Source of the DNA: Xanthomonas campestris pv. campestris str. ATCC 33913
GTDB lineage: Bacteria > Pseudomonadota > Gammaproteobacteria > Xanthomonadales > Xanthomonadaceae
Reading direction: 5' to 3'
DNA length: 32,000 bases
Assembly (NCBI RefSeq): GCF_000007145.1
Contig: NC_003902.1
Location: 1,867,436-1,899,435, forward strand
Both the position numbers and the translations under genes were made by a program. This document shows positions 1 to 32,000 of this stretch, piece by piece. Positions within the stretch are counted from its first letter, which is position 1; the number at the start of each line of letters is the position of its first letter. The notes under the pieces are model-generated. The model searched no databases, was not told the DNA's origin, and worked only from the letters and a program-made list of their open reading frames with translations.

Positions 1-2
1 TG

Positions 3-752
3 AAGGCGCCTGGCGGAGTGGCGCGTGTGTTTGATGGTGAGAAGATGTGGATGGCACTGGATGAAGTTAGGTCGGCGCTGGAGGAGACTCGGCCGGGTCA
101 AGACATGGAAGGAAAGATCGCCATATTAGGAGCGGGTGGAACTGCGGCAGCTATTCTCGCTTGGCTTGTGCGTAATGGTTGTAAGGATCGAGAAATAATC
201 ATAATTTCGCAGCAGCCTGCTTTCTACACAAGAGGTGATAGCGTATTCGAGAATAGGCTATTCAATGATGAGGACTCCTGGGCATCTCTGCCGCGTGAAT
301 CGCAAATCGAATTTGCCGACCGACTTAATCGAGGAGTGGTTTGGTCAACAGTGATGGACCAGGTGTCTGTAGCGCGCGGGGTGAAATTTGTATTCGGCAA
401 GGCTGAGGAGGTTCTTGAGCGAGATGGTTCTTTGTTCGTAAATGTCGCAAGGTCGGACGGCCCGCCCATTGATGTTCCAGCAAACATAGTATTTGATGCC
501 GTCGGCTTCAATGGCGTTTGGTGGCTGGATTTAATAGAGGACGATGAGATTCGTGCCGCTAACGGTAATGAATTAAAAAAGCTCCTGCAGGCTTCAATAC
601 TCCCTAGTCTTATGCTTGACGGTCCTGACTGGAAGTTGCCCCCTCTCTACGCTCCAATGCTTGCGAGCACTATCGGACCTGGATTTCAGAGCTTGATGTC
701 ACTTGGAGGCCTAGCCCATAGGATCTTAGAGGGTCATTTGACAGAGCTGTAG
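3..752 (+). CDS. FAD/NAD(P)-binding oxidoreductase-like protein; 5' end probably outside the window
   Basis: The frame stays open from nt 3 to the GTG at 18, so the gene likely starts upstream. It has a Rossmann dinucleotide-binding motif (KIAILGAGGTAAAILAWL). GC is lower than the window average. Confidence 0.5.
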   Translation, partial: KAPGGVARVFDGEKMWMALDEVRSALEETRPGQDMEGKIAILGAGGTAAAILAWLVRNGCKDREIIIISQQPAFYTRGDSVFENRLFNDEDSWASLPRESQIEFADRLNRGVVWSTVMDQVSVARGVKFVFGKAEEVLERDGSLFVNVARSDGPPIDVPANIVFDAVGFNGVWWLDLIEDDEIRAANGNELKKLLQASILPSLMLDGPDWKLPPLYAPMLASTIGPGFQSLMSLGGLAHRILEGHLTEL

Positions 753-771
753 TTGAAGCGTATACATATGT

Positions 772-1257
772 ATGGGTCTTTCAATGGGGTGGTATATGTC
801 AAGTAGTGGATCAGTGGTAGATAAAAATATGGTGCTGCGTACGATATACATTAACCCTGCTTTGGATGATTGGCTTAAGCAGGAGGCATTCTCGTCTAGA
901 ACAAGCAAGAACGATTTGCTGCGCCAGTATATTGAGATGGGAATACTGGCGGCAGCACAGACGGATGCTTCTAGCCCGAGGAAGTATGCTGAGGTATTGG
1001 ATATAGTTAAGGATTCTAACGCTGCTAAAGTGCTCGCAAAGCTAACTAAGCAAGTGGCTACTTCAAAGAAGTCTGGTCAGTCCGCGACTAAAATTTTACA
1101 TTATACCGGTGGCTATACGGCTTCCGTATTTGGCGGCGCAAAGAGGGCGGCGGTAAAAAAGGCAACGGCAAAAAAGGCTGTTAAAAGAGTTGCCAAGAAA
1201 GCTGTAAAGAAGGTTGCTGCAAAGAGGGCAGGCGCGCGCAGGGCTGCAACTGCTTAA
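772..1257 (+). CDS. Ribbon-helix-helix-like DNA-binding protein with a histone-H1-like Lys/Ala-rich tail
   Basis: The N-terminal segment VLRTIYINPALDDWLKQEAFSSRTSKNDLLRQYIEMGI looks like a CopG/Arc-type RHH. The C-terminus AKRAAVKKATAKKAVKRVAKKAVKKVAAKRAGARRAA is an AKK-type repeat tail. The true start is uncertain; ATG 796 or 829 is as plausible as 772. Confidence 0.6.
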   Translation: MGLSMGWYMSSSGSVVDKNMVLRTIYINPALDDWLKQEAFSSRTSKNDLLRQYIEMGILAAAQTDASSPRKYAEVLDIVKDSNAAKVLAKLTKQVATSKKSGQSATKILHYTGGYTASVFGGAKRAAVKKATAKKAVKRVAKKAVKKVAAKRAGARRAATA

Positions 1258-1262
1258 TTAAT

Positions 1263-1469
1263 TTAATACTGGGCGGCTCGTGGTGACACAGGTCTCTCGT
1301 GACATGCCCACGTCCGCGTCCAAAAATAATGTGAGAGAGCTCTCAAGCTGGCGCCGTCAGACTGGACCGGCCCGATGACAAATCCGAAACGTCCAAAAAA
1401 GAGCGGGGCGCCCGATGACCACCAGAAGAGCCGGTGCCGAGGCGTCACGGGCATGCGGACTAGCGGCAA
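1263..1469 (-). pseudogene. Short diverged copy (first TM segment only) of the membrane-protein gene at 5457-5837
   Basis: PRHRLFWWSSGAPLFFGRFGFVIGP aligns with PHNRFFWWFSLSLLFLGPFGFIVGP of the 126-aa protein. The nucleotide sequences 1370-1450 and 5655-5745 are recognisably homologous. The second hydrophobic half is missing. Confidence 0.4.
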
Positions 1470-1514
1470 TGAGGGGGCTCCTTTTGCCGGACAGCTGGCC
1501 CAGGTGCCGCGCCG

Positions 1515-3479
1515 CTACACTTCGGACTCAGGCGGGGCGGTCACGGAATCATCAGCCCAGTCCATTGGCACTAGCGCCTTCCCGTTTCGCCAGCGCTCCA
1601 CGACTAGATCCTGATACCACGGCTCCTGAATGTCTGCGTGTTCCGTGATGATGACCTGCATGCGTGGAGACAGGTCCTGGACGACGTTAACAATCAGCCG
1701 GAAGATGCGAATCACGGCCAGGCGATCCTCATCCTCCTCGCCCACTTGGTTGACATCACGACCTTTTTCCGCCGGGAAGTAGACCTGTGACGGCTGGTCT
1801 AGGATCAGGAACCGCGGCACAGGACGTTCCCTGCGAACGAAAAATTCGTGTAAGGCAAGGAAGGCGATAAGATGGCAGCCGAGCCAAGTCTCACCGCTAC
1901 CCATTCGGCTCATGGGCACGGCACCGTCTTCCGTGTCGGCGACGACGATGAGCTTCTTCGGCTCAAGCCGGAAGGGGATTCCGGCGTGCTCCAGTTCTAA
2001 GAACGTCGCCCAGCGGGTCATCAGCGCTGCCACCCGGCTCATGGCCGAGGCGATACGCTCGCGAACGCTTTCGTCGCTGAGCTGCAACTCCAGTTCACTA
2101 ATCTGCCCAGAGAGAGCCTCGATAGTCTGGCGGAGCTGTTCGTTGTCTTTAGCGGTCGGGAGCGATTCCAATGTGAGGCTGATCCTACCCAACACATGTG
2201 CACGGCGAGAGGTGACCTCCCGCATCGACTGAAGCCGGGAGTCGGAGGCGCGCACGGCTTCAAGCGCAGCCCAGTTGCTTTTTAGAGATTCCTTGATGCC
2301 ATCGAGTTCCTTGCCTTTCTCCGAAATCAACGTGTCCAGACCCGGGGTGTGTCGACGGACGTTCTGGAGCTGTGTCCTCAATGACACGAGTTCTGCGCGC
2401 AGGTCCTTGGCAGATGGGACTGTCTCCGTCAGGGCATGGCTGCAAAGCGGACAGGTATGCTCGTCCTCATCGATGAGAATGATGCTCTCCAGTCGAGATA
2501 CCTGTTCCGCAGATTCTTTGGCGAAATTGCTGCCGTCCGTGCGCAGGCCCGACATTGACTGCAACTCATCGTTGACCAGATGAAGGCGGACACGCAACTC
2601 GGATCTCGTTGCAGTGAGCTGACTTAAGGCCAGTTGGTCAACCTCGGTCTCCGCGCGTGCGAGCTGGTCTTCAAACGGCGCAGTGGAAGCGACGCGCAAG
2701 GATTCCAGCATGTCCTGATAGCTTGCCCCTGAAGAGTCCGCGTCAATAAGTCCGGCCGACTTGGCTTCAGCTACCAGACCGTCGATTCGAGCCTCGCTGC
2801 TCAGCGACAGCGATCGGGAAAGTTCGGACTCCCTTAGTCGAAGCTCACGGCGCAGGGAGCGAAGTTTGGCCGATAGCTCCACGTGGTCGTGGTCCATCGC
2901 ACCAATAAAATAGGAAAACGTGTCCTTGATCCCCTGAGCGACGAAGTGATCGCCTTGCCCGTGGAACAGAAACCCAGGTTGGGAAATTTCCGTTTGCTTC
3001 TGGAAAACGTAGGCCAAAGCATGTCGGATGCTGGCCGACAGTGGGGCCCTAGTATGGCCCTCCGGCGGCACGTGTCGATGGGAGCCGATTCCAGTTGCCA
3101 GCTCGATACGTGCCATGACAGCGTCGATGTTGGTCGTAACCGACAGTTGTTCATAGCTGGGAACTGCGAGGATGCTGCCGGTAATGTAATAGGCGTCCCC
3201 GGTTGTCGTTTTCCCCTTGTCAGGCGCACGACGTGCCACGAAGTGTTCCTCCGTGCCATCGGTCAGTCGAAGACCATACCAGTGGATGGTTTTGGCCATT
3301 ATGCCGTGGGGTATTTCGCACGTCCCGCTGCCCAAACAATAATCGACGATGGTGATTAGCGACGATTTTCCTGTGCCGGACTCGCCGGTGATAATGTTCA
3401 CCTGACCTGGCTTCAGCGAAATGATTCGAGGTTTTCGGCCTGCATGGTAGATAACGATGTCGAGGATCTGGATGCTCAT
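1515..3479 (-). CDS. lmuB: Lamassu LmuB-like ABC/SMC-type ATPase (DUF3732-type; ABC-3C ATPase component)
   Basis: Walker A is GESGTGKSS. A long coiled-coil insert carries a central CPLC hook-like motif (nt 2440-2476). There is a GSGETW signature-like loop and a Walker B FLILDQPSQVYFP. ATG 3479 forms an ATGA overlap with the upstream gene's stop. Confidence 0.8.
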   Translation of the reverse strand: MSIQILDIVIYHAGRKPRIISLKPGQVNIITGESGTGKSSLITIVDYCLGSGTCEIPHGIMAKTIHWYGLRLTDGTEEHFVARRAPDKGKTTTGDAYYITGSILAVPSYEQLSVTTNIDAVMARIELATGIGSHRHVPPEGHTRAPLSASIRHALAYVFQKQTEISQPGFLFHGQGDHFVAQGIKDTFSYFIGAMDHDHVELSAKLRSLRRELRLRESELSRSLSLSSEARIDGLVAEAKSAGLIDADSSGASYQDMLESLRVASTAPFEDQLARAETEVDQLALSQLTATRSELRVRLHLVNDELQSMSGLRTDGSNFAKESAEQVSRLESIILIDEDEHTCPLCSHALTETVPSAKDLRAELVSLRTQLQNVRRHTPGLDTLISEKGKELDGIKESLKSNWAALEAVRASDSRLQSMREVTSRRAHVLGRISLTLESLPTAKDNEQLRQTIEALSGQISELELQLSDESVRERIASAMSRVAALMTRWATFLELEHAGIPFRLEPKKLIVVADTEDGAVPMSRMGSGETWLGCHLIAFLALHEFFVRRERPVPRFLILDQPSQVYFPAEKGRDVNQVGEEDEDRLAVIRIFRLIVNVVQDLSPRMQVIITEHADIQEPWYQDLVVERWRNGKALVPMDWADDSVTAPPESEV

Positions 3480-4006
3480 GGTCGCACGCCCCACAGGGCC
3501 ATAACGGTGGTGTAATCGCCAGCGGCCGCGAACCAGCGACCAGTGAAGTGGGCTTTCTGTATGCAGTCGGCCACTTCAGGTGTGGCGAAGTCGCGATAAT
3601 ACTTGTTGATCTTGCGCACATTTAATTCTGGAACAAGCCTATGCCCATCCATAGAAATCATTCTGCTCGACGCTGCGACCGCAATTGACTGCCGGACAAG
3701 TGGAGCGATGGCCTTAGCCCGATCGGCAAATCCAACCAAGGCAGATGGATGGACGCTCAGCCAAGCTGCCAAGCTAGTGCTGATGGCTCGGGGAAGGGCT
3801 TCACGCGTCACTTTTTGTAAGACCGTCGGCAAAGCAACAAATGCCAATGCATAGGGGAGACCGCTGCCGTCGCTTTCTTCTTCGTATCCTTTTGCGGCAC
3901 TGTAGATCAATGCTCCCAAGAACGCAGGGTTGAGTAGGCGGACTTGTTCCTGCGGCTGACGACGCCATAGAGGCTCAATGAGCCTCGGTTCACGGTGGAC
4001 GGTCAT
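3476..4006 (-). CDS. lmuC: Lamassu LmuC-like / ABC-3C middle component
   Basis: This 176-aa protein is sandwiched between the nuclease and ATPase genes and translationally coupled to both by ATGA overlaps at 4003-4006 and 3476-3479. Its size and position match middle components. I recognise no independent motif. Confidence 0.6.
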   Translation of the reverse strand: MTVHREPRLIEPLWRRQPQEQVRLLNPAFLGALIYSAAKGYEEESDGSGLPYALAFVALPTVLQKVTREALPRAISTSLAAWLSVHPSALVGFADRAKAIAPLVRQSIAVAASSRMISMDGHRLVPELNVRKINKYYRDFATPEVADCIQKAHFTGRWFAAAGDYTTVMALWGVRP

Positions 4007-5217
4007 GCCGCGACTCCTGGAATTGCGAGGAGGTGTCGGAGTCTGGCTTCAAATTCTGGGTGCCAGCCAATGCGCAACTCATTGGCCATCATGTGCAAGG
4101 ATCCGCGACAGATGCTGGGGTGGTCGACGTTCTTCCGGATAGGAAGGCACGCGGATTCCACCCACTTGAAAACCGCGCGTGCCATTTTTTGTTGCTCTTC
4201 CTCTGCTGCCCCAGGGCCAAGATCGTCCAGTGCCTGGGCAAACGAAATTTCCCATTCTTCGTGGAGCGTGCGCTCGTATTTTTCTAAGTCACCCACCAGT
4301 ATCAAGTGCTCCCGCACCCAGCGAGACCGCTGCTCAAAGGCCCGGTAGTAGTCTCTGACCGCAGCAAGAACACGCGAGTGGTGAGCCCCTGTCAACCTTG
4401 CTTGGTGCACAAACAACTCGCTCTCGTAGCTGGAAATCTCTACCTCATGCTCAAATATGTCGTCATCGACGGGTAGAGCGCTGACCAGTTGGTGACGAAG
4501 GTCGTCCATCTGCGCCTGCAGGGCAGAGCAGCGCAACGGCTCTTTGGATTTCCCAACCAAGTGCCTCAAGCATTGAGTGAACCACCATCCCTCCAAGCGA
4601 CTGACGAAAGACTCCACATGATCCCGTCGAACAGTGAAGCGGACCTCGTGTCGAATGTCCTCACCCACCTGTTCAATGTTGGGTTGATTGGGCGCAATGA
4701 CGACGGAGGCAACGAGAGCCTTTTGTTCTTCTGAACTCAATGCTTTGAAAGCGGTGTAAGCGGCGGCGTTTTCAACGTTTACCGATGTTTGTGCAACGTT
4801 TCGCAGGGCCGTGAGCGCAGCATCCTCATCGCGATTCATTGCTAGAAGCTTGCTGGCAATCGAACCCTTGCCCACCATTTGTGTAGTGATGAGCACCAAG
4901 CGATCAAGTGGCGTGACGGTCCCAGACTTCCTCCCTTCGATCCATACGCGCAGCGACTTCCAGATGTCCGGAGAGGCATCGGTAAGATTCGCTTGCGCGT
5001 TGGAGTGGTGCTTGAGCTGAAAAAGCTCAAGAGGCGTCCCGGTCTTTTCAAAGACGACGTCGTCCAGCGTCTCCAAGAAGATCGAGAAATCGTCGTCGTC
5101 TGCGGGGTTGATGCGGCGCAAGGCGGTCAGAAGCGCCATGCGGATCTGATAGAGGTATCCCAGCGCTGAGTCGCCAGCGCCAAACGCAGTGTTCGTCCCT
5201 GCAGTCGACCCCGTCAT
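4003..5217 (-). CDS. lmuA: Lamassu LmuA-like effector with N-terminal Cap4/DUF4297-type PD-(D/E)xK nuclease domain
   Basis: The N-terminal motifs GYLYQIRMAL, FLETLDDVVFE and LFQLKHH match the Cap4-type dsDNA nuclease pattern. It is the first gene of a three-gene coupled operon. Confidence 0.75.
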   Translation of the reverse strand: MTGSTAGTNTAFGAGDSALGYLYQIRMALLTALRRINPADDDDFSIFLETLDDVVFEKTGTPLELFQLKHHSNAQANLTDASPDIWKSLRVWIEGRKSGTVTPLDRLVLITTQMVGKGSIASKLLAMNRDEDAALTALRNVAQTSVNVENAAAYTAFKALSSEEQKALVASVVIAPNQPNIEQVGEDIRHEVRFTVRRDHVESFVSRLEGWWFTQCLRHLVGKSKEPLRCSALQAQMDDLRHQLVSALPVDDDIFEHEVEISSYESELFVHQARLTGAHHSRVLAAVRDYYRAFEQRSRWVREHLILVGDLEKYERTLHEEWEISFAQALDDLGPGAAEEEQQKMARAVFKWVESACLPIRKNVDHPSICRGSLHMMANELRIGWHPEFEARLRHLLAIPGVAA

Positions 5218-5403
5218 CGGTCCCCCATTCCTTGGCTATTAATTACGTCCTGCCAGTCTGAGCGACAGAGCGTGGATCGCATCCTCGCACGAATGTGACA
5301 TGGGGCCAACGCTGGAGCGAAAGGAGGATTGTCCGGCTAATTGGGGATAGCTTCTTGAGGAGCGGCGGCCTCAACAGCGACGCAATACCGGCAATCCATG
5401 GAG

Positions 5404-5436
5404 CAAAAAGAAAGCCCGGAGTGCCGCGCTTTCTTG
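5404..5436 (-). terminator. Putative rho-independent terminator after the 5457-5837 gene
   Basis: An AAGAAAGC/GCTTTCTT stem (5408-5415 and 5428-5435) with an inner CGG/CCG pairing is followed on the minus strand by a T-rich run. It separates the envelope operon from the Lamassu promoter region. Confidence 0.4.
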
Positions 5437-5456
5437 ATGCAGATGCCCCATTGGGA

Positions 5457-5837
5457 TCAGCGGGTCAGCTGAAGCCACAACACCAGCAGCACCATGGGGA
5501 GTCCGCTGAGCACCGAGCTGCCCCAGAAAGCCCCCATCACGGTCAGCGGGGTCATCACCCACCACTGCCACCAGCTGAAGCCACGATCGCGCTGGCGGGC
5601 CATGTGAGCCTCGAAAGCGTAGAGGCGCTCTGCTTTTCGCAAACCTCGCCGAGCCATGAGCGGCCCAACGATAAAGCCGAATGGGCCCAAGAAGAGCAGG
5701 CTGAGCGAGAACCACCAGAAGAATCGGTTGTGCGGGGTGGTCACCTTTTTAGGGGCAGCGCGCATGACGACGTCTTCGCGGAAGCCGCCCACAGCGCCGG
5801 CTGAAGTTCCCACCATCGAATCGGGTTGGGTTTTCAT
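5457..5837 (-). CDS. Small integral membrane protein (two hydrophobic segments)
   Basis: Hydrophobic segments are FFWWFSLSLLFLGPFGFIVGPL and WWVMTPLTVMGAFWGSSVLSGLPMVLLVLWL. It overlaps the upstream lipoprotein gene by 4 bp (5834-5837). Confidence 0.6.
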   Translation of the reverse strand: MKTQPDSMVGTSAGAVGGFREDVVMRAAPKKVTTPHNRFFWWFSLSLLFLGPFGFIVGPLMARRGLRKAERLYAFEAHMARQRDRGFSWWQWWVMTPLTVMGAFWGSSVLSGLPMVLLVLWLQLTR

Positions 5838-6148
5838 TTGGCGTAGGCCCTCCAGGTGCCGTCGCTCTTGGCGTAGCGCAGGTTCTTGCTCACGGGGATG
5901 GGCACTTGCCGGCCTCCGATGTCGATCGCCACCTTGCCCCTCGTGTCGCAGCGATAGCCGTCGACGCCCTCCGCCTCAACGCAGCCGGTGAGCTCGAAAT
6001 TCTGAACGTCGGTGACTTGGCCGGCGCCGCTGTCTTGAAGCAACCGGACAAAGGCCTCTTTGGCATTGTCAGACGAAGGCTTGCCGCCGCAGGCGGTCAG
6101 GCCCAGGGCCATGGTCAACGCGACCAGGCCGATCCTTGCGTGTTTCAT
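5834..6148 (-). CDS. Small lipoprotein
   Basis: The signal peptide has a lipobox (MKHARIGLVALTMALGLTAC-GG). It is coupled to the downstream membrane-protein gene. Confidence 0.7.
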   Translation of the reverse strand: MKHARIGLVALTMALGLTACGGKPSSDNAKEAFVRLLQDSGAGQVTDVQNFELTGCVEAEGVDGYRCDTRGKVAIDIGGRQVPIPVSKNLRYAKSDGTWRAYAK

Positions 6149-6193
6149 GTCTGTCCTTTGAGAGCGAGAGGGATTGGGAAGTAGGAGGCCGGG

Positions 6194-6955
6194 TTACTTG
6201 TCGCGGTTCCCGTCGGGCTTGAACCCCGCTATCCACATCCGTGTGTCCTTGAAGGGCGTCAGCAAGCCGCTGGGTCCTGGGTGCAGGTCGGCGATCTGGA
6301 TAAAGCCGGCTACCCAAGCGATGCGCAGCGACACGTCCACGGCCCGGTCAGCGACGCCAGGCCGGCTCACATTGACCACGAACGGCTGAGCCGGCGGGTT
6401 GGGGCCCGTAGACCGCTGAGCGCCCGTGTTGGGCTTGCTGGGCGGCACGCGAATGCCGTTGAGGACATCCCGGCCTTTCCAAAGAGCCGACGTGTTGAGC
6501 TCGGCCGTCTCACCCAGGTCATCGGTCTCCGTTACGGCGGCATCGAAGCAGGTCCGGAAGGTCTCGACGCTCGACACGTTCGGGCTGGTCCAGATGCGCG
6601 CTTCAGCCGTCCAGCAGGGCAGGGATGCACCCCACTCGGTAAAGGTCAACGCGACTCGGGGCCAGTCCAACTTCCCGAGCTGGGCCTGCTGGTGGTTGTC
6701 AGTCTTGAAGAGGTTGGGCAGCCTTCCGGCGCCGCTGGTGGGCGCGTAGATCGAGCCAGTTCCCTGGCTGCCGGCCTTGGTGCCGGCGTTCGGCTTGAGG
6801 CCGACCATCTGCTTGCCCGTGTCGGCCAAGCCCTTGCCGAGCTGACGAAAGAAGCCGGTCTTTTGTTCCGGCACGTCTTGAGCGTGGGCAGTGAACGGCG
6901 AGATGAGCGTCAACGCCAAGAGCGCAGCGAACGCTCCTTGTCCTGTGTGCTTCAT
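6194..6955 (-). CDS. Secreted protein of unknown function
   Basis: Starting at ATG 6955 gives MKHTGQGAFAALLALTLISPFTAHA-QD, a typical Sec signal peptide, with an AGGGG Shine-Dalgarno about 9 nt upstream. The annotated longer ORF (to 6991) adds an unlikely extension. Confidence 0.65.
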   Translation of the reverse strand: MKHTGQGAFAALLALTLISPFTAHAQDVPEQKTGFFRQLGKGLADTGKQMVGLKPNAGTKAGSQGTGSIYAPTSGAGRLPNLFKTDNHQQAQLGKLDWPRVALTFTEWGASLPCWTAEARIWTSPNVSSVETFRTCFDAAVTETDDLGETAELNTSALWKGRDVLNGIRVPPSKPNTGAQRSTGPNPPAQPFVVNVSRPGVADRAVDVSLRIAWVAGFIQIADLHPGPSGLLTPFKDTRMWIAGFKPDGNRDK

Positions 6956-7066
6956 ACGAAAAGCCCCTGTAGACCGCCGGTCTGGCAGCATTTACGATAA
7001 TCGCAGATGAGTCGCCCGCTTCCAAGCGGCACACTGAGGAAATTCAGCTTTCGTGCAATCTTCTCG

Positions 7067-7408
7067 ATGCCCAAACCTAAGACACCGGCCACGGTCTATG
7101 GCACGCGTCTGCGCCATGCGCGGATGGCCATGGGCTGGACACAAGCCGAGCTGGCGGAGCGCATTGGGATGGTGGACTCGGTGTCGGGAGCCACGCGCGT
7201 GAGCCGCTACGAGACGGGGCAACATGACCCGGACCCTGCGACGGCTGAGGCACTAGCGAAGGCGTTGAAGCTGCCTGTGGCCTATTTCCACGCAACGTCA
7301 GACGTGCTGGCCGACATCATCTTGATTGTGTCGCGGTTGCCCGTCGCGAAGCAGAAGGAGGCCTTGGAGCGACTCAAGGATCTTGCAGGCAAGCACTCCG
7401 GCGAATAA
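7067..7408 (+). CDS. XRE/Cro-C1 family helix-turn-helix transcriptional regulator
   Basis: YGTRLRHARMAMGWTQAELAERIGM...VSRYETGQHDPDPATAEALAKALKLPVAYF is a canonical XRE HTH. The start is uncertain (7007 or 7067). It is divergent from the envelope operon and upstream of the CHAT-like gene. Confidence 0.75.
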   Translation: MPKPKTPATVYGTRLRHARMAMGWTQAELAERIGMVDSVSGATRVSRYETGQHDPDPATAEALAKALKLPVAYFHATSDVLADIILIVSRLPVAKQKEALERLKDLAGKHSGE

Positions 7409-7568
7409 CGGAGATAGTTGAGCCTGTGATGACCGATGCTTGGCCGAATCTCAGGCAATGAGATAGTCCAAGCCTAGGATTAGGAATAAGGGATATTGCC
7501 GCACCGGACACCAACGGGTGTTCCGACTTGGTGCGAGCACTGCCTCTAACCTGCATCGAGGAAATCCA

Positions 7569-8642
7569 ATGTCAGTCGACCAGCGCCGTAGGGATGTCGA
7601 AAGACATCAAAAGGAAATAGCCCGGCTCCAGACCGAAAAATCTCGAGAAGAGACCAAGGCCGTTGGGGAGAAGAAGAAGGCGTTCGATGCGTCGGCGGCC
7701 GCAACTCGGACAAAGTCTGTTTCCACACAGCAGTCGAAGCTGCGCGAGGCCCAGCGCTACGAAGGCAATGCCGTCGCAATTCAAAAGAAGATAGCTGACC
7801 TTGAGACGAAGATAGCCCGGGAGCATGAGCGATTAGGAAATGCCAACCGGCAGCTTTCCGCAGCGCAAGTTCAGGAGCAAAAGAAGCAAGTCCAGGAGGA
7901 CAAGAAAAGAGATGCTGAGCGTAAGCGGGCAATGGCCGCGAGCGCGCAAGAGCTCTCTAGGGTCCAAGGCCGTCTTACGCACCACGACCATTTACACCGA
8001 AGCACTGAGGCTACTTTGCAGCGGTTACAGGAGTTGCCAGAGCTGTTAACGGTGCTGTTCCTGGCCTCCAATCCCATTGACCAACAGCAGCTTCGGCTTG
8101 ACGAGGAGGCCAGGTCCATCCACGAAATGGTGCGGAAGTCCGAACACCGTGATGTGGTGAAATTGGAGTCCAGGTGGGCGGTCCAGCCGTTGGACGTGCT
8201 TCAGGCCATCAACGAATGCAGGCCGGGCGTTGTGCACTTCAGCGGTCATGGATCGGAAGAAGATGACATCTTGTTCCAAGACAGCGTTGGCCGGTCCAAG
8301 CTGGTCAGTAAGGAAGCCATCGTGCAAACGATGATGGCGGGGTCTGGCGATATCCAGCTTGTCTTCTTCAACACTTGTTTTTCCCATGGCCAAGCCGCTG
8401 CGATCGTGGAGCATGTGCCCTGCGCGATTGGGATGAATACGTCCATCGGCGATCAGGCCGCTCGCGTTTTCGCCGCCCAGTTTTATTCGGCGGTAGGGTT
8501 TGGGCTATCGGTAGCGGGGGCGTTTGAGCAGGCTAGGGCGGCCCTGATGCTTGAATGGATTCCTGAGGCGCATACGCCCGAACTCTTCGCTGGGCCCGGA
8601 GTGGATCCATCCCAAGTGTTTCTGGTCAGGCCCCCGGGTTAA
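7569..8642 (+). CDS. Coiled-coil protein with a C-terminal minimal CHAT/caspase-like domain
   Basis: A GAGGAAA Shine-Dalgarno sits 6 nt before ATG 7569. The N-terminal ~170 aa are K/E/Q-rich heptads. The C-terminal LFLASNPIDQQQLRLDEEARSI...VVHFSGHG...LVFFNTCFS...IGMNTSIGDQAA shows the His/Cys dyad pattern of CHAT-type peptidases. Confidence 0.7.
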   Translation: MSVDQRRRDVERHQKEIARLQTEKSREETKAVGEKKKAFDASAAATRTKSVSTQQSKLREAQRYEGNAVAIQKKIADLETKIAREHERLGNANRQLSAAQVQEQKKQVQEDKKRDAERKRAMAASAQELSRVQGRLTHHDHLHRSTEATLQRLQELPELLTVLFLASNPIDQQQLRLDEEARSIHEMVRKSEHRDVVKLESRWAVQPLDVLQAINECRPGVVHFSGHGSEEDDILFQDSVGRSKLVSKEAIVQTMMAGSGDIQLVFFNTCFSHGQAAAIVEHVPCAIGMNTSIGDQAARVFAAQFYSAVGFGLSVAGAFEQARAALMLEWIPEAHTPELFAGPGVDPSQVFLVRPPG

Positions 8643-8806
8643 AACTACGTCCCAAGCGCAGGGGCGGGTCCCATAAATCCTACTTGGCTCTTCAGAGATG
8701 GATAGCTACCCCAGCCGCTCCGCTCACGACCTCAACAGCGGGCCACGCGGGATGCTACGTTTGTTTAAGAATCCGACGTGCGCGCCGATAGGGACAGTGC
8801 CTGCTG

Positions 8807-8864
8807 ATGCGTGAGGACAAGGACGTGAGGAAGACGCTTATATTTGGAAACGGGCTAGGAATGG
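8807..8864 (+). pseudogene. 5' fragment (19 codons) of the SIR2-like gene, cut off by the IS3-family insertion
   Basis: ATG 8807 is the first start after an in-frame TAG at 8789. It encodes MREDKDVRKTLIFGNGLGM, containing the Gly-rich N-terminal loop expected of SIR2_2/DUF4917-type proteins. The frame rejoins 10069 onward once the IS is removed. Confidence 0.7.
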
Positions 8865-8938
8865 TGTCGACTCCCCGTAAAATTGATCCATCCATAACTA
8901 GAGGTCTCCGGGCACACTAGCCACCAAGGAGACCACCA

Positions 8939-9205
8939 ATGCGCAAGAGCAAGTTCACCGAGAGCCAGATCGTCGCCACGCTGAAGCAGGTCGAGGGCGG
9001 TCGCCAGGTCAAGGATGTCTGTCGCGAGCTGGGCATTTCCGATGCGACGTACTACGTCTGGAAGTCCAAGTACGGCGGCATGGAGGCCGCTGACGTGCAA
9101 CGCCTCCGCGACCTGGAGACTGAGCACAACAAGCTCAAACGTATGTACGCCGATCTCGCGATGGAAAACCATGCATTGAAGGATGTCATCGCAAAAAAGC
9201 TGTAG
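8939..9205 (+). CDS. IS3-family transposase OrfA (HTH)
   Basis: MRKSKFTESQIVATLKQVEGG...YYVWKSKYGGMEAADVQRLRDLETEHNKLKRMYADL is the typical IS3/IS407 OrfA with a leucine zipper. Confidence 0.9.
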   Translation: MRKSKFTESQIVATLKQVEGGRQVKDVCRELGISDATYYVWKSKYGGMEAADVQRLRDLETEHNKLKRMYADLAMENHALKDVIAKKL

Positions 9206-10047
9206 ACCCGGCGCATAAGCGCCCGCTTCTTGCCTGGCTCATCGAGCAGCATGGCTGGAGCGAGCGCCGGGCTTGTGCGGTGGTTGGCGTGGCTCGCTCG
9301 ACAGCACGTTATCGGCGCCGTCCCGATCGGGATGAGGAGGTTATTGCGCTGTTGTCCGAGTTGGCCGAGCGTTTTCCCGAGCGCGGATTTGGAAAGCTTT
9401 TTCAGATCATCCGTCGTCGCGGACATCTGTGGAATCACAAGAGGGTCTGGCGCGTGTACTGCTTGATGAAACTCAATCAACGTCGCCGCAGCAAGCGCCG
9501 GGTACCGACGCGTCATCCACAGCCGCTGGCATGCGGTGATCGACCCAACGCTGGATGGTCGATCGATTTCATGTCTGATGCGCTATGGGATGGTCGACGG
9601 TTCCGCACGTTCAATGTCATCGACGATTTCAGTCGGGAAGCCTTGGCCATCGATGTGGACCTGAATCTTCCGGCTGCCCGCGTCATCCGCACGTTGGAAC
9701 GTATCGCAGCTTGGCGCGGCTATCCGAACAAGCTGCGTTTGGACAATGGCCCGGAATTTGTTGCATTGGCCTTGGCCGAGTGGGCTGAGCGCAAGGGTAT
9801 CGCGTTGGATTTCATCGAGCCGGGGCGTCCGATGCAGAACGGTTTTATCGAACGCTTCAACGGCAGCTACCGGCGTGGCGTATTGGATATGCACATATTC
9901 CGCACGCTGAGCGAGGTCCGCGAACAGACCGAACAGTGGCTGGCCGACTACAACCAACAAATACCGCACGACAGCCTGGGCGGGCTAACGCCCGCCGAGT
10001 TCCGTGAGCAACATCAACCGCAGACCTCTAGCTTTATCTGGCATTGA
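9193..10047 (+). CDS. IS3-family transposase OrfB (DDE integrase core), expressed as an OrfAB fusion by -1 frameshift
   Basis: The slippery heptamer AAAAAAG is at 9193-9199. The -1 frame reads KKAVDPAHKRPLLAWLIEQHGWSERRACAVVG..., continuing into an rve-type core (WSIDFMSD..., NGPEF..., ESFNG-like IERFNGSYR). Confidence 0.85.
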   Translation, partial: KKAVDPAHKRPLLAWLIEQHGWSERRACAVVGVARSTARYRRRPDRDEEVIALLSELAERFPERGFGKLFQIIRRRGHLWNHKRVWRVYCLMKLNQRRRSKRRVPTRHPQPLACGDRPNAGWSIDFMSDALWDGRRFRTFNVIDDFSREALAIDVDLNLPAARVIRTLERIAAWRGYPNKLRLDNGPEFVALALAEWAERKGIALDFIEPGRPMQNGFIERFNGSYRRGVLDMHIFRTLSEVREQTEQWLADYNQQIPHDSLGGLTPAEFREQHQPQTSSFIWH

Positions 10048-10994
10048 ATTGCGGGGAGTCGACATTGGCTCTTGACCCAACCCTGTTCTCGCTCGACGAG
10101 GCGATCGGACGGGCATGGGAAGGCGAAGGGATCTTTGATGCAGAGACGCGGGCCTTGGTTCGCTGCTGCCTAATGGATGATGGCGATACAGAGCGACCTC
10201 ACGGAGAGGGCGACCTAGACGCGCTTCAACTGGTGGTCTCGTCATGTGACTTCTTGGATCGGATGAGTCAAGGCGGTGCACATTGGCTCAGCGACCATGG
10301 GCAAAGATTTCCTGCCGCAGTGCGCAAGTTTCTTTATCAGACGGCACTCCAGTTCCACCGGAGGGATGTGCTCCTTCCGCTAGAGTTCGCTCAGCCGCTG
10401 GCCGCCTTTCTTCATGAGACCCACTCGCACGTCGCGACCCTTAACTACGACAACCTGCTGTATCAGCGAATGATTGAGGCGCATGTCCTCAGCGGATACG
10501 ACGGCGCGTTGGTTGACGGTATGCTGGGACGTGGCTTCTCGCCGGAGAACCTGGAGCGGAAATGGGGGCGAACTTTCGGCTACTACCTTCATCTACATGG
10601 TTCCCCACTGTTCATCGACCAGGACGACATCGTCCGAAAGTTGCAGCAGGGAGAGCTTGGTGGAGACGATGATGTAGTTGGCTCCCACATCGTGCTGACT
10701 CATGTCAAACACAAGCCCACGGTCATCGCCGCATCAGCGCTCTTGCAGAGCTATTGGCAGCACCTGGAGTCGGCCTTGGAGGAGTCCAACGAGGTCATAT
10801 TGTTTGGCTATTCCGGACTGGATACCCATCTCAATGAGCTGTTGGAGCGACGGTCACCGGAACGCATCCGCGTGGTGGAATGGGATGGTTCCGGTGAACA
10901 GGCAAAAAGAGAGGTCTTTTGGAAAAAAGCGCTAGGCAAGGAAACAGCTGTCACGCGAATGGAGAGCATCCTGGCGTTCGCCGATTGGGGCTGA
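10044..10994 (+). pseudogene. 3' portion of the SIR2-like (SIR2_2/DUF4917-type) NADase-family gene, separated from its start by the IS
   Basis: Motifs are HVATLNYDNLLYQ (catalytic Asn region), YYLHLHGSPLF (catalytic His region) and VILFGYSGLD. The first 7 codons of the tracked ORF are IS-derived. Native sequence starts at about 10066. Confidence 0.7.
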
Positions 10995-11138
10995 GAGGTA
11001 TGTCCAAAGTCGGCGTGAATGCCTAGGCGGCGGTGGCGCTGGCCGCGCGCTGCGAGCCGGAGGGTTGCAACCTCTTGCAAATCTAGCCTTCCCTCATAGT
11101 GATTTTCTTGGATCAAATTGTGGGTCCACATCCACTAG

Positions 11139-12297
11139 GGATGGTCTGATCAACGGCGTCGGAGGATGAGCCCAACTACATCGGCCAGGCTGACGGCGCT
11201 CAGATCCTCGATTTTTTTGCCGTTTCCGGCGCGTTTGCAGGGTGTTGCCTGCGTTACAGGCGCACGCTCCCCATAGCAGGCAATAACTGCTTTCGCTTCA
11301 TCCACAGGTTTGACAGCGCAAACAGCGTCAGCACCTGCGCGGTGTTCTTCGCCAGGCCGCGATAGCGGACCTTGGTGTAACCGAACTGGCGCTTGATCAC
11401 CCGGAACGGATGCTCCACCTTCGCACGCACGCTGGCCTTGAAGTGTTCCCAGCGCTGTTCCCGAGCACGCTCCCGCTTGTTGCCGATGGCTTGAAGCACC
11501 GAACGCTTGGCAGCAATGAAAAATGCAGCCTCGCAGTCCTGCAGTTCTTCGCGCTTATCCGCACCGGTGTAGCCGCTGTCGCCAAACACGCTGTCTTCTT
11601 TGCCATGCAGCAATGCGTGCGTCACCGTGACATCGGCGACGTTGGCGGCTGTGCAATGGACGTGGTGCACCAACCCGGAAAATTCATCCACGCCGATGTG
11701 CGCCTTCATCCCGAAATACCACTGATTGCCCTTCTTGGTCTGATGCATCTCAGGGTCGCGCGCATGGTCGGCGTTCTTGGTCGAACTGGGCGCCGCGATC
11801 AGCGTCGCATCGACGATCGTGCCCGACCGCAGGCTCTGGCCCTTGCGCGCCAGATGCGCGTTGACCGCTTCCAGCATCCGCGCGGCAAGGCCATGGGTCT
11901 CCAGCAGGCGGCGAAAGTTGAGAATCGTGGTCTCGTCCGGAACGTTGTCCAAGCCACCGAGCTGGGCAAAGCGCCGCAAGGTCGGGATCTCGTGCAGTGC
12001 TTCTTCCATCGCCGGATCGCTCAACGCATACCACTGCTGCAGCAGATGAATCCGCAACATCGTCGCCAGTGCGTACGGCTGCCGACCTGGCCGCCCCGAG
12101 ACCGGATAGTGCGGCGCGACCAGCCCGAGCAGTTGCTGCCACGGGACGACCTGCTCCATCTCGGCCAGAAAGATCTCCCGGCGCGTCTGCTTGCGCTTGC
12201 CCAGGCCCTCAGCGTCACCGAACGTCAGTTGCATGGATCACCCCTCAACATCAGGCGGGTAGTGTCGCGTATCTGTGGTGCGTTGTTCAGAGGTTCC
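11139..12297 (-). mobile_element. IS5-family insertion sequence, 1159 bp, with a CTAG target-site duplication
   Basis: Imperfect terminal IRs are GGATGGTCTGATCAACG (11139-) and the complement of CGTTGTTCAGAGGTTCC (-12297). A perfect 4-bp direct repeat CTAG lies at 11135-11138 and 12298-12301. Confidence 0.85.
11254..12234 (-). CDS. IS5-family DDE transposase
   Basis: The 326-aa protein has the typical IS5-group sequence: MQLTFGDAEGLGKRKQTRREIFLAEMEQVVPW...DATLIAAPSSTKN...GMKAHIGVD...GDSGYTG...VEHPFRVIKRQFGY. Confidence 0.9.
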   Translation of the reverse strand: MQLTFGDAEGLGKRKQTRREIFLAEMEQVVPWQQLLGLVAPHYPVSGRPGRQPYALATMLRIHLLQQWYALSDPAMEEALHEIPTLRRFAQLGGLDNVPDETTILNFRRLLETHGLAARMLEAVNAHLARKGQSLRSGTIVDATLIAAPSSTKNADHARDPEMHQTKKGNQWYFGMKAHIGVDEFSGLVHHVHCTAANVADVTVTHALLHGKEDSVFGDSGYTGADKREELQDCEAAFFIAAKRSVLQAIGNKRERAREQRWEHFKASVRAKVEHPFRVIKRQFGYTKVRYRGLAKNTAQVLTLFALSNLWMKRKQLLPAMGSVRL

Positions 12298-13048
12298 CTA
12301 GGTCAAATTTGATAATTTTAGCTTTAGGGAATAACCGTCGCGCAATTTCTCTAATCTCTTTCTGCAAGACGGGGATTGACTCATCGCTTTGATAGACGTG
12401 ATACCGCATAGTGGTAACGAGATTTACCGCGGATTCCAGGACTTGCTCACCCAGATTTGCTTTCAGATCTTTGTAACTGTAAGCGGCCCCTCTTGCCAGG
12501 GTGGAAGCTGCAAATGCAGGCTGAAACTCATCTAAGCAGTGCTTTGCTCTCAAGCGAGTAGCGACAAGTGTTTGGTCGAATCGTAATTGCTCAATGTGAA
12601 TTTTAAAAATGAGGTTCGGATCTGATGAATCGATTAGGAAATCCAAATCATCGATTTTTTGAGAAAGCCCTATGGTATCCGGAGGAACAAAGGCGTTCAT
12701 TCCGAGGGCGCAGTCCACGTCTTTTTCGAACTTGTCTAGTTCTTTTTTCATGGTTCTTATTTCGTTGTGCTGAGCGCCTAAAACCAGTAGCGACCGATTA
12801 ATTGCCGAAATTCGTCGCTGAACCTCCTTTTCCAACTCGCGACGTTCACCTAGTCGGAAGGCAAACTGCGCGCCGAAAAACGTGCTTAGAAGCGCAAGGA
12901 GCGCTAGGGCGAGGTCTTTTGATTGGATTTCCCCTGCCCATGCGAGAGTTGCTATGCAACCGGAGGCAGCCACGACGGCAAGGACATAGATCCAAGGTGC
13001 AAGTCGTGACTGTCTATTCATTTCTCTATTTTCTGGGGATGGGCGCAT
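12287..13048 (-). CDS. Low-GC membrane protein of unknown function (two N-terminal TM helices plus a helical domain); 3' end altered by IS5
   Basis: TM segments are LAPWIYVLAVVAASGCIATLAWA and LALALLALLSTFFGAQFAF. The last 3 codons and the stop lie in the IS5 terminus. Without the IS the frame continues 13 codons to a TGA at 11094-11096. The likely start is ATG 13021. Confidence 0.55.
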   Translation of the reverse strand: MRPSPENREMNRQSRLAPWIYVLAVVAASGCIATLAWAGEIQSKDLALALLALLSTFFGAQFAFRLGERRELEKEVQRRISAINRSLLVLGAQHNEIRTMKKELDKFEKDVDCALGMNAFVPPDTIGLSQKIDDLDFLIDSSDPNLIFKIHIEQLRFDQTLVATRLRAKHCLDEFQPAFAASTLARGAAYSYKDLKANLGEQVLESAVNLVTTMRYHVYQSDESIPVLQKEIREIARRLFPKAKIIKFDLGNL

Positions 13049-13151
13049 CGGAGTTGAAGCTGCATGAGGTTTATTCTCATGATGTGGAAAAATTGGTCAA
13101 TAGTCTAATGTTGAGTGACCGCAGCCCTTATATTTTTTCTGAGCCCTTGGA

Positions 13152-13373
13152 CTAGGGATAAAACTTGCTGGGATCGGCCAAGCACTTGGTGAACTGTCCC
13201 CGCTGGTAGCGCGGCAGCTCCACGTTGGGCTGATACAGCTCCAAAGCGTTGATCTGCTTGCTGCGCGTCACCTGCGGCCTCTTGTGGAGGTAGTGCCTGC
13301 GTAGCACTTGGACGCGGCCCCGTGGGTCTGTGCTGTGGCCTGTGACGAGCGCATCGTCCCTGAGCCGTTGCAC
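13152..13373 (-). pseudogene. C-terminal remnant of a tyrosine integrase
   Basis: LVTGHS...VELPRYQRGQFTKCLADPSKFYP* parallels LITGHS...VELPKYERGQFSECLADPSKFYP* of the intact integrase at 14893-16284. No N-terminal or catalytic core is present. Confidence 0.7.
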
Positions 13374-13418
13374 TCCTCATGGAGCCGCGATACGTTGATC
13401 ATTCCTAACAACTAGGGA

Positions 13419-13697
13419 GTGGCGGCGATGAACCTTCACAGATGGCTGGCGGCCCTGGCATGCGGCCTTGCCGTGAGCAGCCAAGCACCCGCCGCGACAC
13501 CGAAGACGGTGAATTATTACGCTGAGCACAACGAAGAACGGAAGACCGTTCTGGCTCGGTGTCGCGACAACCCTGGCGAGCTTCGCGAGACGCCGGATTG
13601 CGTCAACGCAGAAAGGGCGGATGCCAAGAAGGCCTTGGCTCGCCGTGGGCACTTGGACCTCAAGCCACTGACCGCTGAGGATTTTAAGAAGCCGTGA
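13419..13697 (+). CDS. EexN/TrbK-like entry-exclusion-type small secreted protein
   Basis: A signal peptide is followed by TVNYYAEHNEERKTVLARCRDNPGELRETPDCVNAE. This matches the YY..H..ER......C..NPGEL...P.C.NA pattern I recall for EexN-family lipoproteins of conjugative T4SS loci. Confidence 0.55.
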   Translation: MAAMNLHRWLAALACGLAVSSQAPAATPKTVNYYAEHNEERKTVLARCRDNPGELRETPDCVNAERADAKKALARRGHLDLKPLTAEDFKKP

Positions 13698-13871
13698 TTG
13701 GGGATGACAGGCGAGCCATGACAGGGTAGCCGTGCCTGAGTAACAGTAGACCTATAAACACAAGAGAAGGTCGCTCTTCCTGTGTTCACCATAGTGCAAA
13801 ACGAATTAGGTAGCACAAGCTAGGGTTCCGCTCCTCTGCGATCTGCTTCGCTTTTTCTGAGGCTGGAAGAG

Positions 13872-14711
13872 TCACCTGTAACGGGCAGCCCCATGCGTGC
13901 GCACAAGCACCTGGTCGCCCATAAAGCGTGGCAAGGTCAGCCCATCACAGGAGATCTTATTCAGCGATTTTTTTAGGCTACTCATCCGACAACTTGGGTA
14001 AAAGAAGCACGTAAAAGCCGGGAAGTGGCGCTCTGACGCTCGGGCCAACTCCCTTTTATCAGCCCAGCTGATGTCAGCATCCATCAAGCGCTCCCCGAAG
14101 GTCTGGCGTAGCGCTGAGAATCCGCTTTTTTTGATGCCATGAGAGCGCAAGTATCGAGCGAACTTGCTCCTAAGCCATGCGGCTGTGTCGGCTGTTCGCT
14201 CCCTCTGGCTGGTGCGAAAGAGTTCCCGCCTGTCCTTGCTTTTGATGGCTGCGACGTAGTCCGGAAACCCGGCATCAAGCAACACTTTCGGCACCGGAAT
14301 TGACCCTGTGCTATGCCTCTGTCGAGTTCGGTATTTGGAGGCAGTGGCGCTTTCCGATTCCGGCGCAGCTCGATTCTTGAGCACGATGCACATCAGCCCG
14401 GCGCGCTCGATGATGTCGTCGATAGACAGCGCAACCGTCTCCGACGCCCGGACACCCATGTAGAGTCCGAGCAAGGGTGCCCAAAAAAGCAGCGGTTCGT
14501 TGGCTGCCCATTGATCGTAGGCCGGAGATGCGAAAATCTTCGCTAGGTCGCTCTCAGCAAGACGCTGCGGGCGTTGGTGGTGAGATTCGGCATTCATAAC
14601 AAATGCGGTGCTTGCGGTGCTGCGAAGTGTTCGAAAGATTACTTTGCCAGGTAGGCGTTGATTGAGGAGAGAGGACAGATGTTCGGCAGTAGGCGTGCTG
14701 GTGATGCTCAT
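13872..14711 (-). pseudogene. Degenerate tyrosine-recombinase paralog (catalytic domain only, active-site motifs eroded)
   Basis: LLGLYMGVRASETVALSIDDI and IPVPKVLLDAGFPDYV align with the intact integrase. HAFRHT is replaced by FSALRQT, the GHS box and C-terminal Tyr region have diverged, and the N-terminal ~200 aa domain is missing. Confidence 0.5.
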
Positions 14712-14892
14712 GATTGAATTCCGAAAGGGTGGAGAAGGAAGGGTGGAGAAGGGCGTTGAGGTTTGAGCCGGCTGCGTCAGTCGTTTGGCCTCCGTCTTCA
14801 GTTGCCCAACAACGGGGGTCGAAGCAGGCGACATAGCGGTGGCGACAGCACCGCAACAAGGTTGCAAAACCGGACATCAGGGCAGGGCACGG

Positions 14893-16284
14893 TCAGGGGT
14901 AAAACTTGCTCGGGTCCGCCAAACACTCCGAAAACTGGCCACGCTCATACTTGGGCAACTCGACCGGCGGCTTGTATTTCGCCAGAATTCTGATCTGCGT
15001 GGCCCGGGCAAGCTTTGGCTTCTTGTGGAAATACGCGTCGTGCAAGACGGGCACGTTCTTCCGCAGCGAGTGGCCGGTAATGAGGGCGATGTCTTGGTCG
15101 GACACGTTCTTGTGGTGAAGCTCGGTGGCAAGCGTGTGGCGGAAGGCGTGAGCGCCGATCCCCTTTCCGAAGCCCAAGGTCTTCATGTAGCTGCTGAACT
15201 GGTTCACCGCGCCTTGGCTGTAGCGCGCATTGGTCTCTCCAGTCTCCCGGTTCACGCCCGCAGACAGATGCGGAAAGAGTCTGGGATGGCCAGTAGCCTT
15301 GATGTCCTCAATGAAATCCAGGAAACCAGCATCCAGCAATGGTTTGGGGATGGGCAGGGTGCGAACCGCTGCTTTGCCTTTTAGGCTTTGACGGCTCCTG
15401 TCTCGATCCTTATGCCTGAGATCGGCGTCGACCGTTTTTTGGATGCGGATGCACCACACCTTGGCCTCCTCAACGATGTCGGCCACCTTCAGCTGAGCGA
15501 GCTCGTTGATGCGCGCGCCCGTGTAGAGCGAGATCATGGGGAGCCACCACCGGTGGGGATACTTCTTGGCCCAAGCCGGGAACGTCTTGGGTGAAAAGAT
15601 GCGCTGAAGCTCTTCCTCGTCGAACAAGCGCTCGGGCTTGCTCGTGTCTACGACCAAGTCCTTCTTGATCTCAGCGAAAGCATCCATGGGCGACATGGGA
15701 ATCGCTTTCGCCTTTACCAGCTTGCTGAAGAAGGTCACCAGGAACCGCCGATGCTTCTCCAGCGTGGCGGGAGCCGGGGGCGCCACGCCGAGTTCCTTGC
15801 CAAGGGCGACGGCTTGTTCGAACGTGTAAGCCTGATATTTGGGATCGGACAGCAGAAGCGGTGGTGCCCAACGCATCAGGTCCCACAGCCTGTAGATGTG
15901 AGCATGGTCGATGCGCGAGACAGGAACGTCACCGCAGGCAATCCGCAAGAGCTTCAGCGACCGAGCCGTGTCTTCGACGGTCTCTTTGGCCAGGCCGCAA
16001 CGGTCGCGGTGCCCGAGGTAATCCGAGATCTCGACCGAGAGCAAGCGCGCCGGCGAGCCGAGGGGCAGGGGCTCGGGGTAGAGCGTTCGGTTCTTGCTGA
16101 GGCGCACCCGCCGAGAGCGCTCATCCGCGCGGTCAAAGAGTTCTAGTGCGTGGATCGCGGCTTCGCGACCCGTGATGTTGATTTCGGTCGCTCGGATGTT
16201 GCCGACGTGCGCGCCCTTGATTTGCAGGAGACCGAAGGGGGAGGTGATGTAATCGCGAAGCTGTTGCTGGACGATAGAGGACAT
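14893..16284 (-). CDS. int: Tyrosine-type site-specific integrase
   Basis: Catalytic motifs are YTGARINELAQLKVADI (Arg), HAFRHTLATEL (His-x-x-Arg), LITGHS and a C-terminal Tyr region. ATG 16284 has a GGAAG Shine-Dalgarno. The longer ORF to 16341 would translate a hairpin. Confidence 0.85.
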   Translation of the reverse strand: MSSIVQQQLRDYITSPFGLLQIKGAHVGNIRATEINITGREAAIHALELFDRADERSRRVRLSKNRTLYPEPLPLGSPARLLSVEISDYLGHRDRCGLAKETVEDTARSLKLLRIACGDVPVSRIDHAHIYRLWDLMRWAPPLLLSDPKYQAYTFEQAVALGKELGVAPPAPATLEKHRRFLVTFFSKLVKAKAIPMSPMDAFAEIKKDLVVDTSKPERLFDEEELQRIFSPKTFPAWAKKYPHRWWLPMISLYTGARINELAQLKVADIVEEAKVWCIRIQKTVDADLRHKDRDRSRQSLKGKAAVRTLPIPKPLLDAGFLDFIEDIKATGHPRLFPHLSAGVNRETGETNARYSQGAVNQFSSYMKTLGFGKGIGAHAFRHTLATELHHKNVSDQDIALITGHSLRKNVPVLHDAYFHKKPKLARATQIRILAKYKPPVELPKYERGQFSECLADPSKFYP

Positions 16285-16290
16285 TGCTTG

Positions 16291-16311
16291 CTTCCATTGT
16301 TTCAATGGAAG
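16291..16311 (-). promoter_or_regulatory. Perfect 9-bp inverted repeat (CTTCCATTG-TTT-CAATGGAAG) covering the integrase Shine-Dalgarno
   Basis: I read it directly from the sequence. The proximal arm contains the GGAAG SD, 7 nt before ATG 16284. Confidence 0.4.
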
Positions 16312-16643
16312 TAGTGATAATCCAGCCCGGAAATTCGTCAATCAAAAAGAGCAATTTTTTACTTTTCCTGAAGCAAACTCTACCGTAAAGGCCTAGCCTG
16401 AAATTCCGCCAAAATTATTATGTCTGGTTTAAGTGCGGTGGTCCTATATAATTCAATGGTTTAGCGGCGCGTCGGGGAATGATTTCGAGTGGTTTGCCCT
16501 GTCATTATTGTACTGTTTAATGCAAATAGGCTAACTAAATAGGCCTGCATGTTAGTTTTTAAGGTGTACCGTTCCTAAATGACTTGATCAAATGTTAGTA
16601 TTATCTAGGTAGATAAAGCAGCCAAAAACGGGAGTTAACTAAC

Positions 16644-17102
16644 ATGGACCACTTCGAGGGCGTGGTGCTCGATTACCTTCGAGCGGACCGCGCGCTGTTC
16701 GTCAACAGCCAGTGCTGCATCCAGCTCAACGAGGGCGCCAACCCGGACACCAGCGGCCCGCATTGGTATTGCGACGCAGTGGCCGTGAGCTTCAAGGAGG
16801 GGGCGGCTTATTTGTGCGAGATCAGCTATGCAGCCCGGGCCCGTTCGTTGATTGCTCGCCTGAAAGGATGGAACGAGCACTGCGCCGGCATCAGGGGAGC
16901 CCTTGAGCGAGACAGCGGTGTGCCGCTGGACTAAACGCTGAGGCCTTGGCTTTTTGTCCCCGAGGCTCAGGCCGAGCGGCTGCGCGCCAGCATCGAAGGA
17001 TTTGGCAACCTTCCCAGCCCCCGCATCACGTTTTTGGAGAACGTGGTGCCTTGGCGCTACCGGTTTTGGAATCGTGGCGCATACACCGATACGACCCCAT
17101 GA
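16644..17102 (+). pseudogene. Conserved-looking hypothetical gene interrupted by an in-frame TAA at 16932-16934
   Basis: After the TAA the same frame stays open for 55 more codons (TLRPWLFVPEAQAERLRASIEGFGNLPSPRITFLENVVPWRYRFWNRGAYTDTTP). It ends in an ATGA overlap with the next gene's start at 17099. Confidence 0.55.
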
Positions 17103-17566
17103 CCCCGCTGACTTTTAGCGCTCCAAGCTATGCCCTCCTGCAAGCGACCACTCAGTGCTGGAAGTGTGCGAAGGCCACTCCTGTCACCACGGTGTGGGTG
17201 CTGTCCTTCGTCGACAACGAGGGTGTGGAAGAGCCAGACGACGAGCCCGAGATAGGTGGCACGGCCATACTGGGCTACATCAAGGCGCTGGACCCAGACA
17301 CAGCGGCGCACATCCAAGAGGTTGCACCATGGCTCAAGCCTGGGCGCTCGAAAACCGCGAGCGCGACCTATTGGGCCAACCACTGTGAAGTATGCGGGGC
17401 CATTCAAGGCGACCACTTCGTCAGGGGCGTGGACGGGCCGCTCTTTCCCCAGGATCAGGCTGGCCTGGACGCGTTCCAGGTCATCGCGGGCCGCGGCCCG
17501 TTGAGCGCGCAAGCTTCCGCATCCCAGTCCGGGTGGATGGACCTGGTGGCGAAACGTTTGGGCTGA
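17099..17566 (+). CDS. Hypothetical protein with CxxC...CxxC zinc-ribbon-like motif
   Basis: MTPLTFSAPSYALLQATTQCWKCAKA...ANHCEVCGAIQGDHF. The start overlaps the stop of the read-through upstream frame (ATGA at 17099-17102). Confidence 0.55.
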   Translation: MTPLTFSAPSYALLQATTQCWKCAKATPVTTVWVLSFVDNEGVEEPDDEPEIGGTAILGYIKALDPDTAAHIQEVAPWLKPGRSKTASATYWANHCEVCGAIQGDHFVRGVDGPLFPQDQAGLDAFQVIAGRGPLSAQASASQSGWMDLVAKRLG

Positions 17567-17767
17567 AATCAGGACCCCGTCCCCGCGTAATGGTTGATGT
17601 CCCGTCACTTCTGTGCGGCCGTGACCTGGTCGCGCCGGAGATCCCTCGGGAAGCTTGGCGCTCTTGGATGACGGCTGGCTCAGAACTTCCTGACATCCCG
17701 TCGGGCGCGAGACCCATGGTTTCAGGAATGCCAGAAGCGCAATCTGATTCTGCCGGACGCGGGACCG

Positions 17768-17956
17768 ATGGTCGCTCACCTCGCGGGACGCTTGAGCAGC
17801 CTCATGCCGGCACCCTGTAAGAAGCTCACTCGCGACATCATGGTGAGTCCAGGTCTCATTTGGTGTTATGGCGCTGAAGAGGCGAGAAAATTGGACTCGC
17901 ATTCGCATCTTTATCGTTCGCTGCTTCGGCAGACCGTTGCTCCGATACGGACCTAA
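17768..17956 (+). pseudogene. Truncated paralog of the small ORF at 19537-19869
   Basis: LSSLMPAPCKKL...LIWC... parallels LSSVVPAPCKKF...LKWC..., with about 35/40 nt identity between 17791-17830 and 19545-19584. Confidence 0.3.
17791..17830 (+). repeat. Copy 1 of a ~40-bp direct repeat (CTTGAGCAGCNTCNTGCCGGCACCCTGNAAGAAG...)
   Basis: About 35 of 40 positions are identical to 19545-19584. Confidence 0.6.
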
Positions 17957-18056
17957 GTTTTTGCAAGATTAAGCTTGCGTGAAGCGAGCTGATCTGCAAC
18001 GCTATCCTCCTTCGGACTGCGCTTACGCAGCTGTAATGGAATTACGAGAAGGTGAG

Positions 18057-18812
18057 ATGGGCAACAAAGCAGTAACGCTAAGTGCAGCCGCACTGGCAGT
18101 CGTAGTAGGTGGCATCATCTGGACGCACGAAGCGCGTAAGGACGAAGGGTCAACGCAGGGCATCTCCCAGAATCAGATTCCCAATGCAGCGAACGAATCA
18201 GTCAAGGATCGGGCCCCGTCTCAGTCGGTTGAAGGCGGCGTCGATCTTCGGAATGACTCTCGTGTTCGACATCCGTTCCCAGAAGTGCCGAAAACTAGAG
18301 ACGGGATGAGCTTCGATAACGACCCGGGCTATGCCGAAAGTAAGGCCGAGCAGAAGTGGCTGGATCGTCATGGCTTTCCCAATGAAAAGCAGCTCGACGC
18401 CTACATGGGCGCGCCAGAGGCCCTGCTGAAGCAGGCCTCAGAGGCAGGGGATAAGGTCGCGCAGACGATCTTAGATGCGCGATTACTCGCTTCTGATCCT
18501 ATGGCGCAACAGCGTCTGGTAGACGCTGGTGCGGAAGGAAACCTTTTCGCTTTGAATATGCTGGCGTCCTTTCAAGGCGGCAGCGCAAGCGGGGATCCTG
18601 TTGCTGCGTATGCCGTGTCGCGTGTGGCGGAAATGCGTGGAGATACTCGTGCGTCTGTTACTCGGGAAGTGATGATGTCTAGGTCACTTTCAACAGAGCA
18701 AAGAATGCTCGGGGAGTCTGAAGCCCTGCGACTCAACGCTGAAATAGACCGGATCTATACGTCGAAGCATGGCAGGGCACCGGTATTGGATAAACGTCCA
18801 ATCGGTCAGTAG
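18057..18812 (+). CDS. Membrane-anchored protein with Sel1-like repeats
   Basis: The N-terminal anchor is AVTLSAAALAVVVGGIIW. The C-terminal half has Sel1-like units (ASEAGDKVAQTIL..., DAGAEGNLFALNMLASF..., GDPVAAYAVSRVAEMRGD). The start is uncertain (17979, 18036 or 18057). Confidence 0.5.
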   Translation: MGNKAVTLSAAALAVVVGGIIWTHEARKDEGSTQGISQNQIPNAANESVKDRAPSQSVEGGVDLRNDSRVRHPFPEVPKTRDGMSFDNDPGYAESKAEQKWLDRHGFPNEKQLDAYMGAPEALLKQASEAGDKVAQTILDARLLASDPMAQQRLVDAGAEGNLFALNMLASFQGGSASGDPVAAYAVSRVAEMRGDTRASVTREVMMSRSLSTEQRMLGESEALRLNAEIDRIYTSKHGRAPVLDKRPIGQ

Positions 18813-18856
18813 GTTTATGTGGTTAATTTTTGTTTAAAAAAAGGAGTAGGGCGTAA

Positions 18857-19354
18857 ATGGAAATTATGAAGAAAGCTGGCGTCGCTGCGATGTCTCTGAC
18901 GGGGCTTATGGGGGCTGCATTTGCGTGCTCGGAACTCCCGATGCCGCCACTGGTGCCAATTCAGGTGCCCTTGACGCAGCTGCCAAAGTTTAGCGACAGC
19001 AAGAATCCCGCCAATGCCGTTTTTATGGATAGGCTTGATTCGGCAGCATCCAAACTGCTGGGTGAGGGAAATTGGGTTGCAAACTCCTATAAGGGTTATG
19101 TTTCCTACACCGTAAAGATTCTCAACTATACTGGCCGGGGCATGGTCTACATTGAGAAGCCTTGCGGAAAGAAGGCAAAGGAAATGGCCGAGAAGATTGC
19201 TCAGCAGCCTTCGAGCGGCGGCGGTGGTGGCGGCGGCTCCGCTGGAACCGGCGGTGGTGGTGGTGGAGTGCTGATCGGCGGCGGTTGCTACGGCTCTTGC
19301 GGCGGCAGAATTCCGACGGGTGATGTGGGTCCCATCGAAACCCTGCCGAGCTGA
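18857..19354 (+). CDS. Lipoprotein with a Gly-rich, Cys-containing C-terminal tail
   Basis: An AAGGAG Shine-Dalgarno sits 9 nt upstream. The lipobox is LMGAAFAC. The C-terminus is SSGGGGGGGSAGTGGGGGGVLIGGGCYGSCGG. Confidence 0.7.
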   Translation: MEIMKKAGVAAMSLTGLMGAAFACSELPMPPLVPIQVPLTQLPKFSDSKNPANAVFMDRLDSAASKLLGEGNWVANSYKGYVSYTVKILNYTGRGMVYIEKPCGKKAKEMAEKIAQQPSSGGGGGGGSAGTGGGGGGVLIGGGCYGSCGGRIPTGDVGPIETLPS

Positions 19355-19376
19355 GATCAGGTCGAGCTTTTCTAAG

Positions 19377-19410
19377 AACGCCCCAGTTCAAAGCTGGGGC
19401 GTTTTTCTTT
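19377..19410 (+). terminator. Rho-independent terminator
   Basis: A 10-bp stem AACGCCCCAG / CTGGGGCGTT with a 7-nt loop is followed by TTTCTTT, 23 nt after the lipoprotein stop. Confidence 0.65.
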
Positions 19411-19536
19411 GTCACCAGGTGATTCTCGTTCTTCAAAAGGTGAGAGGAACCAGGTGGCGCTGGTGAGGTTGAAAGCGTTTCGTTGGCCTACACGTTAGGG
19501 CTCGGTGGGCGTTGCCAGGCTTTGAGAAGCTCCCCC

Positions 19537-19869
19537 ATGGAATGCTTGAGCAGCGTCGTGCCGGCACCCTGCAAGAAGTTCGCTTTCGCTGTCCTGACGA
19601 TGCTAAGTCTCAAGTGGTGCGACGACACTGCCGATACTCGAGCCCATGGACAGAGCCGGTCTCGCCGTCACCTTGAGCGTCTGGATGCTGCGGTGCCGAC
19701 ATTACGGGCCTCCAGTCCCGACCGCCGCCACTTCTGGCAAGCCTTTGCCAGCATGGCCGCCGCCATCGAGAGCAAGGCAGCGACGAGCGAAGACGCGCAG
19801 TTCGTCGGCCGTCGGGCCGAGGAAATATTGTCCTGGCACGGACTGGAAAACATGGCCGAGCACGTCTGA
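19537..19869 (+). CDS. Hypothetical small protein (intact paralog of 17768-17956)
   Basis: The ORF starts at ATG 19537 (MECLSSVVPAPCKKF...). The C-terminal half has a plausible composition. Support is weak. Confidence 0.3.
   Translation: MECLSSVVPAPCKKFAFAVLTMLSLKWCDDTADTRAHGQSRSRRHLERLDAAVPTLRASSPDRRHFWQAFASMAAAIESKAATSEDAQFVGRRAEEILSWHGLENMAEHV
19545..19584 (+). repeat. Copy 2 of the ~40-bp direct repeat
   Basis: See 17791-17830. Confidence 0.6.
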
Positions 19870-20267
19870 GTCCATTGGTGCTGCCTTGGTCCATCCCGAA
19901 GCTTGCGTGCTGCTCATGCGCAGTCATAAGGGCTTCAGGCAAGCACAGGTCCGCAGTAGGCTCATCACTGGCTGCAAAACCCAGCCATCGCCTGCTGACA
20001 ACATCAGTCGCCCCCCTCAATCCGCACGCCGTTTGGCCCGTAAGCCTTGTTGGCATGCATGCTGTTTTCTCCACCCGCGCTGGGCCTCTTGAAGGGAATC
20101 TTGGCTTCGCTGTCCCGACCGCAAGGGCGAGCCTCCTCCTCGACGCTGGCGCTCTGTTGCGGCCCTCCGCTGCGCGCCTAACGGTGCTCACTCCCGGGTG
20201 CGGTCGAGCCTAACGCTTCGCCTGTCGGTTCCCACGAGGCGCACAACGCGCTGGTGGAGACAAACCG

Positions 20268-20747
20268 ATGAAGCGCACCCAAGACCGAGCAGTCCAATAT
20301 CAACTTGAGATGGACGAGGAGGGGATTCTCCTCGCTGCCGCGACCATCTTGGAACAGCGCCTTCAACGCCAAGGCCGCATCCACAGCCCCGACCAAGCCG
20401 GCGACTACCTGGTTGCCCGCTGCGCTCACCTGCCGCACGAAGTCTTCGGGGTCGTCTTCCTCGACACCAAGCATCACATCCTCGCAACCGAACATCTCTT
20501 CAGCGGCACCATCGACGGGTGCGATGTCCACCCGCGAGTCGTAGCAAAGCGTGCCCTGGACCTCAACGCCGTCGCCGTCATCCTCTTCCACAACCACCCG
20601 AGCGGGAATCCAGAGCCCAGCGAAGCCGACCGCAAAGTCACCGAGCGCCTGAAGCAGGCGCTGGCGCTGCTCGACATCCGCGTCCTCGACCACCTGGTCA
20701 TCGGCGGTCGGCAGCACACCAGCCTGGCCGCAAGGGGGTGGGTATAG
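20268..20747 (+). CDS. radC: RadC-like JAB/MPN domain protein
   Basis: The JAMM motif HNHPSGNPEPSEADRKVTERL and the overall RadC pattern (FGVVFLDTKHHILA...LFSGTIDG) are present. Confidence 0.85.
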   Translation: MKRTQDRAVQYQLEMDEEGILLAAATILEQRLQRQGRIHSPDQAGDYLVARCAHLPHEVFGVVFLDTKHHILATEHLFSGTIDGCDVHPRVVAKRALDLNAVAVILFHNHPSGNPEPSEADRKVTERLKQALALLDIRVLDHLVIGGRQHTSLAARGWV

Positions 20748-20840
20748 CCCCTCCATTGGCTTATGGGTTGGGTCGGCACAGCGGCCGAGTTAAGCTCTTT
20801 CTGTCAGCTGAGACCACAGCGCACGGACGGGATAAAACGC

Positions 20841-21491
20841 ATGTCATCAACAACGCCCAATCAGCCGACGGCCGGGAGCTTCTACATGTTTGAAGCGGAC
20901 ATGGAGAGCAACAGGCAGCCCTGTGGGGTGAGGTTCGACAATGTCCGCCACCTGCTGTCCCCTCCGAGGTTGATCCTGCGGCCGGAGGAGGGAGGATTTC
21001 CCACGCTCCGCGAAACACCGCAGCTGACCTACGACCCCAAAACAGGTCCAGCCCCGCGCGATCTAGAGCCGGGATTCAGCGGTTACTGGTTGGTTTCAGA
21101 GCGACTCTACGATGCCATGGTTTTGGTGGATTCCGACGCCTTTGCCTTCGCGGAGGTGGATTACCGCTTGGCCGATGGAACCAAAGGTCCGCGCCACTTT
21201 TTGTGCGACATTGTTCGCGAGCTTGATGCCTTGGGCGAAGTTGCCTCGAGGCTTCAAATCGAAATAGACGACGACTATGTCAATGGCAAGTTCTACTCGG
21301 TGGGAGGAGGGGCCAGCTTGGCCTTTAGACAGGAAGTCGTGGGTCAAGCCCACGTATTCCTTACGCCCTTTAGCTCATTCGTGATTTGCGACCGGGCTTT
21401 CAAAGACGCGGTCCATGACGCGGGGATTCCTGATGATGCGGGTGAAAGCGGCATCTCTTTTATCGACGCATCGGGTATCGAGCTGCCCTGA
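20841..21491 (+). CDS. Imm11/DUF1629-like immunity-family protein (orphan copy)
   Basis: It is a paralog of 24012-24653 (MSSTTPNQPTAGSFYMFEAD vs METTTTNQPKKGEFFHLQPD; GFSGYWLVSERL; AFAFAEVDYRLADGTKGP; HVF...CDRAFKDAVHDAGI). The pattern matches my recollection of Imm11 proteins. Confidence 0.6.
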   Translation: MSSTTPNQPTAGSFYMFEADMESNRQPCGVRFDNVRHLLSPPRLILRPEEGGFPTLRETPQLTYDPKTGPAPRDLEPGFSGYWLVSERLYDAMVLVDSDAFAFAEVDYRLADGTKGPRHFLCDIVRELDALGEVASRLQIEIDDDYVNGKFYSVGGGASLAFRQEVVGQAHVFLTPFSSFVICDRAFKDAVHDAGIPDDAGESGISFIDASGIELP

Positions 21492-21548
21492 GGCGCAAAA
21501 AACAAGAGAAGTCAACCGCACAACCAAGCAAATTGGAGCAATTTGACT

Positions 21549-22022
21549 ATGAATTTCGACATTATCCGCGAGCAGACAAGGCTTTCTCTCCCTGCTGATG
21601 ACTTCTACCTCTACCGCCTTGGAGTCGCGCTCTACGGCTTCGCATCGATCACGAGTTTCATGATTGAGATCATTTGCCGTCTTGTTCCTAATGGGAGCCA
21701 GGACGAGCTCAGTGCTCTAGAAGCAGGGAAATTGTGTGGTAAGTTAGAAAAGGCACTAGCAGATGCTAATAGCAGGGGTATTTACACCGAAGAAGCAGGA
21801 GGGATGGCACTTCGCCTTATCAGAAGTCTCAATAAGGACCGCTCTCACTTTGTACATGCTTATCCAATCACCAACGGAGAGAATGCCCAGATACTTTATC
21901 GGCAGCCCAAGCATGGCCAGAGTTTTGAGGTTTCCAACTCGTTCCTCGATCAGTTCATTTCAAGGCTGCATGACGCGAGTAGTAAGCTCTATGAGATCCG
22001 CAACGTCCTCGATCGGGTGTGA
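21549..22022 (+). CDS. Low-GC hypothetical helical protein with a possible HEPN-type Rx4H motif
   Basis: A GGAG Shine-Dalgarno sits 9 nt before ATG 21549. The motif DRSHFVH fits R-x4-H. No other recognisable domain. Confidence 0.45.
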   Translation: MNFDIIREQTRLSLPADDFYLYRLGVALYGFASITSFMIEIICRLVPNGSQDELSALEAGKLCGKLEKALADANSRGIYTEEAGGMALRLIRSLNKDRSHFVHAYPITNGENAQILYRQPKHGQSFEVSNSFLDQFISRLHDASSKLYEIRNVLDRV

Positions 22023-22084
22023 TAAGCTGATTTCCTGCAGAAATTATAGAAGTTGGCGATATCGCCGGCCTCTATTACCGCTAA

Positions 22085-22444
22085 TCAACCGACGATGTCG
22101 CCGCGCTTTAGCTTGTTGTCCCATTCGTCGTTGAAGGTTTTCCAGTTCTTCTCCAGCCAACTTCTAACGTTAGCGTGGCTGCGGACGTTAGAGGGGAGCT
22201 TTATTTTAATGAGCCATTCCGTCTTTTTTCCGCTGTTTTTCTGCTTTAGGTTGTGCTGCTCGGCAAAACGATTAATGAAGTCCAAAACTTCGTAACCCTC
22301 GGACCGACTGAGTAGTGTGCTGTCGGGGGCGCCAACGACGTGAGGATTGTCGCCTTCCAACGCTTTCCAGGAATATTCGTGTTGAAGATCGGTTTTCTTC
22401 AGCAAAGGCGCCTTTGAAGTATTTTCTTTTTCTTTATCTGCCAT
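22085..22444 (-). CDS. Low-GC hypothetical protein
   Basis: A 119-aa ORF with normal composition, convergent with 21549-22022. No recognisable motif. Confidence 0.45.
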   Translation of the reverse strand: MADKEKENTSKAPLLKKTDLQHEYSWKALEGDNPHVVGAPDSTLLSRSEGYEVLDFINRFAEQHNLKQKNSGKKTEWLIKIKLPSNVRSHANVRSWLEKNWKTFNDEWDNKLKRGDIVG

Positions 22445-22572
22445 GATGGAAATCCCTGATACTTCGGTTAAGAGGGTGTTCTAACCCACGGGAGGCAAAC
22501 GCTCAGGCCGCTTTTACAATTTTGCCTGCACAAATGATAGCCAGCGATGCACGATATAGTGTCGAACCTGTG

Positions 22573-23184
22573 TCAGGCGTAAAGCACATCTGCGATTTCA
22601 GACAGCGCCTTGTGGTGTTTTGGCTCATCAGGTTGCACGATGTCGTCGTAGATTTTGATAGCAATCGACTTGACCAAGTCTGTCTTGGACAGCAGCGTAT
22701 CTTCTCTAATCTTCTCGATTCGGCCATCAATGACGCCATTGAATTTCATTGATAGGCGTCTTTTCGGCACTGTTTTAGACTTGAGCAGGACAGAAGTGCC
22801 GTTGATGAGGCGCTTAAGTTCACCAGAATCTTCTTCCCCAGCCGCGTAACGGTTGACGTAATAGACCAGCAGTTGCTTTCGGAAATCAGGACTCGGGTGA
22901 GCAGTCACGCGCACAATGGCCGCGTCTAATGCATCTACGAACGTGGCCGGGATGTTCACTTCTAGCGAGTGCTCTACTTTCTTTCGCGCAGCTGCGATTG
23001 CTGGGGTTGACTGAGCTGGGATGAGAATCGCATCGCCACACACGTCACAAGTGCCGACCAATACGTTCTGCACCACTCCATTGCCGTCTCGGAACGGCAC
23101 GTCTCTGTAACCAAAGGTAGTCATTACTCTGCCGTCTCGATGGCAGAGAGCGCTTTTGTTGTCGCCAGGCATGAAAAATTTCAT
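22573..23184 (-). CDS. MqsA-like antitoxin candidate (YgiT-type zinc-ribbon N-terminus, atypical C-terminal domain)
   Basis: ALCHRDGRVMTTFGYRDVPFRDGNGVVQNVLVGTCDVCGDAILIPAQS parallels the MqsA N-terminal zinc ribbon (C..C...KDIPY...G....G..C..C.E.I). The first CxxC is reduced to C-H. It lies 15 nt downstream of the toxin-like gene. Confidence 0.45.
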   Translation of the reverse strand: MKFFMPGDNKSALCHRDGRVMTTFGYRDVPFRDGNGVVQNVLVGTCDVCGDAILIPAQSTPAIAAARKKVEHSLEVNIPATFVDALDAAIVRVTAHPSPDFRKQLLVYYVNRYAAGEEDSGELKRLINGTSVLLKSKTVPKRRLSMKFNGVIDGRIEKIREDTLLSKTDLVKSIAIKIYDDIVQPDEPKHHKALSEIADVLYA

Positions 23185-23199
23185 TTGTGGGATCTCATT

Positions 23200-23481
23200 T
23201 TACTGATGAACGCTAATAAAGACTGTGTCGGGGTCAAAGTAGAATTTCACATACCAGGCCCTACACTTGATTACGTGCACCTCAATGGAGCTGTCTTGAT
23301 GATGAAGGCTGCTGGAGTGATTTTTGCCACTGCTCTTTTTGAGCACTTTCGCAACTTCCTGCGGACTCACCTTGCCTGTTTTAAGCAGGTTCTTGTCATC
23401 AATGTCTGCTCGACCGTCGTGGGCGTAGTCGCCTGAGAGCAGTCCCGCAACGACCTTCTGTTTTACTGCCTTAAACCCCAT
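23200..23481 (-). CDS. MqsR-like toxin candidate
   Basis: A ~93-aa protein encoded upstream of the zinc-ribbon partner, which is the MqsRA gene order. The C-terminal WYVKFYFDPDTVFISVHQ resembles the MqsR terminal beta strands. A GGAG Shine-Dalgarno sits 7 nt before ATG 23481. Confidence 0.4.
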   Translation of the reverse strand: MGFKAVKQKVVAGLLSGDYAHDGRADIDDKNLLKTGKVSPQEVAKVLKKSSGKNHSSSLHHQDSSIEVHVIKCRAWYVKFYFDPDTVFISVHQ

Positions 23482-23498
23482 ATTGAACTCCATTTCAA

Positions 23499-23525
23499 GC
23501 TATACGAATTGTTTCGTATTGTCAA
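23499..23525 (-). promoter_or_regulatory. Candidate promoter (TTGACA-N15-TATAGC) with an embedded palindromic operator ATACGAA-N4-TTCGTAT
   Basis: I read it on the minus strand directly upstream of the toxin-like gene. The palindrome at 23502-23519 fills the spacer. Confidence 0.4.
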
Positions 23526-24011
23526 GCTCTTGCCTTCCATCGCCACTGTGAGCGATCAAAGCATCGAGCACGCTATTCTGTTCAGGCACCAAAGGCTTCT
23601 CGCGTCTAACCTAGGCGTAGGTAAGTCGTAGCAATGCCCCCAGTTCCAAAATGTAGGTTAAACCATCAGGAATTTTAAGTGGTTCGTGGTCTGGTCCTAA
23701 GGTGCGAGACCAAAAGGACAGCTGCCAAGCCGTCCGGTCGATCTTTTAGCGTCTGACCGTTGCTGGTGCAGCATCCTGAACGAGCTAGGCGCCCCCTTGC
23801 GCTCGCCTAATGGGTCGTTGGAGGTTAGGGCCATATTGGCGTCAGGAGGAATTCGTCCTGCGCTTGAGTAGACGAAGCCGGGCTGAGGTAGAGCGAGCTG
23901 CGGCAAGTCGGAATTGAGCCCCGTTGTCTGCCCAAGTCCGCTATCGAGACGGTAGACTCTGCTCGACTGAGGTGGAGACCATACCCTGGTGGACTGGACG
24001 AGACGCAACGC

Positions 24012-24653
24012 ATGGAAACAACGACGACCAATCAGCCTAAGAAAGGGGAGTTCTTCCACCTGCAGCCGGACGTTCGGCGAGGTGGCAAAGGCCATGGGGT
24101 TGTCTTTGAGAACCGAGACGCTCTCCTAACTCCACCAAGGCTAATTCTGAAGCCCAAGGACGGCGGATTTCCCGCTTTGCGCGAGATCCCACGCCTGGTC
24201 TACCACCCCAGTGAAGGCGTGCTTCCCGAAGATCTGGAAGGGGGATTCAGCGGCTACTGGCTGGTGTCAGAGCGCCTGCGTCGAGTGATGGAGACGGTAG
24301 ATCCTGCGGCGTTCGCGTTTGCCGATACCGACTATCGCTTGGCCGATGGCTCGAAGGGGCCAAACGTCTACCTGTGCGATGTGGTCCGCACGGTGGACGC
24401 GCTGGATGAAGATACTTCTCACCTAGATATTAAGGTGAGTGAGGAATACGAAGACGGGAAATATTACAGCTTGGCGGGGGGCTCGCGACTGGCCTTCAAA
24501 CGCGACGTGCTCGGGACGGCGCATGTGTTCAGGCTGCCATTTCACGGTGGGGTCTTTTGTGACCGGGTGTTCAAAGATGCTGTTAAAGCAGCCGGGATAG
24601 GCGCGCAAGGTAAATCGGATGGCCTCTGGTTCTACGACGTGGTCAACCGATAA
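24012..24653 (+). CDS. Imm11/DUF1629-like immunity-family protein, immediately upstream of the AHH-type toxin gene
   Basis: It is a paralog of 20841-21491. Its stop lies 36 nt before the toxin gene start. It has no signal peptide. Confidence 0.65.
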   Translation: METTTTNQPKKGEFFHLQPDVRRGGKGHGVVFENRDALLTPPRLILKPKDGGFPALREIPRLVYHPSEGVLPEDLEGGFSGYWLVSERLRRVMETVDPAAFAFADTDYRLADGSKGPNVYLCDVVRTVDALDEDTSHLDIKVSEEYEDGKYYSLAGGSRLAFKRDVLGTAHVFRLPFHGGVFCDRVFKDAVKAAGIGAQGKSDGLWFYDVVNR

Positions 24654-24689
24654 GGCGAGCCACAAAGTCGCAAGGAAGGAGCCTGATCC

Positions 24690-27600
24690 ATGCCGAACTA
24701 CCGCACGCTTTTTCAGGACCACCACAGCATCGAGCAGCAGACGCTGAAGAACAGCGAGTTGCTTGATGAGTTGCAACGGGCGGGGAAGTTTGACATCCAC
24801 GCACCGGAAAACCGACTGTTCTTGCCGGCCAACCCCGCGTTCGCTCAAACGATGGGCATCACGCCACATAGCGGCGGCCCTCTTAGCGCATACCAGTATG
24901 GGCTGCTTGATCACCTTGAAGATCTTTACGCGTCCCGAGATGGACAAGCCATGTTGGAGGGCGACCCAGCGGCAATGGACCGCGTTGTCCAGCGCGTCGA
25001 GCACCTACGCGATACCGTCAAAGTAGGCCTAATCAACGGCGACTTGAACACCAATACGCCGGTTGGTTTAACCCCTCCGCAGACCAACCAGAAGGTTCAA
25101 GACTTTTTCCGCGATATCCCGACCTATCAGCAGACCCATGCCCAACAGATTGAAGCTCTGAAAGGATTCACTGGAGTGGATCACGGCTGGGGTGCCGTCG
25201 CGCACTCTGAGTCGCGCATCGTCGCCACGCTCAACCAAATCCAGGTTAGCAATAGCGCAATTATCCGGGGCGGGGATATCCAGCTTCAGCGCAGCGGGCT
25301 GTCCCTTGCCCTTTCCAATGCCCACCACGATGGGCGCGTGGTTTTTTCAGAGCAAGGCATCCTCAAGGTCGAGCAGACCCTGGGCGAGGAGGCCGCACAT
25401 AACCTGCGCGTCCCCCGAGGCCAGAGGGGTGGCGTATCCATGGAACTGCTGCTGGGCGAAGCATCGGCCAGCAGCTTGGTGCGTTCGGGCGGCTTGCTGG
25501 CCACCGGCGCCGATGCGGTGTTGACCGCCCGCCGTTCGGCCGAGTTGCTGGAACAAGGCAATGCCACCGCCGCCCAGTCCGAAGTCGCCCATGCATTGGC
25601 CCGCAACGTCGGCGGTTGGGCCGGTGGCGCGTCCACGGCAGCAGCGCTGGGTGGTAGCGGCTTTGTGCCTGCGGCCTTGGTTGTGGGCGACGCGCTGTTG
25701 ATGAGCAAGGCGTTCGACAAAGGCGCCGATTTGCTGGACAACCGCGCCATCTACCACCAGACCGACAAAGCGGGCGTGGAGTGGCAGTTCAACGGTCGCA
25801 ACTGGCAGCGCGAAGCCGCCATCGACCTCGCCCAGGATGGCCGCCGCACGTCGGGCGAGCAGCCCGTGGTCGCCAGCTATGAAAAATCGCAGGAACTGGG
25901 CGCTCTGGCCAACGCCAAAGCGGTGGAACTGGCGCTGGGCAAGGTCCCGACGCCCCAGGACCCGTTCAACCTCCCTGCACGGGCAAGCGATCAGGTGGGA
26001 TTGGACAACCAGAATTGGCAGCGCAATCCCGAGCGTCAGACCTGGGAGCGCCAAGTCAGGACCACGGCCTCTGGAACCGATGAGATTGGCAGCTATGCCC
26101 TCCAACTCGCACCCCCGGAACGCGTGCAGCAGCTCAATCAAGAGGCGCTGGCACGCATCGAGACCAACGTCGCCACCGGGCGCGAGGCCATTGCGGCCGC
26201 ATACATCGAGAACCATGCCGCGCAGCGAGCCCAGGCCTACGGAGTCGAGGTGCCGGCAGCCGTCCAAGCCGCCCGGGCCAAGTCAGGCGCGGTGCTGGGG
26301 TCGGACGCTCAGCTTTACCAGCGCACCGAGTCAGGCCAGTGGGCGGGCAAGGATGGCGTCGCCAGCGGCAACCTGGCGGTAGAGCTGGAACTGACCGACC
26401 AGATGCGGCAGCCCTCGTTGGAGCGCTCCCAGGAAGCCTTGACCGCGATCCAGGCGCTTCCCGCGCCCACAGCTACGCAGATGGAGCACAACGAGCTGCT
26501 GCACCGTTACCGGGCTGCAGGCGTTGATTTGAACGTCAACCCGCAGACCCAGCAGGCCGTGGAGCTGGCCTCGCAGCGGACCAGGGACGCCAGCGGCATC
26601 GCCGGACCGACCATGCAGCAACTCCAGCGCAACGAGTCCGGGCAATACGGCTATGACAGCCCCATCGTCCACCTCCAGCGCGGCAGCGATGGCGTCGCTC
26701 GGGTGGTGGCCGTCACCAGCAGCGACGACATCCGTCAGGCGCTGAATGAGGCGCAAGGCAATCGGCGAGAATTGCCGCCCCTTGCGCGAGCGCCCGAGGC
26801 GACGGGGGAGACAGACACCTCGACCTCCGACTCGTCCAATCCGCAGCAGGTGCTCTACATCCAGGCACGCATGCAGGCTTCTGTCGCCGCGCAGGCGCGA
26901 CAAGAACGCGAACAGCAAGATCGTCTCGCGCAAGAGCAGCATGCCGCGCAGGTGCGCGAGCACCTCCATCAGGCACAGCCTGAGCGCGAAGATCAGTCGC
27001 AGAGCGAGCAGGCAGTCCAGGCGCACGCGATGCTGGAAGGTCAACGCCAAGCGGAGCAGCAACGCGAACAGGAAGACCACCAGCAACAGGAGCGTCAGGC
27101 ACACACCAACCAGCAACGCGAGCTACAGGAGCGTGAGGGTAGGGAAGTCCAGCAACGACAGGCGCAGGAACGCCAATCCGAGGACAACCAGCAGCGGGAG
27201 CAGCAAGACCGCCAGGCTCAAGAAACCCGGCAAGTTGAGGTGCAGGAAGCTCAGGCTCAGCAAACACATGATCAGCAGCAACAAACTCAAGGACTCGAAC
27301 CGCGGCAGGCCTCGCCGCAACTGGACACTCAGCCGCACGCTCCAGATGCTGCGTTGGTTCAACAAACGCCACGACCCGAGTCGCAGCAGGAAGACGCACG
27401 CCAGCAGCCACAGATGCGGAACCAACAGGCACACGAACATCTGGCTCCTGACGCACCTGACCCACTGAAGCAAACGCACAGTCCAGGCGACGCGCGGCCG
27501 CATCAAGCACAAGAAGCGGAACGCGCGCTGGAAATGTCGGCGGTGGAGAGTCGCGCCGCCGCGCGCCTTCAAGTGTCTTCATCCGAGGGCCCGGAATCCG

Positions 27601-28706
27601 GTAACCAATTTTCGCAAGGCGCGGAGGCCGATGCGGTGCCTCCAGCGCTGCCTCCCAGCGTGCAAACGCAGCAAGCGGAGATGGAGCAAGCGTCGGTCCG
27701 TCAGCAAGACGTGGCCCGTAAGCAGGAGGCAGAGCAGGTTCGCGTGATGGCCCAAACAGCGCCTGCGACAGCAGAACCGTTGATTGCGTCGCAGCCCCCT
27801 GCGCCTACCACTCTTGAGCGAGCAGCTGAGGCACGGCAGGCGAGTCCTTCAGACGTCTCTCCCATCGACCATGGGGCGGCTGTGCTGCCCGCAATAAATC
27901 TCGCGCAAGCACACGGGCAATCGCTGGGAGGCAGCGCAGAGAATCGTTTTCCCACGGAGCCAGCAGACGCGGAAAGCCAGCAGGCCCAATCGACCCCGGC
28001 GCAGGACCGCAGCGCCGCAGATCCGGGCGGTGCCCTGTTCCTGGAAGAGACCATGCGCTCGTTGCGCCAACTGCAACAGGAGATTGAGGCGGCGGATCGG
28101 GAAGACGAACGTTTCCATCAAGAATGGAAGGAGTATCGCGAGCGCGGAGAACCCTATCCCTTCGTTCGCGACGGCGCGCGGGACCAGGAGAGTGGGAGCA
28201 TTGATGCATTCAGCGCGCACCAACCAAGTCGCCGCTCTCCCAGCGAAGCTGCTGAGCAAACCGATGCCTTCCCATCTTTAGCTCAGCGCTTCGCCGGTCC
28301 AGGAGGAGGCGATGCCCCAAACGATTCGTCGAAAGATGAACGGAAATCGATCACGGGCGATCCCGACGTGGATGAGGTGCTTTATGCGCTCGACAGCAAG
28401 AACGAACTGGCGATCGAGCAAGCGCTGAACCGGGTGGCCAACAGCGCAGCGACGCAGGCGCTGTTGAAAAAAGGCAACGATTTCCTGGAGGCACAGGCCC
28501 AGCAGGAAGCCCAGGAGCACGTCGCCACGCGCCAGGCGCTGGGAATGGATGTCTCAGCGGAGATCAACACCAGCCGCGGGCCGGTCATGGTGATGACGCT
28601 GCCAGAGTTTGCCAAGGGGCCGATGCAGAGCGGTCCCCAAGGGGATGGCGGTGGAGGTGGAGACGGCGGAGGAGGAGGGGGCGGTGGTGGTGGAGGCGGT
28701 GGTTAG
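24690..28706 (+). CDS. 1338-aa multidomain protein: N-terminal AHH-type HNH/EndoVII-fold nuclease motif, Gly-zipper-like hydrophobic segment, Q/E-rich low-complexity region, helical C-terminal module and poly-Gly tail
   Basis: A strong AAGGAAGGAG Shine-Dalgarno is present. The N-terminus reads FQDHHSIEQQ...AGKFDIHAPENRLFLP...PHSGGPLSAY. The tail is GDGGGGGDGGGGGGGGGGGGG*. The long antisense ORFs are shadows of this frame. Confidence 0.75.
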   Translation: MPNYRTLFQDHHSIEQQTLKNSELLDELQRAGKFDIHAPENRLFLPANPAFAQTMGITPHSGGPLSAYQYGLLDHLEDLYASRDGQAMLEGDPAAMDRVVQRVEHLRDTVKVGLINGDLNTNTPVGLTPPQTNQKVQDFFRDIPTYQQTHAQQIEALKGFTGVDHGWGAVAHSESRIVATLNQIQVSNSAIIRGGDIQLQRSGLSLALSNAHHDGRVVFSEQGILKVEQTLGEEAAHNLRVPRGQRGGVSMELLLGEASASSLVRSGGLLATGADAVLTARRSAELLEQGNATAAQSEVAHALARNVGGWAGGASTAAALGGSGFVPAALVVGDALLMSKAFDKGADLLDNRAIYHQTDKAGVEWQFNGRNWQREAAIDLAQDGRRTSGEQPVVASYEKSQELGALANAKAVELALGKVPTPQDPFNLPARASDQVGLDNQNWQRNPERQTWERQVRTTASGTDEIGSYALQLAPPERVQQLNQEALARIETNVATGREAIAAAYIENHAAQRAQAYGVEVPAAVQAARAKSGAVLGSDAQLYQRTESGQWAGKDGVASGNLAVELELTDQMRQPSLERSQEALTAIQALPAPTATQMEHNELLHRYRAAGVDLNVNPQTQQAVELASQRTRDASGIAGPTMQQLQRNESGQYGYDSPIVHLQRGSDGVARVVAVTSSDDIRQALNEAQGNRRELPPLARAPEATGETDTSTSDSSNPQQVLYIQARMQASVAAQARQEREQQDRLAQEQHAAQVREHLHQAQPEREDQSQSEQAVQAHAMLEGQRQAEQQREQEDHQQQERQAHTNQQRELQEREGREVQQRQAQERQSEDNQQREQQDRQAQETRQVEVQEAQAQQTHDQQQQTQGLEPRQASPQLDTQPHAPDAALVQQTPRPESQQEDARQQPQMRNQQAHEHLAPDAPDPLKQTHSPGDARPHQAQEAERALEMSAVESRAAARLQVSSSEGPESGNQFSQGAEADAVPPALPPSVQTQQAEMEQASVRQQDVARKQEAEQVRVMAQTAPATAEPLIASQPPAPTTLERAAEARQASPSDVSPIDHGAAVLPAINLAQAHGQSLGGSAENRFPTEPADAESQQAQSTPAQDRSAADPGGALFLEETMRSLRQLQQEIEAADREDERFHQEWKEYRERGEPYPFVRDGARDQESGSIDAFSAHQPSRRSPSEAAEQTDAFPSLAQRFAGPGGGDAPNDSSKDERKSITGDPDVDEVLYALDSKNELAIEQALNRVANSAATQALLKKGNDFLEAQAQQEAQEHVATRQALGMDVSAEINTSRGPVMVMTLPEFAKGPMQSGPQGDGGGGGDGGGGGGGGGGGGG

Positions 28707-28745
28707 TCAAAATCGCTTCCGTGACCAGCCGAGTTAGGAAACCTC

Positions 28746-29393
28746 ATGGACAAGCAAGACGCTGCCGCAATGGCGGAAATGATGGCCACGTTGAATGCAT
28801 CGAACGCCTCGTTGCAGGAGACGGTCAAAGTGCTAACGACGCTGGTGGCATCCATGCAGCAGCGCGAACAACGGTTGCGCGATGTGGTCACCGAGCAACT
28901 CCAGGTGCTCCAGAACGCGGTGGGCAGCGCTGATTCCAAGGTCAATCGGGTGCTGGAGAACGCACTGCCGAGGCTAACGCAGCTGACCAATCAAGCGTTG
29001 ACGCAGACGCTGGAGCCAGCCGCCAAGCGGTTCAACAAAGAGATGGCCCTTGCGGACGAGACGTTGCAGCAAGCCACTCGGCGTTACACGCAGGCCCAGC
29101 AATCCTTGGAAACGCGGATCACGCGGCGCATGGGTATGGCGTCCGCCACGATGCTCGTGGCGGGCGTCTTAGGGCTGAGTGCGGTGGCTTACTCGGTCGG
29201 CATCATCAACGAGAAGCGAACCGAACTCGCACAGCTTCGTGCCTCCATCGACTACATGGACCGCGTCTCGCGCGCTGACCTAGCTCCCTGTGGCGAAGGC
29301 CGGCTCTGCGCCACGCTTGAGAAGAACGGGCCGCGTTACGGCAACCAGAGGCAATACAGAGCGGTCAGCCTGCGCACTGCGCCGGCCGCGTGA
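28746..29393 (+). CDS. Coiled-coil protein with a single C-proximal TM helix
   Basis: An AGGAAA Shine-Dalgarno sits 5 nt upstream. A Q/L-rich helical N-terminal 130 aa precedes the TM segment MGMASATMLVAGVLGLSAVAYSVGII. The gene starts 39 nt after the 1338-aa gene. Confidence 0.6.
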   Translation: MDKQDAAAMAEMMATLNASNASLQETVKVLTTLVASMQQREQRLRDVVTEQLQVLQNAVGSADSKVNRVLENALPRLTQLTNQALTQTLEPAAKRFNKEMALADETLQQATRRYTQAQQSLETRITRRMGMASATMLVAGVLGLSAVAYSVGIINEKRTELAQLRASIDYMDRVSRADLAPCGEGRLCATLEKNGPRYGNQRQYRAVSLRTAPAA

Positions 29394-29508
29394 TGAAGTT
29401 TGCTGATTGTGGCCAGGTGGAAGAAAGGGTCAATTTTTCAACGAGAAAGCGATGATTCCAATTTGTCCAACGTTGATTGGTAAAACTTTAGGTAGTGAGG
29501 AAATTTAT

Positions 29509-30267
29509 ATGGTTTCCGACTCTGTTTTTCAATGGGATGCTTACCAGTCAAAGCAATCTATGGAGGCTGATCATCTCAAGCATTTGAGCGATTTGCTCAA
29601 AAAGCAGAATCCACAGTTAGCATTCGAGACACTTGGACCAGGCCTTGATCCGCCTGATTTTTTCATATCTAGGGATGGGGTGCGGAGCGGGATTGAATTG
29701 ACTGTTTGGCCCGCAGAGGATCGGATACAAAGAGCTGAATTCTTCTCAAAGTTGCAAGATAAACTTCTATCTTTGTATGAGTCCGGTAGGCTGAGGGGAC
29801 TCGTTGGCATGGAGTTTCGGTTAAAATTTAATGGTTTAGGGGGTAAACCGACAAGGCTTTCTGACTCGGTTCTTTATGATTTGGTCGGTCAAATTGAAGG
29901 TTGTGCAGATAGTCGCCCCAATGCCATTGATTTTTTTGGCGATGATTCCCCCCCGATGCCGAGTGGGAGCGTGGTTGGTTCCGGAGTTGACTGGTCTGTC
30001 ACTGCAGTAGCGGACATTCCCTTTCATGGAAGCGATTTTGCAAATCGAACAGGTTTTGAGATCTCTGCTGGTCAGCAGAGCAACTTAAGTCAATCTCTCT
30101 TTGATGAAATTCTTCAGAGGGTGATAGGCGAGAAGGATAAGTCTGGAACGGATGAGCTCCTAATTTCGGTTGGCGCCCCTAATCGGAATGGTCGTGCACT
30201 TACGGGAGACGTGTCAGCGATAAGCTCGATTCTTAAAAAATGGAAAGGCTTGGTTTGCTCGCCTTGA
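29509..30267 (+). CDS. Low-GC hypothetical protein (possible degenerate PD-(D/E)xK motif), probably truncated at its 3' end by IS3-family element 2
   Basis: A GTGAGGA Shine-Dalgarno sits 7-8 nt before ATG 29509. The motif is DPPDFFISRDGVRSGIELT. The stop codon TGA at 30265-30267 is the first three bases of the IS inverted repeat. Confidence 0.5.
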   Translation: MVSDSVFQWDAYQSKQSMEADHLKHLSDLLKKQNPQLAFETLGPGLDPPDFFISRDGVRSGIELTVWPAEDRIQRAEFFSKLQDKLLSLYESGRLRGLVGMEFRLKFNGLGGKPTRLSDSVLYDLVGQIEGCADSRPNAIDFFGDDSPPMPSGSVVGSGVDWSVTAVADIPFHGSDFANRTGFEISAGQQSNLSQSLFDEILQRVIGEKDKSGTDELLISVGAPNRNGRALTGDVSAISSILKKWKGLVCSP

Positions 30268-30327
30268 CCTGCCCCCGCTGAGCCGTACCACGTGAAGCTG
30301 TAAAGTCCGTCAACCACGAGGACGGAC

Positions 30328-30594
30328 ATGAAGAAGAGTCGTTTCAGCACCGAGCAGATCATCGGATTCATCAAGCAGGCGGATGCCGGGATGGCGGTGG
30401 CTGAGCTGTGCCGCCAGCACGGTTTCAGCCCGGCCAGCTTCTACCAGTGGCGGGCCAAGTACGGCGGCATGGAGGCCGAAGACGCGAAGCGCCTGAAGGA
30501 GCTGGAGCAGGAGAACAACCGCCTGAAGCGGTTGCTGGCCGAGGCGCACCTGGACATCGAGGCGCTGAAGGTCGGGTTCGGGGTAAAACGCTAG
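30328..30594 (+). CDS. IS3-family transposase OrfA
   Basis: [76 protein letters not shown] is typical of IS407-group OrfA. Confidence 0.9.
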
Positions 30595-31460
30595 CCCCGC
30601 AACGCAAGCGCGAGGCAATCCGGCGCATGTGCGAGCTGACGTCGATCAGCGAGCGCCGGGCTTGTCGCCTTGCGGGGATCTCCCGCGATGCTTTCCGCCA
30701 CGCGCCGACACCCACGCCGGCGACGCAAACCCTGTCGGCCAGACTGGTGGAACTGGCGCAGGCGCGTCGCCGCTTCGGCTATCGCCGCCTGCACGACCTG
30801 CTGCGCCCGGAGTTTCCGCAGGTGAACCATAAGAAGATCTACCGTCTGTACCGCGAGGCGAAGCTGAGCGTGCGCTGGCGCAAGAAGGCCAAGTTCCCGG
30901 CGGCACAGCGGCAGCCGTTACGGCCAGCGCGGCATCCCAACGAGGTAATCAGCATGGACTTCGTCTTTGATCAGTTGGCCAGTGGCCGCCGCATCAAATG
31001 CCTGACCGTCGCCGACGACTTCACCCATGAATGCGTGGACATCGCGGTGGACCATGGCATCAGCGGGGCTTACGTGATGCGTGTGCTGGAGCAGATCGCC
31101 TGCTTCCGCGGCTATCCCCGCGCGGTGCGCACGGACAACGGCCCGGAGTTCACCAGCCGCGCCTTCATCGCTTGGGCACAGCAGCGTGGCATCGAACACA
31201 TCCTGATCGAACCCGGCAAACCCATGCAGAACGGCTACATCGAGAGCTTCAACGGCAAGTTCCGCGACGAATGTCTCAACGAACACTGGTTCACGTCGCT
31301 GATCCAGGCTCGCGAGGTCATCGCCGATTGGCGGCGTGACTTCAACGAGGTACGTCCGCACAGCAGCTGTGGTCGCATCCCGCCAGCGCAGTTTGCCTCC
31401 AACCACCGAGCACAAACCGGCAACAACGCAGTACCCTTCAACCCCGGGCTTTATCAGTAA
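30408..31460 (+). CDS. IS3-family transposase OrfB frame (DDE core), presumably expressed as an OrfAB -1 frameshift fusion
   Basis: The -1 frame overlaps OrfA. The rve-type core reads ISMDFVFD...TDNGPEFTS...[15 protein letters not shown] found no canonical A AAA AAG heptamer in the overlap. Confidence 0.8.
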
Positions 31461-31878
31461 TCACTGGTATGGCCGGTGGGGGCAGGTCACCGGGAATCAG
31501 CTCCTGCAGCTCCATCGTCAGGAAGTTGTCGCCATTGGTAAACAAGCAGGGGCGCTGATCGAGCGTCCGCATGATGTCGGGCAGGAGCGCTGAGGCTGCA
31601 TAACGCGCGGGATGAAAACAGCGCCAGATCCGACGCTGGTCGATAACCAGGTCGTCGTGGCCTGCGTGGAAGACCAGCGCCGGCCCTTGCTTGGGCGGGC
31701 CCTTGCTGACGCAGTGCGAACTGAATTCCACGGATACAGACACCGCCACCGCCGCCCGGTCGGGCGTGGCAATGGTCACTTGGTAAGTGAATGGCTGCAG
31801 ATGCGCCAGTGAAAATTGGGCATCGTCAATCCCGATAAATCCCTTGGCCAGATGATCCGGCCAGTACTTCTCCTTCAT
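31438..31878 (-). pseudogene. Hypothetical gene whose 3' end is replaced by the IS3-family right terminus
   Basis: Native sequence runs from ATG 31878 to 31490 (…MELQELIPGD). The remaining 17 codons and the stop are IS sequence. Confidence 0.5.
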
Positions 31879-32000
31879 CGATACACGCCCTTCTTGCTCC
31901 AACACCGATTTACCCGGCAACAGAGTGCAGCCACAGCGCCGCTACCAGCAATGGATGACTCGGCATTGCCCCAGGGTTCGCCGCAATCTTTCAGATGTGC

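What the first reader, a model, noticed from the sequence alone, without database searches (positions are those of the whole stretch)
7067..10994. Candidate undescribed conflict module: XRE regulator, coiled-coil CHAT/caspase-like protein and a short SIR2-like NADase-family protein
Three co-directional genes sit in a defense-island context, directly beside a Lamassu operon and among IS elements.

- The 357-aa protein (7569-8642) joins a ~170-aa K/E/Q-rich coiled coil to a minimal CHAT-type domain. That domain has the caspase-like dyad context VVHFSGHG and LVFFNTCFS, and the LFLASNP...LRLDEEARSI lead-in typical of stand-alone CHAT modules.
- The downstream gene, once the IS is removed, encodes a ~328-aa SIR2_2/DUF4917-like protein. 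It has a Gly-rich loop (LIFGNGLG), the Asn motif TLNYDNLL and the His motif HLHGS, which are the residues used by ThsA- and DSR-type NAD+ depleting effectors.

I know of no named defense system that pairs a coiled-coil CHAT protease with a short SIR2 lacking SLOG, TIR, HerA or Ago partners. A protease-gated or protease-partnered NADase under an XRE repressor is a plausible abortive-infection design. Two caveats apply. A 164-nt gap separates the two genes. The SIR2-like gene is insertionally inactivated here.
Basis: partly seen in the sequence, partly recalled or inferred. Interest (0 to 1): 0.8.

Follow-up and report, generated by a model that had tools for sequence, protein, structure and literature searches.

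The report
Two separate defence-candidate genes, not one module
The three genes are real, but the protease-like and the (transposon-broken) NAD-consuming-enzyme-like genes are independent single-gene immunity candidates parked side by side in the cargo bay of a Xanthomonas genomic island, not a coupled protease-plus-NADase system.

Summary
XRE (7067-7408), a coiled-coil-CHAT gene (7569-8642) and a short SIR2-fold gene split by an IS3-family element (8865-10065) lie co-directionally beside a complete Lamassu operon.

The domain calls hold:
- The CHAT hit passes Pfam's threshold. Its His/Cys dyad is invariant, and its best structural match is the SAVED-CHAT filament.
- The SIR2 model best matches the SIR2 of SIR2-HerA.

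The proposed three-gene module is not supported:
- The CHAT-SIR2 pair occurs only in one Xanthomonadaceae integrase-bounded island lineage.
- Within that lineage either gene also occurs intact alone behind the same XRE: XRE-CHAT in X. arboricola and S. acidaminiphila, XRE-SIR2 in S. maltophilia.
- Outside it, 0 of 80 CHAT loci carry the SIR2. Of 80 SIR2 loci, only 2 same-island loci and 1 coincidental neighbour carry a CHAT gene.

The CHAT protein's N-terminal helical domain is a swappable module. It is also fused to TIR (PADLOC's untested single-gene candidate PDC-S66), SEFIR and a kinase. That points to a self-contained sensor/assembly-plus-effector protein.

The SIR2 gene stands alone in core-genome, type I RM-type and reverse-transcriptase contexts. 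In this window it is a pseudogene.

Interest is moderate.

The parts
1515..5217 (-). Context: complete Lamassu operon. LmuB is 1515-3494, LmuC is 3476-4006, and LmuA (Cap4-nuclease/CTD7 type) is 4003-5217. It occupies the island's left-hand cargo slot.
   Evidence: PADLOC gives LmuB E 4e-133, LmuC E 2e-13 and LmuA E 2e-65. Pfam gives DUF3732, MC3, CTD7 and Cap4_nuclease. In related islands this slot holds NYN, patatin or a ThsB-like TIR instead.
5457..6991 (-). Three conserved island-backbone genes of unknown function: 126 aa (membrane), 104 aa (lipoprotein-like) and 265 aa (signal peptide). They are divergent from XRE.
   Evidence: tblastn finds all three, in the same order, next to XRE in L172/3, L174, L175, L176, L091, L100 and L004-8. 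They have no Pfam or PADLOC hit.
7067..7408 (+). XRE-family HTH regulator of 113 aa (an upstream ATG at 7007 would give 133 aa). It resembles an RM controller (C) protein and heads the right-hand cargo array.
   Evidence: Pfam HTH_31 E 2e-13 and HTH_3 E 5e-13. PADLOC Control_protein E 4e-16 over nearly the full length. It is present upstream of CHAT, of SIR2, or of both in related islands. It is absent from most distant CHAT loci.
7569..8036 (+). N-terminal helical (coiled-coil hairpin) domain of the CHAT protein, residues 1 to about 156. Putative sensor/assembly module.
   Evidence: The AF2 model has helices 3-47 and 51-154 at pLDDT about 90. It matches positions 1-134 of PADLOC PDC-S66 (E 3e-17). 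The same domain is fused to TIR, SEFIR and a protein kinase in other proteins.
8040..8642 (+). Compact CHAT (caspase-fold) protease domain, residues about 158-357. Catalytic His227 is at codon 8247-8249 and Cys270 at codon 8376-8378.
   Evidence: Pfam CHAT scores 28.8 bits against a cut-off of 24. H227 and C270 are invariant in 70 homologues. A sequence profile hits 8TL0 at E 1.6e-23. The fold search hits 8TL0 at E 1e-12 and then caspases and separase.
8643..8824 (+). CHAT-SIR2 intergenic region (182 nt). It is conserved in the pair-carrying islands and has a conserved RBS before GTG 8825.
   Evidence: Alignment A7 of six loci. No sigma-70-like promoter or terminator consensus was found. No Rfam family matched.
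8825..8864 (+). 5' fragment of the short SIR2-fold gene. It carries the Gly-rich loop FGNGLG.
   Evidence: The start is set by homologue lengths (321 aa) and alignment A7.
8865..10065 (+). IS3-family insertion sequence that disrupts the SIR2 gene. orfA is 8939-9205 and orfB is 9280-10047. The TGG target duplication is at 8862-8864 and 10066-10068.
   Evidence: Inverted repeats are at 8865-8880 and 10049-10064. The element is 92-97% identical to annotated Xanthomonas IS3-family transposase copies.
10069..10994 (+). 3' fragment of the SIR2-fold gene. It carries the Asn/Asp motif LNYDN, the His motif HLHGS and GYSGxDxHLN.
   Evidence: These residues are invariant in 68 homologues. The AF2 model has pLDDT 88. 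Its best PDB matches are the SIR2 of SIR2-HerA (8WLD, 8SUB), the FAM118B filament and CobB.
11135..12290 (-). IS5-family element IS1646, inserted between the SIR2 gene and the next island gene.
   Evidence: Pfam DDE_Tnp_1 and DUF772. It is 99% identical to annotated X. campestris IS1646 copies. It is absent from the otherwise 98%-identical locus L174.
12287..13048 (-). 253-aa membrane-type protein of unknown function. It is shared with the X. campestris island L174.
   Evidence: 98% identical by tblastn in L174. No Pfam or PADLOC hit.
14893..16341 (-). Tyrosine recombinase (integrase) that closes the island's right-hand cargo bay.
   Evidence: Pfam Phage_integrase E 2e-10. Homologous integrases (463-475 aa) lie in the same position in L003-8, L174, L175, L176, L091 and L100.

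Best explanation
The finding covers part of the right-hand cargo bay of an integrase-bounded genomic island of Xanthomonadaceae. The host here is probably Xanthomonas campestris.

**Island layout**
- A conserved backbone holds three small secreted or membrane genes, with a divergent XRE gene beside them.
- Two variable slots flank the backbone.
- In this window the left slot holds Lamassu.
- The right slot holds a string of independent cassettes: a coiled-coil-CHAT gene, a short SIR2 gene that is now knocked out by an IS3-family element, an IS5 element and a small membrane protein. An integrase closes the slot.

**CHAT protein (inferred mechanism)**
- It is a self-contained single-polypeptide candidate abortive-infection protein.
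- Its roughly 155-residue N-terminal helical hairpin is the sensing or assembly module.
- Trigger-dependent oligomerisation through that domain would bring the compact CHAT domains together and switch on the His227/Cys270 protease. This is how SAVED-CHAT is activated by filament formation.
- The active protease would then cleave host or phage proteins.

**SIR2 protein (inferred mechanism)**
- It is a separate stand-alone SIR2-fold enzyme, most likely an NAD+-degrading effector.
- It would be activated by self-assembly, as in SIR2-HerA or FAM118B filaments.
- In this genome it is a pseudogene.

**XRE (inferred mechanism)**
- It is a C-protein-like controller at the head of the cargo array.
- It probably sets expression of whichever toxic cassette follows it. 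It is not a dedicated component of a CHAT-SIR2 system.

**Shown versus inferred**
- Shown: gene anatomy, folds, conserved catalytic residues, the island architecture, the independent distribution of the genes and the domain swapping.
- Inferred: defence function, activation by oligomerisation, NADase activity and XRE's regulatory target.
For: **Independent distribution**
- Intact XRE-CHAT without SIR2 occurs in X. arboricola L175 (CHAT 87%, XRE 99%) and S. acidaminiphila L004-8.
- Intact XRE-SIR2 without CHAT occurs in S. maltophilia L172/3, on the same backbone.
- SIR2 stands alone among core genes in X. vasicola and in contigs L089/L090, which are 83% identical.
- In L089/L090 the DNA homology to the window starts and stops at the ORF ends.
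- 0 of 80 CHAT loci from other phyla carry the SIR2, by tblastn and by profile at E <= 1. Of the 38 loci with the full-length architecture, 33 have at least 1.2 kb downstream.
- Only 3 of 80 SIR2 loci have any CHAT neighbour. Two belong to the same island. The third (L102) is a different CHAT fusion whose homologue P0365 occurs in six contexts without SIR2.

**The CHAT protein is self-contained**
- Its N-terminal domain is found fused alternatively to CHAT (19), TIR (8), SEFIR (1) or a protein kinase (1) among 46 hits.
- The TIR fusions are PADLOC's single-gene candidate PDC-S66 at full length, E 5e-103.
- A recombination breakpoint between the window and X. arboricola falls at the N-domain/CHAT junction.

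**Folds and residues**
-.

**Island architecture and slot variability**
-.
- Other single-gene candidates follow SIR2 in related islands: KAP NTPase (PDC-S49) and DUF3800.

**Defence-type neighbours elsewhere**
- Near CHAT homologues: IetS, PARIS AriA, SoFic, type I RM S subunits and AbiEii.
- Beside SIR2 homologues: a YgjP-like metallopeptidase with large (~1,000-aa) unscanned ORFs nearby, and reverse transcriptases.
- PDC candidates were originally defined by being embedded in RM, BREX or DISARM loci (bioRxiv 10.1101/2024.01.29.577857).
Against: - Within the Xanthomonadaceae island the CHAT-SIR2 pair and its 164-182-nt spacer persist across roughly 25% protein divergence, in at least five pair-carrying loci beyond the window. 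A lineage-specific functional coupling is therefore not excluded.
- The XRE-CHAT-SIR2-p253 block is about 98% identical between the window and L174, while the backbone to its left is only about 80% identical. These genes therefore move together as a recombination unit.
- No experiment shows defence, protease or NADase activity for any member of either family. PDC-S66 and PDC-S21 are untested.
- The SIR2 match to PDC-S21 is weak (29 bits), and SIR2_2 falls just under Pfam's threshold.
- My neighbour gene calls in the fetched loci are crude ORF calls.
- The samples are capped at 80 loci per family, so rare recurrent pairings elsewhere could be missed.
Confidence: 0.68

Rival explanations
1. Lineage-specific functional pair. 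In the Xanthomonadaceae island the coiled-coil CHAT protease and the short SIR2 have become partners. For example, CHAT could process or license the SIR2 NADase, or both could answer the same trigger, with XRE repressing the operon.
For: - The pair, in the same order and with a conserved spacer, recurs in the window, L174, L176, L091, L100 and L001/2 across 76-98% CHAT identity.
- The block is exchanged en bloc between Xanthomonas strains.
- One unrelated contig (L102) again places a SIR2 of this family 100 nt from a CHAT-domain protein.
Against: - Each gene is retained intact without the other in the same island family and elsewhere.
- No co-occurrence appears in 80 CHAT loci of other phyla, even at profile level.
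- Homologues of the L102 CHAT fusion lack SIR2 neighbours.
- The CHAT protein's domain-swap pattern is that of a self-sufficient protein.
- In this window CHAT stays intact while SIR2 is IS-disrupted.
Confidence: 0.14
2. XRE-CHAT is a dedicated two-gene unit (regulator or antitoxin-like controller plus toxic protease), and SIR2 is a separate neighbour. XRE would belong to the CHAT cassette and not to the island backbone.
For: - XRE lies directly upstream of CHAT in the window, L174, L175, L176, L091, L100 and L004-8.
- XRE, the spacer and the CHAT N-domain form one 95-100% identical block between X. campestris and X. arboricola.
- XRE-like genes lie within about 400 nt of CHAT homologues in 4 distant loci.
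Against: - The same XRE (84%) heads a SIR2-only array in S. maltophilia with no CHAT.
- 34 of 38 distant full-length CHAT loci show no adjacent XRE homologue.
- L001/2 keeps CHAT-SIR2 without XRE.
Confidence: 0.3
3. Neither gene is an immune gene. The SIR2-fold protein would be a protein deacylase or ADP-ribosyltransferase, as reported for the DUF4917 sirtuin SliP of Campylobacter jejuni. The CHAT protein would be a housekeeping or developmental protease. Their island location would be incidental.
For: - A DUF4917 protein has reported deacetylase activity (PMC10421069).
- X. vasicola and X. oryzae keep the SIR2 among core metabolic genes.
- Neither family has experimental defence data.
Against: - The window protein scores only 17 bits on DUF4917, against a cut-off of 28.
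- The closest structures are anti-phage SIR2 (SIR2-HerA) and FAM118B, not classical sirtuins.
- Both genes sit in variable cargo slots beside Lamassu, ThsB-like TIR, patatin, NYN and KAP NTPase genes.
- Homologues lie next to RM, PARIS, Iet and AbiE genes.
- The N-domain is shared with TIR/SEFIR fusions typical of immune effectors.
Confidence: 0.1

Closest known systems
PADLOC PDC-S66, an untested single-gene 'phage defence candidate' (Payne et al., bioRxiv 10.1101/2024.01.29.577857)
   Same: It has the same roughly 150-residue N-terminal helical domain (E 3e-17 over model positions 1-134). It has the same two-domain plan, with the effector at the C-terminus. It is likewise a single-gene candidate.
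   Different: The C-terminal effector of PDC-S66 is a TIR domain (P0307 and P0332 match the model at full length). Here it is a CHAT protease, so only the first half of the model matches.
SAVED-CHAT protease of type III-B CRISPR/CBASS-type signalling (PDB 8TL0)
   Same: It is the closest CHAT domain by sequence profile (E 1.6e-23) and by fold (E 1e-12, TM about 0.46 over about 205 residues). It is a compact caspase-fold domain that is activated when its N-terminal domain drives filament assembly.
   Different: The N-terminal domain here is a helical hairpin, not a cyclic-oligonucleotide-binding SAVED domain. There is no CRISPR, cyclase or PCaspase partner nearby, and the trigger is unknown.
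SIR2 subunit of the SIR2-HerA anti-phage system (PDB 8WLD, 8SUB)
   Same: It is the best structural match to the short SIR2 (TM about 0.6, probability 1.0). It is of similar size (about 340 aa) and has no fused sensor domain. It is a NAD+-degrading effector that works in a higher-order assembly.
   Different: There is no HerA gene next to it in any locus examined. Sequence identity is only about 15%. The gene occurs alone in many contexts.
PADLOC PDC-S21, an untested single-gene candidate of the short SIR2/DUF4917-like type
   Same: It is of similar length (model 336 positions) and gives a collinear match over positions 102-302 (E 1e-7). It is also predicted to act as a single gene.
   Different: The match is weak (29 bits). 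Other family members score equally low. This is therefore a related but distinct family.
Type IV Thoeris (TIR + caspase-like protease; bioRxiv 10.1101/2024.10.24.620036)
   Same: A caspase-fold protease acts as the executioner effector in bacterial immunity, alongside an NAD-processing enzyme class.
   Different: That protease has an N-terminal caspase domain plus a C-terminal ligand-binding domain, and it needs an adjacent TIR gene. Here the order is reversed, the partner domain is a coiled coil, and no TIR gene is adjacent in the window.

Membership tests
CHAT / caspase-fold proteases (Pfam PF12770) | Profile score above Pfam's gathering threshold | tested here: met
   28.8 bits against a cut-off of 24, residues 168-327.
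CHAT / caspase-fold proteases (Pfam PF12770) | Conserved catalytic His-Cys dyad | tested here: met
   H227 (HFSGHG) and C270 (FFNTC) are invariant in the 70- and 62-sequence alignments.
CHAT / caspase-fold proteases (Pfam PF12770) | Caspase/hemoglobinase fold | tested here: met
   AF2 model pLDDT 84. Foldseek hits 8TL0 at E 1e-12, then caspases 3, 7 and 9 and separase.
CHAT / caspase-fold proteases (Pfam PF12770) | Proteolytic activity | not testable with these tools
   Needs biochemistry.
SIR2 superfamily (SIR2_2, PF13289) | Profile score above Pfam's gathering threshold | tested here: not met
   23.6 bits against a cut-off of 24.5. Many homologues do carry precomputed PF13289 or PF16263 hits.
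SIR2 superfamily (SIR2_2, PF13289) | SIR2 Rossmann-type fold | tested here: met
   AF2 model pLDDT 88, pTM 0.88. Foldseek matches the SIR2 of SIR2-HerA at TM 0.54-0.61, then FAM118B, CobB and Sir2Af2.
SIR2 superfamily (SIR2_2, PF13289) | Gly-rich NAD loop and catalytic Asn/Asp and His motifs | tested here: met
   FGNGLG, LNYD and HLHGS are invariant in 68 homologues. Their equivalence to ThsA N112/H152 rests on motif knowledge, not on a structural superposition done here.
DUF4917 (PF16263) | Profile score above the gathering threshold | tested here: not met
   17.3 bits against a cut-off of 28.
PADLOC PDC-S66 | Full-length match to the model (N-terminal helical domain plus TIR) | tested here: not met
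   Only model positions 1-134 of 282 match. True members match positions 1-280 and carry TIR.
PADLOC PDC-S21 | Strong full-length match to the model | tested here: inconclusive
   E 1e-7, 29 bits, positions 102-302 of 336. PADLOC gives no curated cut-off in this tool.
Thoeris type I (ThsA SIR2-SLOG + ThsB TIR) | SLOG domain fused to SIR2 and an adjacent TIR gene | tested here: not met
   The protein is a 321-aa SIR2 domain only. There is no TIR gene among the window neighbours. A ThsB-like gene exists in Stenotrophomonas islands, but 2.7 kb away on the other strand.
Type IV Thoeris (TIR + caspase-like) | Two-gene TIR-caspase operon, with a protease carrying a C-terminal sensor domain | tested here: not met
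   There is no adjacent TIR gene. The protease domain is C-terminal, behind a coiled coil.
SIR2-HerA | Adjacent HerA ATPase gene | tested here: not met
   The genes next to SIR2 are IS elements and a 253-aa protein here. In relatives they are KAP NTPase, DUF3800, TetR or an integrase. None is HerA.
SAVED-CHAT (CBASS / type III CRISPR effector) | N-terminal SAVED sensor domain | tested here: not met
   The N-terminus is two long helices with no SAVED hit.
Multi-gene defence module (operon-level system) | Conserved co-occurrence and adjacency of the component genes across lineages | tested here: not met
   0 of 80 CHAT loci have the SIR2. 3 of 80 SIR2 loci have a CHAT neighbour (two same-island, one coincidental). 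Either gene occurs alone within the island lineage.
Lamassu (neighbouring system, context only) | LmuA effector, LmuB SMC-like ATPase and LmuC | tested here: met
   PADLOC gives LmuA E 2e-65, LmuB E 4e-133 and LmuC E 2e-13.

The most novel reading that the evidence does not exclude
The roughly 155-residue N-terminal helical domain defines a widespread, experimentally untouched family of single-protein immune sensors. The same assembly or sensing module drives interchangeable executioner domains: CHAT protease, TIR, SEFIR or a Ser/Thr kinase. The CHAT version would be a stand-alone bacterial 'caspase' activated by coiled-coil-mediated oligomerisation. A further, less likely reading is that in Xanthomonadaceae this protease has acquired the neighbouring short SIR2 as a client.
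Probability: 0.35. Interest if true: 0.6.

Novelty: new variant of a known kind. Interest (0 to 1): 0.38.

Why it matters
If the three genes had formed a protease-gated NADase, that would have been a new immune logic. The evidence says they do not, so that claim should not be carried forward.

**What remains useful**
- The Xanthomonadaceae island has a fixed backbone and two cargo slots, which makes it a natural place to mine for new single-gene defences.
- The CHAT protein shows that PADLOC's untested PDC-S66 architecture is one member of a larger effector-swapping family (CHAT, TIR, SEFIR, kinase). This gives a clean comparative system for asking how a coiled-coil module senses infection and switches on unrelated effectors.
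- The short SIR2 family (at least 880 relatives at E <= 0.001) is barely captured by current defence databases. An intact copy to test exists in X. campestris GCA_003410215.1.

Neither protein has any experimental support yet.

Tried and rejected
- **Phage search.** tblastn of the CHAT protein against 50,697 phage records found nothing. A phage-borne origin has no support.
- **Staphylococcus plasmids.** These looked like a possible PDC-S66 source, but the hits are 141-aa CHAT fragments and uninformative.
- **Literature.** Searches for 'CHAT domain + anti-phage + SIR2' returned no paper. Searches for PDC-S21 and PDC-S66 returned only genome surveys and the untested-candidate preprint.
- **PDB sequence search for SIR2.** The profile search gave only spurious de novo TIM-barrel hits. 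The fold search was needed instead.
- **Regulatory signals.** Promoter/terminator and inverted-repeat scans of 6900-8900 gave nothing above the shuffled expectation. Operon structure could not be settled.
- **RNA genes.** Rfam and tRNA scans of the window were empty.
- **L102 lead.** I first suspected that L102 (SIR2 next to a CHAT-plus-C-terminal-domain protein) revealed a recurrent SIR2-CHAT signalling pair. I rejected this because the fusion's homologues sit in six other contexts without SIR2. Its C-terminal domain is itself swapped onto TIR.
- **Type IV Thoeris idea.** I considered it because a ThsB-like TIR lies in Stenotrophomonas islands. I rejected it on architecture, on distance and strand, and because the TIR is absent from the window.

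Full report
**1. What is in the sequence**

The ORF map and direct reading confirm three co-directional genes.
- An XRE-type HTH gene runs 7067-7408. An upstream ATG at 7007 is possible, but Stenotrophomonas homologues of 111-113 aa favour 7067.
- A 357-aa gene runs 7569-8642.
- A gene further downstream is interrupted by an insertion sequence.

The IS has 16-nt terminal inverted repeats at 8865-8880 and 10049-10064. It has a TGG duplication on both sides. It is 92-97% identical to annotated Xanthomonas IS3-family transposase elements. Deleting 8865-10068 restores one reading frame of 327 aa from the ATG at 8807.

Homologues are 321 aa long. An alignment of the upstream region in six loci shows that the ATG is not conserved, whereas an AAGGA Shine-Dalgarno sequence and GTG 8825 are. 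The real product is therefore 321 aa and the gap to the CHAT gene is 182 nt. An uninterrupted copy that is 98% identical exists in X. campestris (L174).

**2. Domain identities**

*XRE.* Pfam assigns HTH_31 and HTH_3. PADLOC's best hit is the restriction-modification 'control protein', E 4e-16 over nearly the full length.

*CHAT.*
- Pfam CHAT scores 28.8 bits against a gathering score of 24.
- His227 and Cys270 are invariant in 70 homologues.
- A family profile hits PDB 8TL0 at E 1.6e-23.
- The AlphaFold model (pLDDT 84) has two long helices (3-47 and 51-154) followed by a caspase-type alpha/beta domain.
- Foldseek ranks the activated SAVED-CHAT filament first (E 1e-12), then caspases, separase and DdvA.

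*SIR2.*
- SIR2_2 scores 23.6 bits, just below its cut-off of 24.5. DUF4917 scores 17 bits against a cut-off of 28.
- The model (pLDDT 88, pTM 0.88) matches the SIR2 subunit of SIR2-HerA at TM about 0.6. It also matches the human FAM118B filament, CobB and archaeal Sir2.
- The FGNGLG, LNYD and HLHGS motifs are invariant in 68 homologues.

**3. The setting is the cargo bay of a genomic island**

- Upstream on the minus strand lies a complete Lamassu operon: LmuB, LmuC and a Cap4-nuclease-type LmuA.
- Next come three small genes of 126, 104 and 265 aa with no family assignment.
- Downstream of the SIR2 gene lie IS1646, a 253-aa protein, an integrase-like 331-aa ORF and a 482-aa tyrosine recombinase.

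Related loci show the same skeleton. A DUF6538-type integrase comes first, then a variable slot. Then come the same three minus-strand genes and XRE on the plus strand. A second variable slot follows, closed by a roughly 466-aa integrase on the minus strand.
- The first slot holds Lamassu here. Elsewhere it holds NYN, patatin or a ThsB-like TIR gene.
- The second slot holds the genes of this finding.

**4. Test of the module hypothesis**

The second slot varies within the island lineage.

| Locus | Organism | Slot content |
|---|---|---|
| L174 | X. campestris | XRE-CHAT-SIR2 |
| L176, L091, L100 | Stenotrophomonas sp. S39 and two metagenome contigs | XRE-CHAT-SIR2-KAP NTPase (the last gene is PADLOC PDC-S49) |
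| L175 | X. arboricola | XRE-CHAT, no SIR2 (XRE 99%, CHAT 87%) |
| L004-8 | S. acidaminiphila | XRE-CHAT, then the integrase directly |
| L172/3 | S. maltophilia | XRE-SIR2-147 aa-DUF3800, no CHAT (XRE 84%, SIR2 78%) |
| L001/2 | metagenome contigs (organism not given) | CHAT-SIR2-DUF3800. A remnant beside the same LysR gene that flanks the island in L176, with the left part of the island deleted |

Further evidence outside this table:
- X. vasicola carries the SIR2 alone between a TonB-dependent receptor and a TetR gene. A related X. oryzae cluster has many members.
- In contigs L089 and L090 (83% identical), homology to the window begins and ends at the SIR2 ORF boundaries.
- A scan of one genome per species returned 80 CHAT loci from Acidobacteria, Bacteroidota, Chloroflexi, Firmicutes, cyanobacteria, Pseudomonas and others.
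- None of them carries this SIR2, by tblastn or by a family HMM at E <= 1. Thirty-three of the 38 full-length-architecture loci have at least 1.2 kb downstream.
- A metagenome scan for the SIR2 family returned 80 loci. Forty-one have at least 1.3 kb upstream.
- Only L091 and L100 (the same island) and L102 contain a CHAT gene.
- L102 encodes a different protein, with an N-terminal CHAT domain plus a roughly 270-aa C-terminal domain.
- Its homologue P0365 occurs in six contexts, none with a SIR2. Its C-terminal domain is elsewhere fused to TIR.
- No other recurrent partner emerged from clustering the ORFs of at least 80 aa within 3 kb.

Conserved co-occurrence, the defining property of a multi-gene system, is therefore not met.

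**5. The CHAT protein is self-contained**

Its N-terminal 134 residues match the first half of PADLOC PDC-S66. A search of 1.84 billion representative proteins with residues 1-160 found 112 relatives.
- Among the 46 that are at least 220 aa long, Pfam finds CHAT in 19, TIR in 8, SEFIR in 1 and a protein kinase in 1.
- The TIR fusions match PDC-S66 end to end (E 5e-103).
- PDC-S66 is one of 145 untested candidates that were defined by being embedded inside RM, BREX or DISARM loci.

The domain is thus a portable N-terminal module that carries alternative toxic effectors. This is the usual signature of a single-protein sensor-effector.

A sliding identity profile fits this picture. The window and X. 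arboricola are 95-100% identical from about 6900 to about 8000, which covers XRE, the spacer and the N-domain. Identity then drops to 70-80% exactly where the CHAT domain begins, and it vanishes after the stop codon.

Neighbours of distant family members include IetS, AriA, SoFic, type I RM specificity subunits and AbiEii.

**6. The SIR2 protein**

It is a bare SIR2 domain with no sensor and no constant partner.
- A YgjP-like metallopeptidase sits 11-12 nt upstream in three loci.
- Reverse-transcriptase genes sit 39-150 nt upstream in two loci.
- KAP NTPase or DUF3800 genes follow it in island variants.

Its nearest structures are defence-type SIR2 enzymes that act in large assemblies. The most economical inference is an NAD+-consuming effector that works alone or plugs into different contexts. 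A deacylase role, as for the DUF4917 sirtuin SliP (PMC10421069), is a minor alternative. In this window the gene is a pseudogene.

**7. XRE**

It accompanies the backbone in every island variant, whichever gene follows it. It is missing from 34 of 38 distant CHAT loci. The 95-100% block shared with X. arboricola shows that it travels with the CHAT N-terminus. A dedicated XRE-CHAT relationship is therefore a live alternative (confidence 0.3). The S. maltophilia XRE-SIR2 arrangement argues that XRE controls whatever cassette lies downstream, in the manner of RM C-proteins. Scans found no promoter or terminator consensus that would settle the transcription units.

**8. Comparison with known systems**

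- The CHAT domain works most like SAVED-CHAT, in which assembly-driven activation switches on a compact CHAT domain. The window protein lacks the SAVED domain.
- The architecture is the CHAT variant of PDC-S66.
- The SIR2 is nearest to the SIR2 of SIR2-HerA, without HerA. It is weakly related to PDC-S21.
- It is not Thoeris type I (no SLOG and no adjacent TIR). It is not type IV Thoeris, whose protease has the reverse domain order and needs a TIR partner.

**9. Verdict**

The locus is best read as adjacent independent cassettes, one of them inactivated. The novelty lies in an unvalidated effector-swap family, and in the island as a hunting ground for new defences. It does not lie in a new multi-gene immune logic. 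Interest is 0.38.

Noticed in passing
window 6900-8650 versus L175 (X. arboricola): Nucleotide identity is 95-100% across XRE, the spacer and the CHAT N-terminal domain (about 6900-8000). It then drops to 70-80% at the start of the CHAT domain and disappears after the stop codon. The recombination breakpoint lies at the domain junction inside the gene.
   Followed up: partly
window 7569-8048 (N-terminal domain); proteins P0241-P0352: The N-terminal helical domain is shared with proteins whose C-terminus is TIR, SEFIR or a PD-T4-6-like Ser/Thr kinase. Examples are P0307 and P0332 (which are PADLOC PDC-S66), P0327 (SEFIR) and P0274 (kinase, 689 aa).
   Followed up: yes
L102 2703-5208: A SIR2 of this family (52% identical) lies 100 nt upstream of a 470-aa protein made of an N-terminal CHAT domain plus an unassigned roughly 270-aa C-terminal domain. 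That C-terminal domain is fused to TIR, PF19960 or PF13271 in other proteins. Homologues of the fusion occur without SIR2.
   Followed up: yes
window 5457-6991 (minus strand): Three small genes (membrane, lipoprotein-like and signal-peptide proteins) have no Pfam or PADLOC hit. They are the most constant part of the island and always lie divergent from XRE. Their function is unknown.
   Followed up: partly
L091 7012-8835, L100 7009-8832, L176 9219-11042: A 607-aa KAP-NTPase-like gene (PADLOC PDC-S49, E 2e-36) follows the SIR2 gene after only 28-31 nt in three island variants. It is absent from the window and from L174.
   Followed up: partly
L001 10275-11285; L172 8550-9557: A DUF3800 protein (about 335 aa) recurs downstream of the SIR2 gene in two different arrangements: CHAT-SIR2-DUF3800 and XRE-SIR2-147 aa-DUF3800.
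   Followed up: no
L126 4844-5851, L153 4543-5679; L149, L150, L167: Distant SIR2 homologues sit 39-150 nt downstream of reverse-transcriptase genes (RVT_1). Others sit 11-12 nt downstream of a YgjP-like metallopeptidase, with large (~1,000-aa) ORFs nearby (not family-scanned). This suggests retron/DRT-like and type I RM-type contexts.
   Followed up: partly
L172 3297-4310; L004-L008 about 4300-5270: A ThsB-like TIR/Y4lF protein (PADLOC ThsB E 2e-142) occupies the left cargo slot of the Stenotrophomonas islands, with no recognisable ThsA next to it.
   Followed up: no
window 11135-12290: IS1646 (IS5 family, 99% identical to X. campestris plasmid copies) is inserted between the SIR2 gene and the 253-aa gene. 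Together with the IS3 insertion this marks recent IS activity in the island.
   Followed up: yes
window 13872-14867 (minus strand): A 331-aa ORF gives 29-34% tblastn matches to the integrase region of related islands but has no Pfam hit. It may be a degenerate second recombinase in tandem with the 482-aa integrase.
   Followed up: no
window 24690-28706: A 1338-aa ORF lies in a stretch of high G+C (0.63-0.67) with a strongly positive AT skew (up to 0.44). I did not examine it.
   Followed up: no

Follow-up and report, generated by a model that had tools for sequence, protein, structure and literature searches.

Among the Xanthomonadales effectors of bacteria-killing VirB/VirD4 type IV secretion systems (T4SS), the X-Tfes, is XAC3266 of X. 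citri, which is paired with XAC3267 (Souza et al. 2015). XAC3266 carries an N-terminal AHH domain and forms with XAC3267 an X-Tfe/X-Tfi pair (PMC6536674). In S. maltophilia, the T4SS effector TfdA has an xHH motif at residues 9–11, a centre of about 683 amino acids and an XVIPCD; DNase activity and T4SS-linked killing have been demonstrated experimentally, toxicity is lost in the H10A and H11A mutants, and the neighbouring immunity protein binds TfdA (PMC11253643). Homologues of T4SS effectors devoid of XVIPCD were named 'atypical T4E' by Shen et al. 2023, with a proposed role in defence (PMC10989847). XAC2506, a protein of 1309 amino acids without XVIPCD and 66% identical to XAC3266 (PMC10989847 Table S1), is among four XAC3266 homologues reported to be non-toxic in E. 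coli (PMC10989847).

We have analyzed a stretch of 32,000 nucleotides, hereafter the window, in which positions 24012 to 29393 hold three genes encoding an Imm11 protein, a toxin of 1338 amino acids and a small membrane protein (the downstream gene, dn). We read them, with a probability of about 0.55, as a three-gene antibacterial cassette, in which an Imm11-guarded AHH toxin bears a C-terminal tail that, together with dn, replaces XVIPCD-VirD4 recognition. Xanthomonas is already known to carry toxin and antidote pairs of this type, while the tail found in the place of the XVIPCD is undescribed.

Organization of the locus

24012..24653, + strand: Imm11/DUF1629 immunity gene, 213 aa, ATG start, without signal peptide
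24690..28706 (including stop), + strand: toxin gene, ORF of 1338 aa, ATG start
28746..29393, + strand: dn, encoding a 215-aa single-pass membrane protein

ORF listing and translation recovered the first two ORFs, the 36 nt that separate them and all the motifs quoted in an earlier, sequence-only reading of the window. The 213-aa product, proposed there to be Imm11-like, matched Pfam PF07791 (Imm11) with E=3.5e-73 (245.5 bits, residues 13–211, profile positions 1–193 of 194). In line with the absence of signal peptide claimed for it, no hydrophobic N-terminal segment was found, its maximal 19-residue Kyte-Doolittle score being 0.79. The toxin also lacks a hydrophobic N-terminal segment. Its residues 1–698 have 604 homologues, it shares 72% identity over its whole length with a 1352-aa protein encoded on the Xanthomonas plasmid NZ_CP103843.1, and a full-length relative with 37% identity exists in a betaproteobacterium. 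The Imm11 match, the 604 homologues and the betaproteobacterial relative thus identify 24012–24653 and 24690–28706 as real genes and not chance ORFs.

Residues 1–689 of the toxin are 73% identical to an 862-aa 'XVIPCD domain-containing protein' of X. citri (P0017), which bears out the previous placement in a Xanthomonadales T4SS-effector family with N-terminal toxin and upstream immunity gene. Judged by this homology, the window pair is a member of the XAC3266/XAC3267 family; its N-terminal-toxin layout had been regarded as unusual and is in fact that already published for XAC3266/XAC3267 (PMC6536674).

Elsewhere, the cassette was found on F-type plasmids, in a Trb-type ICE of Paracidovorax, in integrase islands, at the border of a P2-like prophage and in plain chromosome. 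In the window, the genes around it make up a defence island, which comprises an ABC-3C system as well as a CHAT and a SIR2-like protein. No secretion-system gene was detected among the window ORFs scanned, and an EexN-like gene announced nearby could not be recovered, as these ORFs gave no entry-exclusion match in Pfam, NCBIfam, PHROGs or PADLOC.

The N-terminal module and the Imm11 genes

24690..25379, + strand: variable toxin module (residues 1–230), with an AHH/HNH-type core at about residues 8–90 (D10-H11-H12, N41, H60)
20763..21491, + strand: orphan Imm11 paralogue, Pfam Imm11 match with E=2.5e-68

The segments FQDHHSIEQQ (residues 8–17), FDIHAPENRLFLP (residues 34–46) and PHSGGPLSAY (residues 59–68) supply the window toxin with the xHH/Asn/His catalytic motif, that is D10-H11-H12, N41 (within ENRLFLP) and H60 (within PHSGGP), and the DHH, N..LP and H.GGP..Y motifs are kept across 63 non-redundant N-termini of the family. 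The proposed AHH type held as far as motifs and ranking are concerned, AHH being the top Pfam match in all ten family N-termini compared, four of them above threshold (25.3–25.9 bits, profile positions 14–97). It did not hold for the score of the window protein itself, whose match to PF14412 (18.9–19.5 bits, E of about 0.001–0.002, profile positions 17–59 of 111) lies below the curated threshold of 22.3 bits.

Over residues 1–230, identity to relatives lies anywhere between 39 and 99%, whatever the identity of the remaining protein, and the identity of the adjacent immunity protein varies with it. The window Imm11 is 85% identical to the Imm11 found beside P0006, whose toxin N-terminus is 88–92% identical to that of the window, and 57% identical to the plasmid Imm11, which accompanies a toxin with 39% identity at the N-terminus. 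Over 33 loci, Imm11 identity tracked that of toxin residues 1–230 (Mantel r=0.93, p=5e-4), as opposed to that of the central region (Mantel r=0.13, p=0.10). This genetic evidence suggests that Imm11 is specifically paired with the N-terminal module of the adjacent toxin.

The second Imm11 gene, overlooked in the sequence-only reading as was the membership of 28746–29393 in the unit, probably starts near 20841, as judged from the alignment with homologues. Its product is 54% identical to the cognate Imm11 and 67% to the plasmid-type Imm11, and no toxin fragment was found after it in the window. In other loci, displaced immunity genes and N-terminal toxin fragments are located upstream of the full genes.

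Central region and linker

25380..26759, + strand: central region (residues 231–690), 56–91% identical across the family
25611..25703, + strand: glycine-zipper-like hydrophobic stretch (residues 308–338, GGWAGGASTAAALGGSGFVPAALVVGDALLM), inside the central region
26760..28019, + strand: Q/E/A-rich low-complexity linker (residues ~691–1110; Q 20%, E 11%, A 16%)

The central region, for which neither Pfam nor PDB gave a match, is common to proteins ending in an XVIPCD and to those ending in the new tail, and a stretch homologous to it is present in the Tle1-like toxins of X. translucens. The glycine-zipper-like stretch, conserved in the X. citri homologue, has the highest 19-residue hydropathy of the toxin (1.6), a value that is borderline for a membrane helix. 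The linker, presumably disordered, is 66–87% identical among the closest relatives.

The C-terminal tail module

28029..28145, + strand: conserved long helix (residues ~1114–1152, EETMRSLRQLQQEIE...RGEPYPF), preceding the tail module
28341..28640, + strand: 'TGDPD' domain (residues 1218–1317, RKSITGDPDVDEVLYALDSKNELAIEQAL...SRGPVMVMTLPEFAKGP), at the position of the XVIPCD
28641..28703, + strand: Gly/Asp tail (residues 1318–1338, GDGGGGGDGGGGGGGGGGGGG), following the TGDPD domain

The end of the toxin (DEVLYALDSKNELAIEQALNRVANSAATQALLKKGNDFLEAQAQQEAQEH...PVMVMTL) forms a helical module of about 100 amino acids reading RKSITGDPDVD...SRGPVMVMTLP. Alignment with distant members (A1) revealed 30 invariant columns in the tail region and conservation of the long helix, which corresponds to helix 2–40 of the AlphaFold2 C-terminal model (pLDDT 72–88). 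The TGDPD domain, without any hydrophobic segment, was modelled as three helices with pLDDT of about 90 and a weak hairpin. The Gly/Asp tail, modelled as a disordered C-terminal end, is written in mixed GGN codons. Distant homologues have it too, the number of Gly varying from 9 to over 40; in L022 and P0121 it is read out of frame.

The sequence-only reading had taken this C-terminus for an XVIPCD. The last 216 residues of the toxin gave no PF20410 match in Pfam at E≤10, and hhalign of the tail profile against 79 XVIPCDs returned a probability of 5.8% over 8 columns. Foldseek found no structural match for the tail model in a PDB library whose date range includes the published XVIPCD entries 7mu9 and 7r6s. 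On these three grounds, XVIPCD was rejected as the identity of the tail. Precomputed PF20410 matches are carried by about 90 of the 120 homologues listed, the closest relatives having none. A single family backbone ends in either an XVIPCD or the new tail.

An exhaustive profile search among 1.84 billion proteins retrieved the tail in 40 representative proteins, several of them with unrelated N-terminal toxin domains. Its bearers in this search include a phospholipase, an NlpC/P60 protein, a VgrG3-like lysozyme that has a PG-binding domain, and Tle1-like/DUF2235 proteins, which makes it a portable module. This repertoire of enzymes largely overlaps the toxins listed for X-Tfes (PMC6536674). 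Each tail-bearing toxin has its own candidate immunity gene; for one the candidate is an LprI-like protein of the periplasm, and another has ankyrin genes upstream.

The downstream membrane protein gene

The tail is nearly always accompanied by its own small membrane-protein gene. In the window this gene, dn, starts 39 nt past the toxin stop and is preceded by AGGA. Its product consists of a coiled coil (residues ~1–125), a transmembrane helix (~129–155) and about 60 C-terminal amino acids with a conserved Cys pair (APCGEGRLCA). Residues 129–155 are the sole hydrophobic stretch, with a Kyte-Doolittle value of 2.13 for the transmembrane segment, and the N-terminus (MDKQDAAAMAEMM) contains no hydrophobic segment, signal peptide or lipobox. 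The protein is predicted to reside in the inner membrane, with its coiled coil in the cytoplasm and a small end, held by a disulfide bond, in the periplasm. Its AlphaFold model is poor (pLDDT 44.6), and in every library compared dn gave only coiled-coil noise.

Nearly all of the 139 dn homologues are from Xanthomonas. Of 27 tail-bearing genes, 26 have a dn gene downstream, versus none of 20 XVIPCD genes, a count that includes phylogenetically non-independent loci and six loci fetched via dn itself; the exception is the tail-bearing L003, with no dn nearby. The linkage holds over five toxin types and also where no T4SS is nearby. By tblastn, the tail matched 20 Xanthomonas plasmids and dn also 20, apparently the same ones, and in IMG/VR dn follows a tail-bearing toxin in all six contigs with room upstream. 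Between loci, the identity of dn rises and falls with that of the tail (r=0.92). Both linkage and co-variation would also be expected if the tail and dn were merely inherited as one block, and linkage is the one line of evidence from which we infer a role for dn.

Possible functions of the cassette

In the reading that we favour, residues 1–230 would be an AHH/HNH-type DNase module and the toxic part of the protein, and the cytoplasmic Imm11, encoded immediately upstream, would neutralise it inside the producer. The central region plausibly aids the passage of the nuclease through the inner membrane of the target. The tail and dn would jointly stand in for XVIPCD-VirD4 recognition, and most likely represent an alternative export or targeting device. 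The C-terminal position of the tail, its unstructured end and its GP.M.M likeness to XVIPCD proteins are hints of type IV signals. In the leading version, dn would be a dedicated adaptor, binding the tail at the inner membrane so that the toxin is passed on to a type IV secretion machine; in a second version, tail and dn would constitute a self-contained release route. No secretion system consistently adjoins the cassette across the contexts seen, and no particular machine is implicated.

We consider it unlikely that the three genes form a non-secreted module of mobile elements, devoted to post-segregational killing or to defence/abortive infection, in which Imm11 would restrain the nuclease and dn would act as a membrane sensor or regulator, an interpretation that corresponds to the 'atypical T4E' idea of Shen et al. 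2023 (PMC10989847). Most of the contexts examined do place the cassette on a mobile element or next to one (plasmids, ICE, integrase islands, P2-like prophage borders), its surroundings in the window are those of a defence island, and a defence role has been proposed for XVIPCD-less homologues (PMC10989847). However, the tail and dn also occur with periplasm-acting enzymes (a lysozyme-like protein with PG-binding domain, NlpC/P60, phospholipases), and therefore fit exported weapons and not cytoplasmic suicide modules. Moreover, a simple toxin-antitoxin pair would not be expected to conserve a central region of about 460 amino acids and the tail in relatives as distant as 37% overall identity, and no PADLOC model was matched beyond coiled-coil noise.

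As dn encodes an inner-membrane protein, comes straight after the tail module and co-varies with it, the module could also be a second toxic activity and dn its membrane immunity protein, comparable to the immunity of pore-forming colicins; we regard this as rather improbable. Polymorphic toxins may carry more than one toxin domain. Nevertheless, the module has no hydrophobic segment, is predicted to form three soluble helices with a disordered Gly/Asp tail, and is conserved while the N-terminal domains vary, a pattern of trafficking domains and not of toxins; the candidate immunity gene that each tail-bearing toxin already possesses argues in the same direction.

There is very little chance that the protein is a canonical X-Tfe, whose tail would be a divergent XVIPCD binding the all-alpha domain of VirD4 directly, dn being irrelevant. 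In its favour, the protein is a member of the X-Tfe family over its first 689 residues, its C-terminal module resembles an XVIPCD tail in position and in having a glutamine-rich helix ahead of a GP.M.M-like motif, and Xanthomonas genomes with the toxin also carry XVIPCD effectors (in Xanthomonas sp. Leaf148, for example, L011 and L024 are on one contig). This is opposed by the Pfam, hhalign and PDB fold results given above, and the strict linkage to dn would be left unexplained.

Finally, a decaying or chimeric pseudogene, i.e. a broken and functionless X-Tfe that lost its XVIPCD to low-complexity expansion, is scarcely credible, for while both the Q/E-rich tract and the poly-Gly tail are frameshift-prone and of variable length, and many database entries are partial because draft contigs end within or soon after the toxin gene, the 1338-aa ORF is intact, the same architecture recurs at over 20 loci as well as in the betaproteobacterium at 37% identity, and the tail region combines invariant columns with a Gly tail in mixed codons.

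Comparison with known systems

With XAC3266/XAC3267 the window locus shares the N-terminal AHH-type module, the central region of about 460 amino acids and an upstream cytoplasmic immunity gene without lipoprotein signal, as for XAC3267. Proteins of the XAC3266 type are of about 860 amino acids and end in an XVIPCD (PF20410), whereas the window toxin continues with a Q/E-rich linker of about 420 amino acids and another module with a Gly/Asp tail; XVIPCD loci also have no downstream membrane-protein gene, in contrast to the window locus. The window toxin agrees with an X-Tfe in the homology of its body and in its adjacent immunity gene, and not in its C-terminus. TfdA (locus 20845, immunity protein 20840), compared by its published description, similarly has an xHH motif at the extreme N-terminus (H10/H11, versus H11/H12 here), a large uncharacterised central region and an adjoining immunity gene, and differs by a GHH in place of the DHH and by its XVIPCD end (PMC11253643).

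As a homologue of XVIPCD effectors that has no XVIPCD, the window toxin falls among the 'atypical T4E', for which neither a replacement C-terminal domain nor a linked membrane gene was described (PMC10989847). XAC2506 is probably its counterpart in X. citri, because it is of nearly the same length, a match judged by size and identity only. The reported non-toxicity of XAC2506 in E. coli counts against the reading of the cassette as antibacterial.

The tail itself resembles an XVIPCD, the secretion domain through which X-Tfes bind VirD4, in being C-terminal, of about 100–120 amino acids and followed by a low-complexity tail, in being attached to an overlapping set of antibacterial enzymes, and in a short GP.M.M motif, located at the extreme end of XVIPCD proteins and near the end of the window tail. 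The two share no similarity in sequence or predicted fold, the published XVIPCD fold being two helices then three strands, against the three helices and weak hairpin modelled here. Furthermore, the low-complexity end is Gly/Asp-rich in the window and Gln-rich in the long form of XVIPCD, and the window tail requires, or in any case retains, a neighbour gene of its own.

Classical polymorphic toxins have another order, the variable and immunity-linked part of the window toxin being residues 1–230 and its immunity gene lying upstream. Colicin and S-pyocin operons consist of a toxin, an immunity and a release gene. The window locus is likewise a mobile three-gene cassette, in which a large, modular nuclease toxin is combined with two small proteins, a cytoplasmic one for immunity and one of the envelope. 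It differs in its reversed order with the toxin domain N-terminal, in the lack of a recognisable receptor-binding domain in the toxin, and in its envelope protein, since colicin lysis lipoproteins have a signal peptide and a lipobox whereas dn encodes a coiled-coil single-pass membrane protein with neither.

A known toxin-immunity pair

The toxin and its immunity gene are followed by dn, which encodes a single-pass membrane protein.

Features of the cassette:
24012-24653, + strand, Imm11 gene, 213 aa (ORF listing and Pfam)
24690-28706, + strand, toxin gene, 1338 aa (ORF listing)
28641-28703, Gly/Asp tail at the end of the toxin gene, mixed GGN codons
28746-29393, dn, 215 aa, starting 39 nt past the toxin stop

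The first two ORFs, separated by 36 nt, are real genes, since the first aligns to Pfam Imm11 over its full length (E=3.5e-73), in agreement with the sequence-only reading, and residues 1-698 of the second have 604 database homologues. Both ORFs and all the strings quoted in that reading were found in the translation: FQDHHSIEQQ (residues 8-17), FDIHAPENRLFLP (34-46), PHSGGPLSAY (59-68), the Gly-rich hydrophobic stretch (308-338), the Q/E-rich tract (~691-1110; Q 20%, E 11%) and the helical C-terminal strings. As to its assignment of the N-terminus to the AHH nucleases, the window sequence scored 19.5 bits against a Pfam threshold of 22.3, but AHH was the top match in 10/10 family N-termini, four of them above threshold. 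Catalytic-type residues are kept across 63 non-redundant family N-termini.

The homologues, of ~860 or ~1100 aa, come nearly all from Xanthomonas and Stenotrophomonas, and their database names are "XVIPCD domain-containing" or "AHH domain-containing". XVIPCD (PF20410) is the VirD4-binding C-terminal domain of the Xanthomonadales type IV secretion system (T4SS) effectors, or X-Tfes, and about 90 of 120 homologues have a precomputed match to it among the matches listed. Residues 1-689 share 73% identity with an X. citri member of this published family, which bears out the placing of the toxin body among the X-Tfes. The toxin-first order, which had been regarded as an unusual inversion, is the normal, already published X-Tfe layout. 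The AHH/Imm11/X-Tfe part of the cassette is thus already known, and a predicted AHH-type DNase module that would be restrained by a cytoplasmic Imm11 is well supported. In X. citri, XAC3267, the cognate immunity protein of XAC3266, has no lipoprotein signal (PMC6536674).

The toxin module is exchanged with Imm11

Identity of residues 1-230 to relatives varied from 39 to 99%, independently of the central region (56-91%). The window N-terminus is 88-93% identical to the chromosomal XVIPCD-type proteins P0005 and P0006, and its central region is nearest to plasmid-type proteins (85-91%). The window Imm11 shares 85% identity with the Imm11 beside P0006 and only 57% with the plasmid Imm11. Over 33 loci, Imm11 identity followed the N-terminal module of the toxin (Mantel r=0.93, p=5e-4) and did not track the central region (r=0.13, p=0.10). 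Judged from these identities, residues 1-230 constitute a toxin module that is swapped together with Imm11, and exchange of the predicted DNase module and Imm11 as a cassette on a conserved carrier is well supported.

Displaced remnants composed of Imm11 and an N-terminal toxin fragment lie upstream of the intact toxin gene in four loci (L006, L009, L010, L038), and in the S. maltophilia locus L036 the upstream remnant is an N-terminal fragment only. Such remnants upstream of full-length toxin genes derive from older "Imm11 plus toxin N-terminus" cassettes, and they mirror the displaced C-terminal toxin tips of classical polymorphic-toxin loci. A published list of recombination regions that compares strains of X. 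citri pv. citri includes XAC2505-XAC2506 (PMC4690215). The window also holds an Imm11 paralogue followed by no toxin fragment.

Orphan immunity gene:
20763-21491, Imm11 paralogue

This protein shares 67% identity with the plasmid type and 54% with the cognate Imm11, and may guard against a plasmid-borne toxin variant.

A portable C-terminal tail in the place of XVIPCD

The C-terminal XVIPCD that had tentatively been proposed in the sequence-only reading was not recovered. The last 216 toxin residues matched no Pfam family at E<=10, and alignment of the tail profile to a profile of 79 XVIPCDs with hhalign gave a probability of 5.8% over 8 columns (SRGPVMVM against ELGPRMTM). An AlphaFold2 model of residues 1113-1327 (last 11 Gly trimmed), confident in part only (mean pLDDT 64), begins with a long helix and a disordered stretch, continues with three helices (pLDDT ~90) and ends, after a weak hairpin, in a disordered tail; Foldseek found no match to it in the PDB below E=5. 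On these three comparisons the XVIPCD assignment was rejected.

Beyond residue ~690 the window toxin aligns with a protein of 1352 aa encoded on Xanthomonas plasmids of ~200 kb, with 72% identity overall and ~95% in the tail. An exhaustive search of 1.84 billion representative proteins with the tail profile gave 40 matches. Besides family members, the tail terminates several unrelated toxins: a phospholipase of X. campestris, preceded by two ankyrin genes; an NlpC/P60 protein; a VgrG3-like lysozyme with a PG-binding domain; proteins of 665-755 and ~305 aa with unrecognised N-terminal domains; and X. translucens proteins of 1481-1500 aa, the N-terminus of which matches that of a neighbouring paralogue with a Tle1-like/DUF2235 Pfam match. 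On the strength of these matches the tail is taken as a portable module.

Its consensus is R-K-S-I-T-G-D-P-D-V-D-x-L-Y-A-L-D-S-K-N...A-I-E-Q-A-L, hence "TGDPD" module, followed by a Gln/Ala-rich helix. The long form adds S-R-G-P-V-M-V-M-T-L-P and the Gly/Asp tail, and the short form ends in a Gln-rich stretch and GPSLSR. The Gly/Asp tail ranges from about 9 to >40 glycines in homologues. In locus L022 and protein P0121 its reading runs on out of frame, as a valine run; L048 is also among the records bearing on its variation.

A membrane protein gene nearly always accompanies the tail

Residues ~1-125 of the dn product are predicted to be helical, and in the structure model may be read as a coiled coil; a single transmembrane helix (129-155, KD 2.13) and a C-terminal part of ~60 aa bearing an invariant Cys pair follow. 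Because basic residues precede the helix and the Cys pair comes after it, an N-in, C-out topology is suggested. The AlphaFold model of dn alone was poor (pLDDT 44.6), with long helices.

A dn homologue lies downstream in 26 of the 27 tail-bearing genes with downstream sequence, against 0/20 XVIPCD-bearing genes (Fisher test 2e-12, with loci that are non-independent and six of them fetched through dn). The spacing is usually 43-142 nt, and 1-2 kb in three loci (L045, L052, L053). This linkage is present across five N-terminal toxin types. The tail and dn each gave tblastn matches in 20 plasmids, the two sets of which apparently coincide, and a tail-bearing toxin precedes dn in 6/6 IMG/VR contigs with upstream room. 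Tail and dn identities also co-vary (Mantel r=0.92, 29 loci). In the Imm11-toxin-dn trio, no + strand terminator-like site was found in either intergenic gap; the promoter scan returned a single promoter-like site, which lies on the minus strand, with a chance expectation of 0.8.

The 139 dn homologues are nearly all from Xanthomonas. Searches of Pfam (single sequence and 42 members), NCBIfam, PHROGs, PADLOC and the PDB (sequence and profile) returned coiled-coil noise only (Exonuc_VII_L, phasin, ZorA tails), and deposited phage genomes gave no match. The UniRef label "Relaxation protein" on some homologues could be traced to no relaxosome family. XAC2611, the trans-intoxication protection factor and a periplasmic DUF4189 protein, proved unrelated to dn. 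The X. perforans bacteriocin BcnA, an RHS/YD-repeat protein, is also unrelated.

The cassette occurs on or beside several types of mobile element

The window is a mosaic accessory region and probably chromosomal. A 5.0-Mb contig of Xanthomonas encodes a protein with 100% identity to the dn product of the window. No secretion genes were found in it, and no tRNA gene that could mark an island boundary.

Features surrounding the cassette:
1515-5217, - strand, ABC-3C type three-gene conflict system
7007-8642, HTH regulator adjoining a CHAT-domain protein (CHAT E=1.9e-6)
10044-10994, SIR2-like ORF (23.7 bits, just under cutoff)
11135-12301, IS5-family element, 99% identical to IS1646 copies of X. 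campestris plasmids
13872-16341, - strand, two adjacent integrase-like genes, upstream of the cassette
20268-20747, RadC/JAB gene, upstream of the cassette
22085-22444, - strand, 119-aa ORF between the two Imm11 genes (phrog_33929, E=1.4e-16)
30328-31460, IS3-family element with the usual pair of overlapping ORFs

The conflict system is made up of a 659-aa DUF3732 protein (E=4.6e-59), Middle Component 3 (E=3.4e-37) and an effector that bears C-terminal domain 7 and weakly matches Cap4 nuclease. The SIR2-like ORF abuts an IS3 element (~8874-10064), and the region looks like a defence island split by insertion sequences. The IS5- and IS3-family elements at 11135-12301 and 30328-31460 suggest a host of the X. 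campestris group. The 119-aa ORF matches phage protein families of unknown function. The integrase-RadC-Imm11-toxin island recurs in an X. cerealis chromosome, where the toxin is of the XVIPCD version and dn is absent.

Elsewhere, the trio was seen in plain chromosomal surroundings and on plasmids of ~200 kb that encode a MOBH relaxase and F-type transfer genes. In the betaproteobacterium Paracidovorax cattleyae (L054), the whole trio lies directly after trbL-virB8-cagX-trbI-DUF2274, on an element ending in a tyrosine integrase; its toxin shares 37% identity over the full length and has the catalytic motif variant SHH. In X. campestris loci L049 and L050 the trio adjoins methylase, Com, portal and terminase genes of a P2-like prophage, and fourteen predicted prophage contigs of IMG/VR (L055-L068) carry dn, many of them ~1 kb or less from the contig end. 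The border site in P2-like phages is a cargo hotspot. A plasmid-encoded Icm/Dot system was rejected, the examined carrier plasmids encoding the F-type system, and no single conjugation system fits because the cassette also adjoins other element types.

A possible two-part delivery device

We propose, with a probability of about 0.4, that the "TGDPD" module, the Gly/Asp tail and dn form a delivery device of two parts, so far undescribed, that would offer antibacterial toxins a portable substitute for XVIPCD-VirD4. The tail and dn would together replace XVIPCD-VirD4 recognition in export or targeting, dn serving as an adaptor in the membrane, where it would bind the tail and make the toxin available to a type IV machine. 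This version is favoured because the carrier and the set of toxins match those of T4SS effectors, because the signal sits at the C-terminus and its end is disordered, and because cassette genomes also hold XVIPCD effectors. Against it, no particular secretion machine is implicated, one tail-bearing locus has no dn, and the tail-dn linkage could come from co-inheritance alone. Moreover, XAC2506, the probable X. citri counterpart of the window toxin, was non-toxic when screened in E. coli (PMC10989847).

As a second option, the tail and dn would constitute a self-contained release route, as the spread of the cassette over element types and into a betaproteobacterium would suggest. Three further rivals, a non-secreted addiction or defence module, a tail that is a second toxin to which dn would confer immunity, and a toxin pseudogene, are together opposed by the sharing of the tail with periplasm-acting enzymes, by its lack of hydrophobic segments and by conservation at 37% identity.

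Were the device real, dn could have one of two roles. As a T4SS adaptor of a new kind, it would give a T4SS a second mode of substrate recognition; otherwise it would be the central part of a new, small system that exports or releases toxins autonomously. F-type plasmids, Trb-type ICEs and P2-like prophage borders could then ferry weapons that are ready for use from one Xanthomonas strain to another and into Betaproteobacteria. In both cases the cassette is a compact, mobile unit of modular build, with toxin and antidote at one end and delivery tail and partner at the other; it is therefore directly testable and potentially useful for delivery of a chosen cargo. It is also relevant to strain competition in plant-pathogenic Xanthomonas, where the ~200-kb plasmids bear such cassettes.

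Comparison with known effectors

The Xanthomonadales bacteria-killing T4SS is defined by a single recognition rule, in which the effector XVIPCD binds VirD4. Effector catalogues rest on XVIPCD searches and thus miss the set with the new tail; the same toxin bodies also occur with this other conserved tail and a membrane partner of their own. XVIPCD-less homologues have already been listed as "atypical T4E" candidates (PMC10989847), and no description of the replacement domain or the linked membrane gene was found in the full-text literature on XVIPCD, XAC3266 and XAC2505-2507.

The S. maltophilia effector TfdA is a DNase that combines an xHH motif (residues 9-11), an uncharacterised central part of ~683 aa and an XVIPCD, and its toxicity is lost in the H10A and H11A mutants (PMC11253643). 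L036 was considered as its orthologue, but has the catalytic motif KHH rather than the GHH of TfdA. Judged by its published description, TfdA has the same architecture as the window toxin and is a putative relative. The X-Tfe domain list (PMC6536674) also overlaps the tail-bearing types, with AHH, NLPC_P60, DUF2235, PG-binding, lipases and lysozyme-like enzymes in common.
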